DNA of 64,000 nt from Calditrichaceae bacterium (lineage in GTDB: Bacteria; Calditrichota; Calditrichia; Calditrichales; JBFXGD01). Within the stretch, counting starts at the first letter, position 1; each line of letters begins with the position of its first letter. Below, piece after piece: positions 1-64,000 of this stretch. The stretch spans positions 160,001 through 224,000 of the forward strand of contig JBFXLE010000003.1 of the NCBI GenBank assembly GCA_050173015.1, in the 5' to 3' direction. The notes beneath the pieces were generated by a model. That model saw nothing but the letters and a program-made list of their open reading frames with translations, was not told the DNA's origin and made no database searches. Made by a program: the position numbers and the translations under genes.

Positions 1-654
1 CGAAAACGGTTCAAGAGAAAAATCTTTTCTATATTTGGTGCGGGCAAAATCATTTGCGCTCTTACCGGTAAAGGGTCTGGCAATCACTCTTGCCACAGCA
101 TGATCACCGGTGAGCATATCTCTCGCGATCTGACACAACTCATACAATTTTTCAAGCGGGATAACCGAATCATGTGCCGCTATCTGAAAAACCGAATCGG
201 CGGAAGTGTATACAATCGGCTTACCTGTCTTAATATGTTCTTCGCCAAGCTCCTTGATAATTTCAGTACCTGACGCGGGAAAGTTTCCAAGTATTTCGAG
301 ACCGGTCAAGTTCGTGAATTTATCAATGACGTCTGCTGGAAACCCGTTCGGATAGGTTGGAAACGGCTCATCAAGGATCAATCCCGCCAGCTCCCAATGT
401 CCTGTCGTTGAGTCTTTGCCGGGAGAGATTTCCGCCATTTTCCCGTAATTACCGGTAGCATCCAAATCCGATCGCAGTCCTTTTATTGGAAAAATTTTGC
501 CCAATCCCAGTTTTTCAAGGTTCGGTAATTGTAATCCGCCAACACTGTCGGCAAGGTTGCTTAATGTATTGCTTCCTTCATCGCCATAACTTCCCGCGTC
601 TGGAAGCTCACCGATACCCACCCCGTCAAGAATAATTACAATCGCCCGTTTCAT
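1..654 (-). CDS. deoB: Phosphopentomutase (5' part; runs off the window start)
   Basis: Not in the ORF track; translated by hand. It reads [20 protein letters not shown]... and [16 protein letters not shown] at 654 follows a GGAG RBS. Confidence 0.93.
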
Positions 655-824
655 CCATACTCCAGTTGTGTGTCAATTCCGGTCCTGTTCAAATCCCGTT
701 ATATTTATATTGTGGTTATAAAGTTTATTCAAGCCGCCATGATCACAATTATTTAATTTTATAAAAAACATAAAGTTTCAACTATATCTCATAATCTTGA
801 ATACTTGCAACGAGAACAAATATT

Positions 825-1751
825 TTATTTTAAAATATGACTGAATCTGGCTTTAGATTTTGTCCAAATGCCTTGTTTACTATGTACCAGGTCAATAATC
901 TCGGGTAATCTTTTCTCCGCTTCAACTATTCCCTGAGCGATCAGATGATCTATCTGTTCGAAAGCGCTCCAGGTTATATTTCCGATTTTAGGAGAAATAA
1001 CCAGATCAGCTTCTTTCAGGGTCAATTCATTTATTTTACGAGACGCCGCCATATTCGACCGAATGATAATATCAATCACATTGTCGAATCCGTTATCCGC
1101 GTAAGTTGAGAGTGAAACATCCAGTGCAATTACTATGTCGGCCCCTAATTCTCTTGCCGCGTCTATCGGGAAATTGGCGCTGACTGATCCATCGACAAGC
1201 AAATACCCGTTGTATTCAACAGGCGGCAGGAACCCCGGAATAGCTGAACTCGCCTGTATCGCCTTCCTGATTTTGCCCGATTTAAAAACGATATCCTTTC
1301 CGGATTTTAAATCAAGCGCCGCGCAGGCAAAGGGAATTTTTGTATTTTCTATTAATTCATCTGCCACAAGAGCATCTAACGCAATCTCCAGACGCTCCGC
1401 TTTCATCAGACTTACCCGGTGAGCCGCGATATTGATAATCAGCCGTCGTTTAATTTCACGGCTTACCTGATGAAGGATATCTTCAGGTTCATATCCTGGC
1501 TGCTGACGAAAAAAATTATCATCAAGTGAACGAAATTTATCACCTTTTATGAATTTAGCGAACTTTTCTTTAACGAAACTCGCGTCGGGCGTCTGAGCAT
1601 ATGTGGCACCAACGATGGCGCCCATACTCGTTCCTACAATAATATCGATAGGAATTCCACGATCCTGAAGGACTTTTAGGATACCTATGTGTGCCAGCCC
1701 CCTTGCTCCGCCACCACCCAGGACCAGGCCAATTTTTATTTTCCGGCCCAT
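825..1751 (-). CDS. Patatin-like phospholipase (RssA/NTE family)
   Basis: GGGGARG, GTSMG nucleophile and DGS motifs. Confidence 0.9.
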   Translation of the reverse strand: MGRKIKIGLVLGGGGARGLAHIGILKVLQDRGIPIDIIVGTSMGAIVGATYAQTPDASFVKEKFAKFIKGDKFRSLDDNFFRQQPGYEPEDILHQVSREIKRRLIINIAAHRVSLMKAERLEIALDALVADELIENTKIPFACAALDLKSGKDIVFKSGKIRKAIQASSAIPGFLPPVEYNGYLLVDGSVSANFPIDAARELGADIVIALDVSLSTYADNGFDNVIDIIIRSNMAASRKINELTLKEADLVISPKIGNITWSAFEQIDHLIAQGIVEAEKRLPEIIDLVHSKQGIWTKSKARFSHILK

Positions 1752-2089
1752 AAAAACAATCTCATTCCGTAATAATATTACCAGGCTTAATCATTCAGTG
1801 AACAATGTCGTAATTCTGTAAAATTTAGCAAACAAAGTTAATAAAATTATATTCTTTTTTCTACTTTTCTTTGATGAAAAAGAAGTATTGCAATATTTTA
1901 TCCCGACTTTTTGTTATTTTATTCAAATTGAACGCAAGTCGCGCAATTTATAAATACTCTCTTTTGCCTGAATTTGGCTCTCCGGATCCCCTGATTACCC
2001 TGAACTCATTTTCATCAAATATGGTAATCTTTTAATCGTTATAATTATCGTTCAGACAATATACCATCAGGAAAGAACAAATTCATACA

Positions 2090-2992
2090 TTATAGTTTTT
2101 TTTCAAATTTTATAAATCTTCGATCCACTTTTGCCTGGACATGGGATTCATAAAATGATGTTTCCGTGACATCCGGAATCACGGCCTGATTCATCTCCCA
2201 CTCTTTCATATCCTGTAAGCATCGTTTTAAAAGCACCACATCTAAATCAATGCCCCGCATTTCCGGGATCACTCCCGCGGGCCCAAACCATCCGCTGCCG
2301 AAATTATTGGTATTATGAGCGGCAAATCCTGTAATTGCGTTCCCCTTTCGCGCAATATGCATGCTGACCGGGTAGGAAAAATAAACTCTTTCGCCCTCAT
2401 TCATCCATTCTTTAAAATATTTCGCAAGAAAACCCATAATTTGATCACGCTGTTCGTAAGTGACTCTGCTAAAAAAGAAATTTAGTTTATTAAAATCCTG
2501 CTCTTCCGAGGATGTATCAAAATCCCGCTCCTTTAGAGGAACAACCAAATTCATTGATTCCGCAATCGTCCTAAATCCGAGACTCCTGGCAAAATCCATC
2601 GCTTCAGTGTAGCGGGAATCTATTCCGGGTAAATAATAATTGTCGGGAATAGTTGCAATTTTTACACTTTTCGCGCCGGAATTTATAAATTCTGCTTCCA
2701 GTGTCTGATAGAGTTGTCTGGCAATCCCTTTATGCCGGTGTGTATCAGAAACCGCGAATAATTTCAGAAACGCGATTCTCTCACCTTCGGTTTCTCTGAT
2801 CAGGCCCTGCATGAATCCCGCGAGTGAATCACCTTCCCAACAGGTAAGAACCAGCGCCGGATCAAAATCCGGGTCTTCGAGTATTTTTTCCCGGAGAAGC
2901 GGTTCGGAAAAGGTATCAAAGTTTAGATTTTCTAACAGTAGTTTTTGGATAGAGTTAATATATTCTTCTTTAAATATCCTGATCTCACGCAT
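2090..2992 (-). CDS. Tandem GNAT-family N-acetyltransferase
   Basis: Two acetyl-CoA motifs: VSDTHRHKGIA and a degenerate VIPEMRGIDL. Confidence 0.8.
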   Translation of the reverse strand: MREIRIFKEEYINSIQKLLLENLNFDTFSEPLLREKILEDPDFDPALVLTCWEGDSLAGFMQGLIRETEGERIAFLKLFAVSDTHRHKGIARQLYQTLEAEFINSGAKSVKIATIPDNYYLPGIDSRYTEAMDFARSLGFRTIAESMNLVVPLKERDFDTSSEEQDFNKLNFFFSRVTYEQRDQIMGFLAKYFKEWMNEGERVYFSYPVSMHIARKGNAITGFAAHNTNNFGSGWFGPAGVIPEMRGIDLDVVLLKRCLQDMKEWEMNQAVIPDVTETSFYESHVQAKVDRRFIKFEKKL

Positions 2993-3024
2993 TACTTACC
3001 TCGTAATCTATGTACGCAAGACGG

Positions 3025-3053
3025 AATATACGAAGCGATCAAATGACGTTCAA
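3025..3053 (-). promoter_or_regulatory. Sigma70-type promoter for the GNAT gene
   Basis: TTGAAC-17 nt-TATATT about 30 nt upstream of the ATG. Confidence 0.55.
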
Positions 3054-3121
3054 AGAAAAATAATCGACGGGAATGGTGTCCGGCACATCTTTAAAATTGT
3101 CATAATCTTAAAATTCATTTT

Positions 3122-3667
3122 TCACTGACGGAAAAACTTTTGGGAATAATATCTGTCAAAAAACATATAAAACACCAAAACAATAATTGAAAAAAGAAAG
3201 ATAAAAACCGGAGCGCCGGCGGATAAATTCCTAATCGATTCAGGGATTACAATTTTAGGAAGCCGGTCTTTGAGCAGACTGATGCCATCAATTTTTTTGC
3301 CAATGGTTTCGTTTAAATGATATAAATCGGATTCCCGGTCTGTGAATAACGAAGGTGACTGACCGGAAAAGGCAATGGAGATTGCAATAACGGCAAGAAG
3401 TAAAAGCGAGACATAAGTGATCCAGTCCCGTTTTGTGACGCTTTTGCGGGACGCCTCTAAAATTCTTGATTCAACGCCCTGAAAGAGGTTTTTATTAACC
3501 GGAACCGGGCGTATTTTTTTTAGCATCTGATGCACTCCGACAGACTGCCCAATCATCTCCTGACAGGACGCACACCCTTCAATATGCAGCATTCTGTCAG
3601 ATCCCAATGAATCCCGGCCTTCCAGAAGATATATTTCTAACTCAGATCCGGATATATGCCTGTTCAA
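3122..3667 (-). CDS. Zinc-binding membrane anti-sigma factor (ZAS type)
   Basis: HxxxCxxC motif (HIEGCASC), two hydrophobic segments, 4-nt overlap with the ECF sigma gene. Confidence 0.8.
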   Translation of the reverse strand: MNRHISGSELEIYLLEGRDSLGSDRMLHIEGCASCQEMIGQSVGVHQMLKKIRPVPVNKNLFQGVESRILEASRKSVTKRDWITYVSLLLLAVIAISIAFSGQSPSLFTDRESDLYHLNETIGKKIDGISLLKDRLPKIVIPESIRNLSAGAPVFIFLFSIIVLVFYMFFDRYYSQKFFRQ

Positions 3668-4272
3668 ATTAGCTCCTCTTTGGAAAAATTACTTAAGAGT
3701 ATTTCCCGCATCCGATTCCGCCCCCGGAAAAGATGCGTTTTTATGGTATTTTGAGGGGTCTCCAATACCCCGGCAATTTCAGAGACACTAAACTCATTAA
3801 GATAATACATCGAAACCACCAAACCCTGTAAAGAAGGTAAACGGTCAATGGCAGCCCACAAAATTGTTTGTAAATTGCGATTATCAAGATCGGGTTCAAT
3901 TTGACCGGCGTCCTGGGTAGTCCAGAGCGTCATCAACTCTGTACTATCCTCCTTATGGTCACCGTGAGAAAAATAATTTTTTCTAATATCACCTGCCGTC
4001 TGCACCACCTGCTTTTTCCGGAGATAATTCAGACAACTGTTATATACAATTTTATACAGCCAGGTCGTAAATTTACCTCGGCCTTCGTACGTTTGAATGT
4101 TATAATATGCTTTTACAAAAACATCCTGCGTCAACTCTTCGGCGACTTCTTTTTTGCGTACCATTTGCATGGCGATGGTGAAGACATAGTCCTGATGCAT
4201 TTGCATGAGAGACTTTAACGCCTTCATATCACCCTTTTTAAGCTGATCGATTAACTCTGTTTCTGTCATCAC
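3664..4272 (-). CDS. ECF RNA polymerase sigma factor
   Basis: Region 2 AEELTQDVF...FTTWLYKI; region 4 SVSEIA...TIKTHLFRGR. Confidence 0.95.
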   Translation of the reverse strand: MMTETELIDQLKKGDMKALKSLMQMHQDYVFTIAMQMVRKKEVAEELTQDVFVKAYYNIQTYEGRGKFTTWLYKIVYNSCLNYLRKKQVVQTAGDIRKNYFSHGDHKEDSTELMTLWTTQDAGQIEPDLDNRNLQTILWAAIDRLPSLQGLVVSMYYLNEFSVSEIAGVLETPQNTIKTHLFRGRNRMREILLSNFSKEELI

Positions 4273-4280
4273 ACCTACTT

Positions 4281-4308
4281 AGACAGGTTAAAGATTAAAA
4301 GGGTTTCA
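4281..4308 (-). promoter_or_regulatory. ECF-type promoter upstream of the sigma gene (probably autoregulatory)
   Basis: TGAAAC-17 nt-TGTCT; same layout as the divergent copy at 4325-4352. Confidence 0.7.
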
Positions 4309-4324
4309 AAAAAAACAATAAAAT

Positions 4325-4352
4325 TGAAACCATTCCGCGTAATCTCCTGTCT
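4325..4352 (+). promoter_or_regulatory. ECF-type promoter for the divergent membrane-protein gene
   Basis: TGAAAC-17 nt-TGTCT upstream of the GGAGG RBS of 4383. Confidence 0.7.
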
Positions 4353-4382
4353 TATAGTACAAAACCAAACAGGAGGAAATCA

Positions 4383-4730
4383 ATGCTAGCGGAAATATTA
4401 ATCCCAATCACTTTTTTCATCGCGGTTTCTATAGTCATTTATCAATACTTTCATGGCCGGCATCTTGAAAAAATGAAAATAATTGAAAAAGGAGTAGGAG
4501 GAGATGAGCTAAAGCATCTCCTTGGTCACTACAAAAAAAGCGCGAACAATTTAAATCTTGTAAAATTCGGAATCATTTTAATTGGTATCGGATTAGCCAT
4601 ACTGATTGGGAATTTTATGCCTGAAGATTCGAATGAACAAGTCACATTAAGCCTTATATTTCTATTCCCCGGGATAGGTCTGCTGATTTTTTATCATTTT
4701 TTCCAGAAAAACCAGAAAGATGTCCAATAG
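4383..4730 (+). CDS. Small 3-TM membrane protein (DUF6249-like), ECF-associated
   Basis: Strong RBS, three hydrophobic helices, RHLEKMKIIEKG motif, divergent from the ECF sigma. Confidence 0.7.
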   Translation: MLAEILIPITFFIAVSIVIYQYFHGRHLEKMKIIEKGVGGDELKHLLGHYKKSANNLNLVKFGIILIGIGLAILIGNFMPEDSNEQVTLSLIFLFPGIGLLIFYHFFQKNQKDVQ

Positions 4731-4741
4731 TATCACCCGAC

Positions 4742-4770
4742 ACAGCCGGTCCTGTCATCTGACCGGCTGT
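4742..4770. terminator. Hairpin between convergent genes
   Basis: Perfect 10-bp stem ACAGCCGGTC/GACCGGCTGT. Confidence 0.6.
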
Positions 4771-4787
4771 TCATCTTAAAAATCCGA

Positions 4788-6938
4788 TCAATTAGTGATC
4801 AGTTTTTTTAACTCTTCTGTTGAAAAAACCGGCAGGCTGCATGTGTAATTTTGACAAACATACGCTGTTACTTTTCCATTGATGGGTTCTTTGCCCTGAA
4901 GCAGTGAATTTGTCATCACGGAATGTCCCTTACCGGGAGTGATGATCATCAGCACTTTATTGGGAACGTATGATTGATTGATTACATCCAGGTAGGGACC
5001 AATTTCCATCTCCTGAGGCCGCGCGATCAATATTTCCTTCGGTTTCTTAATATAAAAATCAAGCGCGTTTAAATAGCTTGCGTAACCATAGGGATTTACC
5101 GGAAACTCTCCTCCGTATTTCTTAAATATGTTCTCACATATTTTCATCAGATCATTATCTTCAGTGAGAGAAAATATCCTCAGATTATTTAACAGCATAA
5201 TCCCGGTTCCGGAAGGAATCGACTGATCGGTTTCATCCTTTAGTCTCTTGAAAAGTTCTTCCTGCTCATTTGATGTGTAATAATATCCTCCGTTTTCCGG
5301 ATCCAGAAAATTCTTGTTTACATACTGGGTTAACTCAAAAGCCCATTTTAAATAATCATCATTAAAAAGAGCCTCATATGCATCGAGGAGTCCCCTGATC
5401 AGATTGGCGTAATCATCAAGATAACCACTGTATTTCGCTATGCCATTTTTATATGTCCGCAGCAAGCGCTTGTTTTTATATAATTTTTTTTTCATAAAAT
5501 CGATGTTTTTTTCGATGATTATTCGGTATGAGTCCTTTCTTTCTGTCTGATAGGCCCGCGCGTACGCCGATAACATCAATCCATTCCATGAGGTAAGGAT
5601 TTTATCGTCTAATGCAGGTCTGACGCGATTTTCACGATCGTTTAAAAGGACTATTTTTCCTTCGGCAATAATATTCTTTATTTCATCCGCGGTCTTCTTG
5701 TATTTTTTTCCCAGAGTATCAATATCACCCGAAATATGCAAAATATTGGTCCCTTCAAAATTACCTTTTTCTGTAACACTATAAAAAGAGCAGAAGATTT
5801 CACCATTTTCATTTCCGAGCGACTTCAGGACCTCATCCTTTGTCCATACATAGAATTTTCCCTCTACACCTTCGCTGTCAGCATCCAGACTGCTGTAAAA
5901 TCCGCCGTCATCAGCATAAAGTTCTCTGGAGACGAACTCGAGGACATTAAACGCCACATTCTTATAAAAATCATCACCCGTAAGCAGATATGTATCCAAA
6001 TAGAGAGGCGCCAGCTGCGCGTTATCATAAAGCATTTTTTCAAAATGCGGAACAAGCCAGCGCTCATCAACCGAATATCGGGCAAATCCTCCGCCGATCT
6101 GATCATAAATTCCGCCGTTTGCCATATTCCTAAGCGTAAATGTCACCATATCTAGATAATCTTTATCCCGGTCAGTTTTATATTTTCTCAAGAAAAGATT
6201 TAAAGCCTGAACGGCCGGAAATTTTGGGGCATGACCGATACCGCCGAAATTCGGCTCATAATATTGTTTCAACCCATTTAGAGCCTGATCAAACACTTCA
6301 GGTCCCGGAAGTTCGTCCCCCTGAACTTCTTTCATGGAATGATCAAACGCATCATGCACCTGTTGTATGCTCTTGTCAAGTTTATCTTTTTCATTGTGAT
6401 AAAACTCAGCCACCGACTTTATCAATCTTTTAAATCCCGGTCTGCCATATCGGTCGTCCGGCGGAAAATAGGTGCCTCCGTAAAATGGTTTCTGTTCGGG
6501 TGTCAAAAAAACACTCATCGGCCAGCCGCCACTGCCTGTATACATTTGTACATATGCCATGTAAATCTGATCAATATCCGGCCTTTCCTCACGGTCAACT
6601 TTAATATTTATGAATAATTCATTCATAATCTTTGCGGTCCCTTCATCTTCAAAAGATTCCCTTTCCATCACATGACACCAGTGACAGGCCGCGTAACCGA
6701 TACTCAGGAAAATTGGTTTGTCCTTTTCCTTCGCCAGTCTCAGTGCTTCCTCCCCCCAGGGATACCAGTTTACCGGGTTGTGCGCGTGTTGTAAAAGGTA
6801 TGGGCTTGTTTCGTTGATTAACTGGTTTGTAAATTGATGCATTGGAGTACCCTCAGATTTATTTTTATCCGGACCACAGGCTATGATTAATAGAATAATC
6901 GGCAACATATGATTCAACAACTTGTTCATATCCACCAT
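4788..6938 (-). CDS. YyaL/DUF255 thioredoxin-domain protein with a six-hairpin glycosidase-like domain
   Basis: [36 protein letters not shown] motifs. Confidence 0.92.
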
Positions 6939-7116
6939 TTTGTTATTTATTGATTAATACGCAATACTTGAGGCGGGTATTTCCATAAACATATCGTCAA
7001 ACGAGGTAATAAAGATAGAGGAATGAAATCCTGATTTTTTTTCAGGAATAATCATTCCCCGCTAAAATATTACTGTGAAGTAACTTTAAAAAATGGGTGT
7101 AGTAACACCGACAGAA

Positions 7117-7833
7117 CTACAAATCTTCTTTGGGATTCCAATGTTTCCAGACCTGCCCGACAAGATCAGGACCTGGTTTAAGCGTTTTTTTACCCGGCTG
7201 CCACCCTGCGGGACAAACTTCGGCCCCTTTTGTATTCCTGACATGCTGAAATGCCTGGATCTGCCGGATGGTTTCCCTGATATCACGGCCAACCGGAGGA
7301 GTCATCACTTCCATAGCCTGAATAACTCCGTCGGGATCTATGATGAAACGTCCCCGGAGTTCGACTCCGGCAGATTCATCATAAACTCCGTAAACTTTCC
7401 CGAGATTACCCGGTCCGTCCGATACCATATGAAACGGGATATCGTGACCAACCATCTTTGAGAGCTCCTGATCATTCCACGTTTTATGTACAAAAATACT
7501 ATCCACGCTTACTGAAATAACTTCCACTCCCAATTTTTGTAAATCCACATATTTTTCAGCGACCGCTGAAACTTCAGTCGCTCAGACAAAGGTAAAATCC
7601 CCGGGGTAAAAACAAAGTACAACCCAGCGCCCGAGAAGATTTGAAAGTTTAATTTCAGTAAATTTTCCCTTAAAATACGCCGGTGCCTCAAAATCCGGCG
7701 CGAGGGAACCAACTTTTGCTGTTATCATAGAATTCTCCTTCTGTTCATAACGGTTGTCTGTCGACTCCTTGTTCTCCGGTGCACCGACCACAGTTCCTAT
7801 AGGCCGGGCACAACCAATTTTGCTTTCGGCCAT
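7117..7833 (-). CDS. prxU: Selenocysteine-containing peroxiredoxin (AhpC/PrxU type)
   Basis: ORFs 7582-7833 and 7117-7548 share a frame and are joined by TGA (7582-7584) at the peroxidatic position: [13 protein letters not shown]. Resolving VCPAGW is intact. Alternative start at 7728. Confidence 0.9.
7554..7571 (-). promoter_or_regulatory. Bacterial SECIS-like hairpin
   Basis: UUUCAGC-GGUC-GCUGAAA stem-loop beginning 10 nt after the UGA, with G-rich loop. Confidence 0.7.
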
Positions 7834-8063
7834 ATTTAATCTCCTTTAATAATTAATACTACCTACACCCGCTTTAATGTAATCAGATAAACCGGGTATC
7901 GAAAGAGATATTTAATTTCCTGATTCAGCCCTTTACATCTAATTGTTGGATGGCGTTTTTAATTTTGGAATTTGAGACCCTCAGGTTTAAATTAGGCTAA
8001 ACTATTGATTAGGCAGCATCATCTTAATATAAGTCACACTATCAGGATAAAGATAAATCCGCT

Positions 8064-9230
8064 ATGGGAATTGTTTCGCTGATCGTAATACTGCTATTAT
8101 TGCTTTTGACCTATCTCGCCGGATTAGCCATTCTAAGCAACGGTTTAAATCAACTCGGGATAAAAGAAAGAACGGATAGAAAACCTCGGGTAAGTGTTAT
8201 CATCTCAGCAAGGAATGAAGAGACGAATCTTTCTGATGGACTAAAATATCTTTCTATGCAGTCATATCCAAAAGACTTGATTGAGTTTATTATCGTAAAC
8301 GACCGCTCGACGGACAAAACGGAAGAGATCATTAACAGATACCGCGCTGATGATCCCCGGTTCAGACTAATTACGATTAAAGACCGGATTCCCGGATTCG
8401 CGCCAAAAAAGAGAGCCATTGACACAGCCATAAAATCCGCAAAAGGAGAAATTATTCTGCTGACCGATGCGGATGGCCGACCCGGTTCAAGATGGGTAGA
8501 GACGATGATCTCCTACTTTACCGATGATACCGATATGGTTCTTGGCTACGCGCCGTACACATCTTCAGACTCAGGTTCGTCCACTCAAAAAATGCTCGCG
8601 ATCGAATATCTGTCCCATGCCGTAATTGCCGCGTCAACCACAGGGTTAGGCTATCCAGTAACATGTGTTGGAACAAATATGGCATATCGAAAAGAATTAT
8701 ATAATGATATCGGCGGATTTGGGGAATTTGAACCGTATATCTCAGGAGATGATGATCTTTTCCTGACACGGGTCAGAGAAGCCGGAAAATATAGAGTCCG
8801 TTACGCGCCCGGTAAAACAGCTCATGTTTACAATGATCCACCTAAAACGTGGAGTTCATTCTTTCATCAGCGGATGCGTTACGCCAGCAAGGGATTTGAT
8901 TATCCCATTAAGGTCACTCTCGGCTTGATCACTCTCTTCACCTTTAATTTGATGATTTTTACAGGTATTATATCATATTTTTTAAGTCCGCTGTTTTTTA
9001 AAACCGCTCTTGTCGTGTATGTGGTAAAAACTCTTTCAGAGTTTCTGTTTATGAAAAAAGCCGCGCGCGTATTGAACGACATGCGCAATCTTGATGTTTT
9101 TTTCCTTGCCGCGCTGTTGCATATCCCTTACGTCATTTTCTTTGGGATTGCCGGGCAGTTTAAACAATTTAGATGGGCCGAAGCGGGTGTGGAAAACGCG
9201 CTGCAAACCGATTCCACACAAAGCGCCTGA
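8064..9230 (+). CDS. Family 2 glycosyltransferase, membrane-bound
   Basis: ARNEE, NDRSTD, TDAD, GDDD, QRMRY motifs; TM helices. Confidence 0.9.
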   Translation: MGIVSLIVILLLLLLTYLAGLAILSNGLNQLGIKERTDRKPRVSVIISARNEETNLSDGLKYLSMQSYPKDLIEFIIVNDRSTDKTEEIINRYRADDPRFRLITIKDRIPGFAPKKRAIDTAIKSAKGEIILLTDADGRPGSRWVETMISYFTDDTDMVLGYAPYTSSDSGSSTQKMLAIEYLSHAVIAASTTGLGYPVTCVGTNMAYRKELYNDIGGFGEFEPYISGDDDLFLTRVREAGKYRVRYAPGKTAHVYNDPPKTWSSFFHQRMRYASKGFDYPIKVTLGLITLFTFNLMIFTGIISYFLSPLFFKTALVVYVVKTLSEFLFMKKAARVLNDMRNLDVFFLAALLHIPYVIFFGIAGQFKQFRWAEAGVENALQTDSTQSA

Positions 9231-9264
9231 ATCCTGTCATTAAAATTTCAAAACTTACCGTAGA

Positions 9265-10401
9265 ATGATGGATGCAAATTTGATAACAGAGTTATGCCTG
9301 GTTTTAGGGATCACTTATTTTTTCACCGCGCTTTACCTGATGAGTCAAAAATCTCCGGAAAAAACTGAACAAAGTAATCTTCCTGAGATTTCGGTTCTGG
9401 TAGCGATGAGAGATGAAGAAAAGAACATTTCCTCTTGCCTTCAGTCACTTGCCGGACAAAACTACCCCACTCATCTTTTCAGGGTAATCATAATCGACGA
9501 CCGTTCAGCGGACAATTCGGCCGCGATTGCCGAAGAGTTTGTCAAAAGCAATGAGAATTTTCAGTTGATCCATATCCGGGAAGATTTGCATGGATTATAT
9601 GGGAAGATGAATGCTCTTTCCCAGGCATTGGAGCAAGTTGATTCCGAAATTGTTCTAATTACGGATGCCGATTGTATCGTACCTAAGTCATGGATAAGGA
9701 CCTACGCTTCATATTTTAATCCAAATACCGGGATGACCGGCGGATTAACAACCCTGGTTCCTCTGGAATTTATGAGTATACAAGAGGATTCTGTGCCTCT
9801 GTTCGCTAAAATTCAGGCCATAGACTGGCTATTTTTGCAATCCATTGCCTCGGGTACGAGCAATGCCGGAAAACCTGTGACAATTTTAGGAAACAATTTT
9901 GGATTCAGAATGGCGGCATATCACGAGACCGGCGGATTCAAAAAACTGGGATTTTCTATCACAGAAGATTTCGCGCTGATGAAGGCAATTGAAAAAACAG
10001 GTAACTGGAAAATAAAGCATACACAGGATATCGATAATACCGTATTCAGTTCACCAGTTAAAACACTAAAGGATTTTTATCATCAAAGACAGAGATGGAT
10101 CTCCGGTGGAAAGTCTTCCCGGCCCTGGGGATATTTCCTGATGGCGCAATCGTTGCTGGCTCATATCTCTATAATTCTTGTATTTTCATTTTCACAATGG
10201 AATGCCGGCGCAGGGGCGGGAATAGGGCTTATTTTAGGGATTGATTATTTATTGATAAAACAGCAGACAAGACGATTGAATATTAAATATCTAAACCGAT
10301 ATTTTATCCACTTTGAGATATTTTATATTTTGTACACTGTTATATTTGGAGTACTTTTTTTTCTTCCCACAAAAATTATCTGGAAGAATCGTACCTATTA
10401 A
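9265..10401 (+). CDS. Family 2 glycosyltransferase, membrane-bound
   Basis: DDRSAD, TDADC, TEDF, QRQRW motifs. Confidence 0.9.
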   Translation: MMDANLITELCLVLGITYFFTALYLMSQKSPEKTEQSNLPEISVLVAMRDEEKNISSCLQSLAGQNYPTHLFRVIIIDDRSADNSAAIAEEFVKSNENFQLIHIREDLHGLYGKMNALSQALEQVDSEIVLITDADCIVPKSWIRTYASYFNPNTGMTGGLTTLVPLEFMSIQEDSVPLFAKIQAIDWLFLQSIASGTSNAGKPVTILGNNFGFRMAAYHETGGFKKLGFSITEDFALMKAIEKTGNWKIKHTQDIDNTVFSSPVKTLKDFYHQRQRWISGGKSSRPWGYFLMAQSLLAHISIILVFSFSQWNAGAGAGIGLILGIDYLLIKQQTRRLNIKYLNRYFIHFEIFYILYTVIFGVLFFLPTKIIWKNRTY

Positions 10402-10404
10402 AAT

Positions 10405-10435
10405 AAAAAAAAGGAGCGTGACGCTCCTTTTTTTT
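10405..10435. terminator. Bidirectional intrinsic terminator
   Basis: A8-GGAGCG-TGA-CGCTCC-T8 between convergent genes. Confidence 0.85.
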
Positions 10436-11183
10436 ATTCTATCAGTTTATCTCTTTCCAGATTCCACTGGACCCAGCTGTTTTTCGCGTCATCCGCAATA
10501 TCAAACTCTGATTTCTGAAAAGTACCGTCCGGTTTTACCCTTATCTGCTGCTGGGCTTTAATAATCTCGAACCATTCCTCCATTGTCACCTGTTTTGGTC
10601 CCTGTATCTGTTCAGGACCTTTGATTTGCTGAGGCGGCCCAGGCTTCTTTTGAGGTTCAACAGTACCCATTTGCCAACCGGGAGAACCAACACCCACGCT
10701 TCCTTCGTAAACTTTTACAAGTGTTGTTGAATCGGCTTCAGCATCCATTCTGTAAATGGTGCCTCTGATCGCCACAACCGCAGAGGGCCCTCTTAACTTC
10801 CATTTGTCAGAAGACTTGGTAAGCTTCTTTACATTCGCCCAAAGTTTTCCTATTGAAAGTTCCGACTGAACATTTTTTTCTTTATCAGTGATGCTGGCTT
10901 TTTCAATGGTGTAAATACTCTGTTCATCAATTCTGATAATGCTCCCGTCCTTAAATTTAATCTCGCAGCGTGACTGGGGTTGTGTTTTAACTTTGTCCCC
11001 TTCAAACAGATTCATATTGAACGCTGCTTTGGACATCTGTTTTTCGCCCTTCTTAAGAACAAGAACGTTGCCAAGCGGGAAACTGATCTTTGCCACGCCT
11101 TCCTTGTTCTGGAAAGTATAAGAACTTAGTATAATTGCCATACCAAGCGCTATAACTATAAGGGATGATAATTTATATTTCAT
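10434..11183 (-). CDS. FecR-domain exported protein
   Basis: GDKVKT...FKDGSIIRI...AVVAIRGTIY...VKVYEGSV; signal peptide. Confidence 0.8.
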   Translation of the reverse strand: MKYKLSSLIVIALGMAIILSSYTFQNKEGVAKISFPLGNVLVLKKGEKQMSKAAFNMNLFEGDKVKTQPQSRCEIKFKDGSIIRIDEQSIYTIEKASITDKEKNVQSELSIGKLWANVKKLTKSSDKWKLRGPSAVVAIRGTIYRMDAEADSTTLVKVYEGSVGVGSPGWQMGTVEPQKKPGPPQQIKGPEQIQGPKQVTMEEWFEIIKAQQQIRVKPDGTFQKSEFDIADDAKNSWVQWNLERDKLIE

Positions 11184-11197
11184 ACTTGCCCCCGGTT

Positions 11198-12112
11198 CTA
11201 TTTTACCCTCACCAAATCACCGGTTTCGAAACCACCACCGCCTTTAACTATTGCTTTGGCTGCTTTTCCACCCGCCACATCACTCACAATTTGAATTTGT
11301 CCGATTTTTTGTTCTTCCGAGCCCAGGGACAGCCCTGTATCCGGATCAATCAGATCTTCACCGGGACGAAAAACCCAGAATACCATGCCACTCTTTACTC
11401 CACTCTGCGAGCCTGGTTTCATAAATACGGTTCCGTCGTCATTCGCCTTAATAATTTTTCCCTGCCATGGGATGGATTGCATACCCTTGGTAATTATCTC
11501 GACACATTCATTGACTGATTTTCTTGCGGCTTTTCCAAGAATTGTATTATCCCAGGTAGAAGAATTATGGAAATCAATACCTTCCACACTGACATTATCC
11601 AGACTGGTCGTCGATTCTTCACCAACCGCCTGTTTTGACGTGATTATCTCACCGGTTGTGGTGTTAACAAGCCTGATATCCACTACTGACCGGGCTGAAT
11701 TTTTTTCCACACCCAGGCGGAATCCGCTTAGCTTACTTAACCCGCCGCCAACCTTATTCTCTTTCGTTCCAAATTCACTCACGCTGCCGGTTATCATTAA
11801 TTCCACACCAAGAAGCTGACCGACTTTAGCAGCTGACTGCTCCGTAACCGCTCCGCTCATTCCAAGTCCCTGCTCCTTCAAAATCTCGTCCAGCTCCGCC
11901 CGTTCAATCACCATAAATTTATTGCTTTCGACAAGAGCAGTAACAAGCATATCCGACAATCCGCTGCCGATATCATGTCCATACCGCGCTTTGTCTTCAA
12001 AATTAAAAACAGCCACTCGTTTTTTTAATCCCGCAAGGTCCTGCGCATCCGCAAAGGACACAAGCGATATAAAAACAAATAAACCCACAAATACTTTTAA
12101 TGTGCCTCTCAT
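11198..12112 (-). CDS. CsgG/HfaB-family exported protein with a FlgT-like C-terminal beta domain
   Basis: RVAVFNF...VIERAELDEILKEQ...GSVSEFG...VDIRLVNTTTGEI; C-terminal DPDTG.SLG. Confidence 0.8.
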   Translation of the reverse strand: MRGTLKVFVGLFVFISLVSFADAQDLAGLKKRVAVFNFEDKARYGHDIGSGLSDMLVTALVESNKFMVIERAELDEILKEQGLGMSGAVTEQSAAKVGQLLGVELMITGSVSEFGTKENKVGGGLSKLSGFRLGVEKNSARSVVDIRLVNTTTGEIITSKQAVGEESTTSLDNVSVEGIDFHNSSTWDNTILGKAARKSVNECVEIITKGMQSIPWQGKIIKANDDGTVFMKPGSQSGVKSGMVFWVFRPGEDLIDPDTGLSLGSEEQKIGQIQIVSDVAGGKAAKAIVKGGGGFETGDLVRVK

Positions 12113-13335
12113 CTAAGACCTCCACTCTGATTAACCCCTCCATCACCGGTTAGAATTTTAGCGGTGACTTTGTTTTGTGTCACAGATATGATTTCAAGAT
12201 TAAGCCCCTCAATCGTCTTGTTCGATAATTCAGCGGCAACGGTCTCTGCTTTTTGAGTAATTTCAATATCAAATAATGCCGTTCCGGATTCAAAGCTTCT
12301 CTGATACACTTTTTTAAGTCCGCGAACATAATACGGGAGGCTGTTTTTTAAGGTATTCAACTGGCTGAAATTACTAATATTCAATATTTGTAACTGAATC
12401 TGTCTCGTTTCAAACTGATTTTTCTGAAATTTTTCGACAATTTTATTTTTTAATTCGACAGCTGCCTGTTTCGCGGCTTTTTCCAAAGCAAGCGTGCTAC
12501 CCGTTAAATCATCAATATGCGCGTTAACTCCACGGGCGCTGCTCGTTGCAATTACAACAGCGTCATCCGCCCTTACCGCGCGTAAGGTCAAATTAGCATT
12601 GCAGGATTTCATTCCCGACGACTGCATAACCGGGGGTTGTGTCACAGTAGTTCTGGCGGTTCCGATTATTAAAATTTCCGCGCCGCTTCGTTTGGCGATA
12701 TTGGCGGCGGCTTGAGAATCTCCGGTCATTGCCGCGCTTAATGCATCCTTTGCAACATTCGACTTTGCGGTAGCGGCATCTACAAATGGGAATCCATAGG
12801 ACATTAATTCATTCATCAAAGCCGTTTCGGTGGTGTTCAAATCCGTTGAGATCCATCCGCGATACTGGCCGATATTTTCTTCATCAACCACTACCATCAA
12901 TCGAGGCATTCCCTCACTTTTCAAAACCGTTAATATTCCCTGCAGGTCATTTTTTAGATTCCCGGCCTTAACCACAGCCCGCACCGTTACTTCGAGAGAA
13001 TTATCCGGTCGCTGATTGGTCCCTATCACATCATAGGTTTGCACATAACCGGTTGTCCGTGAGTAGATGTTATCTTCAAGTGTCATAAAGTTTTCTGTGA
13101 CCGTGTTCGCGTCAATAATCGTACCGACCACCTGTTCAACTGCTTTTCGTAGCGCGTCATTTACACCGTCTTCCTTTGCTTTAACCATATCACCGCTCAG
13201 AATTGCGCCGAATCCGGTCGCTACTACCGTTTTGGTTTCATCCGGCGATTGTCCGGCCGCGCTACCGGGATATTGCGATAAAGCCAGGCTTGTAATCGAA
13301 AACACCAAAAAAACAATCGTAAAAATTTTTTTCAT
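12109..13335 (-). CDS. FlgT N-terminal-domain-like exported protein
   Basis: VATGFG...ALRKAVEQVVG..IDANT; signal peptide. Start moved to MKKIF (13335). Confidence 0.65.
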   Translation of the reverse strand: MKKIFTIVFLVFSITSLALSQYPGSAAGQSPDETKTVVATGFGAILSGDMVKAKEDGVNDALRKAVEQVVGTIIDANTVTENFMTLEDNIYSRTTGYVQTYDVIGTNQRPDNSLEVTVRAVVKAGNLKNDLQGILTVLKSEGMPRLMVVVDEENIGQYRGWISTDLNTTETALMNELMSYGFPFVDAATAKSNVAKDALSAAMTGDSQAAANIAKRSGAEILIIGTARTTVTQPPVMQSSGMKSCNANLTLRAVRADDAVVIATSSARGVNAHIDDLTGSTLALEKAAKQAAVELKNKIVEKFQKNQFETRQIQLQILNISNFSQLNTLKNSLPYYVRGLKKVYQRSFESGTALFDIEITQKAETVAAELSNKTIEGLNLEIISVTQNKVTAKILTGDGGVNQSGGLR

Positions 13336-13364
13336 ATCGCTAATCCATTTCAATTTATTTAAAC

Positions 13365-13384
13365 GGGGAGGCAATTCCCTCCCC
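13365..13384 (-). other. Intra-operon GC-rich hairpin (mRNA stabiliser or weak terminator)
   Basis: GGGGAGG-N6-CCTCCCC just after the stop codon at 13390. Confidence 0.45.
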
Positions 13385-13389
13385 TGAAT

Positions 13390-14556
13390 TTAAAACTTGG
13401 ATTTCAAATTTCTTATGATGTTAAGCGACTCAGCACCTGATACGACCTGGAGGGGTTTAAAGGTACCATCTTCAAATCCCGGCATAATTCCCCGTGTTGA
13501 TACAACCATGACCGAGTTAAATACCGGGGATGTATTCAGAACATCCGCGAATGGGGACATTTCTCCGAAAAATTGTGTCTCCATTTTGGAATCATCCCAT
13601 GCTTTTACAAGAAAATGCTCTATCAATCTGGCAAATTCAGCACGATTTACTTTTTCATTAGGACGGAATGTTCCATCCGGGTATTTATCTATGATCCCCA
13701 ATTGAAGACTTTTATCTATAAATGATTTTGCCCAATAATCTTCCGCAACATCAGTCGCGGCCCATTCAGGGGCGCCTGGTGCTGCTTCGCGTTTACCCAT
13801 CATTGTCTGCCCGGGGGCCTGGAAACCGATTTTTTGCTGTGATGGTGATTTCCGGAAGATTTTTTCAACGGGTAATTCGGTTACAAACAGAATGGCCACA
13901 TCTGCGCGGGTAATTTCTTTTTGAGCCGCTATTTTTCTTAATTCCGGTGACTGCCCGGCGACCGCGGCCTGATATTCCGCCAATTCCTTAATTGCCTTGC
14001 TTGCCCGGGTATCCGTATTGTCTATTTCCAGGATTTTCTGGAATGAAGTTTGCGCTTCGATATATTTGCCCCATTGTTTATAGGCAACACCCATCCAGTA
14101 ATAAGCATCTTTTTTTACGCCCTTTTTGTCTTTGACGGATTTTGATCCGTTTACATCATCCACCGCGTCTTTTAACTCATCCACCGCGTCTTCGAATTTA
14201 TTCTGAGCAATGTAAAGACGCCCTTTTGCCACTTTTGCCGGTATCCAATCACCGTCCTTGCTCAGAGACTCCTTTATCAGAATCTCTGCGCCGGCGAGAT
14301 CACCCTTTTCCAATTTCACGATTCCAAGACCTTCATATGCCGGAGCGAAATTTGCTTTTAAGCCTTTAGCGAGATTAAACTCACGTTCCGCATTACTTAG
14401 GTCATTACTATTTAAAAATTTCACACCCTGATTATAATGATATTCGGGAGTATCCAGAATAGATTCCGCTTTTCTCTCCTTAGGAGCGGCACACCCCTGA
14501 AAAATAAAAACAGAAGCAACAATTAACACGAATATTTTTATCATAGCGTTTCGCAT
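13390..14556 (-). CDS. Lipoprotein with TPR repeats and S-layer homology (SLH) domains
   Basis: Lipobox FQGC; TPR helices; SLH motifs YPDGTFRPNEKVNRAE and GFEDGTFKP. Confidence 0.85.
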   Translation of the reverse strand: MRNAMIKIFVLIVASVFIFQGCAAPKERKAESILDTPEYHYNQGVKFLNSNDLSNAEREFNLAKGLKANFAPAYEGLGIVKLEKGDLAGAEILIKESLSKDGDWIPAKVAKGRLYIAQNKFEDAVDELKDAVDDVNGSKSVKDKKGVKKDAYYWMGVAYKQWGKYIEAQTSFQKILEIDNTDTRASKAIKELAEYQAAVAGQSPELRKIAAQKEITRADVAILFVTELPVEKIFRKSPSQQKIGFQAPGQTMMGKREAAPGAPEWAATDVAEDYWAKSFIDKSLQLGIIDKYPDGTFRPNEKVNRAEFARLIEHFLVKAWDDSKMETQFFGEMSPFADVLNTSPVFNSVMVVSTRGIMPGFEDGTFKPLQVVSGAESLNIIRNLKSKF

Positions 14557-14569
14557 GTTCTTTCTCCTG

Positions 14570-15418
14570 TTAATCTAAAATGATCATTACTTTGCACTGT
14601 TCCATAAAATTTAGATTTTTTGCTGCTGCCATTATATTTGCGGCGTCGCTATTGCTAATCACCACATCAGCCTTATTTGATCCTGATACTTTGAGGCCTT
14701 TAACAATCACAGGATTATTGGTAACTCTTTCATTGGTTTTCGCCCGATTCAGATCTTTATCATAACCTACAACACCAATCTGCACGGCATAATCACGGCT
14801 TACGTATCCGGTACCATAAACTTCATTACCGGTTTCATCCACGATTTTCGGCGCCATTGCCGGCCGGAGCCCTAAACCCCTGGCATCGATAATCAGCCCT
14901 GTATATACCGCGTTCTGATATGTCGGTTGAGGCTGAGCGGCATTGTACATCATGTTTGGATTCACACCGCCAATCTGCTGAGGCAACAGAGCGTCCAGTA
15001 ATATTCCGCTGATGGGGATTTCAACATCGACTTCCACACTTCCGTCGCTGAGATATCTCGTGTCAACTTTTCTAAAATTCTTGACTACGCCGCTGACTTT
15101 CGAAGTAATGACATCACTTTCAACCATAGCATTTCTTACGATTGTTTCTGATGTCAGATTCATACCTTTTACAGTTTCCAGCAATTGACGCAGCGCATCC
15201 ATTTCCCCGGCTCTAATTGCGCCAGCACGCTGGGCTGCCAAAGGAACATTGGGATTGGGAGCGCCAATACCGGTCGCGCGAATAACCTGATCCTGCCAAT
15301 TAACTGTACCGGCATTGGGAACCTGCTGATAGATCTGCGCATTCAACACCAAAAATGAGAATAAAACAGTTATCACGATTCCCAATAAATAATAAGACCT
15401 TCTCATGAAATCCTCCAT
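14570..15418 (-). CDS. LPP20-like exported protein
   Basis: VNWQDQVIRATGIG...ALRQLLETVKG; YTGLIIDARGL..PAMAP; signal peptide. Confidence 0.65.
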   Translation of the reverse strand: MEDFMRRSYYLLGIVITVLFSFLVLNAQIYQQVPNAGTVNWQDQVIRATGIGAPNPNVPLAAQRAGAIRAGEMDALRQLLETVKGMNLTSETIVRNAMVESDVITSKVSGVVKNFRKVDTRYLSDGSVEVDVEIPISGILLDALLPQQIGGVNPNMMYNAAQPQPTYQNAVYTGLIIDARGLGLRPAMAPKIVDETGNEVYGTGYVSRDYAVQIGVVGYDKDLNRAKTNERVTNNPVIVKGLKVSGSNKADVVISNSDAANIMAAAKNLNFMEQCKVMIILD

Positions 15419-15625
15419 ACATTAATTTATGTGCAAAATTAGAGACGGTTCAAATGAAGATGAGTTCAATTAAAAGAATTGGTGTGCTTGAGTCTGTGAT
15501 AAAAGTCACCAGGCACGCTGCTATTTGGCTCTTTTTCAGTTAAATTGTGTCTCATGAACCGGAACACTTTCTATATATGAAAAAGCCTATCTATCTGACT
15601 TTAGAACATTTATCACAATGGAAAG

Positions 15626-15697
<72 letters not shown>

Positions 15698-15709
15698 CAT
15701 AATTTATTA

Positions 15710-15738
15710 AATTTAGATGATCACCCAATTCATGTCAA
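15710..15738 (-). promoter_or_regulatory. Sigma70 promoter of tRNA-Gly
   Basis: TTGACA-17 nt-TAAATT. Confidence 0.75.
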
Positions 15739-15768
15739 GTAATTAAAATGATTGATTTTAGGATGATC

Positions 15769-17010
15769 CTACAGATTCTGCATACAAACATGAGCAAAAA
15801 CCTTGGTATCATTAACAAGATTTTCGATGACACAATATTCATTAGGCTGATGCGCGAGATCATCTATTGTGGACCAAACCGCCACATTGAATCCGGCGCG
15901 TCTAAAAATAGCGGCAACCGTACCGCCGCCGATACCCATCGCTTTCGCGTCCGTATTGTAAACATCTTTAACCGCCTTTTTTAATGCCATTACCACCGGT
16001 GCGTCAACCGGCGTCGCGGGCGCGGCCTGTTCTTTTTGTTCAGTCGATATCTCAATCTTCACATTGAATTTCTTCTCAATGCCATCACAGATATCTTTAA
16101 CCCGGGCCAACACATCTTCAATTGAGTATTCCGGAATTATCCGGCAGTCAAGATAAAAAACATCATCACCGGGAATCGTATTGATGTTTGGCACATTTGA
16201 TTCCTTTTTTGTCGGCTCAAAGGTACTGATGGGCGGGTCAAATACCGGATCTGACGCGCCGAACAACTGATGCAGCTGATCAAGTTCCACAACAAGATTG
16301 GAAGCTGCCTTGAAGGCATTGATGCCCTTCTCAGGCATACTGGCATGCACCTGTCTGCCTCGTGTTTTAAATTTGATCCATAAAATTGATTTTTCTGCCA
16401 CTTCTATCATACTTGAATCGGACTCCCCGGCATCGGGTACGATAAAAATATCTTCTTTTTTAAACAGATCCGAATGATTTTCAATCATAAATTCAAGGCC
16501 GAACCGGCTTCCCGTCTCCTCGTCTGAGACTAATAAAATCGCAAGATTATTTTCAGGCTGGATGCCTTCATCTGTAAAGGCCTTTGCAGTCATAATCGCA
16601 CTAACGAGGCCCTGGTTATTGTCTTCAGTCCCGCGACCGTATATTTTCCCATTTTTGATCACCGCTTCAAAAGGATTCGTATCCCATTTGGATCGATCAC
16701 CTTCCGGCACCACATCCAAATGAGCCATAATCCAGACAGTTCGATTCCTGTTCTTTCCCGGTATCCTCGCGACCAGATTGGGGCGCAGTCCTCCCGGAAC
16801 AGAAGGATCCGGCGCCGGATATTCCTCGATCTCTTTAATTCCAATTGCCTTTAAATAATCTTTTATAAATTCCGCTTTTTCACTCTCTCCGCTTCCATCA
16901 TTTAAAGGTCCCAATGATTTAATCGGAATAATATTTTTCATCAATTCAATGGCTTCCGTCCCAAGGTCATCAATCTGGCGGTTAAGTTTTGCTAAATTCT
17001 CGTTTGACAT
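15769..17010 (-). CDS. M20 metallopeptidase (ArgE/DapE family)
   Basis: AHLDVVP, GRGTEDN, SDEETG, HAS, AHQPNE motifs. Confidence 0.9.
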   Translation of the reverse strand: MSNENLAKLNRQIDDLGTEAIELMKNIIPIKSLGPLNDGSGESEKAEFIKDYLKAIGIKEIEEYPAPDPSVPGGLRPNLVARIPGKNRNRTVWIMAHLDVVPEGDRSKWDTNPFEAVIKNGKIYGRGTEDNNQGLVSAIMTAKAFTDEGIQPENNLAILLVSDEETGSRFGLEFMIENHSDLFKKEDIFIVPDAGESDSSMIEVAEKSILWIKFKTRGRQVHASMPEKGINAFKAASNLVVELDQLHQLFGASDPVFDPPISTFEPTKKESNVPNINTIPGDDVFYLDCRIIPEYSIEDVLARVKDICDGIEKKFNVKIEISTEQKEQAAPATPVDAPVVMALKKAVKDVYNTDAKAMGIGGGTVAAIFRRAGFNVAVWSTIDDLAHQPNEYCVIENLVNDTKVFAHVCMQNL

Positions 17011-17099
17011 ATCTATTCCCTTCGCGATGGGGGAGTTAAACCCAATTTATTTTGTGTATGTTTTCTAATATAATCCCATGATCGATACAGAGCAATCAT

Positions 17100-18272
17100 T
17101 TATCCGTTTGTAATCTGGAATCCGGTCGCCTCCGGTATGATGATTTTTTGCAGTATTTGCGTAAAATATCGGTCAGTCATTCCCGCTATGAAATCCCGTA
17201 CCTTTAGTTCCGCTGATTGGTTATTAAGATATTTTTCAGATTTTGAATTTAGAAAGTGCTGAAAAATTTCGCTGTCGCGGTCTTTTTTATTCAGTGAATC
17301 CAGATAGTAGTTAAATAAAAATTCAAATCCGCGTTTGATGCGCTCATGATTCACTTTGAGTTTTGATTGTCTGTAGATATTCTCATAATTAAATTCCTTA
17401 AGCTTAAACAGAGCTGTTGAAATTTTAGGACTAAAGCTCACATATTTCTTTTCATAACTGGTAACCACCACATCGTTCACAAGAGTTTCAATAATCTGGC
17501 CGTTATAAGATCCTAAAACCGATCTCAGATCATCCGGAAGATCATCACGTTTTATTAAGCCTATACGGATGGCATCTTCGATGTCCTGACCAATATACGC
17601 GATCGTATCCGTCAGACGAACCACACATCCCTCAAGTGTTGCCGGCATCATATCCGTAATTTCGCCCTGTTCCATTTTGAGAATATATTCTGTTAAATCT
17701 TTTTCTGATTTTGACAGATTCGGTTCAAGCCCCTGGTTATGTACCTCACCATTGTGTGAAAGGATTCCGTCTCTGGCTTGAAAGGTTAAATTTAACCCTT
17801 GTCCCTTCTTCGCTATCCTATCTACAACTCTCAGACTTTGGATATTATGATGAAACTGACCAATTCCATGTTTTATACTGACCTTGCTAAGAAATTTTTC
17901 CCCGTCATGGCCGAAAGGAGGATGTCCCAAATCGTGCCCGAGTGCAATTGCGTCAATTAAATCTGTGTTTAATGAAAGGAACCGTCCAATCGTCTTGGAA
18001 ATCTGAGCGACGCTTAATGTATGTAAGCTTCGGCTAGTGAGTTGTTCATCAAGCATCGATGCAAAATATATAACCTGTGTTTTTCCCGTATAGCGGCGGA
18101 ATGCTCCGCTGTAAATAATCCGGTCTCTGTCCAACGCGTAAGGCGGGCGGGAATGAATATCCCTTTCAGGATGGTTCCGGATTGCCTGCGCGTTTTGCGT
18201 TGCATATCGTGAAAGTAAAGTCGATTCTTCCTGATCAATTTTTGATGCGATGTCCTGGAGTTTTATTGCCAT
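17100..18272 (-). CDS. dgt: dNTP triphosphohydrolase (dGTPase-like HD protein)
   Basis: DRDRI..S.AFRR..KTQV, GHDLGHPPFGH, DFIAGMTD motifs. Confidence 0.88.
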   Translation of the reverse strand: MAIKLQDIASKIDQEESTLLSRYATQNAQAIRNHPERDIHSRPPYALDRDRIIYSGAFRRYTGKTQVIYFASMLDEQLTSRSLHTLSVAQISKTIGRFLSLNTDLIDAIALGHDLGHPPFGHDGEKFLSKVSIKHGIGQFHHNIQSLRVVDRIAKKGQGLNLTFQARDGILSHNGEVHNQGLEPNLSKSEKDLTEYILKMEQGEITDMMPATLEGCVVRLTDTIAYIGQDIEDAIRIGLIKRDDLPDDLRSVLGSYNGQIIETLVNDVVVTSYEKKYVSFSPKISTALFKLKEFNYENIYRQSKLKVNHERIKRGFEFLFNYYLDSLNKKDRDSEIFQHFLNSKSEKYLNNQSAELKVRDFIAGMTDRYFTQILQKIIIPEATGFQITNG

Positions 18273-18284
18273 GTTTTATCCAAC

Positions 18285-18731
18285 TTAGTCTAATGATCTT
18301 ATCTTTTTTGTAACTAAAGAAACCGGGCCAAAAGTTCTTTCATAGCGTTGGATAAATTCTTGAGGAATCTGTATGGGGGTCCCGGTTAAATCCGTCGCGA
18401 CCCATGACGCAATCGCGCTTGCTACCGGCGACTTAGATGAATCCTTAAAAATATTTTGTCTGAATGTAGCGGAACTTCTACCCCGACGTTCCCACTCCAC
18501 AGTGATCGTCAGATGATCACCCATTAACACCTGTTGTTTATATTCAATCTCGATTTTTATAATCGGCAGTAAAAATCCATCCGCTTTTAGTGAATCGAGT
18601 GTGTATCCCAATTCATTGAGCAGTTCAACCCGTCCATATTCAAGATAGTTCAAAAAAGTTGCGTTGTTCACATGCCCATACATATCGCATTCATAGCTCC
18701 GTACCTTTAGAGAAGTCTGAAAAACCGCCAT
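18285..18731 (-). CDS. Acyl-CoA thioesterase (YbgC/FadM family)
   Basis: D.YGHVNNA.FL.YLE.GR motif. Confidence 0.9.
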   Translation of the reverse strand: MAVFQTSLKVRSYECDMYGHVNNATFLNYLEYGRVELLNELGYTLDSLKADGFLLPIIKIEIEYKQQVLMGDHLTITVEWERRGRSSATFRQNIFKDSSKSPVASAIASWVATDLTGTPIQIPQEFIQRYERTFGPVSLVTKKIRSLD

Positions 18732-18802
18732 TGTAGCCTCATTTATAAATCATGTACTAAGATATAAGTTAACCATCAATCCGTCACAAAATCAACCCGC
18801 AT

Positions 18803-18835
18803 AAAAGAAAAAGCCGGAATCATTTGCGTTCCGGC
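18803..18835 (-). terminator. Intrinsic terminator after glnA
   Basis: GCCGGAA/TTCCGGC stem followed by a U-rich tract on the minus strand. Confidence 0.65.
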
Positions 18836-18848
18836 ATTTTCATTTGAA

Positions 18849-20171
18849 TTAATAATATGATAAATAGCGGTCAACTTCCCATTGATGAACCTGTGTGATG
18901 TATTCCTGCCACTCTGCCCTTTTTGCCGCTATAAAATGATTAAATACATGTTCTCCAAGCGCTTCTTTTATGAGCGTGTCTTTTTCCATTAATTCCACTG
19001 CTTCAAAAAGATTCGCTGGTAATTCCTTTATCTGTAACCGCTGTTTTTCACGACTGCTCATCGTAAAGATATTTTTATTCACGGGGTCTTTGGCCTTAAT
19101 ATTATTCTTAATCCCGTCGAGTCCGGATTTTAACATCACGGCAAGGGCAAGATAGGGATTACATGCAGGATCCGGCATACGCAATTCAATTCTTGTACTC
19201 TTGCCTCTTTTTGCGGGAACACGAACCAGAGGGCTGCGGTTTTTTTCTGACCAGGCTACATTCACAGGAGCTTCATAACCGGGTACCAACCGCTTGTAGG
19301 AATTGACGGTAGGGTTTGTGATGGCGGAAAAATTGCGCGCGTGTTTCAATATTCCTCCTATGTACTGCATCGCGATCTGGCTTAACTGATATTTTTCATT
19401 TGGATCATAAAACAGGTTCGTATCACCTTTAAATAAAGACTGATGAACATGCATTCCCGACCCGTTGATCCCAAAAACAGGTTTGGGCATAAAAGTGGCA
19501 TGTAAACCATGAGCAAACGCAACACGGCGTACCACCCACCTGAAGGTTGAGATGTTATCCGCTGTTTTTAAAGCTTCCTCATATTTGAAGTCAATTTCAT
19601 GCTGTCCATGAGCGACCTCATGGTGGGCAGCTTCTATCTCAAATCCCAACTTAATCAGAATATTTATCATATCCCGTCTGGCATCTTCACCGAGATCAAT
19701 AGGGGCAAGATCAAAATATCCTGCAGAATCGTGAGTAATTGTACTTGCGATACCGTTGGTATTTTTCTGAAACAAGAAAAATTCCGGTTCCGGACCGGCC
19801 ACCATGGTAAAACCCATCTGTTCGGCTTCTGCGATAACGCGTTTTAAAATATATCTTGGGTCACCGGCAAACGGCTCATGATCTGTTGAATAAATATCAC
19901 AAATCATGCGCGCTACCTTGCCTTTTCCGTTATCCCAGGGAAGGATGACAAATGTGTCAAAATCCGGTTTTAAAAGCTGATCTGACTCCTCGATCCTGGC
20001 AAATCCCTCAATGGATGAACCATCAAACATAATCTCACCATCAAGCGCTTTTTCAAACTGACTTCGTGGCAGCTCAACATTTTTATTAGCGCCCATAATA
20101 TCTGTAAACTGTAACCGGAGAAACGCAACATCGTTTTCCTTCACTAATTTAAGAATTTCTTGCCTGGTCAT
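18849..20171 (-). CDS. glnA: Glutamine synthetase type I
   Basis: FDGSSIEG, GPEPEFFLF, HHEVAHGQHEI, NGSGMHVH, YKRLVPGYEAP motifs. Confidence 0.97.
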   Translation of the reverse strand: MTRQEILKLVKENDVAFLRLQFTDIMGANKNVELPRSQFEKALDGEIMFDGSSIEGFARIEESDQLLKPDFDTFVILPWDNGKGKVARMICDIYSTDHEPFAGDPRYILKRVIAEAEQMGFTMVAGPEPEFFLFQKNTNGIASTITHDSAGYFDLAPIDLGEDARRDMINILIKLGFEIEAAHHEVAHGQHEIDFKYEEALKTADNISTFRWVVRRVAFAHGLHATFMPKPVFGINGSGMHVHQSLFKGDTNLFYDPNEKYQLSQIAMQYIGGILKHARNFSAITNPTVNSYKRLVPGYEAPVNVAWSEKNRSPLVRVPAKRGKSTRIELRMPDPACNPYLALAVMLKSGLDGIKNNIKAKDPVNKNIFTMSSREKQRLQIKELPANLFEAVELMEKDTLIKEALGEHVFNHFIAAKRAEWQEYITQVHQWEVDRYLSYY

Positions 20172-20186
20172 TCTACCCCTCCTTGT

Positions 20187-21077
20187 TTATTGCTTTTTTG
20201 AACATACGTTTAACGCTTTTGGTAAAATCTTTATCTTCAATTCTGATAGACTCTTTTTAGGTTCTCCATCCACGTGGTACAAACCGCTTTTTCCGGAACG
20301 TATTATTTTTAGTTCAGTTGTCTGAAATCTGCTGTATGTGGAAAGTGTATCTATTTTATTGTTGAATAAAGTTCCGATTTTTAGCAATCCCTCAATAAAA
20401 GGAATTTTTTCGATAATACACACGTCTAGTAACCCGTCCTCAAGATCCGCTCCGGGCGCGATGACCGCGCCATTGCCATATTGTGGAGAATTTGCGATTG
20501 TAATCAATAGCGGTCGTACAATACTTGTTTGTTCATTACTGATGATCCTAAATTCTTCAAACTGATATTTAAAATATTCTTTCACACCGATATAGAAATA
20601 TGGAAGAGGACCTCGAAGACCAAATTCCTGAAACCGGGCGCCGATCTGCGCGTCAAATCCGACACCGGCCACGCCAAAAAAATAATCGTCCGCAATGCGC
20701 CCGACATCAATACTCCTGGGGTGGGAGTTCATTATAAAGGAAATCGCCTTTCCGGTATCAAGAGGAATTCCCAGAGATCTGGCGAATCCATTTCCCGATC
20801 CCGTGGGTATAACCCCGAATATTGTCTCACTGTTTACAAGACCTCCCGCAACTTCATTCATTGTCCCGTCGCCACCGACCGAAACCACATAGTCAATACC
20901 CTCGCTCACAGCCTCCCTGGCGATGACTCTTCCATGCCCGGGACCTTCAGTAAAAATCATTCGGTACCGATGTGAGGTTTGATGCTGAAAATGCTGTTTA
21001 ATAAGATTTTTAATCTCATCGGATTTATTTTTTTTGCCTGAACGGGGATTAACTATAAACCAGTACTCCATAAGCAT
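20187..21077 (-). CDS. Diacylglycerol/lipid kinase (YegS/BmrU family)
   Basis: NPRSG, GGDGTMNE, PTGSGNGFA, HVDGE motifs. Confidence 0.92.
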   Translation of the reverse strand: MLMEYWFIVNPRSGKKNKSDEIKNLIKQHFQHQTSHRYRMIFTEGPGHGRVIAREAVSEGIDYVVSVGGDGTMNEVAGGLVNSETIFGVIPTGSGNGFARSLGIPLDTGKAISFIMNSHPRSIDVGRIADDYFFGVAGVGFDAQIGARFQEFGLRGPLPYFYIGVKEYFKYQFEEFRIISNEQTSIVRPLLITIANSPQYGNGAVIAPGADLEDGLLDVCIIEKIPFIEGLLKIGTLFNNKIDTLSTYSRFQTTELKIIRSGKSGLYHVDGEPKKSLSELKIKILPKALNVCSKKQ

Positions 21078-21116
21078 CCTTTCCCGATCACCATGATTTA
21101 ATTTCTTAAAGGGTGC

Positions 21117-21145
21117 AATATACGAGTACCATTTAATCTCCGCAA
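21117..21145 (-). promoter_or_regulatory. Sigma70-type promoter for the lipid kinase-glnA unit
   Basis: TTGCGG-17 nt-TATATT. Confidence 0.45.
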
Positions 21146-21386
21146 TAATTATTATGGTGCTGATCTATTTTTTTCACATTTTGTGACATTTTGCATTTTC
21201 ACAATCCGGTATTATGAATACAATTTTGCGTATTGTGACCATATTATAGCATTTTTGACACTATTATACACTCATCCCGATCAATGTGTCTGTCATTTTT
21301 GAATATAGATACGGAAATTATTAAGAAATATACAAAGATTGATATATGCATTTAGGGTTTCTGGAAAATATCAGCGGAAAATTTAG

Positions 21387-21420
21387 AAAAAAAAAGGCAA
21401 CCATATGGTTGCCCTTTTTT
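21387..21420 (-). terminator. Intrinsic terminator after tonB
   Basis: GGCAACC-ATAT-GGTTGCC flanked by A/T tracts. Confidence 0.8.
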
Positions 21421-22048
21421 ATTTGAGTTTGAACTGGAAAGGAATGTTCATTTTAACTTTTACAAATTTATCCCTTTGCTTAGCGGGTTTGAAGGTACAC
21501 TTCTTTGCCGCTTCCAAAGCTGCCTCGTCTAACATAGGTATCGATTTAAAAACTCTCGCATCCTGAACTATACCTGTTTTGCTGATGGTCACAGTAATGA
21601 CTACAATTCCTTCAATACCGGCTTTACGGGCCAAATCAGGAAACTGAGGTGTCTCTTTGTGAACCAGCACCGGTTTCTCAGAAACGGCGAAGAATTCGTA
21701 AACTTCATCTTCTTCAGGTGGAGGAGGAGGAGGTAACTCTTCAAATCGTTCAAAATTAACCTCTGTTTCTGCAATTGTTACATCGTCCAGCAAATCTTCA
21801 TCTTCAGATTCCACAGGTATAGATGGTCTTGATGGGGGAGGTGGTTTCTGGACCTGCTGTGTTTTAGGAATTTCGATCGTTTCGATGATAATATCCGGTT
21901 GTTCCGGAAGAGTCATCCCGGTTTCGAATTTCTTAAATGCATAAAATACCAATATCAGTATTAACAATGATATTGCAATTGCGGCTTCCAGGGCTTTTCT
22001 ATATTTTAGTCTCAAGTCAGCTTCAGGATTTTTTTTCAATGCCTTCAT
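21419..22048 (-). CDS. tonB: Energy transducer TonB
   Basis: TM anchor, Pro-rich linker, C-terminal P.LAR.AGIEG..LDEAAL..FKPA. Confidence 0.9.
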   Translation of the reverse strand: MKALKKNPEADLRLKYRKALEAAIAISLLILILVFYAFKKFETGMTLPEQPDIIIETIEIPKTQQVQKPPPPSRPSIPVESEDEDLLDDVTIAETEVNFERFEELPPPPPPEEDEVYEFFAVSEKPVLVHKETPQFPDLARKAGIEGIVVITVTISKTGIVQDARVFKSIPMLDEAALEAAKKCTFKPAKQRDKFVKVKMNIPFQFKLK

Positions 22049-22465
22049 TTAAAATACTCCTGGTATTGCTGAATAATTAATTCGAAGTGCACTTGCTTTC
22101 CTTAGTTCCTGATGCACTTTATTTACAATTCCCATATTGGCCGTTTTATCAATTTTCAACGCGACGATAAGTTGAGGATCAGTTACTAATTTTTGATATA
22201 CGACATTACGCAAATCATTAACTTTTTTAATTGCTACGTCATCACAAATTATCTGGCTGTCTCTATCCAGCCAAATTGTGGCAACATGGCGTTTCGATCC
22301 TTCGATTTTCTTAATTTTTACGGCATCAGGAAGCTGTACTTTCAAGCCCGAATATTGCTTAAAAACAGTCGCGACCATAAAAAATATCAAAAGCATGAAG
22401 ATGATATCCGGCATGGATGCCGTCGGGATCGCAACATTTATCTTACTTTTTTTCGAAAATTTCAT
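22049..22465 (-). CDS. exbD: ExbD/TolR biopolymer transporter
   Basis: TM motif ASMPDIIFMLLIFFMV. Confidence 0.9.
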   Translation of the reverse strand: MKFSKKSKINVAIPTASMPDIIFMLLIFFMVATVFKQYSGLKVQLPDAVKIKKIEGSKRHVATIWLDRDSQIICDDVAIKKVNDLRNVVYQKLVTDPQLIVALKIDKTANMGIVNKVHQELRKASALRINYSAIPGVF

Positions 22466-22483
22466 AATATACAGCCTCTAGTG

Positions 22484-22891
22484 TTAATCTTCTTCTGGTT
22501 CAGCCAGTGATATACGTTTTGCTTCCGCCTTTTTTAGTTGATCTAAAACTTTGATATAAGTTTCGTATCTTGTTTCTTTATCCGTTTTCACAGAAACGAT
22601 CAACAACTCATTTTCATAAATCTTCTCTTTTACCGCCCGCGCGACATCAGAGAGTTCAATGAGCTCGTTATCCAACAAAATTTGTCCCTGTGCATTCACA
22701 AGCAGATTGGTTAGATTCTTCTTTGGAACTTTAATTTCGATATCACCCGGAGCGGGAAGTACCAAATCCAAACCTTTTTCCGTATCAATGGATGTTGTTA
22801 CCAGGAAGAAAATCAACAACAGGAAAACGATGTCAGACAAGGATGCTGACGGAATTTCAACGTTTTTATCTCGTTTTTTACCGAGTAACAT
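22484..22891 (-). CDS. exbD: ExbD/TolR biopolymer transporter (second copy)
   Basis: TM motif ASLSDIVFLLLIFFLV. Confidence 0.9.
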   Translation of the reverse strand: MLLGKKRDKNVEIPSASLSDIVFLLLIFFLVTTSIDTEKGLDLVLPAPGDIEIKVPKKNLTNLLVNAQGQILLDNELIELSDVARAVKEKIYENELLIVSVKTDKETRYETYIKVLDQLKKAEAKRISLAEPEED

Positions 22892-22916
22892 ATTTCTTCC
22901 TCAATTAACAGGGTAA

Positions 22917-23534
22917 TTATTTATTGGAATCTTGCATTTCAATTAATGCATCCATTAGCTCGACGGAACTTTCTTCCATATCAATGATCAATTTATCAAT
23001 TCTGGATGTGAAGAAGTTGTAAAACACCTGAATGATCATAGCGACAACCAAACCAAAAAGCGTGGTCAACAAAGCCTGAGAAATACCACCCGCTACGATA
23101 GCAGGAGAAATATCATTAGCTTTCTTAATAGCGTCAAAAGCGCCAACCATACCGGCTACTGTTCCGGTAAATCCTAACATCGGTGCCAGAACGATAACCG
23201 TTGTCAACACAACCATACCTCTTTCAAGAAATGCCATTTCGATAGATCCAGCGTTTGTGATTGCTTTCTCCACATGCGACAATCCTTTATCGGCTCTTGA
23301 AAGACCCGCATGTAATATTGAAGCGACCGGGCCAGTTGTTTTTTCACATTCCGCGGCAGCGCCTTCAATGCCACCTTCCTGTAATGCCGCATGTAACCTG
23401 GTCAAAAATTTTCTAGTATTTACAGATGCCCGTGTTAAAGTCCATAAGCGTTCCAATGAATAAGCCAGCCCAATGATCAACAGACCAAGGATCGGCCACA
23501 TGAATATCCCACCGGCTAAAAAAAGCTCTACCAT
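22917..23534 (-). CDS. exbB: ExbB/TolQ/MotA proton channel
   Basis: APMLGFTGTV.GM..AF, GISQALLTT.FGL.VA motifs. Confidence 0.92.
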   Translation of the reverse strand: MVELFLAGGIFMWPILGLLIIGLAYSLERLWTLTRASVNTRKFLTRLHAALQEGGIEGAAAECEKTTGPVASILHAGLSRADKGLSHVEKAITNAGSIEMAFLERGMVVLTTVIVLAPMLGFTGTVAGMVGAFDAIKKANDISPAIVAGGISQALLTTLFGLVVAMIIQVFYNFFTSRIDKLIIDMEESSVELMDALIEMQDSNK

Positions 23535-23605
23535 ACCAATAACTCCTAATTATATTTTTCGTTGTACTTATTTAACCACGATTTCCAAACCATAGAATGT
23601 TTTCA

Positions 23606-23634
23606 AGTATAATATTTTTAACTTTTAAAGTCAA
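23606..23634 (-). promoter_or_regulatory. Sigma70 promoter of exbB-exbD-exbD-tonB
   Basis: TTGACT-17 nt-TATACT. Confidence 0.65.
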
Positions 23635-23635
23635 T

Positions 23636-25288
23636 TTATTTTTGATTCTGCGGGCTTTGACCTAACTGTGCCAATTTTATTGATTCAGGGAATAATTTCA
23701 CTGCTGTCTGAAATTGATTATCATATTGAGAGAAAACCTGCCAATAACTGCTCACCCCCCAATAAGTCCTGGCAATCTCGGCTTTTAGCCGGATTTTCAG
23801 GAATTCCTCATCATTTTGAAATTCATCACCACTAAACTTAATATTCTTCTTCTCCGCGGCGGAACGAAGGGCTAACAGGAGATCCGGATCGACCTTAAAG
23901 TCCTTCAGAAAATCAGCATACCGGTCTTTCCAATGAGTATTGTGATTTGAAAAATGTGTGGCGACTTCAAAAAAGATTCGTTTTTGTAAAAATTTCTGAG
24001 TCATCTTCGGGGATTTCGAATAACTTTTATAAACGACTATCGTATCAGGCGTGATTCCCCCGCCGCCAAACACGCTCCTTCCCCCTTTGGTTGTGTACAC
24101 CGGTCTTTCTTTAACACTGTCATCGGTTACGGATTTTGTTGAATCGAGCCTCTCGTCATCATAGTTAAGGTCCGTGTAATATTCTCCGATATTTTTATCC
24201 TTATAAGGCCTTTGGATCAGTCTGCCGCTCGGAGTATAATACTTTGACACCGTCAATCTGAGTTTTGAGTCATCATTTAACACAAATTCATTCTGGACAA
24301 GCCCTTTTCCAAAACTATTTGTTCCCACAATAAGCCCGCGGTCGTAATCCTGAATAGCTCCCGCAACAATTTCCGATGCGCTTGCTGATCCATGGTCTAT
24401 CAAGATCACCAGTGGATAATCCCGTTTTATCGAACTCCCAAAATCATCGGTAAAATATTCCTCATCATATCTTGGAAGCCTCCCTTTCGTGTACACTACA
24501 AGATCATGGCCATCAATAAATTTGCCGACGATCTCGACCGCCTGGCGCAGATACCCTCCGCCATTTCCCCTTAGGTCTAAAAGAAGTCTCTTCATACCCT
24601 GTTTTTCAAGAGTAATAAGAGCTGTCTCCACCTCATCGGCCGTGGTACTCGCAAAACGATTCAGCCAGATATAACCGGTGATTTCATCTGCCATAAAATA
24701 TGTATTGACTGTAAAAATCGGTATTTCATCTCTGATCAGCGTAAATTCAATCGGTTCATCAAATCCCTCTCGGGCTACCGTTACTTTTACCGGTGTCCCC
24801 TTGGGGCCTTTCAGCTTGGCTGGCACTTCGGTTGAATTGATACCGTAGGCGCTTACATTGTCTATCATTATAATTCGGTCACCGGCCATCAACCCGGCTT
24901 CTTCGGAAGGAGAACCCGGAATAACAGAGATCACCGTGAGATAGCTTTCAATAACGTCATAATGGATTCCTATGCCTTCATAGCGACCCTGAAAATTTTC
25001 TTCATTCTGTCTTGCTTCTTCAGCTGTGAAATATACCGAATGCGGATCAAGTGTTTCCAGCATGCCTTTTATGGCGCCATTCATCGATTTATTCCAATCC
25101 ACATCATCTACATAATAATTTTGGACATATCCCAGCACTTCATTAATCTTCTGAACATTCTGTTTCTTCGCGGAAATTTCATCCCCATCCGCGAACAAAT
25201 ATCCGTCATACTGCCAGGCAACAAATGTCAGCAGGGCCAACAACAGAAAAAGCAGGGGAAATATTGATTTGTTCCGTGGCATGACCAC
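23636..25288 (-). CDS. S41 carboxyl-terminal processing protease
   Basis: LDPHS, PDZ domain, DLRGNGGG, SASASEIVAG, FGKGLVQ, YYTPSGR motifs. Confidence 0.95.
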   Translation of the reverse strand: MVMPRNKSIFPLLFLLLALLTFVAWQYDGYLFADGDEISAKKQNVQKINEVLGYVQNYYVDDVDWNKSMNGAIKGMLETLDPHSVYFTAEEARQNEENFQGRYEGIGIHYDVIESYLTVISVIPGSPSEEAGLMAGDRIIMIDNVSAYGINSTEVPAKLKGPKGTPVKVTVAREGFDEPIEFTLIRDEIPIFTVNTYFMADEITGYIWLNRFASTTADEVETALITLEKQGMKRLLLDLRGNGGGYLRQAVEIVGKFIDGHDLVVYTKGRLPRYDEEYFTDDFGSSIKRDYPLVILIDHGSASASEIVAGAIQDYDRGLIVGTNSFGKGLVQNEFVLNDDSKLRLTVSKYYTPSGRLIQRPYKDKNIGEYYTDLNYDDERLDSTKSVTDDSVKERPVYTTKGGRSVFGGGGITPDTIVVYKSYSKSPKMTQKFLQKRIFFEVATHFSNHNTHWKDRYADFLKDFKVDPDLLLALRSAAEKKNIKFSGDEFQNDEEFLKIRLKAEIARTYWGVSSYWQVFSQYDNQFQTAVKLFPESIKLAQLGQSPQNQK

Positions 25289-25294
25289 CTCGTT

Positions 25295-27445
25295 CTAAAT
25301 TGTTTCTACACGATGATTGATTTTAACCGACCACTCATCTGAGAACTCCGTTTTCCACATCAACAATACAGATGAACTTTGATATACACGTTCAAATCCG
25401 GCTTCTGAAAGAGAAATTGTTTCAACTGGCATCCGCCAAATTTTGGCTTTTTTATCTGATTTAAGCTGAATATCGATTTTCATATATTCATCCTTCAAAC
25501 CTATAAAATCGATGTCGTTGATTTCTGCCATTGAATCCAGATAAGGATTTTCAGGTTTTCCGGCGACCAAATAGTAATAGCGGTCATCGGCGTGACCGGC
25601 CTGCAGCCCGAAATTGAATTCAACGCCAAAGTCCAGTGATAATTTTTCTTTTCCCGGATTTTTTATTTTGTACTCCGCGACAATCTCCGAACCGGTGTTA
25701 TAGATAGTCACTCTTTTTTCCAGAATCAGATTCACCGGTTTATCGTTCAATCTGACAAAACCGCTTCTCTCAAAATCAAGAGTGACATAATCCTTATTTT
25801 TCACTTTATGCTTCAGAGTATAAGGCTCTAAGACAAAATCACCCAATTCATCATATTTTGAGTTGAAAAAATCATTAATCGTTGAATCAGGATTGATGAA
25901 ATGATCGATAAATGATTTACGTTCATACCAGTCATAATTTAAGTACTTCTCAAGGCCGGCTTCTTTCGCCAACACAAGATCATGGATACTTGCCGTGCCT
26001 TCTGTACCATTTGGCTGATTTTCACCAACAATCCTGGCGTCTTTCAATTTATAATGATAGCCTTCTTTTCTGCGCGTCATCGTGTCCAGCAGGTTTTTGG
26101 CAGCCGGTTTATAATCATACTCAAACATAGCCGCGCCGGCCATGGGTTTAAAATAAACGTTATGAACCGGTGTTTCAACCAAAACTTCATCCCGGCCATC
26201 AAGATCGAAGTCATAAACTTCCAAAACCGGGTAATCGGGCGGCTGAAATTTGTCCAGAATTTTTTCCGCGTTGATCAGGCTGTTATAAATCGCGTGACGA
26301 AGATGACTTAGATACAGTCCACCGAACACACCGTGCCAATAGGGACAGTTACACTGGCCCGCCCAAAGCTGATCAAATGCCGGTGATAGTCGCGCCTGAT
26401 TTTTATCAGCAACTGTCCATAGTTTTTGACTAACCCGAAGCATTTTTTTATGCATATTATTTACTTCAGGATATTTTGTCATAAAATTCCGCCAGAATCC
26501 GCCCCTTACAAATATACCGTATCTGTCGAATAAATTTTTCTCCTTCAACTCATGTTCAAATACTTCAAAATCATTAAAGGTTTTTGGAAATAATGACCAG
26601 TGCATCATCTCTGAATAAGAGGCCGTAGGCAAAAATATTTTATTTTTCGGCTGAACCCGTTCAAACACCTCGTCGAAATGGAGCATCTCGATCCAGTTCA
26701 TATTCTCCTCAACGGCGGTAAAAAATTTTTCCAGCCAGCCATTTTCATAAACATGACGATACGTTTCCGGCCACACGCCAAACTTTTCACCGTCGTCCGC
26801 GAAAACAATCACATTTTTTCCATCTTCGGTAGCCATATCCCTCAAATATGAAATAGTGGCTTGTGGATCCTGAAACGGGATGGTGTATCGCAGATGTTTA
26901 CTAATGGGAAAAAGAAAGACTTTGTTCCCCAAATCTTCCGTAATAAAGTATCCGGTAAGTTCATCTTCTGTCAGACCCGCATATTTAAAATGCGTATCAT
27001 CCACGACAGAGTAACTGATCCCGGCTTCTGAAAGGGTTGTCGGCAAAGTTGGCTCCCATACGCGCTCAGCCATCCACATACCCGTTGCATCATATCCGAA
27101 AAGATCTTTAACGCGGTTGGTTAATTTTTTTATCTGGCCTTTACGATCATTTGGGGGAATAACCGATATTATCGGCTCGTAATAACCGCCACTCATAATT
27201 TCCAGCTGACCCGCCCCGGTCATCTCTTTTATCATATCCAGCAATTCGGGATGATGGATTTCTATCCAATCCAGCAAAATACCCGTAAAATGTATTGAAA
27301 TTCTAATTTTAGGATGTCTTTGGAGTACTTCGAGAAATGGCAGATACGATTTCTGATAAGCTTCCTCGAAAACAAAATCAAAATTACCAATCGGCTGATG
27401 ATTGTGTATCCCCAGCACAAATTTAACTTTTTTCATCAAAACCAC
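25295..27445 (-). CDS. GH57 alpha-amylase / 4-alpha-glucanotransferase
   Basis: HNHQP, W.AERVWE, DDGEKFG, QCNCPYWHGVFGG motifs. Confidence 0.93.
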   Translation of the reverse strand: MVLMKKVKFVLGIHNHQPIGNFDFVFEEAYQKSYLPFLEVLQRHPKIRISIHFTGILLDWIEIHHPELLDMIKEMTGAGQLEIMSGGYYEPIISVIPPNDRKGQIKKLTNRVKDLFGYDATGMWMAERVWEPTLPTTLSEAGISYSVVDDTHFKYAGLTEDELTGYFITEDLGNKVFLFPISKHLRYTIPFQDPQATISYLRDMATEDGKNVIVFADDGEKFGVWPETYRHVYENGWLEKFFTAVEENMNWIEMLHFDEVFERVQPKNKIFLPTASYSEMMHWSLFPKTFNDFEVFEHELKEKNLFDRYGIFVRGGFWRNFMTKYPEVNNMHKKMLRVSQKLWTVADKNQARLSPAFDQLWAGQCNCPYWHGVFGGLYLSHLRHAIYNSLINAEKILDKFQPPDYPVLEVYDFDLDGRDEVLVETPVHNVYFKPMAGAAMFEYDYKPAAKNLLDTMTRRKEGYHYKLKDARIVGENQPNGTEGTASIHDLVLAKEAGLEKYLNYDWYERKSFIDHFINPDSTINDFFNSKYDELGDFVLEPYTLKHKVKNKDYVTLDFERSGFVRLNDKPVNLILEKRVTIYNTGSEIVAEYKIKNPGKEKLSLDFGVEFNFGLQAGHADDRYYYLVAGKPENPYLDSMAEINDIDFIGLKDEYMKIDIQLKSDKKAKIWRMPVETISLSEAGFERVYQSSSVLLMWKTEFSDEWSVKINHRVETI

Positions 27446-27461
27446 CTGTAAACTACATTGA

Positions 27462-28310
27462 TCATAAAAATTTTAGGGTTAACATTTTATATATCAGTTT
27501 TGCCGCGAAAAAATCAGGATGAATGACGCCGGCCTTCGGACTAAGTTCAACCACATCAAATCCAACCACATTTTTTTGTTTAAACACATGTGTCAAAAAT
27601 TCCACCGTTTCGTACCACAAAAATCCGCCCGGCTCCGGAGTCCCTGTTGACGGCATGATAGATGGATCAAAATAATCCACATCTATTGTAATGAATACAT
27701 TTTCATTTAAGCGGTCAATAATATCATCACTCAGACCGCTTTTCCGCAGTGAATGAGCATAAAATGTATTTATTTTATTTTCCTTTATAAATTGCGCTTC
27801 TTCGATGCACTGCGAGCGAATACCCACCTGAACGATATCCTTATTCAGGTCATAAATCCTCCGCATAACGCTGGCGTGCGAATAAGGTGTTCCTTCATAG
27901 GACTCTCTCAGATCAGAATGCGCATCAAACTGCAATACACTTAGATGATCATACTTTTCGTGAAACGCGCGATAGATGGGGTAACTTACTGAATGTTCAC
28001 CTCCCAGGCCGACGGGAAACTTGCCATCTGCAAGTACACGCCTGAATTCTCTGGTGATGGTATCAAAATCATCTTCCGGGTTATTCCTAAAATGGAGAGC
28101 CGGTGCTGTGTGCACACCAGACCTATACATCTCACGATCATATTCTTCATCATATAGTTCAACGTATGCGGAAGCATCAATAATCGCCTGAGGGCCTAGT
28201 TTTGTGCCTTGCCCGTAACTTGTGGTATGCTCAAACGGCACCGGGATCACAACTGCGCGGGCCGAATTATAATCAATATACGGTGATTCTATACCCAAAA
28301 AATCTTTCAT
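27462..28310 (-). CDS. speB: Agmatinase
   Basis: GGEHS, DAHSD, D.D.FDPS, TGTPEPGG motifs; adjacent to an arginine decarboxylase. Confidence 0.93.
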   Translation of the reverse strand: MKDFLGIESPYIDYNSARAVVIPVPFEHTTSYGQGTKLGPQAIIDASAYVELYDEEYDREMYRSGVHTAPALHFRNNPEDDFDTITREFRRVLADGKFPVGLGGEHSVSYPIYRAFHEKYDHLSVLQFDAHSDLRESYEGTPYSHASVMRRIYDLNKDIVQVGIRSQCIEEAQFIKENKINTFYAHSLRKSGLSDDIIDRLNENVFITIDVDYFDPSIMPSTGTPEPGGFLWYETVEFLTHVFKQKNVVGFDVVELSPKAGVIHPDFFAAKLIYKMLTLKFL

Positions 28311-28340
28311 CTAAAACATTCCCTCGGTTTCTTCAAAATT

Positions 28341-28383
28341 AAAAAAAATCCCGGTTAGGCGGAATGCCTATGGATCCGGGATT
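28341..28383 (-). terminator. Terminator-like hairpin between the arginine decarboxylase gene and speB
   Basis: AUCCCGG-(bulge)-UAGGC-loop-GCCUA-ACCGGGAU followed by a U tract. Confidence 0.65.
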
Positions 28384-28445
28384 GTAGATTCAATAAGCGA
28401 TGCAATTTAACTATATCCCCAAAAGATGCTTCACGAACCGGTTAT

Positions 28446-28991
28446 TTAGGGAAGCAAAACAGCCGCGGTAAATACGGTCGTCCATAAACCATTTTCATCA
28501 CCATGCGAGCATTGCGTCATGTTCGATGTCTGCACAATCTTGTCTGAAATTTGCCAGATTTGTCTTTTTTCGTCCCAACTTGCTTCGGGATCAAATTCCA
28601 CTCCCAAAATCGTCGCCAGCATCTCTGCCGCCAGATCTTCCGCATAATCACCGGCCTTTTTTTCCACTTCACCAAAACTATGATGTTCACTAAGATATCC
28701 GTACGCGGTGACATCTTTCGGTATAGCTACTCCGATTGAAGCGGCAAGAAGCCGATTAGGCTCATTTGTCGCGTTTCTGCTGTAAACAGCGTGTACAATC
28801 TGCCCGGCGGTCATTTCTTTTAATCCTTCTTCCCGCTCGATTATTTCACAACCTGCCGGATAAATACTCGAAACAGCGACCAGGTTAAATGGCGCGAGAC
28901 CTGCATTTCTTAAAGCCATTTCAAAACTAGTTAATTGCTCCCGGCTTTTGCCGACCCCCTTCGTAAAGAAAATTTTTCTTGGAATATACAA
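28446..28991 (-). CDS. pdaD: Pyruvoyl-dependent arginine decarboxylase
   Basis: SFEMALRNAG...NLV.VSSI.P (Ser-Ser autocleavage site), GYLSEHH. Confidence 0.92.
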   Translation of the reverse strand: MYIPRKIFFTKGVGKSREQLTSFEMALRNAGLAPFNLVAVSSIYPAGCEIIEREEGLKEMTAGQIVHAVYSRNATNEPNRLLAASIGVAIPKDVTAYGYLSEHHSFGEVEKKAGDYAEDLAAEMLATILGVEFDPEASWDEKRQIWQISDKIVQTSNMTQCSHGDENGLWTTVFTAAVLLP

Positions 28992-29023
28992 TTTACCTCT
29001 CCGAATTAAAGTGGTTAAGTTAG

Positions 29024-29935
29024 TTAAATTATTTTATGGTCATCTTCATCCCAGCCGCGGATGATTTTTCTGTTCTTTATTTTGACGATTATGATAGCCA
29101 GAACAAAAAGGATTCCTATTATGACCCAAAATACATTGTCAAAGTTCAAAATAACTAACCAACGCAATCTATCATAAATATCCTGATACCACATAATTTC
29201 AAAATCTATCTGATCGTATCCAATCGTCGCGAGAAAAGCATCATTTACGGAACTATACATACCCAAATTTTGCAGCAGTTCCTGAATTTTTATCTCACCA
29301 AACTGCGAGATAAAATACTGTACCGCAGAGTAGGCTTCCGCATACGCTAATCTTGCCTTGGGTTTTCTAAAATTAAAGAGCGAATCAAGCGCGCTCAAAG
29401 GCAGAATACTTTTGCTCTGCAGCGCGTTTGCCAGCATGACCTTCTCATCCAGACCAAATTCCGCGCGGCTAATATATTCCGCGATTCCCTCATTCAGCCA
29501 GACCGGTATCTGTTCATCATTCAATCTCTGAGCGATGAACATGTGCGCCAATTCATGCATCAATACCTGCGGAGAACGCTTGATCTGTTCCGCATCATCG
29601 AGCTTCATCACAATCAAGCGCCGTCTGATGTGAGCAACTGCCTGAGCCCATTCGGGAACGGCATCTTCGGTAGCGGCTCTGAATGCTTTGTCAGAACACG
29701 CGATGCAAATTGTGATCACACTTCCGGGCTTATACCCAAAAAATTTTTCAAGCTCTGTTATTTTTGGCGAAACCTTCTCAAGTAGCATCCGGACAAGAAC
29801 GCTGTCACCCACTTCATATATAAAATGATAGCGGCCATATTCTATTCTCTTGTTCTCAGAAGCCTGAAAGGTTTCCACATCCAGGATCATCATTAACAGA
29901 GCTGCGAATATAAATATTTTCACCAGTTTGAACAA
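29024..29935 (-). CDS. Peptidase MA-like zinc metalloprotease, membrane-anchored
   Basis: HELAH...PVWLNEGIAEY; signal peptide and C-terminal TM. Confidence 0.85.
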   Translation of the reverse strand: MFKLVKIFIFAALLMMILDVETFQASENKRIEYGRYHFIYEVGDSVLVRMLLEKVSPKITELEKFFGYKPGSVITICIACSDKAFRAATEDAVPEWAQAVAHIRRRLIVMKLDDAEQIKRSPQVLMHELAHMFIAQRLNDEQIPVWLNEGIAEYISRAEFGLDEKVMLANALQSKSILPLSALDSLFNFRKPKARLAYAEAYSAVQYFISQFGEIKIQELLQNLGMYSSVNDAFLATIGYDQIDFEIMWYQDIYDRLRWLVILNFDNVFWVIIGILFVLAIIIVKIKNRKIIRGWDEDDHKII

Positions 29936-29967
29936 GTTAATTCTTATATTCGTATGACATTTTTTGA

Positions 29968-31263
29968 TCAGATTACCACTTTTTTATAGGTGACCTTTTC
30001 ATCAACTCTCTGGAATAACGCAAAACCCGCCACAAAAAACAACAAAACAGAAAGAACCGCTATTCTCTGACTTCCTGTGGTGGTGGAAATGATACCAAAG
30101 AGCAGTGGACCCAGAATAGACGAAAATTTCCCCGTCAACGCGTAGAATCCATAAAATTCCGCTTCCATTCCTTCAGGGATCAGAATACCCATCAGTGCCC
30201 GGCTGGCTGACTGTGATGAACCCATGGCTATACCCGCGATCAATCCAACCGCATAAAATGAGAGTTGATCATAGGAGAAAAATGCGCCGACAGAGACCCC
30301 CATCCACATAAATAATGTGAGATTGATGGTCTTCTTGGGACCAAGTTTATCTGTAAGAAAGCCAAATACATAGGCACCTGAAATTGCCGAGAATTGAATT
30401 ATCGCAAAAAATGTTATTATTTCAACCATCGAAAATCCGAGTGTATCTTTCGCAAAAATCCCGCCAAAGTAAATAACAGTATTAACCCCGTCTATATAGA
30501 TAAAATAGGCAATTAAAAACTTTACAATCTCCGGAAATTCCCTGATCATCTTTAGAGTTTTACGGAATCTTTTATAACCTTCCTTTACATAGCTGTTTAC
30601 CTGAACCGATATATTGTATTTTTTTTCGGTAACCATAAAATAAAACGGTGTGGAAAACACAAGAAAAAAAAGCCCGGCCCAGAGAAATGTCGGCCGCATA
30701 AGTGATAAATCATCCGCGACAAATGCCATGTTTGCATAAGGCAGCGCGATAAGCAGAGACAATAAAGAACCGATATATCCGAAGGCAAATCCGTAACCGG
30801 ATATTTTTCCGATATTGTCTGGTTTTGAGATCTGTGGTAAGAATCCGTTATAAAAAACAATGGCGCCTTCAAAACCGATATTTCCGACGACAAAAAGAAA
30901 TAGCCCCTGCCAAACCATTCCAGGCTCAAGAAAAGTCAGCATAATGGTGCTGGCGATACAAAACATGGAATAAACAAATAAAAAATATTTTTTCCGGCTG
31001 TTAAAATCGGCGATCGCCCCAAGCAATGGCGAACTTACAGCAACTATAAACATCGAAATAGCGCCGCCAAGCCCCCAGTATAAATCTCCCGGATTCCGCT
31101 CTATACCAAAAAAAGATATTGTTTGCCCCGAAACAATATACTGTTTGAAATATACCGCATATACTACCGTCACAACGATAACGCTGAAAGAAGTATTTGC
31201 AAAATCGTACAGTGTCCATGCAAATATTTCTTTTTTATCCTTTTTTTTCTGATCGCGGGACAA
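29968..31263 (-). CDS. MFS transporter (UMF1/ATG22-like)
   Basis: W.LYDFAN, SPLLGAIAD, SQSASRAL; about 12 TM segments. Confidence 0.9.
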   Translation of the reverse strand: MSRDQKKKDKKEIFAWTLYDFANTSFSVIVVTVVYAVYFKQYIVSGQTISFFGIERNPGDLYWGLGGAISMFIVAVSSPLLGAIADFNSRKKYFLFVYSMFCIASTIMLTFLEPGMVWQGLFLFVVGNIGFEGAIVFYNGFLPQISKPDNIGKISGYGFAFGYIGSLLSLLIALPYANMAFVADDLSLMRPTFLWAGLFFLVFSTPFYFMVTEKKYNISVQVNSYVKEGYKRFRKTLKMIREFPEIVKFLIAYFIYIDGVNTVIYFGGIFAKDTLGFSMVEIITFFAIIQFSAISGAYVFGFLTDKLGPKKTINLTLFMWMGVSVGAFFSYDQLSFYAVGLIAGIAMGSSQSASRALMGILIPEGMEAEFYGFYALTGKFSSILGPLLFGIISTTTGSQRIAVLSVLLFFVAGFALFQRVDEKVTYKKVVI

Positions 31264-31305
31264 AGTGTTTATTTTAGTTCTCCCTGAAATTATTGAATAT
31301 TATAC

Positions 31306-31339
31306 AAAAAAAAACCTTCTCTTATCAATAGAGAAGGTT
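31306..31339 (-). terminator. Intrinsic terminator after mglA
   Basis: AACCTTCTCT/AGAGAAGGTT stem plus U tract. Confidence 0.75.
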
Positions 31340-31379
31340 ATTGAAATCATTTGCGCATCAGAGAATCGGGACGCTGATC

Positions 31380-31964
31380 TTAGAGTTGTGTCTGTACGTT
31401 CTGAACAACCAGATTAATCACAGATTTCAGAGTATTGAAAACACCGTCGCCTTTTACCGCAACCCCCTCGAAATGAGGCACCCCAAAAAAATTAAGTCTT
31501 TTTTGCAAAACTTCCACAGACTCCACGCCCGGCAAGTCACGTTTATTATATTGTATTACCCATGGAAAATTCTCAAGTGTCTGCCCGTCCTGTTTGATAT
31601 TGCTTTCAAGATCCAGCAGCGTCTCAATATTGGCTTCCATCCGATGCGGTTGTGAATCGGCAACGAATACGATTCCGTCAACTCCATTTAGAATTACTTT
31701 ACGGCTCGAAGCGTAATAAACCTGTCCCGGAACAGTGTATAAGTTGAATTTAGGTTTTTTGCCTTTGATCCGACCGACTTCGATCTGCATAAAATCAAAG
31801 AATATGGTACGATCTTCTTTCGTTTTCAATGACACAAGCTCCCCGGTAAGCGACGGATCGAGCTTCGTGTGAATATACTCAAGATTCGTTGTTTTGCCGC
31901 TCATTCCCGGACCGTAATAGACGATTTTTAGATTTATTTCCTGTAAAGCCCAATTTATAAACAT
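31380..31964 (-). CDS. mglA: MglA-family small GTPase
   Basis: KIVYYGPGMSGKTTNL, DRTIFFDF, TVPGQVYY, NKRD motifs. Confidence 0.95.
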   Translation of the reverse strand: MFINWALQEINLKIVYYGPGMSGKTTNLEYIHTKLDPSLTGELVSLKTKEDRTIFFDFMQIEVGRIKGKKPKFNLYTVPGQVYYASSRKVILNGVDGIVFVADSQPHRMEANIETLLDLESNIKQDGQTLENFPWVIQYNKRDLPGVESVEVLQKRLNFFGVPHFEGVAVKGDGVFNTLKSVINLVVQNVQTQL

Positions 31965-32000
31965 TCTCCATCCTCGCGACTTTTAACCGTTTATGCCCTA

Positions 32001-32513
32001 TTATTTAAAAGTATCATCCAGCGCATCACCCAGGAGGGTGCTAAAATCTGAATCGATAATATTTGAATCTTCAGAATCATCTCCGGATTGATCTTCCAGC
32101 ATTGAAATAAGATCTTCAATCGCTTTTTTGGTATAAATTCGAATCAATCCCAATGTCACGCTTACATCGAATACGACAACCAGGAAAAAGTTATCACCGA
32201 CATTGGAAAGATACACATTTCTTTTTTCCCCCTCATGAAAAAGCAGTTTAAATTTCGCTTCTTCACCTACTAATTTAGCCATTTCAGATGTTGCGGCAAA
32301 ATCACTCGCGGCAAGGGCGGAAAGCACAGTCGTATTCATATCTTCCGTGTTTCCACGCTGGCTTATCAACTGACCGCTCATATCCGCAAATAATATCGCT
32401 GATGCTTTAGTTTTGTTCGCAAGCTCAGACAATACCTTTGTGATACCGTCATATTGTTTACCGTTTAATATGACCTGCCGGCTTCCATCTTTGAGTTTTC
32501 TTATTTGTACCAT
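32001..32513 (-). CDS. mglB: MglB roadblock/LC7 protein (putative GAP)
   Basis: D.SGQLI...LSALAASDFAATSEMA...LFHEGEK...TLGLIR; directly upstream of mglA. Confidence 0.9.
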   Translation of the reverse strand: MVQIRKLKDGSRQVILNGKQYDGITKVLSELANKTKASAILFADMSGQLISQRGNTEDMNTTVLSALAASDFAATSEMAKLVGEEAKFKLLFHEGEKRNVYLSNVGDNFFLVVVFDVSVTLGLIRIYTKKAIEDLISMLEDQSGDDSEDSNIIDSDFSTLLGDALDDTFK

Positions 32514-32533
32514 AAAATTTCCCTCACTCTTAT

Positions 32534-33292
32534 TTAAATACGCAAGGTTTGACGTTTTTTGAGACGATCTAAGGCAATTTTCACACTTTCCCGCAATCTT
32601 TCTAACGCCTCACCCAGGCTTTGTATTTCATCATTTGTTTTTACAAAGATTTTCTCATCAAGATTTCCCTGGCTGATATCGTCAGCTTTCCTTGTTAGAT
32701 ATAAGATAGGCTTAATTATCCGATTTGCAAGAAATATTACAATAACAATCCCTATAAAAGTTATACTCAATATTGTAAGGATTACAATAAAAATTGTTGT
32801 CCTGACCGTCTCGTCAACATATGCCTTTTTCATTCCGACACGAATATAACCCAAATAGCCATCCTGAACCGGACCCGTTATATCATAACATGTTAAGTCA
32901 TTGTCCTGCAATGTAATTAGCTCAGGCAGTTCATCGACCGTTCGTCCTTCCAGACTCTTGTTTTTCAGTACTTCGGGAACCTGCCCGTTATATGTATCTG
33001 CTAAGATACGTCCTTCGCTGTCATGAATCAATATGTATTCAACACTTTCAAAATTTAAATCACCCGTAATCAGGTGCCTTAAACCAATCTCATCCTCCGC
33101 CAGGATAAGTTCCGCGGAAAAGCTCGACAGGTTAACGGCTATCGTTCTGCCGCGTTCAATTAATTCTTTTTCAAGGCTTTCACTCACGGTCTTATTTACG
33201 ATGAAAACGATGAGAAGCCCCAGCAATAAATTACTGATGATCAAAATACTGCTTATTTTCCATTTTAAGCTGATAAATTTCACTTTACTCAA
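32534..33292 (-). CDS. Two-TM sensor-HAMP protein without an output domain
   Basis: TM, periplasmic domain, TM, HAMP (IKPI..L...NDEIQSLGEAL); ends shortly after the HAMP. Confidence 0.8.
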   Translation of the reverse strand: MSKVKFISLKWKISSILIISNLLLGLLIVFIVNKTVSESLEKELIERGRTIAVNLSSFSAELILAEDEIGLRHLITGDLNFESVEYILIHDSEGRILADTYNGQVPEVLKNKSLEGRTVDELPELITLQDNDLTCYDITGPVQDGYLGYIRVGMKKAYVDETVRTTIFIVILTILSITFIGIVIVIFLANRIIKPILYLTRKADDISQGNLDEKIFVKTNDEIQSLGEALERLRESVKIALDRLKKRQTLRI

Positions 33293-33794
33293 GTCCTTTT
33301 TTGATATAGTTTAGCATGACACTTTGAAATTTTATTTTTTTCTCGCCATCATTAATTTCATCGCTGATCAATTCAATCAGATCAGGTATTCGCTCCGCCA
33401 TAAACTTATCCGTACCTTCACCCATTTCAATGAGCGTGTCTTCAATAAGGAACGGCGCTACCGGCCCTATTACCGCCATTAATTCTTTTTCAAGATTTTC
33501 AAAAAACTCATGATTCACCAATTTGGTTTGTGGCTTTTCAGTCGATTGTATTTCAATCAGACCTTTTTCAAGTAATCCGATAAACAGACCAATCGCCTCT
33601 TCCTCCGTCAAAGCAAGGACCTGCGCGATATCATCAAGGCTTTTATTCCCGTCAACCTGGGTAATTACTGCCCACTCCGCAGACCTTAATGTAACATCGG
33701 TCGGTGATTTTGAACCCGTCAGCCCGAATATGACGTGCGAATGAGGAATAATGTCTTTGTAATCTTTTTTATCCACAGGTAAAATCCATTTCAA
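33285..33794 (-). CDS. Winged-helix plus helical-domain protein of the Mgl cluster
   Basis: EW.VI.QVDG..S..DIA..L...GLLEKGLI and LMAVIGPVAPFLIED, resembling C-terminal modules of DUF4388 proteins. Confidence 0.6.
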   Translation of the reverse strand: MKWILPVDKKDYKDIIPHSHVIFGLTGSKSPTDVTLRSAEWAVITQVDGNKSLDDIAQVLALTEEEAIGLFIGLLEKGLIEIQSTEKPQTKLVNHEFFENLEKELMAVIGPVAPFLIEDTLIEMGEGTDKFMAERIPDLIELISDEINDGEKKIKFQSVMLNYIKKGLE

Positions 33795-33809
33795 AATAGC
33801 TGAAAAATT

Positions 33810-34247
33810 TTATCTCAGCTTGTTGATAAGCCGGACTTCGTTTTCGTCCAGCTCTCCTTTATTTATATGATATGTTTTATCTGCCGTCTGATCCTTTATC
33901 GCTTTTGTCAGCTTTTTATCCTCAAGAAGGTTTGCAAGAGCCACATTTAATGTAATACGTAACAGAGATAAAACCTTGGGAGTTTTGCAAAGAATTACCA
34001 ATAACATATTGTTGGTATATCTGCAAATCACATACTGATCCTGCCAGTAAAATTCGATCTCGGTAATAGTCAGACTGCGTAAATGATAACCGGAAAGAAT
34101 CCTGAGAACATGCACTGTTAGTTGTTCAAGAACGGCATCCTTTTCGTCAATTCCTAATTTTTCAATGACATTTCCGCGTCCCGAAGCGATATATACGCCT
34201 CGGACACCATCGATATTCAAAATTTCCTGCAGCCATCTGTCAGTCAT
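33810..34247 (-). CDS. Roadblock/longin-like small protein
   Basis: LQEILNIDGVRGVYIASGRG N-terminus and LSLLRITLN C-terminal helix. Confidence 0.55.
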   Translation of the reverse strand: MTDRWLQEILNIDGVRGVYIASGRGNVIEKLGIDEKDAVLEQLTVHVLRILSGYHLRSLTITEIEFYWQDQYVICRYTNNMLLVILCKTPKVLSLLRITLNVALANLLEDKKLTKAIKDQTADKTYHINKGELDENEVRLINKLR

Positions 34248-34292
34248 CTGATCATTCCTTAATTTCTGCAGATTTCAACCATCCCTGAATTA

Positions 34293-35306
34293 TCAGGCAA
34301 TCTCTGTGCTGAAATATTCTCTTAATTGTATTTTATCAATTTTTTCCGAATACTCCTCGACGAAAGCGTGGATTAGTAAATCCATAAAGGAGTACTTTGA
34401 TGTTTTATCGTCAATTAATGGCTTAAGTTGAGTAAAAACATTCGCAATCATCGATCCAAAATCAATTTTTGTAATTGAGTCAAGCCCTGTGAATCGATTT
34501 TGCCCGTAATGAACATCATTCACATTCAGTGTTTTGCAGCTTTCTTCCCAAAGCGCTGAAAAAAGAGCTTCCATATCTTCATTTTCGTTTAATGAATCAA
34601 TCGCGTTAACAATACGATTTTTGAGCTCAAGCACAATTTCTGATATTTCAAGCAACTCAAGCAGCTCGGAAAATTTCTGACTTTCCTCATATGAACGCAG
34701 CGCGTCACAACTTTCAAGCGAAATATCGGTGCTAATCGTTTCTGCAATCTGTAATATTTTTTTGAACAAACGGGCCTGTCCTCTTTCAAAGACCTGTTTA
34801 CCCGCATTGTTATTCAGGACCGCGGCAGCTATCCCGCCGTTCATCAAATAAATTGAAGCCCTTGCCTGCTGATCACCAAATATGATATTTATAAATCCAT
34901 AATCTGTTTTCCTGGATGATTCCTGGATATACTTTTCCAGGGCATTACTGTTTAGATTTTGTTTCTCGTCAAGTATTTTATTCTGGAACATGGCCAGAAG
35001 GAAAGGGACCAGCTCATAATCAACTAAAAAAGTGCTAATGGATCCGTCTTTCTCTCTAAATCGGTTATAAATACCTAATAATGCCTGTATCCCCGATTCA
35101 ATCTGCTTCCCTTTTTGTTCATATGCCTGAACAATATTTCCTGTATCAAATATTAAAAAACCTTCATAACCCCAAAATTCCAGCTTCAAATACCCTGAAA
35201 AACGGGATTCCTTGAGATCTTTGATCAGCAACCACATATGTGTATACTGTGTTGCCAGGTTCTTATGCTGCGGTTCCCCCGTTATGACTAGCACATTTGT
35301 ATTCAT
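34293..35306 (-). CDS. Tandem DUF4388/DUF2226-like protein
   Basis: Two repeats: FSGYLKL...GFLIFDTGNIVQA and YGFINI...SIYLMNGGIAAA. Confidence 0.55.
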   Translation of the reverse strand: MNTNVLVITGEPQHKNLATQYTHMWLLIKDLKESRFSGYLKLEFWGYEGFLIFDTGNIVQAYEQKGKQIESGIQALLGIYNRFREKDGSISTFLVDYELVPFLLAMFQNKILDEKQNLNSNALEKYIQESSRKTDYGFINIIFGDQQARASIYLMNGGIAAAVLNNNAGKQVFERGQARLFKKILQIAETISTDISLESCDALRSYEESQKFSELLELLEISEIVLELKNRIVNAIDSLNENEDMEALFSALWEESCKTLNVNDVHYGQNRFTGLDSITKIDFGSMIANVFTQLKPLIDDKTSKYSFMDLLIHAFVEEYSEKIDKIQLREYFSTEIA

Positions 35307-35950
35307 TAACCCATTGCCTGTTTTATCAGTGGTAAGATGACATCCAGCTTTGTTTTATCGTTTAAAACCATGATGATTAAGAATTGATTATAGGAAGTGA
35401 CAACATATCTCAAAGAACCAACAAGAACACTTACGAATTCCGGCTCGGTTACACTCATAATATCAGCAATTTTACCGGCTTCAAGCATCGAAAAGGCATG
35501 AAGCGCTTCATTATCCTTATCAGAATCTTGTTCGCTTTTCGCAATCAGAGTGCCATCCCGTTCAATCATTTTTACAGACTGAACCCCTTTTACCGTAAGC
35601 AGCCTTTCAAACAACCGGTGGAATCTATGCTCCGGCGCCTCATCGGCATTGTCAAGCTGATGCAAACCTTCCAGCAACAAACTGTTCCAGCTTGTTTTAA
35701 TCGTCTTTACCGGGGCGTGTACATCGCTTTCCACTTTAAACGTTCCGTCATACAGCGTCAACAACCTGTAAACCGCTTTCTCACCTATCTCCGGCTCAAA
35801 TTCCGCGTGAACAACCTGACCGTTTTCAAAATAAATAAATCCAAACTTGCCGCCACGCTCTATTGTCAATTTAGCCGTGTTGCGTTCCATGCAATTTAAC
35901 TGGATTAAACTCGGAAGTTTTAGATCCTTTAAGTTTCCTACTAATGCCAT
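35306..35950 (-). CDS. DUF4388 (PatA-N-like) domain plus roadblock-like domain
   Basis: MALVGNLKDLKLPSLIQL...G.IYFENGQVVHA...LLLEG; C-terminal VKGVQSV..IERDG. Confidence 0.8.
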   Translation of the reverse strand: MALVGNLKDLKLPSLIQLNCMERNTAKLTIERGGKFGFIYFENGQVVHAEFEPEIGEKAVYRLLTLYDGTFKVESDVHAPVKTIKTSWNSLLLEGLHQLDNADEAPEHRFHRLFERLLTVKGVQSVKMIERDGTLIAKSEQDSDKDNEALHAFSMLEAGKIADIMSVTEPEFVSVLVGSLRYVVTSYNQFLIIMVLNDKTKLDVILPLIKQAMG

Positions 35951-35951
35951 T

Positions 35952-36317
35952 TTATCCCAGTATGTCTAGTACAATTTTTTTAAATTCTTTCATTTCAAAT
36001 GGTTTTTCTATGTAAAACCTGGCGCCAAGCTTTAATACTTCATCACGTCTGTCACTCGATCCATATGCTGTCATGATCACAACTTCCGTTCGCGGAAAGT
36101 CATTTTTGACTCTTTTTAGCAAGTCGATACCACTCATGCCGGGCATTAAAATATCGGTTATGATCAGATCAAATGGATTATCCTGAATTTTTGTGAGGGC
36201 CTCATCACCTGAATTGGCAGTGATGACTTCGTAGTCATTATCAGATAGTATAAAACTCTGATAGAGACTAAATGTTAAAGTCTCTTCATCATCAACAATG
36301 AGTAGCCTTTTTGCCAT
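35952..36317 (-). CDS. Single-domain response regulator
   Basis: IVDDE, TDILMP (phospho-acceptor Asp), MTAY, EKPF motifs. Confidence 0.95.
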   Translation of the reverse strand: MAKRLLIVDDEETLTFSLYQSFILSDNDYEVITANSGDEALTKIQDNPFDLIITDILMPGMSGIDLLKRVKNDFPRTEVVIMTAYGSSDRRDEVLKLGARFYIEKPFEMKEFKKIVLDILG

Positions 36318-36319
36318 GC

Positions 36320-37567
36320 TTAAACCTGTTCCGTTTTATTATTGAGTACTACCGGCAAATAAATACTAAAAACCGCTCCTTCGCCCTGCCGGGATTGAAC
36401 TTCGATCTTGCCATTATTTTCTTCCAGCAACCGGGTAGAAATGGACAGTCCCAGTCCCACGCCATCCGCTTTTGTTGTATAGAACGGATTAAATATTTTT
36501 TCATGTTTTTCGACAGGGATACCCGGTCCGGAATCTTTAATCCTGACATACACCACGGTACGTCCCTGCTGATTTTCACTTAACCGGATTCCATCGGTTT
36601 CACCGACTTCCACCTGAATCTCACCGCCTTTTGGCATGGCTTCGGCCGCATTGATAAACAAATTCAGCACAACCTGTTCAATCTGACTTTCATCTGCAAA
36701 AATTTTATGCTTATTTTCCGAAAAATTCGTTCTGTACTGTATTTTATGTTTTTTAAATCTGCTCGCCATTAAAAGGTAAACACCGTCAATAATATTTTCA
36801 ATATGATGAAAGTCCTGCTTTGGCTTGTTTGGCCTTGCAAAATTAAAAAACCTTTTCAGCAGCTCATTACTTCTGTCAATTTCCTTTACAATTCTCGTCA
36901 CTAACTGTGTTCTGAAGTTATCCTCATTATAACTATCTTCGAGCACTTGAGCGGAAGCTTTAATTCCTGCGAGCGGATTTCTTATTTCATGGGCAATTCC
37001 CGCCGCCAATTCTCCGAGTGTGGCCAGCCGGTCCATGCGCTCAATTTGTTTCCGTAAGGTAGTAATATAGGTGATATCACGGAATATGAAGATTATCCCA
37101 TCAAAAGTGTGATCATCCGATTGTTTTAACAACGTCGTGCTAAAGCCGATGGGTATTAACTTTCCGTTACCCGAAACAAGCTCCGCCTCCTTACTCTCAA
37201 ACATGGCTTTTTCATCGACAATTTCCCGGATGATCCGGCGGATCAAATCTTCGTCATCAAAAAGAAGCTCGACCTTTTTGCCAAGAATTTCATCACTGCC
37301 ATACTCCAGTATTTCAAGCGCGGCCCGATTCAGAAATGTGATGTATCCTTTCATGTCTATCGTGAATATACCGCTGGATATATTTTGAGTGATACCTTTG
37401 TGAAACCGGAAAATTTTCTCCAGATCGCTGTACCTTTTCAGCAATAAGTCATATTTTTTTTTGAGAGTTTCGTGAACCTCGCTATTCGGCTGATTGCCAT
37501 CCAATTCCGCGAGAATTTTGTTAATACGGGAAGCTGCTTCTTTTTTACTCTCAAAACGTTTGCTCAT
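36320..37567 (-). CDS. Cytoplasmic PAS-domain sensor histidine kinase
   Basis: PAS domain; H-box AHEIRNPL; NLFINA, DSGPG, F.PFYTTK, GLGL motifs. Confidence 0.95.
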   Translation of the reverse strand: MSKRFESKKEAASRINKILAELDGNQPNSEVHETLKKKYDLLLKRYSDLEKIFRFHKGITQNISSGIFTIDMKGYITFLNRAALEILEYGSDEILGKKVELLFDDEDLIRRIIREIVDEKAMFESKEAELVSGNGKLIPIGFSTTLLKQSDDHTFDGIIFIFRDITYITTLRKQIERMDRLATLGELAAGIAHEIRNPLAGIKASAQVLEDSYNEDNFRTQLVTRIVKEIDRSNELLKRFFNFARPNKPKQDFHHIENIIDGVYLLMASRFKKHKIQYRTNFSENKHKIFADESQIEQVVLNLFINAAEAMPKGGEIQVEVGETDGIRLSENQQGRTVVYVRIKDSGPGIPVEKHEKIFNPFYTTKADGVGLGLSISTRLLEENNGKIEVQSRQGEGAVFSIYLPVVLNNKTEQV

Positions 37568-37677
37568 TCGGCTATCTTTATTGCTGACTCTGAAAAATCT
37601 ATGGGATATGTGACTATTTTTTATGGAATTTAAAACTTTATTTTAAAGATTTCATCGCTTGATTGCAACTGTTTTAT

Positions 37678-40125
37678 TCAACCAAGCAGGGTTGGATCAA
37701 CATCAACAACAACTTGAATACCGGATTGCCGGTTATTATAGAATGGAGTCATCAACTTCTGTAAAATTTTTTTTGTCCGGTTTCCCGATGGATCTGTCTG
37801 AGGATTTAATTTAATATTGACCTGCCACTTATAGAGGTTATTCACTCTGGGGATGACAGAAGGAGCCGGACCTATCACTTCACAATATCCGCGGGCGTCT
37901 CTGCGGGTCCGTCCCGCAATTTTACGGGCTGTCTCGATGGCATCATTCATTTTTTCGGCAGAAACAAGAACTTGAATGATCTTGTAGAATGGAGGATATT
38001 TAAAATTTTTGCGATGCTCTAATTCTTCATTATAAAATCCGATGAAATCGTGGTTGCGGGCATGCTGAATCGCATAATGACTGTAAACATAGGTTTGAAT
38101 CACCACTTCACCCGGCTTTTTCCCTCTACCCGATCGGCCCGAAACCTGTGTAAGCAGGTGAAAAATCCTCTCAGATGCCCGAAAATCCGGCAGCGAAAGC
38201 CCTACGTCGGCGGATATGACGCCGACCAATGTCACATTGGCGAAATCAAGCCCTTTCGCGATCATCTGTGTTCCGAGTAAAACATCGGCATCACCGTTAG
38301 CAAATGATTTTAGAATGGTGTCGTGCATATTTTTGCCCCGCGTCGTATCCTGATCCATACGCAGAATTCTTATTTCCGGGTAGCATTTTTGAAGCTCCTG
38401 CTGGATTCTTTGGGTACCGATACCTTTGTATTTTATCTGTTCACCACCGCATGATGGACAATCCGTATAGGCAGCATGATGATAGCCGCATAAATGACAT
38501 TGAAGGGATTCGTTGAAGGAATGATAAGTGAGGCTCACTTCACAATTTGGACAGGCCGCAATAAATCCGCATTCCGTACACTGTAAAAATGATGAATAGC
38601 CTCGTTTGTTTTGTAAAATTAAAATTTGTTCTTTCTTATGCAGTCTTTCGTCTATTTTATCCAATAATACTCTGGAAAAAAGATTGGTTTCTCTCTCCTG
38701 GCGGCCCTTTTTTTGACGCATATCCACAATATGCACTTCAGGCAATTTGATATTTTCGACCCGGTTTTGGATCCGGAGCAGTCTGAACTTGTTTTTTGAC
38801 ACATTAAAATAAGATTCCATGCTGGGTGTTGCCGATCCCAGGATTATTAACGCCTGATTCATTCGCGCCCAGTAAATGGCCACATCCCGGGCATGGTAGC
38901 GCGGCGTGATATCACTCTGCTTATAACTTGATTCGTGCTCTTCATCAACGACTATCAAACCGATATTTTTTAATGGCGCGAATAAGGCCGAGCGCGGCCC
39001 CACCACAATTTTAACTCGATCCTCATAGCAAGCCATCCATGCGTCAAATCGTTCCCCGACCGACATTTTACTGTGAAAAACGGCAATTTGATCTGAAAAA
39101 ATATTCTTAAACCTGCTTACCGTTTGAGGCGTCAGTGATATTTCCGGAATTAGAATTATGGCGGTCTGTCCGCGGGAAATAACCTTTTTTAGCACTTCGA
39201 TATAGACCTGAGTTTTCCCGCTCCCCGTAATTCCGTGCAACAAAAAAGTAGCGAATTGACCGGTTTCCATTTGCAGCGCCACCTGTCGGACAGCATTCTC
39301 CTGCTCATCCGTAAGGACGATTTCCTTAATATCTTCATGATAATCAAATTCCGGCGCGCGTTCAACCTGCATATCGGAAACATCACATATACCCAGGTTT
39401 TTCATTTTTTGAAGCGTGCCCGTAGCCATTTTAGTTTTTTTTAAAAACTCAGACATCAGAATATCTTTACCGGCATTGTCGAGCAGATAATCATCTACTT
39501 CCGGACGTCGCTTCACATATTTCAGGAAATCATCAAAATTTGTTTTTATTGTAACATAATCAACCGGAACGGATACAAATTTTCTGGTTAATATTCCAAC
39601 CCTTTGCTGCTTTCTTTCCACGTCTCGTTTTACAAGCCCCTTTTCTTCAAGAACTTTAAGATTGTTGTAAAAGGATCCCTGTCCATTTTTTTTCCTGTAA
39701 TAGTCTTTTGATTTGCCGGGATTGGATCCGATTAACAGGTACAGATCTCTTTGGCGCTCTGATAATTTCTTATCAAAATTTACCTCAGAAATACTAATAT
39801 ATTCCTTGTCTTCCGTATCTATTCCTTTGGGCAATGCCATCTGGACGGTCTGCCCCAGGCCGGAAATATAATAATCGGAGATCCATTTCATCAGCTCGAG
39901 CATACGTTCCGAGATAAGCGGCTTATCATCAAGTATATCGATAATGTCTTTTACCGAACTGTATTCAGATTTATTTGTTAAGACGGTAACAACACCGGTG
40001 ATATTTCGTTTTCCAAAAGGCGCGAGGACACGCATACCGGGCTCTATCCGATTCAGCTCCTCCGGAATCCTGTAAGTAAAAGAATGATTTATCGGTAAGT
40101 TAAAAACGACTTCTGCAAATGGCAT
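37678..40125 (-). CDS. priA: Primosomal protein N'
   Basis: GITGSGKT, DEEHE, four CxxC zinc sites, GTQMIAKGLDF. Confidence 0.97.
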   Translation of the reverse strand: MPFAEVVFNLPINHSFTYRIPEELNRIEPGMRVLAPFGKRNITGVVTVLTNKSEYSSVKDIIDILDDKPLISERMLELMKWISDYYISGLGQTVQMALPKGIDTEDKEYISISEVNFDKKLSERQRDLYLLIGSNPGKSKDYYRKKNGQGSFYNNLKVLEEKGLVKRDVERKQQRVGILTRKFVSVPVDYVTIKTNFDDFLKYVKRRPEVDDYLLDNAGKDILMSEFLKKTKMATGTLQKMKNLGICDVSDMQVERAPEFDYHEDIKEIVLTDEQENAVRQVALQMETGQFATFLLHGITGSGKTQVYIEVLKKVISRGQTAIILIPEISLTPQTVSRFKNIFSDQIAVFHSKMSVGERFDAWMACYEDRVKIVVGPRSALFAPLKNIGLIVVDEEHESSYKQSDITPRYHARDVAIYWARMNQALIILGSATPSMESYFNVSKNKFRLLRIQNRVENIKLPEVHIVDMRQKKGRQERETNLFSRVLLDKIDERLHKKEQILILQNKRGYSSFLQCTECGFIAACPNCEVSLTYHSFNESLQCHLCGYHHAAYTDCPSCGGEQIKYKGIGTQRIQQELQKCYPEIRILRMDQDTTRGKNMHDTILKSFANGDADVLLGTQMIAKGLDFANVTLVGVISADVGLSLPDFRASERIFHLLTQVSGRSGRGKKPGEVVIQTYVYSHYAIQHARNHDFIGFYNEELEHRKNFKYPPFYKIIQVLVSAEKMNDAIETARKIAGRTRRDARGYCEVIGPAPSVIPRVNNLYKWQVNIKLNPQTDPSGNRTKKILQKLMTPFYNNRQSGIQVVVDVDPTLLG

Positions 40126-40164
40126 GTTCTAAAATTAGTTATTTGAATGACTAAAGCAATAGAG

Positions 40165-40190
40165 AAAAAAAAGGCGGGTTAAAACCCGCC
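40165..40190 (-). terminator. Intrinsic terminator after rplI
   Basis: GGCGGGT/ACCCGCC stem plus U8. Confidence 0.85.
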
Positions 40191-40196
40191 GGTATA

Positions 40197-40640
40197 TTAT
40201 TCCTTTACAACCCAGACTTTTACAGTAGCTTCAACTTCGCTATGCAATTTTATTGGTACTGAGTAAATCCCGAGAGATTTGATCGGTTCTTCGAGTAAAA
40301 TCTTGCGTTTATCAATCTCATAACCCTGATTCGTCAGAGCTTCTGCAATATTTTGTGAAGTAACGGACCCAAACATTTTATCTTCTTCACCAACCTGAAC
40401 GGTTATGGTGCATGAGACATTTTCCAGTTTGTGAGCGAGTTCTTCTGATGATTTTTTAGCCTTGCTCTGCAATAGCGTCAATTGACGAACTTCATTTTCA
40501 TATTTGTTTACATTTTCCTTGTTGGCAATATATGCCACGCCTTTTGGCAGCAGATAATTACGGGCATAACCATCTTTTACAACCACCATTTCACCCGCCT
40601 TACCCAAGCCTTTATAATCTTCGCGTAGAATGATTTTCAT
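40197..40640 (-). CDS. rplI: 50S ribosomal protein L9
   Basis: VKDGYARNYLLP, KMFGSVT motifs. Confidence 0.98.
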   Translation of the reverse strand: MKIILREDYKGLGKAGEMVVVKDGYARNYLLPKGVAYIANKENVNKYENEVRQLTLLQSKAKKSSEELAHKLENVSCTITVQVGEEDKMFGSVTSQNIAEALTNQGYEIDKRKILLEEPIKSLGIYSVPIKLHSEVEATVKVWVVKE

Positions 40641-40668
40641 AGCAAAACACCTTCATTTTTTCTAATTA

Positions 40669-40920
40669 TTAACGAGTAAAATCGGCCACAAAAGGAATTA
40701 AGGCCAGATGTCTGGCGCGTTTGATTGCCAGTGCTAATTGTCTCTGATGCTTGGCACATGTACCCGAAGTGTGACGCGGTATTATTTTACCTTGTTCAGT
40801 AAGATAACGTAAAAGCTGACGTTCATCTTTAAAATCGATATAAATATCACCAGCTTCGCAAAAATGACATACACGTTTTCTTTTCATCTTTACCATTTTG
40901 TTCGAATCTTTATTTCTCAT
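40669..40920 (-). CDS. rpsR: 30S ribosomal protein S18 (Zn-binding form)
   Basis: CHFC...[15 protein letters not shown]...IKRAR. Start placed at the ATG at 40920. Confidence 0.96.
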
Positions 40921-41356
40921 TTTCACCCTCTGCTGGCTTATTTTCACTCTCATTGATTACTTCTTCAACTTCTGTAGTTTCCGCTTTTTCCGGAACGACT
41001 GTTTTTTCCGCTTTCTCCGCTTTTTCAGCTTCCCGGCGTTCTGCCTTCTGTTCCATAACTTTCAATTTGTTTTTGTCAAAAATATAAGTCAGGTAACGAA
41101 GAACCTTATCGTTGAAGTTATATTCACTTTGAAGTTCTTTGGGGATATTGCCGTTTCCTTCAAATTCGATGGATACATAAAATCCATATTGTTTCTTCTG
41201 GATTTCGTAGGACATCCTCTTTTTACCCCATTTTTCGATCTTGCGAACGGTACCGCTCTTCTCTTTTATAATATTGGTAAACCGTTCCACCGCAGAATCA
41301 ATCTCCTTCGGCGGCACCAAACTATCCATGATAAAAATAGTTTCGTAAATTGCCAT
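40910..41356 (-). CDS. rpsF: 30S ribosomal protein S6
   Basis: [21 protein letters not shown]; acidic tail. Confidence 0.96.
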
Positions 41357-41360
41357 AAAA

Positions 41361-41405
41361 CCTCCTTTGGTCTGACGATTCCATCCACTTTAGATGGAAT
41401 AGGAT
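41361..41405 (-). promoter_or_regulatory. S6:S18-type ribosomal leader RNA
   Basis: UCCU-[AUUCCAUCUA-AAG-UGGAUGGAAU]-CGUCAGACCAAAGGAGG directly before rpsF; UCCU can pair with the SD. Confidence 0.65.
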
Positions 41406-41428
41406 TAATTGAACGTAATCTATCTAAT

Positions 41429-43447
41429 TTATAAGAGTGGTGCAATAACCAATGCAACCACGGACATTAATTTTATCAAAATATTCAGTGACGGACCGGC
41501 TGTATCTTTGAACGGATCGCCCACTGTGTCGCCGACAACCGCCGCCTTGTGCGCGTCAGAACCTTTACCGCCATAAGCTCCGCCTTCAATATATTTTTTC
41601 GCGTTATCCCAGGCGCCTCCGGAATTTGCCATAAATATCGCCAATGATACACCGCTTACCGTGACACCGGCAAGAAGACCGCCCAGCATTTCAGCGCCAC
41701 CAAAGAATCCAAAAAGGACCGGGGTGAAAACCGCAAGTAATCCGGGTACTACCATTTTCTTTATAGCAGCGGCAGTCGAAATATCCACGCATCTGGCAAA
41801 ATCGGCATCCGCTTTGCCTTCCATAAGACCGACGATTTCTTTGAACTGTCTGCGGACTTCCGCAATCATTTCATAAGCGGCTTCGCCAACAGCCTTCATC
41901 GCGTAAGATGAAAACAGAAAAGGCAGCATGGCTCCGACAAACAAGCCGGCCATAACTGACGGGGAAGCCACGTTAATTGAATCAATCCCTGCCGTGGTCA
42001 TAAACGCGCTAAATAAGGCGAGTGCCGTAAGCGCGGCGCTTCCGATTGCAAAACCCTTTCCGATGGCGGCGGTGGTATTTCCAACAGCATCAAGTTTATC
42101 CGTACGCTGACGGACTTCTTTTTCAAGTCCGGCCATTTCCGCGATTCCGCCGGCATTGTCCGCAATCGGACCGTATGCGTCAACCGCTAACTGAATTCCG
42201 ATAGTGGCGAGCATACCAAGCGCCGCAATCGCTATTCCATAAAGTCCCGCTTCGGCAAAAGCTATCATGATGGCAAGAGCAATAACAATAATCGGCAAAG
42301 CGGTACTCAACATACCGGTTGCCAATCCGGATATAATATTTGTCGCGCTTCCTGTTACTGATGCTTCCGCGATCTTTTGCGCGGGTGTTCTCGATTCAGA
42401 TGTATAATATTCGGTTAACATACCGATTGAAATTCCACCAAGCAGGCCGGATACCATCGCCCAGTAAATTCCCAGCGCATTTTCATCAATATAAGCCTGG
42501 ATGACAAAGTAGGAAATAATTGCCATAAATATACCGGCGCCGAAAGTTCCGATATTCAGCGCTGTTTGAGGATTACCTCCTTCTTTCGTTCTTACGAAAA
42601 AAGTCCCGATAATCGAAACAATAATCCCTACGCCTGCCAGCACCAGAGGCATAATCACATGGTTTAGCGAAATAACCGCGCCAAGCACCATGGAGCCAAT
42701 GATCGCGCCCACATACGATTCAAACAGATCCGCGCCCATTCCGGCGACATCACCGACATTATCACCGACATTATCTGCAATAACTGCCGGATTACGAGGA
42801 TCATCTTCGGGAATTCCCGCTTCCACTTTTCCGACAAGATCAGCGCCAACATCAGCGGCTTTGGTATAAATCCCACCGCCTACACGGGCAAATAATGCTA
42901 TTGAACTCGCTCCAAGCGAAAAACCGCTCAGGATAGGCATTACCTGATTTTGCAGGACAACCAAAGATGTGGTATCAAACATCTGTGAATACAACAGAAA
43001 CAACCCGCCAAGCCCCAGAAGCCCAAGACCGACAACGCTCATACCCATCACAGAACCGCCTGAAAACGCAACAATCAGAGCCTCTGACAGGCTCGTCCTA
43101 GCCGCATTTGTTGTCCGAACGTTCGCCACAGTCGCCACCCGCATTCCAAAAAATCCCGCGAGAGCGGAACTTACCGCGCCTACGACAAAGGATAGAGCAA
43201 CAAGCTGTGTTCCTTTCTGTAAATTACCTGCCACCAAAGCAATAGCCACGACCAGAACAAATATCGCCAGAACTCTGTACTCTCTGGTAAGAAACGCCAT
43301 GGCTCCATCGCGGATATTACCGGCTATTTTAACCATTTTTTCCGTGCCGCTATCCTGCTTGTTAACCCATAACGATTTCCAAAAAGCAAACATTAACGCC
43401 AGTATAGCAGTTCCAATTGCAAACGAGACGTTGAGAGTTATATCCAT
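41429..43447 (-). CDS. hppA: Membrane ion-translocating pyrophosphatase, K+-dependent type (probably Na+-pumping)
   Basis: [45 protein letters not shown]. Start moved to MDITL (43447) after a GAGG RBS. Confidence 0.95.
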
Positions 43448-43460
43448 ACCTACCTCTTGA

Positions 43461-44039
43461 TTAATTTGTATTGGCATCCAGGAAATTTCTATTATACTCA
43501 TTCATTGCGCGATCAATACCTTCATCAAGCCAGATTTTGATTCCGTCACTTGCATGTTTCAGAACAAGTTCAAGTTTTTGCTGCTCATCTTTACCAAAAC
43601 TTGAAAGAACAAAATCGATCGAGTCATCAAAGTCTCCGCCTATCCCTATTCTCAACCTGTTAAAATTTTGAGTTCCGAGATGGGCGATGATTGATTTTAT
43701 ACCATTGTGGCCGCCATCACTTCCCTTACGGCGGAACCTTAATACTCCTAATTGAAGATGAAAATCATCGTAAACGACAAGTATTTCATCTTCCCGGACA
43801 GAAAAATACTCCATGACCTGCCCGACCGCAGCCCCGCTGTTATTCATATATGTCGTGGGCTTTACAAGAAGTACTTTATGCCCGCGCAGGTCCAGTTCAC
43901 AAAAATAATAATCCCCTTTGCCCGGGCGAAAGGGGATATCTAAATCTTTTATTATATAGTCTAAAAGGATAAATCCTATATTATGGCGGGTTGAACGATA
44001 GCGAATACCGGGATTGCCTAAACCAAAAACTACCTCCAC
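43461..44039 (-). CDS. pth: Peptidyl-tRNA hydrolase
   Basis: [31 protein letters not shown] motifs. Confidence 0.97.
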
Positions 44040-44054
44040 TGCCCTTCTTTCTAT

Positions 44055-44696
44055 TTACTTTTCAGAATCTTCATCATCTTTCGCGCGAGCAGTGATTACT
44101 TCAGGTTCAGCGGATTCTTCTTCAATCTCTTCTTCTTCCTCTTCAACCTCGATTTCTTTTGGTGCCGCTACAACGCAAACCATATCTTCCAGATCGTCAA
44201 AAACTTCCATATTTTCAACTTTAATATCCTTAACACGGATGGAGTCCCCGATCTCAAGAGCACTTATATCCACCTTGATATAGTCAGGCATATTTTTAGG
44301 CAGTACCTCAATATCCAGCTCATGTTTCACTATGTTGAAATTACCCCCGGCTTTAATTCCCGGAGCTTCTCCCTCAAAATGAAGGGGTACTGTCACCTTA
44401 AGAACGTGCCCCGCGGCAACTCTTAAAAAATCTACATGCAATACTTTTCCCGTCACCGGATGATATTGAATTTCTTTAATAACCGCCTGTTTTTCTTTGC
44501 CTGCGACTTCCAACTTAATAATTGAATAGTCTTTTTTTAACATCAACTCTAGTTGATGAGCATCAAGTATGAGCAGTGCAGGATCCTTATCCTGACCGTA
44601 TAGAATTGCCGGAACCTTCCCTTCTCTTCTTAATCCACGGGCAATTACTTTTTTATTTCCGCCGCGTTTTTCGGCATTTAGCATTATTTCCGACAT
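44055..44696 (-). CDS. rplY: 50S ribosomal protein L25 (Ctc type)
   Basis: LRREGKVPAILYG, QYHPVTG..LHVDF, acidic tail. Confidence 0.96.
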   Translation of the reverse strand: MSEIMLNAEKRGGNKKVIARGLRREGKVPAILYGQDKDPALLILDAHQLELMLKKDYSIIKLEVAGKEKQAVIKEIQYHPVTGKVLHVDFLRVAAGHVLKVTVPLHFEGEAPGIKAGGNFNIVKHELDIEVLPKNMPDYIKVDISALEIGDSIRVKDIKVENMEVFDDLEDMVCVVAAPKEIEVEEEEEEIEEESAEPEVITARAKDDEDSEK

Positions 44697-44718
44697 TATC
44701 AGCTCCTATATTTTTTAC

Positions 44719-44745
44719 AAAAAATGCAAACCATCCAAGCTTGCA
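44719..44745 (-). terminator. Weak terminator between tRNA-Gln and rplY
   Basis: UGCAAGC-N7-GUUUGCA followed by U6. Confidence 0.5.
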
Positions 44746-44761
44746 CTCCAAAATTCAATCG

Positions 44762-44833
44762 CTGGGGTGGAAGGACTCGAACCTCCGAATGGCGGGACCA
44801 AAACCCGCTGCCTTACCACTTGGCTACACCCCA
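44762..44833 (-). tRNA. tRNA-Gln (TTG)
   Basis: Acceptor stem TGGGGTG/CACCCCA, anticodon arm GCGGG-TTTTGGT-CCCGC, GGTTCGA T-loop; CCA not encoded. Confidence 0.97.
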
Positions 44834-44859
44834 ACTTCCATAAAAAGGAATAGATTTTG

Positions 44860-44888
44860 AATTTAAGATTTCAAATATGTGATGTCAA
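44860..44888 (-). promoter_or_regulatory. Sigma70 promoter of tRNA-Gln
   Basis: TTGACA-17 nt-TAAATT, same hexamers as the tRNA-Gly promoter. Confidence 0.75.
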
Positions 44889-44976
44889 GATCAATATCAA
44901 TTTTTTAACTTAAAAAATTTATTGATCCAACTCAATAAATATATGTCTGAGGGTGATACGACCGGGATGATTATTC

Positions 44977-45423
44977 CTATCCCAGTTTACGAATAAGTAT
45001 TACATCGTTTCCGATAAAATCATCGATTAAAAATCCGCAGTTTTTCAACATTTTGATACTCGGTATATTATAACGGTTCACATGACAGTAAACTGTATCA
45101 AATACACCTTTTAATTTATTCAGCAGCAGGCTCAACGCCAGGGTGCCAATCCCTTTGCTTCGGTTTTCTCCCACAACCATCAGAATCTGCGCTTGCTTGC
45201 GAACCTGATCTTTTTCTTCGGTAAAAACTTTTATATCACCTACTAATTTATCTTCATTATAAATTTCATAATACTTTTTGTAAACCGGCTTAACCGGATC
45301 ATTTTTTACCTGATCGTGATAGCTGATAAATTTTTTTATCTGCGGATCATCAAGCCATTTTTTCCGCACGGCGTTAAAATCTATCTGATCAAGTTCTATT
45401 AGTTTAATATCCATATTACACAT
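44977..45423 (-). CDS. GNAT acetyltransferase (RimJ/RimL-like)
   Basis: RSKGIGT, N.PSIKML..CGF motifs. Confidence 0.75.
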   Translation of the reverse strand: MCNMDIKLIELDQIDFNAVRKKWLDDPQIKKFISYHDQVKNDPVKPVYKKYYEIYNEDKLVGDIKVFTEEKDQVRKQAQILMVVGENRSKGIGTLALSLLLNKLKGVFDTVYCHVNRYNIPSIKMLKNCGFLIDDFIGNDVILIRKLG

Positions 45424-45559
45424 CCGGCTTAGATGTAAATTTAAGTTTTTCTTCCTTAAAAATGATTATCGATCAAACTTTATAAAATTATAGAATTTTT
45501 TTCATTTTTTCAATACTTGCTTCACCAATTAATCAGAATTATGATGATATTTTAGTTTT

Positions 45560-46468
45560 CTAAAACCGCATCATAAATGAGAAACGATGTGTATTTCCCA
45601 GATCATAATCATAAGGAACAAACGCGTAATCAAATCTGAATTTCTCATATTTCACACCGATCCCTGCTGAAAGATTTGTATCATTATTTCCCGTCATCAA
45701 ACCGGAGCGAAAGGATAAATACTCTTTTATATCAATTTCAGCTCCAACCCGAATGTATGTGCTTTCATCAAGGATATGTTCTAAATCGGCGGTGAGTAAC
45801 GGTTTTCTGTCAATAATCTTAAACGGCAATTTATACGCAAAACCATTCCTGAATATCACCGGCAGAGATGTGGCTTCCTTTTTCAGCTCAGACATTCTTC
45901 CGATGTTCCGGAAGGTAAATCCCCAGTCCAGACCACTTAAAATTTCACGTTTCTGAACACCAACGTCCATTGCCCAGCCCGGTGCGGAATAAAGATAGTA
46001 TTCCTCATACAAATATTTAACTGTTATACCCGCGAGCCAGTCCCCAAAAAACGTCGACGCATAGCTGACAGAGGCGCTGATATTGACAGCATCCACATTG
46101 CCGTCCGGTTCAGTGTCCGGGACATTACCCCTGATTTCAACTCCGGGAATCGTCATAAGATTTACCGAAACACCAAAATTATGCCTGCCTTTTTTGAAAT
46201 TAATGGCGGCAAACTGCTGAGTAATATCAAGAAGCCATTGATTATGCATCACGATCATTGAAGAGCCTTCAGCAGCCGCTAAACCGGCCGGATTCCAAAA
46301 AGACGCTCCCGCATCGGAAGCCAAAGCAGTAAATGCCCCGCCCATTCCCGCGGCCCGGGCGTCAACATCCAGTTTAAGAAACGCCATCCCGTTGCCGCCC
46401 GCCTCCCCGGCTTTTAATCCGGCTGAAAGACCCGCGATCAGAATTAAAATTATTAATCGTTTTTTCAT
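45560..46468 (-). CDS. PorV/PorQ (UPF0164)-family outer-membrane beta-barrel
   Basis: FLKLDVDARAAGMGGA...FWNPAGL, DYAF.P, C-terminal F. Start moved to MKKRL (46468). Confidence 0.85.
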   Translation of the reverse strand: MKKRLIILILIAGLSAGLKAGEAGGNGMAFLKLDVDARAAGMGGAFTALASDAGASFWNPAGLAAAEGSSMIVMHNQWLLDITQQFAAINFKKGRHNFGVSVNLMTIPGVEIRGNVPDTEPDGNVDAVNISASVSYASTFFGDWLAGITVKYLYEEYYLYSAPGWAMDVGVQKREILSGLDWGFTFRNIGRMSELKKEATSLPVIFRNGFAYKLPFKIIDRKPLLTADLEHILDESTYIRVGAEIDIKEYLSFRSGLMTGNNDTNLSAGIGVKYEKFRFDYAFVPYDYDLGNTHRFSFMMRF

Positions 46469-46487
46469 ATTATTTTCCAAAAATTTA

Positions 46488-47429
46488 TTATCTGATATAA
46501 ACCTGCCATGAAAAAATATGGCTGCTGCCCTCATCAACAACACTCGGTACAAACGCATAATCAAGATGTGACAAGAACCGGCTTAGTTTGAAATCCATAC
46601 CCAGTCCCACTTCCGGTTGATCACCGTTCAAACCGAGTCTCAGGGCCAGATTTTCTCCCTGAAGGGCTTCAAATCCTATATGATGATCATAAGAGCCCTT
46701 GTCACTCCATTCAAAATCGTACAGCGCGCGAAGCCATGGATATGGCGTGATATAACCAATACCGACACGATACGTCACCGGGAAATAATCAATGGTGGTC
46801 CCGCCACGCTCAAAAATATTTTCCGTATTGGCCTCCAGTTTTGAACCCACATCTTTCACAACCGCCGCCATTGTAAATTTTTCATTATACCGGTACACCG
46901 CTCCGAAATCACCGCCCACCCCTTTTGAAGAATAATCAAATGAATCGGTACCGTCATTAATATATTCAAGTAATAATTTTAATGACACGCCTATCGATAA
47001 TTTAGATCCGAATTTTCTGCCAAAGGTGAAGTAAACGGCGTTTGCCGAGTGATTTATTTCCCCGGTATTCTGACCGATACTGTTATATGATGATAGATTA
47101 TCCACTCCGCTCTCGATCCAACCAATAGAAAACCCGGCGCCTGGCGGCACTTTCATACTAAATCCCACATATTGGTAACGTCGGTCCTGTGATAAAAAAC
47201 TGTAAGAGAGTGAAACCACCTTATCTTCAATCATCCCGACCAGCGCGGGATTATAAAAGAACGAAAATCCATTCGGCTTATCCGCCACGCCGGCATCCCC
47301 CAGGGAAATTGATCGCGCGCCAAGTCCCATTCTCAGAAATGATCCCGCATATCCGCCATTTTCGTCCGCCATTCCCGACGAGAATGTAAGAAGAATAAAT
47401 ATGATCAGAACCGCAATTTTTTTTATCAT
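46488..47429 (-). CDS. PorV/PorQ (UPF0164)-family outer-membrane beta-barrel (second paralog)
   Basis: FLRMGLGARSISLG...FYNPA, DYAFVP motifs. Confidence 0.8.
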   Translation of the reverse strand: MIKKIAVLIIFILLTFSSGMADENGGYAGSFLRMGLGARSISLGDAGVADKPNGFSFFYNPALVGMIEDKVVSLSYSFLSQDRRYQYVGFSMKVPPGAGFSIGWIESGVDNLSSYNSIGQNTGEINHSANAVYFTFGRKFGSKLSIGVSLKLLLEYINDGTDSFDYSSKGVGGDFGAVYRYNEKFTMAAVVKDVGSKLEANTENIFERGGTTIDYFPVTYRVGIGYITPYPWLRALYDFEWSDKGSYDHHIGFEALQGENLALRLGLNGDQPEVGLGMDFKLSRFLSHLDYAFVPSVVDEGSSHIFSWQVYIR

Positions 47430-47442
47430 TAAGATTTCCGCC

Positions 47443-48903
47443 TTAATTTATCACAACCAATTTACCCCAGGTCACCTTGCCGCCGATTTTTGCGCGAAAG
47501 AAATACACACCGCTGGCAACGATTTCTCCATCACTGTCCCGCCCATCCCATTTTGTGCTACGGTCTGAATCATTTGTTGAAATATAGGCGTGATTATCCC
47601 TGATTGTAGTGACCTCTTCCATCGCGAAATTATATACTTTTATTTCCACATCGACAGATTTTGTGATATCATACTGAAAACGGATATAACCGTTTCTCGC
47701 TGGAGAAAATGGAGATGGATAGGCATAGACTTCCGGTTCTTTCCGTAGTTTTGTCGATACAAAAGACCGAATGACATTCCATGTATTGCCATTGTCGGCA
47801 GTTACCGCTATTCCATCCGCGCTGCCCAGCCAAAGCCTCGTTACAGCACCTGTTTTCTGAACTGCTACCGAATAATATTCATCCGAGAGTATTTCCTCGC
47901 CCGTGTTGGTATCTCTGACCGGTGGGACTACATACCATGAATACCCGTCATCTTCGGAGATAAACAACCCTTCATCCGCCGCCACGTAAATACGCGCTCC
48001 GTCAAACGCGAAATTGTGAGCAAATATCCCCGGAAGCATAACATCCCAGGACAAACCGCCGTTTGACGTTTTGCTGACCGCTCTGAGTTCGTTTGTGGAA
48101 TTTGACTCAATTGTCGCCGCCCAGATCGTGTTATTAAATTCCTGGTGCGCCAAGGCGACCACAAAATTTCCTGAGATGGGATTTTCCTGATTTTCATGCG
48201 TAAAGACCTGCCATGTCTCCCCTCCATCCGCGCTTTTACCGATACCGCCGGCAGTGCCGACCCATAAATTCCCGTTTTCAGAAATCACAGAAAACGCCAG
48301 ATGAATAACATTATCATTTGCCGCCCGGAACGGCTGACCGTCAATGGTTCTGACCGTCCAGGTATTCCCCATATCTGTTGATTTTCTCAACCCGCCGGCC
48401 CAACTCGTAATCCAGACCACGGAGTCCTGAGCGGCAATGTCATAAGTAACGTTAAAAATGGGAGTCGTCGTAGGACTGTATTCCGTAAGATCTACAGGAT
48501 CAACCGGTTGAGGCATACTCGTCCAGGTCTTTCCGCCATCCGTCGTATAGCTCAGACCGCCTCCCGCGGGCAGGTCTTCACCCTGAGCAGCCGTATCAAA
48601 CGCGGTCGAAATCCAAAAAGTGGAATCATTGGTGATGGCCATTGCCGCGACACCGCCCTTGGCAATATATTGCTTACTTGAATAGGTCTGCCAATAATTT
48701 CCGAAATCAGCGCTTATATTCAGGCCATAACCCGTCGCGGCGCTGATTGTTGAATCACGCGCAACAAAATCAACGATTCCGTTTCCATAAAGATAGCCGT
48801 TAAAAACATTATCCGGATCATCCGAAATCTGATAGGTCTTTTTATAAATACCCTGCGCCAACAGGAAACCCGTGAGGAGAAAAAGCATGATAACCGATTT
48901 CAT
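47443..48903 (-). CDS. Secreted Asp-box/BNR beta-propeller with a C-terminal FlgD-Ig/T9SS CTD-like domain
   Basis: About seven S/T-x-D-x-G-x-x-W repeats; tail YPSPF...WDGRD..G..VASGVY...KLVVIN. Confidence 0.8.
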   Translation of the reverse strand: MKSVIMLFLLTGFLLAQGIYKKTYQISDDPDNVFNGYLYGNGIVDFVARDSTISAATGYGLNISADFGNYWQTYSSKQYIAKGGVAAMAITNDSTFWISTAFDTAAQGEDLPAGGGLSYTTDGGKTWTSMPQPVDPVDLTEYSPTTTPIFNVTYDIAAQDSVVWITSWAGGLRKSTDMGNTWTVRTIDGQPFRAANDNVIHLAFSVISENGNLWVGTAGGIGKSADGGETWQVFTHENQENPISGNFVVALAHQEFNNTIWAATIESNSTNELRAVSKTSNGGLSWDVMLPGIFAHNFAFDGARIYVAADEGLFISEDDGYSWYVVPPVRDTNTGEEILSDEYYSVAVQKTGAVTRLWLGSADGIAVTADNGNTWNVIRSFVSTKLRKEPEVYAYPSPFSPARNGYIRFQYDITKSVDVEIKVYNFAMEEVTTIRDNHAYISTNDSDRSTKWDGRDSDGEIVASGVYFFRAKIGGKVTWGKLVVIN

Positions 48904-48948
48904 CTCTTCCTTTCGCTCAAAATTTATTCCAGAGAGTTAATGATCAAA

Positions 48949-50115
48949 TTAATAAACCAACAGAGAATCAACTATTTCCGGGCTGAGCTGTCCCACTTTG
49001 TCCCTGGAATTAAAATGCAATTTATATAAACCTTTTTGATTACTGCTCTCCAGCTGGATGATCAGCGAAAACAGGCCGTCTCCCGCCTGATCATCTCCGT
49101 AAAAGCTGCTGCCGTCATCATTTAGTTCAAATTTAGCGCCGCCGCCGCTGAATGTGCCGTCCGGTTTTTCCATCCTGAAGTAAACAGAATCGATATCGCT
49201 AAGTCCCTGCGGATCCCCTGCCAGGGCATGAATCTGTATTTTTTCCTTTCCGCTGGGTCCTGTGGGAAGCTTCACCGAATCCGGCAGTTCGGTTTCATAA
49301 ATAATCCCGTTCATATTTTCCAGAAAGATGAGTCTGCTGACAGAAGCGCTTTTCTCGTTAAATTCATCATTTGCTATAAATTCCAGATTGTAAAAACCCT
49401 TTTTCGATGCGGAAAAAGATGAATCCATTTTGAATGAAAATATGGAATCTGCCGCTGTCACATCACCATGTGCAGCGAAATTTCCGTCATTATACATGTT
49501 GAGCGTGCTGATTATAAAAGTGTTCTCCGCGTCTTTGATATTAAAATAGACGCTTCCGGCCGACGGCGCGCCGGTGCTGTCCACAGCGGTGACATAAAGA
49601 TATTCTGCGGTAATACCGCTTTTTAACGTATCCGGTAGCACCGTATTTGTGACGCGGATATTCCCGCTGAAATCAAAAATCACTTCTCTGGACAACGGAA
49701 TGGAAGTGTTCCCGTTTTTATCTTTTGCGCTAAAGACGAATTTGTATAGCCCCGCTCCGGTTGTTAGTTGAGACGGTGTGAATCGATTACTGAATATCCC
49801 GTCCTTTGCCAGCACATCTCCGGATTGCTGATGATAGTAAGATCCGTCATCATAAAGCGAATCCCTAAAAACCGCAATCCCTGAAATATTTTGCAGTTCA
49901 AAGGTTACACTTTCAAGCTCATCGAGTCCCTGCGGATCATAAACCTGAACCTCAACAAGATTCTGATTTTGTGATGATAAATTCCAGCTTTCATTCATCC
50001 AGGTGGCAAGAATTTCCGGATCACTCCCGGCTTGAATCCCATTTTCATCATCCGAACACGAAAACAGCAGAAACATTCCCGGCAAAATAATAAATATTAA
50101 TATTTTCCTGATCAT
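48949..50115 (-). CDS. Lipoprotein with three Asp-rich Ig-like repeats (choice-of-anchor X-like)
   Basis: Lipobox LFSC; three D(D)G...GD..A.D..FS motifs. Start moved to MIRKI (50115). Confidence 0.65.
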   Translation of the reverse strand: MIRKILIFIILPGMFLLFSCSDDENGIQAGSDPEILATWMNESWNLSSQNQNLVEVQVYDPQGLDELESVTFELQNISGIAVFRDSLYDDGSYYHQQSGDVLAKDGIFSNRFTPSQLTTGAGLYKFVFSAKDKNGNTSIPLSREVIFDFSGNIRVTNTVLPDTLKSGITAEYLYVTAVDSTGAPSAGSVYFNIKDAENTFIISTLNMYNDGNFAAHGDVTAADSIFSFKMDSSFSASKKGFYNLEFIANDEFNEKSASVSRLIFLENMNGIIYETELPDSVKLPTGPSGKEKIQIHALAGDPQGLSDIDSVYFRMEKPDGTFSGGGAKFELNDDGSSFYGDDQAGDGLFSLIIQLESSNQKGLYKLHFNSRDKVGQLSPEIVDSLLVY

Positions 50116-50193
50116 TGAATCACCTGTCTGTTTTATTTTCGGCATTTAATTTTTCGATCACCCGTCGTAACATACATAATTTTGTCTCAACAA

Positions 50194-51126
50194 CTAAAGT
50201 GAATCATCGACCATTGCCTTTAGCAATCCATAGCGGATACCCCGGTCGCTGACATTAACCGTATCTATTTTCCTGAGCTCAAGCATGGTCAAATAAATGA
50301 GTAACCCATAGAGAATGACGTCTTCGCGGCCTGATTCAAGACCCGGCAAATTTTTACGTTCTTCGATGGTCATCCCGTTAAGCGTATAGAACATCTTCCA
50401 TATTCCGTCTCTGCTGAGTCTGTACCCGTTAATTTTTAACGGATCGTACTCAGTCATTTTCTCCCGGATGGCGGCAATCGATGACATTGTGCCGCCGGTG
50501 GCCACAAAGTTTATATCACCCTCTATATCCCCGAGAAAATTCAGCTCTTCCATTTTTAACTTTATATACGCGATTGCCTTTAGTCGGTCTCCACTGCATA
50601 GCGTATCTTTCATGCCCATAATTTCTCTCAGCGTGACAACACCAATAGACAAAGATTGATAATTATGAATTCGGTCTTTTTCTCCCAGGGTCACTTCTGT
50701 ACTTCCGCCGCCCACATCCATGACCAGAATTTTATCATTCACATGCGTCAGCCCGTCCAGCACTCCAAGATACCCGTATTTTGCTTCATCTTCGCTGCTG
50801 ATAATCTCGGTTCTAATCCCTAATTCCTTTTCGACCCTTTGCTTGAAATCTTCGCTGTTTGATGCTATTCGCAGAGCCGCGGTAGCGATTAGTTTCACCC
50901 GCTCCGGTTTGAATCGCTTTATGATCCTCAGATACTCGTCCAACACTTTGATCGTGCGATTTATCGCGTTGTCCGCTAAGCGGCCGGTTAACTGTAATCC
51001 TTCCCCGATTCGTGTTACTCTGAATTCATGATGCAGAGCTTCAACCCGCTTATCAGCAGCGATCTTCCCGATTAACAGTAAGACTGAATTTGTTCCCAGA
51101 TCTATGACCGCGTATGTCGGACTCAT
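50194..51126 (-). CDS. Ppx/GppA phosphatase (single domain)
   Basis: IDLGTNS, ATAALR.ASN, DVGGGSTE motifs. Confidence 0.93.
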   Translation of the reverse strand: MSPTYAVIDLGTNSVLLLIGKIAADKRVEALHHEFRVTRIGEGLQLTGRLADNAINRTIKVLDEYLRIIKRFKPERVKLIATAALRIASNSEDFKQRVEKELGIRTEIISSEDEAKYGYLGVLDGLTHVNDKILVMDVGGGSTEVTLGEKDRIHNYQSLSIGVVTLREIMGMKDTLCSGDRLKAIAYIKLKMEELNFLGDIEGDINFVATGGTMSSIAAIREKMTEYDPLKINGYRLSRDGIWKMFYTLNGMTIEERKNLPGLESGREDVILYGLLIYLTMLELRKIDTVNVSDRGIRYGLLKAMVDDSL

Positions 51127-51127
51127 A

Positions 51128-51985
51128 TCATTTTCTGCCTAAAACAAGCGCCATCCACTCTTTACGCTGTTCCTTTTGAATCAAAATCCACCCTTCCTTC
51201 CCGTAGGCTTCCATAATAACATCTTCATCGAGAACAAGTAATCCTGATAAAATTAATTTGCCTCCGGGATTCAGAAATCCGGAAAAACTTGAAGCAAGCT
51301 CGAGCAGCACGTTCCGGTTAATATTTGCCACAATAATGTCAAACCGGTTTTTTCCCACATCTTTCAGCTCGCCGGTAAAGCAGGTAATTTTTTTTGAAAC
51401 TCCATTCAGCCCCGCGTTTTCCAGAGTATTTTCGGTCGCCACATGGTCATTATCGAAGGCTATCACCGGATTCGCGCCCAGCATTGCGCCGTAAATGGCA
51501 AGAATCCCGCTGCCTGTTCCCGCGTCCAGCAGACTCTGATCCGCCCGGAGATATTTCTCGAGCATCATCAAAATAAGCTGAGTGGTCTCATGATGACCCG
51601 TTCCGAAGGCCATTTTGGGTGCGATGGTAATGACTGTCTCGCCGGGATTAGGTGAATAAGTATCCCAATCCGGTTTGATTATAATATTTTGGCCAAGATG
51701 AAATATTTTGAAGCTCTCCTTCCAGGCCTCATTCCAGTCTTCATCGGGCAAGTCGGATATTTCAATCTTCGGCTCACTTTGTTCCGGGAGATTTTCCGCT
51801 AAATATTGCTTAAGCAGATGAAATTTCTCCTGATTCCATTCCCCTGAGTTAAAATAAACAAAAAAATCATTTTCACGTTCAAAAACCCCCTCCGAACCCA
51901 GCGCGAACAGATAGGGAGAAAGCCATTCCAGATTTTTTGGATCCATGATAATTTTTATTTCAAGCCAGTCTTGTTTGTTTTTCAT
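51128..51985 (-). CDS. prmA: Ribosomal protein L11 methyltransferase
   Basis: PKMAFGTGHHETT, D.GTGSGILA, VANIN motifs. Confidence 0.95.
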   Translation of the reverse strand: MKNKQDWLEIKIIMDPKNLEWLSPYLFALGSEGVFERENDFFVYFNSGEWNQEKFHLLKQYLAENLPEQSEPKIEISDLPDEDWNEAWKESFKIFHLGQNIIIKPDWDTYSPNPGETVITIAPKMAFGTGHHETTQLILMMLEKYLRADQSLLDAGTGSGILAIYGAMLGANPVIAFDNDHVATENTLENAGLNGVSKKITCFTGELKDVGKNRFDIIVANINRNVLLELASSFSGFLNPGGKLILSGLLVLDEDVIMEAYGKEGWILIQKEQRKEWMALVLGRK

Positions 51986-52031
51986 TTGCGAATCAAACCC
52001 TGTATATGATTTTTATATGAATCTAACTAAA

Positions 52032-52937
52032 CTATTTTTCGTTGTATATGACCTCGAGCATAACCTGACCGACCGTTTGAAGACTTTCTGAACTGCATTT
52101 ATCAGGCGTATCCTCCCGGGTATGCCAGTAACCGTGATTTTTATCCGGATACTCAAAGTCGATCACATCAATGCAGGGAATTCCACCTTCAATCAGAATA
52201 ACATGATCATCATTGATATATTGTCCGACGCGTCGTTCAAACTGATAGGCGCCGATGCTTTCGGCGGCTGACCATACTTTGTCCACGATATGTGGCGCGG
52301 ACTGTTGTGAAAATCCCTCTATGGGCAGACTTAGATTCGCGTCACCTATCATATCAAGCAGGATTCCGTAACGCGGTCTGTAATTGCCCTTGTTTTTGAC
52401 AAAATGACGCGATCCCAGAAAGTATTCTTCAAGGTGGCCCTCGGGTCCATAGTCCTCGCCGTCAAATAAAATCAAATCAACACCCACTTCCGGCGGATTG
52501 CTCTTTAGGTGATTAGCGATTTCCAACAACACCGCCACTCCGCTCGCGCCGTCATTGGCACCCGGTATCGGGCGATCCTTATCGCCTTTCCGATCCATAT
52601 CGGCAAACGGCCGCGTATCCCAGTGAGCCGCGAGAAAAATTCTTTTACCGGCTTTACTATTATACGACGCGATAATATTTGTTAGCGGAACAGTTTTTTT
52701 GTTTATACTGTCATAATGAATAAATGGCTGTAAAATTACGCTGTCAGCCGTTTTTTCAAGCTCCATTTTCAGATAATTCAGACACTCTTCATGCCCTTTG
52801 CTTCCCGGATTCCGCGGTCCGAAATCAACCTGCTTAACCAGATAGTCAAACGCCCTTTGACCATCAAACTGAGGCAGCGCCTGTGAACAAAATGTAAGAT
52901 TGCCCAACAGGAACAGAAAAAAAATACGCCTGGACAT
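52032..52937 (-). CDS. M28 metallohydrolase, glutaminyl-cyclase-like
   Basis: FGPRNPGS, AHWDTRP, GANDGASG, FDGED, LLDMIG, DDH, WHT..D; export signal. Confidence 0.8.
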   Translation of the reverse strand: MSRRIFFLFLLGNLTFCSQALPQFDGQRAFDYLVKQVDFGPRNPGSKGHEECLNYLKMELEKTADSVILQPFIHYDSINKKTVPLTNIIASYNSKAGKRIFLAAHWDTRPFADMDRKGDKDRPIPGANDGASGVAVLLEIANHLKSNPPEVGVDLILFDGEDYGPEGHLEEYFLGSRHFVKNKGNYRPRYGILLDMIGDANLSLPIEGFSQQSAPHIVDKVWSAAESIGAYQFERRVGQYINDDHVILIEGGIPCIDVIDFEYPDKNHGYWHTREDTPDKCSSESLQTVGQVMLEVIYNEK

Positions 52938-52965
52938 GTCATCACTCCTTAAACTACAGAATCAT

Positions 52966-55900
52966 CTAATCCCTGATCGCTATATTTACATTCATTCCAA
53001 ATTCACTATGTGTATAGGTACCTGAAATTTTGTTTTCAGTAGCTCCGGTTTCGAAGAATAAACTGCCCTGTACTTTGGTATTAAAGCGGTAGCTTGCCGA
53101 AGGTCTCAGCTTCCAGGACTTATTATTTTGTTTCTCTTCAAAATTATCCTGATCGAATTGTTTTTGGAATGTTGTATTTTGTGAACGATCAAAAGTCAGA
53201 CTAAAATTCACTTCATTTTTAAAAGATTTCGATTTGAACGGCCAGATCGGTATCCTGAAGCCGGCTGTTTTCGCGTAACTCATTGTGATTGTAAGCGAGC
53301 TTGTTTCCGTTTTTGTCGCGCCGGCGCCGGAATTATAAGAGTAACTTGTACTTTCGGTACGTCTGATATTTCCGGAGACTCCCCATACCGTGCGGATGTT
53401 AAATCCGACTAATGGCTGCCAGTTACTGCTGAACGATTGAGACGTAGGCACAAAACTGCCGTCCAGCTTAAGAGATTTGTTTTCTGTGTATTTCCCGGAA
53501 TGTCCGTGATCAACAGTCACGGATTGAGCAAATGTCGGGAAAAACAGATATTTCTCCACGCCTGACACCTGCACATTCCAATCCGGTACAAACCGGCGTA
53601 AATCGGCATTTAATCCTTTAAAATCTGTAAGTGGATCATCACCCAGCGCCAGGAATGAAATGGACCGGTTTCCCGACCGGTTATTTCCGTAATCTGAACT
53701 TGATTCCGATTCTGAAAAATCATGATTGAAGGTGGCCTTTATATTCTTAGCAAAATTATAACTTGTGGATGTTCTGATAGAGCGGGTCTGACTAATGCTG
53801 GGGCCTATTAAATTAATTCCGTCATCAATCAAGCTTGAATCCTGGCCGACTCCGGTGCTGGTCGTAAATCCGAACTGATACTGCCAGTCAGGTATATCAT
53901 TCAGATAAGGATTTGAGATATTATCATCTATGGAGTAGTTCATCTGGATGCTCTGCCACGAATCAAAAAACTTGTACAGAAGAATCAATGGATTCGGGAA
54001 ACTTTTTTTGTCATCTTCATCTTTTTTATCTTTTTCGGGATCAGTCTGGGATTGCGGGGTGGGCCGGCCTCTGCCCGCGGTTGTCCTTTTCTTTGCCTTG
54101 GGAGTGTAAATGCTATTCACCAGCGTGCTTGGATTCAGGGTCAGTCCAATACGCTTTCCTACTCTGCTGGTACTTTGCTTGTATTGATAATTATTCGTCA
54201 GAGAATAACTAAAATTCGAATTGTACGAAAAATCAGTTTTCAGCCATTTGATGAGGTTCGGTCTGTAGTCCGCGCCAAAACTTTGATTAATATCGGTATC
54301 AAGCCCGAAATTAAATTTTGTGAAAATCTCTTTAAACATATCTTCGTGTTTCAATCCGACATAATCAGCATCCGCCCGATGTGATCTAGAATAGGTAAAA
54401 TTCAGGCTGTTAAACATCCGATATCCCGAATTAACCGATCTGGTTGAAGAGGTATTTATGGTCCTCTTGTTTTCTGCGGAGGATCTGCGGAGAAGGTCTG
54501 TTTCCACATCCGAAATATCCAGCGACAAATTAATATCATTTGGCGAATAATAGAGTTTTTCATCACTCAGTTTACCAAGAAGCGGAATTCTTTGTGTAAA
54601 CTTAAATGGAGACACAAAGTTATTCTTTCCAAACGGGATTTTATATCTAATTGACTCTTTATACTGCTCCGAGTCATTAAATTTTGTTTCCCAGTCACTG
54701 CTGTGTTTTTTTGAATAATCAAAATCAAGCACGAGTTCATCAACTGTATAGCGATAATACCAGGATTTCGATTTTGATCTTTTACGGATAGTCGTGCCGA
54801 CGCCAAGAACCTCGCTGTATGAGACCTGATCATCCAATTCCGGAGGCAGATCGCGAACACCGAACAAAGATTTCAATTTTTTGTCAAAGGAGTCATTCTT
54901 ATACCCGGTAAGAATATCCGTTCTCGGGAAGTACTTAGGCACATTTCTGCTGTAAGAGGCGCGCGCGTCGATCGGTATGGAGATGTCCCATGCGTCCGGC
55001 AGAAATTTATCCAGGGTGAACGTTCCTGAATAATTTTGTCTTTCGAGGGTATTGCCCCCTCCGAACTGAGTACCGATATCATGATAGTCCGCGTCTTTAC
55101 TTTCCCATTCAGCATTAAATCTTAAAAGATCCGCTAATTTAATATCCGTCTTCAGACGCAAAGCTGTGGCGTTTTCCCTGCGTACCTCAGAGAGACGCAT
55201 TTCATCGAGCCAAATCTCACCTGTAAAACCGAAGGAGTCCTTATTTTTGACACCTATTATAAAATACCTGATCGTGTTAAGGCTCGGAGCGCCCTTTACT
55301 TTATAATAACCTCCCGGAGATGAGCCAACCAGAGCATACTTATTTTCGCTGAATTTTACCTGTGAAAGTTCATCGAGATCGATATCCAGTTGATTCAGCG
55401 TGCTCCATCCCCTGTAAACATCCTGACCGTATTCATAATAGTTGTTGACATCCGATCCGAATCGCAAATAGAACCTGATATTTGAGCTGTCTCCATCATC
55501 CGGATTTAACGGTAGACTGCGATCGCCGTGAATAAACATTTTTAGCCGTTTGTAATTAACGAGCTCCATGGCGCTGTACAATGTTTTTTTTGCTTCAGCC
55601 ACATAGCCGGCCGGGAAATCGGCAAATTTGAGCACAAGCGATTGCTCTTTTGAAATCGCGTCGGTGATGCGGTCACGCTCCCCTGCCACTCCCGGGGGTG
55701 ATGTGTATGGTTCAGGACCACCAGGTATTTCATCAACATTCTCTTCGGTATTATATGTGGCAAGCGTAAAGACGGAATCTGACTTTACAAAAGTCGCGGA
55801 ATCATTTTCGGCGATACCTGTTTCTTCCCACTCATTGCCGACAAAATCAAAAGTCGCTATAAGGATCCTTGTTCTTTCTGCCGGAATATCGCTAACCCAG

Positions 55901-58900
55901 AGGCGCGTGTAAAAAATTTGCTGAAAATCCGGATCGGGATTACCGATTTTCCTCGTAAAATCTTTGAGAGGTATTCTGAATTGCCGCCAGCCTTTTTCAG
56001 TCGCGCCCGCAACCCATCCTTTTGCCTTCAGATCATTCGGATCTAAGGAAAAGGTATATTCAAAATAATCATTAAACAGATTGAGCTGGCCGTCGCCATC
56101 CAGGTCTTCTGTATCAGGATATCTCGCGCCCTGAGCATTACCGTTTCCTTCCGTTCCGTTAATGCCGTCATAAAGGACGCCATCGAAAACATTAGTCGCG
56201 CCGGTTCTTGGTTCATTCCAATTATCAAAGGGATCATCTCCCGTCAAACCGTCCTTTATACCGTCAAGACCGATATCTTCCCCGTCATCCAGCAATCCGT
56301 TATTATTGCGATCTTCTGTATTCAGCCCACCCCGGCTGAACTCGTTTCTTATCGTAGAGCCTTTTTGATACCAGTCTTCAGAAATACGCCCGATATCAAT
56401 ATTTATCGTGCCTTCTGTTCCCTGAACCCACAATTCGATATATTTTGTTTTTTGCTGATCGGCAAAACTGGCCGTCGTACGCATCACCCCCGCCCACGCG
56501 CTATCCGGATCGCTGGCCGAATCACGCCAGTATTCTAATCCAAGCACATCGGTTGTCTGTCCCGTTTGCGAGTTGACATCCCGGTCGGGCCAGATGTCCT
56601 GAATGGCGACCTGAGTGTACGGATTAAACCAGACAAGCCGAGACCGGGCATTATTCACAACCGTATCTATCTGTGTGACACCTTCGCCCAAATTGGGTAA
56701 AACCACCGGCGGGCTCGCCATTGTCCATGTCTTATAACGGATTCCGAGCGTTGTAGTCCGCTTGCTTGCTTCGAAATCGTCAATATAGGCGACACCATCT
56801 TTATCGCCGGTACTCTCGTTATTAAGAGTATTCGGATCTGGCAATACCTGAGCAAACTCGGTCTCTATATTAACATATGAGTCTTCATTCGTTTCAACAA
56901 GCGGAATAGCATCCACCATTTTTGTCAAAAAACGAGGCCGGAATTTAAACGCCGCGTTGATATCCCAGACCAGGTTTCTGAAAGGTTCCTGACCTACACG
57001 AACCCGCTGATCAATGGTCGATTTATTTAAGTACAGCCCTGTAAATCCTATAAATGAGTCATCCCAAAAACGATATTCAGCGCGTCCTCCGAGAATGGTC
57101 TTTTTATCCAATTGAAACAGGTTTGCGCGTTCATATTTTATTTCTATATTTGAGCTGCTGCGCTTAGCTTCATCCGAAAGCAGAGTTAGCTGACCACTGA
57201 AATAATCGATCATATAATCCATGTCCCTTTGCAGCGATCGCCCATTTAGCGTGACAACTTCACTGCCCTCCAGCACATAAAAACCAAGATCATAAGTTGA
57301 TCTTGTACTCTTGGAGGTAACAATCATTTCAAACTTACTTTGCGTAAGCAGTTCCTGTGTATTCGTATAGCTCGTATTGTATATGTCAACTTTATATTTT
57401 TCAGGAAGAGATTCAACTTTAAACGGACTTCCTTCATCCGGATTGTATGGTTTTAGTGACGGGAAAATAAGGACACCGTCAGCCGGATATGTCGTATTCG
57501 GATTCCAATCGGCTTTCTCATCACCGCCTTCAATCGAATTACCGTTTTCATCAGCCACATCCAGTCCCATCAGGTTCAGAAAGGAACGGTCGATTCCTTC
57601 CGGATAGGCTTCCTGATTACCGGTTACATTGTACTGTATTCTCAGATCAAAGCCTTCACGTTGTATATTGCTTCCCCCAAGAGAATAGACATTGCGCATC
57701 ATAAGCGGCCAGGTATCCGCGTAAACATCTGTAGGCTGCATTGCCCGGGGTTTAATCATTTTCAGGATAACAGACTGACTTGTGTCCGCAAGATCCTCGT
57801 TAAGGGTTCCTACCTTCAGACCATTAGAAGTGGCATAGGCCACCGCGAGTATATCATTTGATTCGACCCCCTGGTTAAGAGTAAAATACCCCCTGTATTT
57901 ATCGAAAGTATAGTCCTTATCTGGGTCAAGACGTTTAAAATATCCCTTATCTGTCCTGCCGTCCACTACCTGAATCGTATCTGTATTCGCGTTTAGATAT
58001 TCATTGGGATTCAGGACAGCCCAGCCGCTTCGGGCATCATTATCGGAAAGGGCGGTCGATTTATAAATATCAAGCTGGCGAAGATCTGTCCCGCTTATAT
58101 ACGTGAACGGTTCATTCCCGTTAAATCCCTTTTCAAACTGCTCCAAATATGATTTATCAACAAAAAAGTATCTGTTTTTAATAAACTCATAATCTTTGAT
58201 CGTAGTTTTGGATTCACTCGCGTTTCCCGATAATTTGAGTTCCTGCTGTTGACCTTTCTCGAGGGAAGCTATTGTCGTGACATAAAAGTTTCCGATTTTC
58301 AGATCGGCTTTCAGACCAAACAACCCCTTGTTTGAACCTCCAAAGATAACATATTTCGTGGAAGGCAGAGATAAAGAAACATTTCCGGCCTCTATTTTTT
58401 GAACTATTTCATCCTCATCACCGTCATACCGTAATTTGAGAGTGTTTTCGATATCTGTCACCGCTTCACTGTTCTGATCAACAGAAACCGTAACTTTTTC
58501 ACCGATTTTACCCTCGACCGTGAATTGTTGTGTCTGATTGAACTTGGGACTAAATGATGTTTTGTTCTCGGACGCGGAAGTTGCAGAACCTGATCTCTTT
58601 TCTGTTCTTCCGGAAAGATCGAATGTGATATTTCCGGTCACGCGCAAACCGATTCGGTCAGAACCGAATATTCTGGTAAAAGTTTTACTCCGGATTCTTA
58701 TGGGGATATCCAGTTTGATCGCTCCAAATTCCTGCTCAGTCTGTTGCCGGAATTTATTCAAAACGGTTTTTTTCCATTGTTCTCTGCGGTCAAACTCAAT
58801 TCTTAAGCGGACATAGGCATCCAAATCGATTACCGCCGGCAGATAAAACTCAACACCGTCCAATGCTTCCATTATCGAGATATACTCTGCCGTGGAATCC

Positions 58901-59166
58901 ATTTTGACTTTCCGGACGTAAGATTTTGGGGCGCGCGCAAAAAAAGTGGAATCGGCGGCATACCCTTCCAACCCGAATAATTCAGGTTCAAACAGAGTTA
59001 CCGTTTTAGGCGGAGGCGGGACCCGAAGCCCCGGCTGGGTATAACCGTTTACTGTGATAAAAAACAGAATACCGGTTAAAATGACGAAGGATAGAAGCCC
59101 ACATCTTTTTTTGTTGCTCATTAAATACAAGTTTCGATCACCAGGAGTTTGTTTTAATAAAGGCAA
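52966..59166 (-). CDS. sprA: SprA/Sov-like giant outer-membrane protein (T9SS translocon-like)
   Basis: About 2050 aa with QFTVEGKIGEK, IVQKIEAGNVSL, GLFGLK, GSEVVTLNG..L....DY.IDY..G, AYIDDFE, IWLDEMRL. Probable ATG at 59121. Confidence 0.88.
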   Translation of the reverse strand: MPLLKQTPGDRNLYLMSNKKRCGLLSFVILTGILFFITVNGYTQPGLRVPPPPKTVTLFEPELFGLEGYAADSTFFARAPKSYVRKVKMDSTAEYISIMEALDGVEFYLPAVIDLDAYVRLRIEFDRREQWKKTVLNKFRQQTEQEFGAIKLDIPIRIRSKTFTRIFGSDRIGLRVTGNITFDLSGRTEKRSGSATSASENKTSFSPKFNQTQQFTVEGKIGEKVTVSVDQNSEAVTDIENTLKLRYDGDEDEIVQKIEAGNVSLSLPSTKYVIFGGSNKGLFGLKADLKIGNFYVTTIASLEKGQQQELKLSGNASESKTTIKDYEFIKNRYFFVDKSYLEQFEKGFNGNEPFTYISGTDLRQLDIYKSTALSDNDARSGWAVLNPNEYLNANTDTIQVVDGRTDKGYFKRLDPDKDYTFDKYRGYFTLNQGVESNDILAVAYATSNGLKVGTLNEDLADTSQSVILKMIKPRAMQPTDVYADTWPLMMRNVYSLGGSNIQREGFDLRIQYNVTGNQEAYPEGIDRSFLNLMGLDVADENGNSIEGGDEKADWNPNTTYPADGVLIFPSLKPYNPDEGSPFKVESLPEKYKVDIYNTSYTNTQELLTQSKFEMIVTSKSTRSTYDLGFYVLEGSEVVTLNGRSLQRDMDYMIDYFSGQLTLLSDEAKRSSSNIEIKYERANLFQLDKKTILGGRAEYRFWDDSFIGFTGLYLNKSTIDQRVRVGQEPFRNLVWDINAAFKFRPRFLTKMVDAIPLVETNEDSYVNIETEFAQVLPDPNTLNNESTGDKDGVAYIDDFEASKRTTTLGIRYKTWTMASPPVVLPNLGEGVTQIDTVVNNARSRLVWFNPYTQVAIQDIWPDRDVNSQTGQTTDVLGLEYWRDSASDPDSAWAGVMRTTASFADQQKTKYIELWVQGTEGTINIDIGRISEDWYQKGSTIRNEFSRGGLNTEDRNNNGLLDDGEDIGLDGIKDGLTGDDPFDNWNEPRTGATNVFDGVLYDGINGTEGNGNAQGARYPDTEDLDGDGQLNLFNDYFEYTFSLDPNDLKAKGWVAGATEKGWRQFRIPLKDFTRKIGNPDPDFQQIFYTRLWVSDIPAERTRILIATFDFVGNEWEETGIAENDSATFVKSDSVFTLATYNTEENVDEIPGGPEPYTSPPGVAGERDRITDAISKEQSLVLKFADFPAGYVAEAKKTLYSAMELVNYKRLKMFIHGDRSLPLNPDDGDSSNIRFYLRFGSDVNNYYEYGQDVYRGWSTLNQLDIDLDELSQVKFSENKYALVGSSPGGYYKVKGAPSLNTIRYFIIGVKNKDSFGFTGEIWLDEMRLSEVRRENATALRLKTDIKLADLLRFNAEWESKDADYHDIGTQFGGGNTLERQNYSGTFTLDKFLPDAWDISIPIDARASYSRNVPKYFPRTDILTGYKNDSFDKKLKSLFGVRDLPPELDDQVSYSEVLGVGTTIRKRSKSKSWYYRYTVDELVLDFDYSKKHSSDWETKFNDSEQYKESIRYKIPFGKNNFVSPFKFTQRIPLLGKLSDEKLYYSPNDINLSLDISDVETDLLRRSSAENKRTINTSSTRSVNSGYRMFNSLNFTYSRSHRADADYVGLKHEDMFKEIFTKFNFGLDTDINQSFGADYRPNLIKWLKTDFSYNSNFSYSLTNNYQYKQSTSRVGKRIGLTLNPSTLVNSIYTPKAKKRTTAGRGRPTPQSQTDPEKDKKDEDDKKSFPNPLILLYKFFDSWQSIQMNYSIDDNISNPYLNDIPDWQYQFGFTTSTGVGQDSSLIDDGINLIGPSISQTRSIRTSTSYNFAKNIKATFNHDFSESESSSDYGNNRSGNRSISFLALGDDPLTDFKGLNADLRRFVPDWNVQVSGVEKYLFFPTFAQSVTVDHGHSGKYTENKSLKLDGSFVPTSQSFSSNWQPLVGFNIRTVWGVSGNIRRTESTSYSYNSGAGATKTETSSLTITMSYAKTAGFRIPIWPFKSKSFKNEVNFSLTFDRSQNTTFQKQFDQDNFEEKQNNKSWKLRPSASYRFNTKVQGSLFFETGATENKISGTYTHSEFGMNVNIAIRD

Positions 59167-59560
59167 TTAACCGTAGCAATAGATGTCTATGGGCTACCTC
59201 TTTTTTATTATACCATAAAAAGTAAAAAATATACGCTGACCAGTCTTTTAATTCAAGTTAAATTTGCTTCCCGCATTGATTGTCTGCTAAATAATACAAA
59301 ATTCTTGATCTTCTGTCATCTAATCTGATCGGCATAAAATCAAATTTATTAAACGGAGGATCTAAAATTTAATTTAAGCGGGAAATTCACCTGCCATATA
59401 CCTATACTTATACTTTTTGAAATCACCGGGTGTCCGTTAAAAATATATATATTTATTCAAAGCCTTTAAAATCAATTAATTAGCGCATAAAGTTAAAAGA
59501 CTTATACGGGAAATTGTTTAGTTTGGATTTTAATGGGAGTTTTCTTAAAATATTAGTCAT

Positions 59561-61039
59561 ATGAAAATACTAACCCGATATATAATTAAAGAACATATAG
59601 GTCCTTTTTTCTTTGCTCTTTCGGTTATCATGTTTATTCTTTTAATGAATTTTCTGGTAAAATACATCGGGCATATTTTTGGAAAAGGACTGGCGATCTT
59701 CACAATTTTTAAACTGATTGCCCTTAATCTGGCATGGATGCTTGCTCTTGCCGTACCAATGGCAACTCTTGTGGCGGTGCTTATGGCCTACGGGCGATTC
59801 TCCGCTGACAATGAAATAACAATACTTAAATCCAGCGGTATAAGCATCTTTAAAATCATGAGGCCTTCCCTTTACCTTGGACTCCTACTCACCCTAATCA
59901 TGGTCTATTTCAGCGATCAAATCCTGCCTGAATCGAATCATGAAGCCCGGAGAATGTTCCAGGCAATCAGGCGAAAAAAACCGACTCTGCAGCTCGAAGA
60001 ACATATATTTTATGATCTTTCCCGTTTTTCATTTGTGGTTGATCAGATTGAAAAGCCCTTGCAGGATGAATGGCTGGGTTTAAACAGCCTGCTTGGACCG
60101 GAGTACAGTAATCCGGATGATCTCGAGCGGCTGCGAAACATTACTATCTTTGACCGCACCGACCAGGGCAAAACAACCACAATTATTTCCGAAGAAGGAT
60201 TTATGGTTTACTCCAGACCGCGGAAATCATTGGTATTTACCCTCTTTAATGGTGAGTTTCACGAGATTGATAATGAGAAACTGAGTGAATATCAGCGGTC
60301 AAATTTCAGCAAACATATCGTTTACATACCGGCTGATGATTTTGAACTTGAGCAGGAAGAGGACAGCTACCGGGGCGACCGGGAAATGAATATAAAAATG
60401 ATGCAGGCAAAAATCGAAGAAACCAGACAGCAAATGAGCGATCAGAAGAATAAGATCGGTGAAAATATTGATAAAAATTCCGAAAACCTCATCCGTCTCC
60501 TAAAAGAGATGGAATCTGATAGCAGCGTGCTTCCGGCCGATAGCGCGATGATTGCCTCCATCGACACGGTAAAATGGAAAATAGCCAACAGGAAAGCTAT
60601 CAATCAGACCGACCGGTATTATCAGAGAATGCGCACCAATCAAAATCTTGTAAAAAATAATGAACAAACGATCAATAAATTCAGTGTCGAGGTTCACAAG
60701 AAAATATCTATCCCGTTTGCGAGTATCGTTTTTGTTCTTATCGGAGCGCCGCTGGGGATAATGGCCAGGAAAGGCAGTATGGGTATCGCAATCAGTATGA
60801 GTATAGGTTTCTTTTTATTGTATTGGGTGTTTCTTATCGGGGGAGAAGATCTTGCTGACAGACGTCTCCTGACGCCCTTTTTCGCCATGTGGGCGGCCAA
60901 CATAATTGTAGGAATCGGCGGGATTTATCTGACATGGAGAGCCATAAAAGAAACATCTTTCATCAACTGGGGGAAACTGCAATCCTTTTTCAAATGGGGT
61001 AAAACGCCGACGCGGAATTCCGGGGAGACAAACTCTTAA
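59561..61039 (+). CDS. lptF: LPS export permease LptF/YjgP family
   Basis: L.RYI.KE, LAVPMA.L, NEIT..KSSG, HKKISIPFA motifs. Confidence 0.88.
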   Translation: MKILTRYIIKEHIGPFFFALSVIMFILLMNFLVKYIGHIFGKGLAIFTIFKLIALNLAWMLALAVPMATLVAVLMAYGRFSADNEITILKSSGISIFKIMRPSLYLGLLLTLIMVYFSDQILPESNHEARRMFQAIRRKKPTLQLEEHIFYDLSRFSFVVDQIEKPLQDEWLGLNSLLGPEYSNPDDLERLRNITIFDRTDQGKTTTIISEEGFMVYSRPRKSLVFTLFNGEFHEIDNEKLSEYQRSNFSKHIVYIPADDFELEQEEDSYRGDREMNIKMMQAKIEETRQQMSDQKNKIGENIDKNSENLIRLLKEMESDSSVLPADSAMIASIDTVKWKIANRKAINQTDRYYQRMRTNQNLVKNNEQTINKFSVEVHKKISIPFASIVFVLIGAPLGIMARKGSMGIAISMSIGFFLLYWVFLIGGEDLADRRLLTPFFAMWAANIIVGIGGIYLTWRAIKETSFINWGKLQSFFKWGKTPTRNSGETNS

Positions 61040-62118
61040 TGTTTCATCTTACAGACAGATATCTGACACGTCAGTTCGCGATCAATCTATTTATAGCAAT
61101 TGTGACATGGATTGTTATTTTTCTTGTTGTGGATATTATTGAACATATCTCAAAATTTCTTGACCGGGGCGCGACACTCAGTCAGTTCACATTATATTAT
61201 TTGTATTATATCCCATATATCATCAGTCTTACCCTGCCTGTTGCCATGCTGCTTGCTACATTATTTTCACTCAGCACGTTTGCCCAGCATAATGAAATTG
61301 TCGCGCAGCTTTCTTCCGGAATCAGTTTATACCGGATATTAAGCCCGTTATTTTTTCTTGCCTTTATGATAAGTATAGCGGCCGGTTTTTTTAACGAGAT
61401 TGTCGTTCCCGAAGCGAATCAGCGAAGATACGATATTTACCGCTATGAAATTTCCAAAAATCCGAGAACCTCCGGCACCTCACGGTCAAATATCTATATT
61501 CAGGATTCCGCCAACCGCAAATTCGTAATTAAATATTTTAACAGCAAATCCAACGAAGCAAGCAGTGTCAGCATACAGACGTTTAAAGGCGCCGTTCTTG
61601 TCGAACGTCTGGACGCGAAGAAAATGTTATGGAAAGACAGTCATTGGCTGTTAAGTGAAGGAACCGTAAGGGACTTTTCGAAGGATCACGAAAGTATTTA
61701 CACTTTTACGGATTCAACCCTCACCGAATCAAGGGTAACACCAGAAAATTTAATTGATATACAAAAGAAACCGGAAGAAATGAGTTTTGAGGAGCTTAAT
61801 CGCTTTATTTCAGAATTAAAGGCCATCGGTGCAGATGTAAGAAAATGGCTTGTAGAAAGACATTTGAAAATCGCCATGCCGTTTACTAATTTTATTGTCG
61901 TATTGCTGGGCGCGCCACTCGCATCGAGAAAAAGACGCGGCGGCATCGGGCTTAATTTCGGACTGAGTCTTCTGGTCAGCTTTATTTATTTTATTATCAT
62001 ACGAACCGGGCAGGTTTTTGGCCATCAGGGAACTCTCGATCCCTTTATCGGCGCCTGGCTGGGAAATTTAATTTTTGTTTCATTGGGTCTGATTTCATTG
62101 TTTTCAGTGCAAAAATAA
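61039..62118 (+). CDS. lptG: LPS export permease LptG/YjgQ family
   Basis: DRYL, LPVAMLLA, NEIVA..SSG, PEEMS, KIAMPF; coupled to lptF. Confidence 0.88.
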   Translation: MFHLTDRYLTRQFAINLFIAIVTWIVIFLVVDIIEHISKFLDRGATLSQFTLYYLYYIPYIISLTLPVAMLLATLFSLSTFAQHNEIVAQLSSGISLYRILSPLFFLAFMISIAAGFFNEIVVPEANQRRYDIYRYEISKNPRTSGTSRSNIYIQDSANRKFVIKYFNSKSNEASSVSIQTFKGAVLVERLDAKKMLWKDSHWLLSEGTVRDFSKDHESIYTFTDSTLTESRVTPENLIDIQKKPEEMSFEELNRFISELKAIGADVRKWLVERHLKIAMPFTNFIVVLLGAPLASRKRRGGIGLNFGLSLLVSFIYFIIIRTGQVFGHQGTLDPFIGAWLGNLIFVSLGLISLFSVQK

Positions 62119-62157
62119 TCTAATTATATAGATACTAAACAAAAAGAGATCTACGAA

Positions 62158-64000
62158 TTGTCGAAACACAAATACGTGCTTTCTCTTCATTACTTATATT
62201 TATTTTTGCTTCTGCTGTGTATTTTGGCGCATGCGAATGATCCCAAATTTGTCATACAACCCGCGTATTTCGATTCCGGGATAAATATTGACGGATACCT
62301 GAACGAACAAGTCTGGAAATCGGCCGCTCAAATCAGAAATTTTTACACTTATCAGCCGGTGGACGGTCATCCCGCGGAAGATCACACTGCCGCCTTAATT
62401 GGATATGACCGAAATAATCTTTATATAGCGCTCATCTGTTTCGACCGGGAACCTGAAAAAATACGAACGACCCTCAGCAAACGTGATGATATTTTTACGG
62501 ATGATCTTATTCTTCTTTATATTGATACGTTTAATGAAGGAAAAACCGCTTATCAATTCGCTTTCAACCCTTATGGGATTCAGGCGGACGGCTTACTGAC
62601 TGAATACACCAGCGAAGATTTTAATCCTGACTTTATTCTGTATTCAAAAGGCAGAATGATCAAAAACGGCTACATTATTGAAGCGAAAATACCATTTAAA
62701 AGTCTGCGGTTTCCCGAAAAAGATATCATGGACTGGAAAATAGGTATTTTGAGAATCATTCAACATAGCGGACAGGTGCTGGTCTGGCCGGCCATATCTC
62801 TCGATTCCCCCATGTTCATAGGACAATTCGGAACACTAAAAAATATCTCTCATATCAAAGGTGGCAGCCGACTTGAAATTTTGCCGGAAATCGCGGCGAT
62901 TCAGGAGGGTTCCATTGAAGAAAACGAGTTTGAAGATCACCCCGCTCAGGTAGAAGCAGGTCTGAACATCCGTTATGGTCTGGCTTCTGATTTGAGTCTT
63001 GGCCTTACGGTAAATCCTGATTTTAGTCAGGTGGAAGCGGATGCCAATAAAATAGATGTTAATCGCCGCTACCCGCTCCGGTATAATGAAAAAAGACCTT
63101 TTTTTCTTGAAGGGGTAGATCTTTTTCAGACTCCGATAGAAGCGGTTTATACAAGACAGCTGCTCGATCCGCTCTGCGGTGCTAAAATTACAGGCAGAAT
63201 GGGAGATTACTCCATAGGAATTTTAAGCGAAGCCGATCAGTATGAAGGAAGCTCTGATTTTCTGAACTCACTTGACATTGATCCTGCCCTCAATAATAAA
63301 TATCGTGATAAGTATACGTTTAACCATATATTGAGAGTGAAACGTAACTTATCGCCGCTTTCATTCATAGGTTTACTTGTCACTGACAGGGAATTTAGCA
63401 ATACCTACAACCGCGTCTATGGGGCGGACGGTCAATTTGCATTCAGTGAAAATTATGTTTTGACATTTCAGGGATTGTTCTCACAATCAATGCCTGTCAC
63501 CGGATCCGGATATATAGAAGATCCGGCATTGTTCGCGTCTCTATACCGGGGCAGCCGCAATTTTAATTTTCAGTTTTATTATAATGATATTTATCCTGAT
63601 TTCGTAGCCGCGAACGGTTTTATTGAACGGACCGATGTGAGGGAAGCAGGCCTGCAAATATGGTATGACTTTTTATGGCATGAACATTTTCTGCAAAAGG
63701 TGACTCCATCTTTCTATTACAGCCAAATTTTCGATCACGAGAGCAATTTAATAGAAAACAGTATCGTTCCTTCTGTTTCGGTTGATATCAGAACGCAGAC
63801 ATCGCTGAAATTTCAGTATTACTACCAAATGGAAGAATACTTTTTGAAGGAATTTCCAAAAGATCATTATTCTGTGACTCTTGACAACAAATCCTTATCA
63901 TGGCTTCACGCCAATCTTTACGCAGGCACCGGGGATGAAATATATTATTACGGAACCCCCGCCTTTCTCGGAAAATCAATATACATCACCGCCGATTTCA
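62158..64000 (+). CDS. CBM9-like / DUF5916 outer-membrane protein (runs off the window end)
   Basis: Not in the ORF track; open frame from TTG at 62158 with IDGYLNEQVW, IDTFNEG..AYQFAFNPYGIQ, TVNPDFSQVEAD, EKRPFFLEG. Confidence 0.85.
   Translation, partial: MSKHKYVLSLHYLYLFLLLLCILAHANDPKFVIQPAYFDSGINIDGYLNEQVWKSAAQIRNFYTYQPVDGHPAEDHTAALIGYDRNNLYIALICFDREPEKIRTTLSKRDDIFTDDLILLYIDTFNEGKTAYQFAFNPYGIQADGLLTEYTSEDFNPDFILYSKGRMIKNGYIIEAKIPFKSLRFPEKDIMDWKIGILRIIQHSGQVLVWPAISLDSPMFIGQFGTLKNISHIKGGSRLEILPEIAAIQEGSIEENEFEDHPAQVEAGLNIRYGLASDLSLGLTVNPDFSQVEADANKIDVNRRYPLRYNEKRPFFLEGVDLFQTPIEAVYTRQLLDPLCGAKITGRMGDYSIGILSEADQYEGSSDFLNSLDIDPALNNKYRDKYTFNHILRVKRNLSPLSFIGLLVTDREFSNTYNRVYGADGQFAFSENYVLTFQGLFSQSMPVTGSGYIEDPALFASLYRGSRNFNFQFYYNDIYPDFVAANGFIERTDVREAGLQIWYDFLWHEHFLQKVTPSFYYSQIFDHESNLIENSIVPSVSVDIRTQTSLKFQYYYQMEEYFLKEFPKDHYSVTLDNKSLSWLHANLYAGTGDEIYYYGTPAFLGKSIYITADF

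Follow-up and report, generated by a model that had tools for sequence, protein, structure and literature searches.

A conserved operon of five genes (g1–g5) appears to encode an exported envelope scaffold that works independently of flagella, a reading to which we give an even chance. The operon joins parts like those of the extra rings of certain flagellar motors to a wall anchor, and it is found in bacteria that lack flagella, a combination that probably indicates a scaffold under the outer membrane. In the literature that we searched, we found no description of this module.

Locus layout and upstream elements

The five open reading frames are co-oriented on the minus strand of the window, the 64-kb (64,000-nt) stretch of DNA from an uncultured Calditrichota bacterium analyzed here, between positions 10434 and 15418 (Table 1). 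The likely start of g1 (15406) is preceded at 5 nt by GGAGGA and coincides with the beginning of the Atlas record, while homologue lengths of 390–408 aa favor 13335 as the start of g3. With these starts, the gaps are 13 nt (g1–g2), 54 nt (g2–g3) and 14 nt (g4–g5). A 4-nt overlap between g3 and g4 points to coupled translation. N-terminal hydrophobic signals, judged by eye, are present in all five proteins, and a lipobox Cys in g2 only. The ORF coordinates and N-terminal signals thus bear out the initial annotation of five co-oriented exported genes with short gaps. Its bidirectional terminator at the operon end also holds up: a GC hairpin with A8 and T8 flanks separates g5 from a convergent glycosyltransferase gene and folds at −23.4 kcal/mol (z −10.0), with 0/200 shuffles folding equally well. 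As had likewise been claimed, no flagellar, curli, TonB-receptor or ECF sigma gene adjoins the operon; an ECF sigma gene is 6.2 kb away (3664–4272), and TonB/ExbBD genes lie about 6 kb away (21419–23534).

Absent from the initial annotation is a co-oriented tRNA-Gly(CCC) directly upstream of g1. Of the 58 module loci for which 400 nt or more of upstream sequence is available, 24 carry the same tRNA, 86–297 nt ahead of g1. Upstream of the tRNA, a sigma-70-like sequence, both hexamers of which hold their position in an alignment of Calditrichota relatives, is a possible shared promoter for tRNA and operon. The leader contains a GTGA-N6-TCAC palindrome that presumably resembles a CRP/FNR-type site and is a lead only: it is the sole match in the 64-kb window, yet 40/100 shuffles give at least one match. 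A similar motif occurs in loci L021 and L022.

Table 1. Features of the operon and its flanks (window coordinates)
Feature	Position	Strand	Description
g1, exported, 278 aa	14570..15406	-	N-terminal SHS2/LPP20 (FlgP-type) domain with hairpin insert, variable linker, C-terminal Tp0624-D2 homologue
g2, lipoprotein, 388 aa	13390..14556	-	TPR repeats and SLH domain
g3, exported, 408 aa	12109..13335	-	FlgT-like N (SHS2) and M (TolB-N/CsgG/PelC fold), different alpha/beta C-terminal domain
g4, exported, 304 aa	11198..12112	-	Pfam CsgG, without lipobox; FlgT M+C-like two-domain protein by structure
g5, 249 aa	10434..11183	-	N-terminal signal or anchor, FecR beta-sandwich, P/Q-rich linker, conserved Trp-rich C-terminal segment
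Bidirectional intrinsic terminator	10405..10436		Between g5 and convergent GT2 gene; sequence and fold energy
tRNA-Gly(CCC)	15625..15697	-	ARAGORN; Rfam tRNA 65.5 bits
Sigma-70-like promoter	15710..15738	-	TTGACA-17-TAAATT upstream of tRNA; consensus scan, 10/12 matches
Palindrome GTGA-N6-TCAC	15496..15509		In 218-nt leader

Domain architecture of the five proteins

Profile searches support the label of g1 as LPP20-like, although its Pfam LPP20 score (16.6 bits) is below the cut-off of 25.9, and g1 is better described as a homologue of the D1-D2 unit of Treponema pallidum Tp0624 (PDB 5JIR). A profile of 26 orthologues matches Tp0624 (5jir_B, E 1.2e-14) across the whole D1-D2 tandem (profile 35–275 to chain 14–263). 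It also matches 9hmf_C, which we take to be Campylobacter jejuni FlgP, at E 3.2e-12 over residues 70–161, without gaps and with the FlgP-type hairpin insert included. Across phyla, column identity averages 47%. One study connects ring formation with the stretch of FlgP that joins the SHS2 helix to the second strand (Drobnic et al. 2025, PMC12222027), and the gapless g1 alignment covers this stretch. Unlike FlgP, g1 has no lipobox and no flagellar context, and carries an extra D2-like C-terminal domain. About 50 D1-D2-only proteins are mentioned for other bacteria in another report (PMC5104382), and g1 probably belongs to this group. Tp0624 differs in having a third, OmpA-like domain fused to its g1-like unit, whereas here wall binding would be provided in trans by g2.

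That protein combines TPR repeats (TPR_2 E 6e-12; several TPR families pass) with an SLH domain (82.9 bits, cut-off 20.8) made of two Pfam repeats and a third, degenerate motif. Among 23 orthologues the lipobox Cys22 is invariant and the three SLH-like motifs are conserved. The SLH matches are the only ones in the whole genome, so the domain is private to the module; CsaB was not found in this genome.

FlgT-type folds characterize both g3 and g4. The g3 model (pLDDT 85.9) has as its top Foldseek matches FlgT (3w1e) and 8z5n_0, presumably FlgT within the assembled ring, and aligns with the FlgT N and M domains at Z 10.9 (VIA; 223–225 residues aligned, model range 35/37–304). The initial description of g3 as FlgT-like therefore stands for the N and M folds, but FlgT_N scores below its cut-off (19.7 versus 28.8 bits) and the C-terminal domain differs. 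For g4 (pLDDT 82.3) the earlier label was CsgG-like, in keeping with its Pfam CsgG score (PF03783, 126.1 bits; cut-off 20.8) and an alpha/beta core fold common to CsgG (PDB 4uv3, 6si7). In structure, however, it is closest to FlgT M+C, matching residues 117–376 of 8z5n_0 with a Z of 21.1 (rmsd 3.0 across 247 residues), ahead of the next row (14.4) by a wide margin, and 3w1e at Z 17.4, versus Z 10–12 for CsgG chains (all VIA). Relative to CsgG, it also has an added C-terminal beta-barrel domain. We therefore rejected the CsgG ring as a model for g4, given the far greater resemblance to FlgT M+C and the missing lipobox. The M-domain fold (TolB-N/CsgG/PelC/LptE/LpoB) is not confined to ring builders: TolB and LpoB, for example, have it too.

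The fifth protein retains part of its FecR-like label: the FecR domain scores 59.1 bits (cut-off 24), but the cytoplasmic anti-sigma domain is absent, just 6 residues preceding the hydrophobic segment. Its domain layout, including the Trp-rich C-terminal segment, comes from an alignment of 26 orthologues. Both g3 and g5 have sub-cut-off NCBIfam matches to Leptospira lipoproteins, g3 to LipL46 (NF033164, E 4.5e-20; residues 30–358 to model 34–367 of 413) and g5, over its FecR domain, to LipL45 and Lsa33 (NF033165 and NF047849; E 1.1e-18 and 1.8e-17). LipL46 and LipL45/Lsa33 have been studied as leptospiral surface antigens and adhesins. The scores fall far under the curated cut-offs (71.7 versus 400, 67.5 versus 350), indicating remote relationship rather than identity, and unlike the Leptospira lipoproteins g3 and g5 have no lipobox.

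Conservation as a unit and distribution relative to flagella

The five genes are conserved as a unit under many phylum labels. They occur in the same order in 8/11 loci of Calditrichota relatives. Among 55 loci from other lineages (taken from the best 80 of 379 confirmed loci and flanked on each side by 2.6 kb or more), 22 have the order 1-2-3-4-5 and 8 have 1-2-3-4-4-5, and g1, g2, g4 and g5 are present in 50, 37, 48 and 43, respectively. Record titles of module loci include Calditrichota, KSB1, Zixibacteria, WOR-3, Nitrospinota, Edwardsbacteria, Desulfobacterota/Deltaproteobacteria, Myxococcota, Nitrospirota, Zhuqueibacterota and others. Some lineages do without parts of the module: 18/55 loci, for example Zixibacteria-type loci, lack g2, and in one genus g4 is gone from the cluster, with paralogues elsewhere at 28–32% identity only. 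Since close relatives also conserve the M20, HD and GT2 genes on the flanks, short-range synteny by itself proves little. Further domains are fused to g3-like proteins, SH3_3 in P0234 and a FlgO/CsgG-like domain in P0228; together with the Tp0624 fusion, these may represent wall links for g1-like and g3-like units.

The distribution of the module does not track flagella. FliF, FlgH, FlgI and flagellin were not found in the genome that contains the window (97.5% complete). Profiling across 86 Calditrichota genomes, as the earlier annotation had proposed, gave 26 with both g1 and FliF, 24 with g1 only, 24 with FliF only and 12 with neither. Its phrase "unrelated to flagella" thus fits context and distribution but not ancestry, as parts of the module are homologous to flagellar ring proteins.

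Alternative explanations and the proposed scaffold

That homology to FlgP and FlgT, along with FliF in 26/50 g1-bearing Calditrichota genomes and in 14/33 module-bearing genomes of other lineages, could mean that the module is an H-/T-ring-like flagellar motor accessory, temporarily retained where flagella were lost. We regard this as highly improbable. FliF is lacking in 24/50 g1-bearing Calditrichota genomes, 16 of these at least 90% complete and one 100%, and is present in 24/36 genomes without g1. In a comparison of G000 and G001, neither of which yielded a FliF match, dN/dS of the five genes is 0.029–0.054, indicating ongoing purifying selection. Where both could be placed, FliF and the module are over 200 kb apart (G050 and G051) or sit on contigs that differ in number or name (G004, G007, G015 and G053), and the recurrent gene families scanned in the best 80 of 379 loci include no flagellar family. 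It is also very unlikely that five exported proteins act separately and are kept side by side by common regulation or inherited synteny, as might be supposed from the conserved but unrelated flanks in close relatives, the housekeeping pair DUF512 and EngA that follows the cluster in other phyla, and the accompanying tRNA-Gly. The 1-2-3-4-5 order outlasts flank change at phylum-level distances (G040; KSB1, Nitrospinota and Desulfobacterota loci), the gaps are short with g3 and g4 overlapping, and FlgP/FlgT-type modules are common to 3/5 proteins.

The CsgG family score of g4, with a sequence match to E. coli CsgG (E 4e-6), would also be expected of an outer-membrane secretion channel with periplasmic accessories, exporting a peptide, amyloid or polysaccharide. 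The g4 model has long beta-hairpins (105–121, 135–150; tips of low confidence) roughly at what we take to be the position of the CsgG membrane hairpins, the fold is common to the exopolysaccharide-export lipoprotein PelC, and two GT2 glycosyltransferase genes are convergent to the operon in Calditrichales. Against such a channel, which we consider quite unlikely, stand the much better fit of g4 to FlgT M+C and its missing lipobox Cys, the failure to find CsgF or curlin repeats in the genome, and the loss of g4 in one genus that keeps g1, g2, g3 and g5. Moreover, the best 80 of 379 loci contain no recurring candidate substrate gene, and outside Calditrichota the GT2 pair was not observed next to the module. 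Finally, LpoB-like and TolB-N-like domains could influence wall synthesis or signal the condition of the envelope, the FecR protein serving as sensor, with no large scaffold formed. Sequence and fold searches both have LpoB among their hits, a Ser/Thr protein kinase is fused to a g3-like domain in metagenomic protein P0243, FecR domains work in trans-envelope signaling, and 10 of the best 80 of 379 loci have an upstream ECF sigma gene in the opposite orientation. Such a sensing or peptidoglycan-regulating module is nevertheless unlikely: g5 has no cytoplasmic signaling domain; genes for sigma factors, kinases and penicillin-binding proteins are not regular cluster members; and, when whole proteins are compared, the most similar structures are those of ring subunits rather than LpoB.

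The scaffold reading draws on comparison with the Vibrio H-ring (FlgT, FlgP, FlgO) and T-ring (MotX, MotY), based on PDB 3w1e and 8z5n and on a preprint (bioRxiv 10.64898/2025.12.04.692373). As in Vibrio, all proteins are periplasmic (by prediction for the module), g1 and g3 share an FlgP/FlgT-type SHS2 domain, and g3 and g4 resemble FlgT N+M and M+C. Unlike the Vibrio rings, the module occurs in a genome in which FlgH, FlgI, FliF and flagellin were not found, splits the three FlgT domains over two proteins, uses an SLH instead of an OmpA-like wall-binding domain, adds a FecR-domain protein and has no lipid anchor, as seen in FlgP, on g1, g3 or g4. It spans many phyla, whereas FlgT is, to our knowledge, confined to Gammaproteobacteria. 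The initial annotation had already suggested a wall-anchored ring scaffold; conservation as a unit, independence from flagella and the FlgP/FlgT-type modules in three proteins favor that idea, while its CsgG model and its "unrelated" ancestry do not survive.

FlgP and FlgT, the flagellar relatives, form rings around the LP ring. By analogy, g1, g3 and g4 may form an oligomeric ring, arc or disk just beneath the outer membrane, and the five proteins would bind one another. The g2 protein would tether this assembly, with a lipid anchor presumably embedded in the outer membrane, an SLH domain on the cell wall and TPR repeats holding partners, a role parallel to that of MotX (TPR) and MotY (wall binding) in the T-ring. 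The FecR beta-sandwich of g5 would make it an accessory periplasmic subunit. Such a scaffold could brace the outer membrane or surround another trans-envelope machine.

Organization and conservation of the operon

The five genes g1 (LPP20-like), g2 (TPR-SLH), g3 (FlgT-like), g4 (CsgG-like) and g5 (FecR-like) form a compact operon that ends at a terminator held in common with a convergent glycosyltransferase gene. With likely starts, 13 nt separate g1 from g2, 54 nt separate g2 from g3 and 14 nt separate g4 from g5, and g3 and g4 overlap by 4 nt. The likely start of g1 is 15406, with GGAGGA 5 nt upstream and at the residue where its Atlas record begins, and that of g3 is probably 13335 because its homologues have 390–408 residues. 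All five proteins carry N-terminal export signals when read by eye, with a lipobox cysteine in g2 only. The terminator is a GC hairpin between A8 and T8 with a fold energy of −23.4 kcal/mol (z −10.0). ORF calls, spacing and hairpin thus agree with the initial annotation, which described five co-oriented exported genes with short gaps and a bidirectional terminator. Pfam matches exceed their cut-offs for SLH and TPR in g2, CsgG in g4 and FecR in g5 and fall below them for LPP20 in g1 and FlgT_N in g3. Its neighbors in the window encode two GT2 glycosyltransferases, an M20 peptidase and an HD hydrolase; the GT2 pair adjoins the module in several Calditrichota relatives and was not seen beside it in the loci scanned from other phyla.

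Features of the operon region and neighboring DNA in the window
Feature	Position	Strand	Remark
Five ORFs, g1–g5	15418-10434	minus	ORF calls
tRNA-Gly(CCC)	15625-15697	same as operon	directly upstream; overlooked in the initial annotation
Palindrome GTGATAAAAGTCAC (GTGA-N6-TCAC)	15496-15509		operon leader; sole copy in the 64-kb window
Two tandem GT2 genes	8064-10401	convergent to operon	
Peroxiredoxin ORF	7117-7548		AhpC-TSA match begins only at profile position 54; start miscalled or gene 5′-truncated, to judge from the match

The gene set is conserved as a unit, both among close relatives and across phyla. A strong full-length match to g3 is present in 12/41 related genomes, and in DNA fetched around such matches the five genes keep the same order in 8 of the 11 relatives' loci. 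Two loci of one genus lack g4, with only paralogues 28–32% identical to it located elsewhere, and one 2.9-kb contig carries g2, g3 and g5 only. Since the M20, HD and GT2 flanks are also kept in relatives, short-range synteny proves little; in a genome of a different family (G040), the five genes persist without these neighbors in the DNA available.

At E ≤ 0.001 the g3 family comprises 3818 representative clusters, of which 244 remain at E ≤ 1e-30. Scanning one genome per species with a pattern from a narrow g3 alignment, we confirmed at least 379 loci and kept the best 80, whose titles include Calditrichota, KSB1, Zixibacteria, WOR-3, Nitrospinota and Edwardsbacteria as well as Desulfobacterota/Deltaproteobacteria, Myxococcota, Nitrospirota, Acidobacteriota and Zhuqueibacterota, among others. 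Gene content was read by phmmer searches of the five window proteins against locus ORFs, with counts taken on the 55 of these best 80 loci in which g3 has 2.6 kb or more of DNA on either side. Of these, 50 carry g1, 37 g2, 48 g4 and 43 g5; the order 1-2-3-4-5 occurs in 22 and 1-2-3-4-4-5 in 8. Among the variants, KSB1-type loci have a second copy of the CsgG-family protein, a lipoprotein; six Desulfobacterota-type loci place a small PEGA-domain protein between g4 and g5 (e.g., L073:10970-11287); and Zixibacteria-type loci lack g2. A DUF512 radical-SAM/PDZ protein, EngA/Der and DUF6055, which neighbor the genes outside Calditrichota, were considered as parts of the module and read as housekeeping synteny.

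The tRNA-Gly gene is also linked to the module beyond the window. Of the 58 module loci for which 400 nt or more of upstream DNA was available, 24 have a co-oriented tRNA-Gly(CCC) 86–297 nt upstream of the g1 ORF, and the linked loci (among L021–L070) are labeled Calditrichota, Zixibacteria, KSB1, “Cytophagia” and Zhuqueibacterota. A sigma-70-like promoter sequence lies upstream of the tRNA (the two together span 15625–15738 of the window), with both hexamers holding position in an alignment of relatives, and a scan of the window found no terminator-like site between the tRNA and g1. Cotranscription is therefore possible, and judging from these sequences the tRNA and operon may share one transcript. 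We dropped the idea that the linkage serves tRNA supply, since GGG makes up 13.5% of module glycine codons vs. 16.8% in 15 other window genes. An Rfam scan of the leader (15350–15800) returned the tRNA and no other match. The leader palindrome resembles a CRP/FNR-type site; one copy of this pattern in the window is within what chance gives, and a similar motif occurs in two module loci (L021 and L022). At the other end of the module, a tRNA-Val gene lies 56–114 nt downstream of g5 in L077, L081 and L085 (Myxococcota or Deltaproteobacteria labels) and about 700 nt downstream in Desulfobacterota-type loci (L075, L076, L087 and L092).

Folds and families of the five proteins

The predicted model of g4 (pLDDT 82.3) is closest to 8z5n_0, a chain of the Vibrio LPHT-ring (Foldseek E 3.4e-15, TM 0.66; VIA structure alignment Z 21.1 with 247 residues aligned at rmsd 3.0, model 26–304 to chain 117–376). 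We infer that this chain is FlgT because of its length and a ranking parallel to that of the FlgT crystal structure 3w1e, which comes second at Z 17.4; the next row stands at 14.4, and CsgG chains reach 10–12. Thus g4 is a member of the Pfam CsgG family (PF03783, 126.1 bits vs. a cut-off of 20.8) with the two-domain structure of the FlgT M and C domains. It scores 14.1 bits on FlgT_M vs. a cut-off of 31.2, and FlgT_C is not among the matches listed. The earlier label “CsgG-like” thus holds for family, but in structure the protein is nearer FlgT. No lipoprotein anchor was found in g4, whose signal peptide ends ...SFADA/QD without a cysteine; a cysteine is present in some second-copy and Desulfobacterota homologues. 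On the question of a barrel, the model, which is of the monomer only, shows long hairpins with low-confidence tips. Elsewhere in the genome carrying the window (G000) are two CsgG-like and two FecR-like paralogues, and scans of the two CsgG-like loci found no informative context. A second envelope pair lies at locus L102 (G000:C2:217000-227500; ORFs 4369-5529 and 5545-6666), where a TPR and CsgG/TolB-N-like fusion is followed by an outer-membrane protein with weak FadL/Toluene_X similarity and by a further TPR protein.

The predicted model of g3 (pLDDT 85.9) likewise has as its best Foldseek matches 8z5n_0 (E 4.7e-11) and 3w1e (E 5.2e-10). It aligns with the FlgT N and M domains over 223–225 residues at a VIA Z of 10.9, a value that ties with single-domain matches to CT253, PelC, CsgG and TolB-N (Z 11–12). 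The alignment ends at residue 304 of 408, and residues 310–395 form a separate alpha/beta domain outside it. Where FlgT has N, M and C in one chain, g3 therefore has N and M with a different C-terminal domain, and g4 has M and C only. On Pfam FlgT_N, g3 scores 19.7 bits vs. a cut-off of 28.8. Its signal peptide, read by eye, has no cysteine. The closest NCBIfam model is leptospiral LipL46 (NF033164; E 4.5e-20, nearly full length), with 71.7 bits on this equivalog vs. a curated cut-off of 400.

Both g3 and g1 also resemble FlgP. A profile of 38 g3-family members matches 9hmf_C at E 4.2e-8; 9HMF is described as a model of the C. jejuni periplasmic scaffold (PMC12222027), and its chain C is by our assignment FlgP. 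The N-terminal domain of g1 matches FlgP of C. jejuni (E 3.2e-12) and of Vibrio (E 5.2e-7), and its alignment to 9hmf_C residues 70–161 is gap-free and runs through the stretch that joins the SHS2 helix to the second strand. According to Drobnic et al. 2025 (PMC12222027), ring oligomerization in the FlgP/LPP20 family goes with an insertion at this helix/second-strand site. The g3 model likewise has a conserved 20-residue insert (78–97) at the FlgP-type insert site, modeled at low confidence. FlgP has a lipobox cysteine, whereas the g1 signal peptide (by eye) has none.

The best-conserved member of the module is g1: in an alignment of 26 orthologues from many phyla, column identity averages 47%. 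Positions 35–275 of its orthologue profile match residues 14–263 of Treponema pallidum Tp0624 (5jir_B; E 1.2e-14), covering the D1 and D2 tandem. Tp0624 continues into a C-terminal OmpA-like domain, D3, whereas g1 stops after D2. The Tp0624 paper gives the function of D1-D2 as unknown and describes nearly 50 proteins from other bacteria in which the tandem stands without D3 (PMC5104382). A complex prediction from alignments of g3 (30–400) and g1 (24–278) gave scores of 0.00 and 0.23 vs. a mark of 0.32, values that are silent on binding either way.

Among longer g3-family proteins, each in a single metagenomic representative, P0228 has an N-terminal FlgO/CsgG-like domain, P0234 a C-terminal SH3_3 domain and P0243 an N-terminal Ser/Thr kinase. 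Taken with Tp0624 and its OmpA-like domain, these architectures point to putative wall-associated roles, and the fusions also leave room for a sensing role.

In g5, a linker rich in P and Q follows the FecR domain (PF04773, 59.1 bits vs. a cut-off of 24), and the C-terminal segment is rich in Trp. Only six residues precede its hydrophobic segment, and g5 is therefore no FecR-type anti-sigma factor. The protein has no cytoplasmic anti-sigma domain, the closest ECF sigma gene lies 6.2 kb from the operon with four other genes between (the initial annotation had rightly placed none adjacent), and no TonB-dependent receptor gene lies nearby among the annotated window neighbors; TonB/ExbBD genes are also about 6 kb off. 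In NCBIfam, LipL45 and Lsa33 come closest to g5, each with a score short of its cut-off, and no solved structural relative was found by the g5 profile.

The remaining protein, g2, is a lipoprotein that combines TPR repeats with three SLH-like motifs kept across phyla, and its lipobox cysteine is invariant in 23 orthologues. The Pfam SLH score (82.9 bits, above cut-off) comes from two repeats; the third motif is degenerate but conserved. The whole G000 genome holds only two SLH matches, both inside g2. In five further module-bearing genomes, the sole SLH match lies at the g2 orthologue, placed by coordinates, in 4/5, and the fifth has no match. The SLH domain is therefore private to the module. 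The usual SLH ligand is made by the CsaB pyruvyl transferase, and CsaB (PF04230) was not found in any of these six genomes. In some diderm bacteria, SLH domains bind modified peptidoglycan directly. By its genomic setting, the module SLH domain probably binds something other than pyruvylated polymer. The only SLH domain residing in the g2 lipoprotein (5/6 genomes) and the lack of a CsaB match (6/6) pose a testable question about diderm SLH ligands.

Independence from flagella and curli

The module occurs independently of flagella. Its presence in G000 (54 contigs, 97.5% complete) coincides with no match in that assembly to FliF, Flagellin_N, FlgI (PF02119) or FlgH (PF02107), so that the LP-ring partners of FlgT are both without a match, or to CsgF (PF10614) and curlin repeats (PF07012). 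From this gene content the lineage, which the names borne by homologues place in Calditrichota, appears nonflagellate. FliF is present in 50/86 Calditrichota genomes searched. Of the 12 order-level relatives that match g3 strongly, 8 have FliF, and it is not found in the other 4 (completeness 97.5, 95, 94 and 52%). With g1 as marker, the 86 genomes divide into 26 with both g1 and FliF, 24 with g1 only, 24 with FliF only and 12 with neither, a table to which we applied no significance test because related genomes are nonindependent. Two single-contig Calditrichota genomes, G002 and G115, are among the carriers of g1. In other lineages, 14/33 module-bearing genomes (of unreported completeness) have FliF. 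Where both could be located, FliF is more than 200 kb from the module in two genomes (G050 and G051) and elsewhere on a contig of different number or name. Strict tracking of flagellar genes, which the initial annotation gave as a refuting outcome, did not occur over the 86 genomes.

All five genes are under purifying selection. In a comparison of G000 with a related genome (G001), a pair that gave no FliF match, dN/dS values for g1 to g5 are 0.030, 0.036, 0.054, 0.046 and 0.029, and those of two neighboring enzyme genes are 0.028 and 0.026.

A possible assembly and its relation to flagellar rings

In the arrangement we consider most likely, g1, g3 and g4 would bind into an oligomeric ring, arc or disk beneath the outer membrane. 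The lipid anchor of g2 would hold this assembly to the membrane, its SLH domain would hold it to the wall and its TPR part would hold the other subunits; g5 would be an accessory subunit. The data establish gene order, conservation, folds, independence from flagella and purifying selection, whereas binding, shape, topology, SLH ligand and cellular role are proposals.

In the current view, envelope proteins of older origin were recruited to form the accessory rings of high-torque flagellar motors. It is possible, though we consider it rather unlikely as a whole, that the module is a free-living counterpart of the flagellar H-ring, T-ring and basal disk, and perhaps even what they evolved from. 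FlgP/FlgT-type subunits would then self-assemble as a ring or disk under the outer membrane, pinned to the wall by a lipoprotein whose private SLH domain would recognize something other than pyruvylated polymer. Such a structure could reinforce the outer membrane of nonflagellate bacteria or surround some other machine that crosses their envelope, and FlgT would have arisen by joining an N domain of the g1/g3 type to an M+C protein of the g4 type. We found no description of a nonflagellar FlgP/FlgT-type operon in the full-text literature searched, which covers few subscription journals. On sequence and structure comparisons, the module appears to combine known folds and families in an undescribed, flagellum-independent system.

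A widespread, strongly constrained operon of FlgP/FlgT-type parts in nonflagellate bacteria is a concrete candidate for the older system from which such rings were drawn. It gives a common genomic context to Tp0624 D1-D2 and to LipL46/LipL45, proteins known from spirochetes, and it suggests that many little-known phyla share an envelope structure that has so far escaped study.

What the first reader, a model, noticed from the sequence alone, without database searches (positions are those of the whole stretch)
31380..37567. Nine-gene MglA/MglB GTPase signalling operon with several roadblock, DUF4388 and sensor components
Seen in sequence: nine tightly packed co-oriented genes close with one terminator. 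They encode a PAS-HK, a receiver, DUF4388+roadblock, tandem DUF4388-like, roadblock-like, wHTH-helical, TM-HAMP, MglB and MglA. MglA keeps the intrinsic Arg finger (DRTIFFDF) and TVPGQ. Established: Myxococcus MglA/MglB control polarity through RomR/RomX and Frz, and actinobacterial conservons pair a GTPase and roadblock with a membrane sensor. Inference: this is a different, self-contained GTPase switch with up to three roadblock-type partners and both a membrane input and a phosphorelay input. I do not know a characterised system with this composition, and its output (polarity, motility or division) is unknown.
Basis: partly seen in the sequence, partly recalled or inferred. Interest (0 to 1): 0.8.

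Follow-up and report, generated by a model that had tools for sequence, protein, structure and literature searches.

The report
MglA switch operon with Af1503-type receptor
A Calditrichota bacterium keeps its Ras-like cell-polarity switch (MglA/MglB) in one conserved operon with a kinase pair, several adaptor proteins and a membrane receptor that has no output domain, which suggests an untested way for outside signals to reach a bacterial small GTPase.

Summary
Nine co-oriented, tightly packed minus-strand genes (37567..31380) end at one terminator-like hairpin. They encode a PAS histidine kinase, a receiver, PATAN+Roadblock, a divergent tandem-PATAN protein, a Roadblock-like protein, a winged-helix+DUF8082 protein, a Cache-like/HAMP receptor with no output domain, MglB and MglA.

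MglA and MglB are orthodox group-1 proteins. The eight-gene core has the same order in 20 of 20 Calditrichota loci examined. The DUF8082 gene lies about 2 kb from mglA in 80 of 86 genomes of the phylum. The tandem-PATAN gene is present in 32 of 86.

New here: the receptor and the DUF8082 protein are the best PDB matches to Af1503 and Af1502. These are the known archaeal pair of a HAMP-only receptor and a STAC protein.

The PATAN, tandem-PATAN, Roadblock, DUF8082 and receptor genes recur in the same order beside mglBA in a second phylum. There the receiver and PATAN are sometimes fused.

The most likely reading is two inputs, receptor-to-adaptor and kinase-to-receiver, that converge through PATAN/Roadblock adaptors on MglA. 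The output is unknown: five genomes with the operon lack pilus ATPases and flagellin.

No paper searched describes this wiring. This scan had already reported the same operon in two other Calditrichota genomes. I class it as a new variant of a known kind.

The parts
36320..37567 (-). g1: soluble PAS histidine kinase (415 aa), first conserved gene of the operon
   Evidence: Pfam: PAS_9 5.2e-14, HisKA 3.2e-14, HATPase_c 1.5e-25. A homologue sits in the same position in 20 of 20 Calditrichota loci.
35952..36317 (-). g2: single-domain receiver (121 aa)
   Evidence: Pfam Response_reg 3.1e-27. It is 48% identical over 120 aa to the receiver half of a REC-PATAN fusion protein of another phylum (L099, E 4e-38).
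35306..35950 (-). g3: PATAN (DUF4388) domain plus a C-terminal Roadblock-like domain (214 aa)
   Evidence: Pfam DUF4388 3.1e-23. Profile A3, residues 102-192, matches dynein light chain Roadblock 2b95 at E 7.4e-5. The PATAN half is 37% identical to the PATAN of the L099 fusion (E 2e-23).
34293..35306 (-). g4: divergent tandem PATAN-like protein with a helical C-terminal domain (337 aa); the variable ninth gene
   Evidence: 15 of 15 family members match DUF4388 at E<=1, best 3.6e-7. The AF2 model has pLDDT 82.6, with two alpha/beta domains (10-106 and 109-202) and a helical tail. hhalign of each half against the g3 PATAN gives E 2-4e-3, against 0.05-0.5 for controls. The gene is present in 32 of 86 genomes of the phylum.
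33810..34247 (-). g5: Roadblock-like protein (145 aa)
   Evidence: Profile A2 matches the solved Robl_LC7 protein 7f8m at E 3.4e-6. hhalign against the g3 C-terminal domain gives probability 85%, E 6.5e-6.
33285..33794 (-). g6: acidic winged-helix domain plus a C-terminal DUF8082 domain, read here as STAC-like (169 aa by the TTG start; relatives and the Atlas record start 6 residues later)
   Evidence: Relatives carry precomputed PF26309. The AF2 model has pLDDT 87.6. The best solved match for residues 94-163 is Af1502, 5a1q: Z 7.1, rmsd 2.7, 68 residues aligned. The domain-only profile A9 has 5a1q as its top PDB sequence hit, E 0.0087. The GP of the xGPxA motif is invariant.
32534..33292 (-). 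g7: membrane receptor with TM1, a Cache-like periplasmic domain, TM2 and HAMP, and no output domain (252 aa)
   Evidence: Pfam HAMP 2.8e-12 at residues 187-237 of 252, sCache_3_2 2.5e-4. The best PDB hits of profile A8 are Af1503 itself: 4gn0 at 3.8e-13 and 4cq4 at 4.3e-12.
32001..32513 (-). g8: MglB (170 aa), a Roadblock-fold GAP with a C-terminal helix
   Evidence: Pfam Robl_LC7 1.2e-12. The NCBIfam MglB model scores 79.6 bits, below its cut-off of 200. M. xanthus MglB 6hjm matches at E 1.3e-23 across residues 11-169.
31380..31964 (-). g9: MglA (194 aa), a group-1 Ras-like GTPase
   Evidence: M. xanthus MglA 6hjh matches at E 3.5e-67 and Thermus 3t12 at 8.1e-62. The P-loop GPGMSGKT, DRT (Arg finger) and TVPGQ are present. 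It is single copy in the genome.
31313..31339 (-). terminator-like hairpin that closes the operon
   Evidence: 10-bp stem, 7-nt loop, followed by TTTTTTT.
37640..37668 (-). promoter-like site in the 110-nt gap between priA and g1
   Evidence: TTGCAA, 17 nt, TAAAAT (9 of 12). This is a consensus match only; such sites are no more frequent in the region than in shuffled sequence.

Best explanation
This is a phylum-wide conserved operon. It places a standard MglA/MglB small-GTPase switch under two upstream inputs, joined by adaptor proteins.

Shown:
- MglA and MglB are group-1 type.
- The eight-gene core is conserved in order across Calditrichota.
- g7 is a receptor that ends with its HAMP domain.
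- g6 carries a DUF8082 domain next to it in two phyla.
- g2 and g3 occur as one fused protein elsewhere.

Inferred, input 1: the periplasmic Cache-like domain of g7 senses a ligand. Its HAMP domain has no enzyme attached, so it passes the conformational signal by direct contact to the STAC-like four-helix domain of g6. This is the same logic as the archaeal Af1503/Af1502 pair. The acidic winged helix of g6 then docks onto PATAN proteins. In other phyla PATAN is fused to the same winged-helix-DUF8082 unit.

Inferred, input 2: the soluble PAS kinase g1 phosphorylates the receiver g2, and g2 acts on the PATAN domain of g3.

Inferred, convergence: the Roadblock domains of g3 and g5 pair with each other or with MglB, as MglC does in Myxococcus. 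This changes GAP access or the location of MglA, and so sets when and where MglA-GTP accumulates.

The effector of MglA-GTP is not encoded in the operon. A type IV pilus motor is the leading candidate in genomes that have one, but it cannot be the only output.
For: Anatomy.

MglA/MglB identity.

Conservation:
- MglA is found in 84 of 86 genomes of the phylum at 83-98% identity.
- The core genes keep the same order in 20 of 20 loci that I chose across eight families. g5 was missed by phmmer in 1 locus and g7 is split in 1.
- g6 lies on the same contig about 1.8-2.0 kb from mglA in 80 of 86 genomes. In 4 more the pair is split by contig ends.

Receptor-adaptor pair:
- The best PDB hits of the g7 profile are Af1503, at 3.8e-13. 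Other HAMP proteins score 2.4e-7 or weaker.
- The best structural hit for the g6 C-terminal domain is Af1502, which is also its top sequence-profile hit (E 0.0087).
- PMC4834066 (passages) states that Af1503-like receptors lack an effector and are often genomically coupled to Af1502-like proteins sharing an LGPx(x)A motif. g6 relatives keep xGPxA.
- In a second phylum, a g7-like Cache/HAMP protein lies directly next to the DUF8082 gene in 13 of 17 loci, and one ORF away in 1 more. 11 of 13 of these proteins end with HAMP.
- Co-folding of the g7 HAMP dimer with g6 gave weak support. The score was 0.56 and the best of 3 controls was 0.09. The mark was reached by 116 of 157 solved complexes and 2 of 215 mismatched pairs, but at 0.60 or under by only 18 of the 157 and by both mismatches that passed. 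The runs agree in at least 93% of contacts, and the partner's pLDDT is at least 74.

Fusions:
- PATAN+winged helix+DUF8082 occurs as one protein (P0151, P0162, P0166 and P0199).
- REC+PATAN occurs as one protein (L099), 48% and 37% identical to g2 and g3.

Same block elsewhere: in L094, L097 and L098 the order is mglB, mglA, an unknown gene, then g3-like, g4-like, g5-like, g6-like and g7-like.

Pilus link:
- PATAN-REC regulators bind PilB1 in Synechocystis (bioRxiv 2021.06.11.447907, passages).
- An MshEN+T2SSE ATPase follows the cassette in L097 and L098.
- The window's own genome has a pilus cluster with PilB-like and PilT-like ATPases.
Against: No experiment or expression data exists for any of these genes.

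No contact between any accessory protein and MglA or MglB was tested here. The one co-fold run concerns g6 and g7 only, and it is a weak pass.

The STAC assignment rests on a marginal E-value (0.0087) and on a Z of 7.1, which for helical bundles lies within the range of chance arrangements. The full-length g6 profile did not find Af1502.

In the second phylum only 5 of 17 DUF8082 loci hold mglA within about 7 kb. The receptor-adaptor cassette therefore also works without an adjacent GTPase.

Five Calditrichota genomes that are 91-94% complete (G024, G027, G040, G042, G044) carry the operon but have no T2SSE-family ATPase (0 of 5) and no flagellin. A pilus or flagellar output cannot be general.

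The kinase/receiver pair is missing from most out-of-phylum cassettes.
Confidence: 0.55

Rival explanations
1. The receptor-adaptor pair (g7 and g6) regulates solute transport, as proposed for STAC proteins, and not MglA. Its place in the operon would then reflect shared regulation or history.
For: PMC4834066 proposes that STAC regulates solute transport and notes that transporters are enriched around Af1503-like receptors. An ATG22-like MFS transporter (Pfam 1.8e-62) follows mglA in the window and in 13 of 20 Calditrichota loci. In the second phylum a TRAP transporter (L088; DctP in L090) or two periplasmic binding proteins (L094) follow the cassette.
Against: A terminator-like hairpin separates mglA from the MFS gene. 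g6 and g7 sit inside the operon, between Roadblock genes and mglB, in 20 of 20 loci. DUF8082 is fused to PATAN, not to transporters, in the relatives examined. Other out-of-phylum loci have no transporter next to the cassette (L092).
Confidence: 0.15
2. The operon is a dedicated controller of type IV pilus (twitching) motility. PATAN proteins and MglA-GTP would act on the PilB-like or PilT-like ATPases to set the piliated pole, as in Myxococcus and Synechocystis.
For: PATAN-REC regulators bind PilB1. MglA sorts pilus ATPases in M. xanthus (the same passage, and the abstract of PMC11580455 in the listing). The window's own genome encodes a pilus cluster with a PilB-like MshEN+T2SSE+REC protein and a PilT-like ATPase and has no flagellin. 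A T2SSE ATPase was found in 75 of 86 genomes of the phylum. An MshEN+T2SSE ATPase follows the cassette in L097 and L098.
Against: 0 of 5 operon-bearing genomes at 91-94% completeness have any PF00437 ATPase. The pilus cluster is on another contig, unlinked to the operon. MglA is more widespread in the phylum (84 of 86) than the ATPase (75 of 86).
Confidence: 0.2
3. g6 is a DNA-binding transcription factor. The output of the receptor would then be gene expression, with MglA/MglB merely co-transcribed.
For: The N-terminal half of g6 is a winged helix. 8 of 19 relatives weakly match HTH_47, and the structure matches MarR-type and other winged helices at Z about 7-9.
Against: g6 relatives are acidic, with a median pI of 5.04. 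The winged helix has a net negative charge in 18 of 19, and the recognition-helix position is acidic and not conserved. The top structural matches are protein-binding winged helices of GATOR1/SEA subunits, at Z 9.3 and 9.0.
Confidence: 0.05
4. The nine genes are two or three unrelated units (a two-component pair, an adaptor/receptor cassette, and mglBA) that are only syntenic, without functional coupling.
For: Out-of-phylum cassettes mostly lack the kinase, and 12 of 17 lack mglA nearby. No interaction with MglA was tested.
Against: The order is fixed across eight families, although MglA-flanking genes such as priA change (priA is upstream in 10 of 20 loci). Gene junctions are short or overlapping. 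REC-PATAN and PATAN-DUF8082 fusions link the units. The g3-to-g7 block lies beside mglBA again in a second phylum.
Confidence: 0.05

Closest known systems
MglA/MglB polarity module of Myxococcus xanthus and Thermus thermophilus (group-1 MglA; with MglC, RomR/RomX, RomY)
   Same: The GTPase has an intrinsic Arg finger and TVPGQ. The adjacent Roadblock GAP has a C-terminal helix. Similarity is strong over the full length. Extra Roadblock proteins (g3 C-terminal domain, g5) recall MglC.
   Different: In Myxococcus the regulators are unlinked to mglBA (PMC4316618) and the input comes from the Frz chemosensory system. Here a kinase, a receiver, PATAN proteins, two extra Roadblock domains and an output-less receptor with its partner are all in the operon. 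I did not search for RomR, RomX or MglC homologues.
Af1503/Af1502 of Archaeoglobus fulgidus (HAMP-only receptor plus stand-alone STAC protein; PMC4834066)
   Same: The receptor ends with HAMP and has no effector. The neighbouring gene is tightly or translationally coupled and encodes a small helical domain with the (L/I)GPxA motif. Among solved structures, Af1503 and Af1502 are the best matches of g7 and g6.
   Different: Here the helical domain carries an N-terminal winged helix, and a PATAN domain in other phyla. The gene order is partner-then-receptor. The pair is embedded in a small-GTPase operon, not a transporter operon. Homology to STAC is supported only marginally.
MglA-MglB-PATAN neighbourhoods of Wuichet and Sogaard-Andersen 2014, Table S2 (for example Chloroherpeton thalassium Ctha_0398, written there as PATAN:MglB next to MglA and MglB)
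   Same: A PATAN protein, in one case fused to a Roadblock domain as in g3, lies next to group-1 mglA and mglB.
   Different: The table records only GTPase, MglB and PATAN genes. No receptor, DUF8082, kinase or receiver is noted. Caldithrix has 0 occurrences in the main text and in the three supplementary files searched (file 1 was not searched).
Actinobacterial conservon (CvnA-D)
   Same: A membrane sensor with HAMP, a Roadblock protein, a small protein of unknown function and an MglA-family GTPase are encoded in one operon.
   Different: CvnA is itself a histidine kinase, whereas g7 has no kinase. CvnD is a group-2 MglA without the Arg finger (PMC4316618). CvnC is DUF742, which only 1 of 19 g6 relatives matches weakly (0.013).
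PatA-type PATAN-REC response regulators of cyanobacteria (PixG, PixE and others)
   Same: A PATAN domain works with a receiver domain. REC-PATAN fusions homologous to g2 and g3 exist.
   Different: Here REC and PATAN are separate adjacent genes, and PATAN is fused to Roadblock instead. In the fusions seen here REC is N-terminal, whereas PatA has PATAN first.

Membership tests
Group-1 MglA (Ras-like GTPase) | P-loop G domain with an intrinsic arginine finger in switch I (DRT) and a catalytic Gln in TVPGQ, with Thr in place of the usual Asp | tested here: met
   The sequence shows GPGMSGKT, EDRTIFFDF and LYTVPGQV. These align column for column with M. xanthus MglA 6hjh (E 3.5e-67). The Thr-for-Asp feature is named in the abstract of PMC3000849 (listing).
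Group-1 MglA (Ras-like GTPase) | Cognate MglB encoded next to it | tested here: met
   mglB ends 36 nt upstream of mglA. The pair is present in 20 of 20 loci.
Group-1 MglA (Ras-like GTPase) | GTP hydrolysis stimulated by MglB | not testable with these tools
   Needs a biochemical assay.
MglB (Roadblock/LC7 GAP) | Roadblock fold with full-length similarity to characterised MglB, including the C-terminal helix | tested here: met
   Robl_LC7 1.2e-12. 6hjm matches at E 1.3e-23 over residues 11-169. The NCBIfam equivalog scores 79.6 bits, below its cut-off of 200, so it is not an equivalog by NCBI's bar.
Af1503-type receptor | Transmembrane receptor whose only cytosolic part is a HAMP domain (no effector) | tested here: met
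   HAMP covers residues 187-237 of 252. The alignment of 18 relatives ends 6-15 residues after the HAMP helices. The best PDB hits are Af1503 entries, 3.8e-13 and 4.3e-12.
STAC domain (Af1502-like) | Four-helix bundle with an LGPx(x)A motif between helices 1 and 2 | tested here: met
   G110 and P111 are invariant, and xGPxA is kept in 24 of 24 sequences from two phyla except for A/S/G at the last position. The AF2 model has helices at 95-123 (with GP inside), 133-145 and 150-168.
STAC domain (Af1502-like) | Detectable homology to a solved or curated STAC member | tested here: inconclusive
   Af1502 (5a1q) is the top PDB sequence hit of the domain profile, but at E 0.0087. It is the best structural hit for this domain at Z 7.1, rmsd 2.7, 68 aligned, and Foldseek gives TM 0.74 by target. 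The full-length profile does not find it. I could not compare with CbrA-type STAC domains.
STAC domain (Af1502-like) | Genomic coupling to an output-less HAMP receptor | tested here: met
   Adjacent in 20 of 20 Calditrichota loci, overlapping in 11. Directly adjacent in 13 of 17 loci of a second phylum.
PATAN (DUF4388, PF14332) | Match to the Pfam model above its gathering score | tested here: met
   g3 scores 82.6 bits against a cut-off of 25. g4 scores 24.2 bits, just under the cut-off, but 15 of 15 family members match at E<=1, best 3.6e-7.
Actinobacterial conservon | CvnA-type membrane histidine kinase as the sensor | tested here: not met
   g7 has no HisKA or HATPase domain. The only kinase, g1, has no HAMP or transmembrane match in Pfam.
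Actinobacterial conservon | CvnC (DUF742) protein | tested here: inconclusive
   1 of 19 g6 relatives matches DUF742 at 0.013. One distant relative, P0186, matches at 0.006.
Classical two-component pair | HisKA+HATPase kinase next to a receiver with the phospho-acceptor Asp | tested here: met
   Pfam. The g2 sequence shows DD near the N-terminus, the D of ITDILMPG, the T of MTAYG and the K of EKP. I read these positions by eye; they were not scored by a tool. Phosphotransfer itself was not tested.

The most novel reading that the evidence does not exclude
The operon encodes a kinase-independent transmembrane route into a Ras-like GTPase. An Af1503-type receptor that ends in HAMP hands its signal to a STAC-like winged-helix adaptor by contact. 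The adaptor passes it through PATAN and Roadblock scaffolds to MglA/MglB, and the same scaffold integrates a phosphorelay through a receiver. This would give the long-studied orphan HAMP model Af1503 a type of downstream pathway. It would also be a first receptor-coupled small-GTPase cascade in bacteria, serving a cell-polarity function that does not depend on pili or flagella.
Probability: 0.35. Interest if true: 0.8.

Novelty: new variant of a known kind. Interest (0 to 1): 0.6.

Why it matters
Outside myxobacteria, how MglA-type polarity GTPases receive signals is largely unknown. Published surveys describe group-1 MglA neighbourhoods as variable (PMC4316618).

Here the whole candidate input chain is written in one operon that is nearly universal in a phylum. 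It recurs in part beside mglBA in a second phylum. This gives a defined set of six proteins to test as GAP, GEF or localisation modifiers.

It also links two literatures that have not been joined: Af1503/Af1502 HAMP-STAC signalling, and MglA/PATAN/Roadblock polarity control. DUF8082 (PF26309) appears in 0 papers of the library searched, while its family has 1,567 representative clusters at E<=0.001.

The system persists in genomes without pilus ATPases or flagellin. This points to an MglA function beyond motility.

Tried and rejected
1. Expression: the look-up of sequencing runs listed no RNA holder. Three DNA-type holders came from one study.

2. Structure searches:
- The g4 model has no solved match above noise. 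Foldseek's best hits were sliding clamps with TM about 0.1, and VIA gave Z<=7.0.
- The whole g6 model has no Foldseek match at E<=0.001.

3. The search for related loci:
- The single protein P0166 found no relative in genome contigs.
- P0142 then gave one locus.

4. The listing of cluster members on ten DUF8082 relatives returned no organism names.

5. PF26309 is not in the local Pfam copy. The DUF8082 label therefore rests on precomputed annotations and on the Atlas.

6. Conservon reading: rejected on the kinase, on DUF742 and on the MglA group (see the membership tests).

7. ComFB as the identity of the g6 helical domain: considered because PATAN-ComFB fusions exist. No ComFB match appeared in the lists shown, so I did not pursue it.

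8. Makarova et al. 2006 is not held. I know it only through citations.

9. I did not search for RomR, RomX or MglC homologues, or for gliding (Agl/Glt) genes, because I held no reference sequences for them.

10. The metagenome-contig scan was not used.

Full report
**What is there.** The window is part of a 4.34-Mb draft genome that is 97.5% complete. Its closest protein relatives are named by their sources as Calditrichaceae, Calditrichia or Calditrichaeota MAGs.

Their junctions range from an 8-nt overlap to a 45-nt gap. A terminator-like hairpin with a T run follows mglA at 31339-31313. Upstream, priA (37678-40125; NCBIfam 880.8 bits, above its cut-off of 813) is co-oriented, with a 110-nt gap that holds a weak promoter-like site.

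**Domain content.** Pfam confirms these without further work:
- the PAS-HisKA-HATPase kinase (g1);
- the receiver (g2);
- PATAN/DUF4388 in g3 (82.6 bits);
- HAMP at residues 187-237 of the 252-residue g7;
- Robl_LC7 in MglB;
- a Ras-type G domain in MglA.

The weak calls were settled with profiles of relatives:
- The g5 profile hits a solved Robl_LC7 protein at E 3.4e-6.
- The C-terminal half of g3 hits dynein light chain Roadblock at 7.4e-5. The two match each other by hhalign at 85% probability.
- All 15 members examined of the g4 family match DUF4388. The g4 AF2 model (pLDDT 82.6) shows two similar alpha/beta domains followed by a helical domain. BLASTP against an out-of-phylum homologue also shows the internal repeat.

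So there are three Roadblock domains (g3 C-terminal domain, g5 and MglB) and three PATAN-type domains (one in g3, two in g4).

**The switch itself is orthodox.** MglA matches M. xanthus MglA at E 3.5e-67 over residues 2-189, and Thermus MglA at 8.1e-62, with DRT and TVPGQ aligned. MglB matches M. xanthus MglB at 1.3e-23 through to its acidic C-terminal helix. MglA is single copy in the genome.

**Conservation in the phylum.**
- Of 86 genomes of the phylum held, 84 have MglA, at 83-98% identity.
- I fetched 20 mglA loci, chosen to span the eight families and to favour long contigs, so this is not a random sample.
- All 20 have kinase, receiver, PATAN-Roadblock, DUF8082 protein, receptor, mglB and mglA in the same order. 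g5 was detected in 19. g7 is split in one locus and g6 is truncated in another.
- priA is upstream in only 10 of 20, so the kinase gene is the first conserved gene.
- A phylum-wide scan with the g6 profile places g6 on the same contig, 1.8-2.0 kb from mglA, in 80 of 86 genomes. I made this comparison by hand from the tables. Four more are split by contig ends. One genome lacks both genes, and one has only weak hits.
- g4 is found in 32 of 86 genomes, always about 3.3 kb upstream of mglA where both are on one contig.

**The receptor and its partner.** g6 has no hit in the local Pfam copy, but its relatives carry PF26309 (DUF8082) in precomputed annotation. The Atlas assigns residues 90-169 to that family. 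A profile search of 1.84 billion representatives finds 1,567 clusters at E<=0.001. They show two main architectures: about 160 aa, as here, and about 263 aa. The longer form is PATAN + winged helix + DUF8082.

The AF2 model of g6 (pLDDT 87.6) is a winged helix followed by a helical bundle. Four lines of evidence tie the g7/g6 pair to Af1503/Af1502:
- For the bundle, the best solved match is Af1502 of Archaeoglobus fulgidus: Z 7.1, rmsd 2.7 A, 68 residues. Foldseek gives TM 0.74 by target.
- A profile of this domain alone, from 24 sequences of two phyla, has Af1502 as its top hit among 177,635 PDB sequences (E 0.0087). The alignment runs across the invariant GP motif.
- The g7 profile has Af1503 itself as its best PDB hits (3.8e-13 and 4.3e-12). 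Other HAMP proteins come at 2.4e-7 or weaker.
- The depositors' account (PMC4834066, passages read) says that Af1503-like receptors lack an effector, with HAMP as the sole cytosolic part. [quoted passage not shown]

The g7/g6 pair therefore looks like a bacterial, extended version of Af1503/Af1502. The sequence and fold scores are each marginal. It is their agreement with the motif and the gene coupling that carries the argument.

A co-fold of the g7 HAMP dimer with g6 gave weak support: score 0.56 against a best control of 0.09, with the calibration caveats quoted in the For line.

g6 is acidic, with a median pI of 5.04. Its winged helix is net negative in 18 of 19 relatives, so I read it as a protein-binding domain and not a DNA-binding one.

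**Outside the phylum.** The only named non-Calditrichota hit of the word-based search was a Thermodesulfatator autotrophicus protein. Its locus has PATAN-winged helix-DUF8082 followed directly by a Tll0287-like/weak-HAMP membrane protein with no output domain. MglA is elsewhere in that genome.

I then sampled 151 genomes of that organism's phylum, and 26 have a DUF8082 hit. I fetched the 16 strongest loci. With the first locus this makes 17, and their content is as follows:

| Feature | Loci out of 17 |
|---|---|
| g7-like gene directly next to the DUF8082 gene | 13 |
| g7-like gene one ORF away | 1 |
| g5-like Roadblock gene adjacent | 7 |
| separate g3-like PATAN gene | 7 |
| g4-like gene | 8 |
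| mglA present | 5 |
| mglB present | 4 |

Of 13 g7-like proteins scanned, 11 end with HAMP and 9 also have Cache-type matches.

Three loci (L094, L097, L098) read mglB, mglA, an unknown gene, then g3-like, g4-like, g5-like, g6-like and g7-like. This is the same five-gene order as in the window. The nine-gene form with g4 is therefore probably the older state, and the eight-gene form a loss. That is an inference; no tree was built.

Two loci (L099, L100) follow the receptor with a single REC-PATAN protein. In L099 its receiver is 48% identical to g2 over 120 residues, and its PATAN is 37% identical to that of g3. This fusion is the best evidence here that the phosphorelay feeds into the PATAN layer.

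**Output.** Nothing in the operon looks like an effector. The window's own genome has a pilus cluster on another contig. It holds a PilB-like MshEN+T2SSE+receiver protein, a prepilin peptidase, PilC, pilins, PilO, a secretin and a PilT-like ATPase. The genome has no flagellin.

PATAN regulators bind PilB1 in Synechocystis, and two out-of-phylum cassettes are followed by an MshEN+T2SSE ATPase. However, five operon-bearing genomes at 91-94% completeness have no PF00437 ATPase at all and no flagellin. Pili are therefore a plausible output where present, but not the general one. Other out-of-phylum cassettes are followed by TRAP or binding-protein transport genes. An ATG22-like MFS gene follows mglA in 13 of 20 Calditrichota loci. 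This keeps the STAC-transport idea alive as a rival.

**Literature.**
- Wuichet and Sogaard-Andersen 2014 state that group-1 neighbourhoods vary widely and occasionally include PATAN (passages). Their Table S2 lists MglA/MglB/PATAN arrangements, including one PATAN:MglB fusion, but no Caldithrix and no receptor, kinase or DUF8082 (one supplementary file was not searchable).
- The Caldithrix abyssi genome paper mentions flagellar and pilus genes but not MglA (passage).
- 'DUF8082' occurs in 0 papers.
- A search for MglA, HAMP, PATAN, gene neighborhood and Cache found no description of this wiring among the 15 papers listed of 87.

This scan's own earlier notes report the same operon in two other Calditrichota genomes, and related cassettes in other phyla. 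I re-tested their two main claims, recurrence in another phylum and DUF8082-receptor pairing, and they hold. The notes as shown to me do not mention the Af1503/Af1502 correspondence.

**Verdict.** This is a real and strongly conserved operon. Its parts belong to known families, but their wiring is undescribed and untested. I class it as a new variant of a known kind and score interest at 0.6.

Noticed in passing
G000:C2:72764-74938 (L052:6765-8939), outside the window: The PilB-like pilus ATPase carries a C-terminal receiver domain (MshEN + T2SSE + Response_reg, 724 aa). Full-length matches that include the receiver part occur in many genomes of the phylum.
   Followed up: partly
Genomes G024, G027, G040, G042, G044 (loci L039, L035, L046, L045 for four of them): These genomes are 91-94% complete and carry the MglA operon, but have no T2SSE-family ATPase and no flagellin. 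MglA must serve something other than pili or flagella there.
   Followed up: partly
window 29968-31263 (-): An ATG22-like MFS transporter lies directly downstream of mglA, after the terminator-like hairpin. A homologue sits in the same position in 13 of 20 Calditrichota loci, including distant families.
   Followed up: partly
L045 (G044) and L046 (G042): Here g7 is split in two, g6 is truncated and priA is fragmented into several ORFs. Either these low-contig-number assemblies have indel errors or decay has begun; I could not tell which.
   Followed up: no
G000:C2:133066-135285 (L055): Two adjacent cNMP-binding proteins: the first is cNMP + PATAN + receiver, the second has a weaker PATAN match. 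The genome has about ten PATAN regions in all, including REC-PATAN proteins at C17:33686-34417 and C50:4244-5335.
   Followed up: no
g6 model residues 12-85 (window 33540-33761): The winged helix of g6 has its best structural matches in winged helices of GATOR1/SEA complex subunits (8fw5_C Z 9.3, 8adl_S Z 9.0). These belong to a eukaryotic Roadblock/longin-based GTPase regulator. Generic MarR-type winged helices score about 7, so this is only a lead.
   Followed up: no
L090:4838-5917 and 2 of 15 g4 relatives: g4-like proteins weakly match DUF2226, an archaeal family (4.5e-5 and 23.5 bits in L090, above that model's cut-off of 22). The tandem-PATAN protein may have archaeal relatives.
   Followed up: no
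window 27462-28991 (-): A pyruvoyl-dependent arginine decarboxylase lies next to an arginase-family (agmatinase-like) gene. This is an ordinary polyamine pair.
   Followed up: no
window 52966-59166 (-): A 2,066-aa ORF that I did not examine.
   Followed up: no
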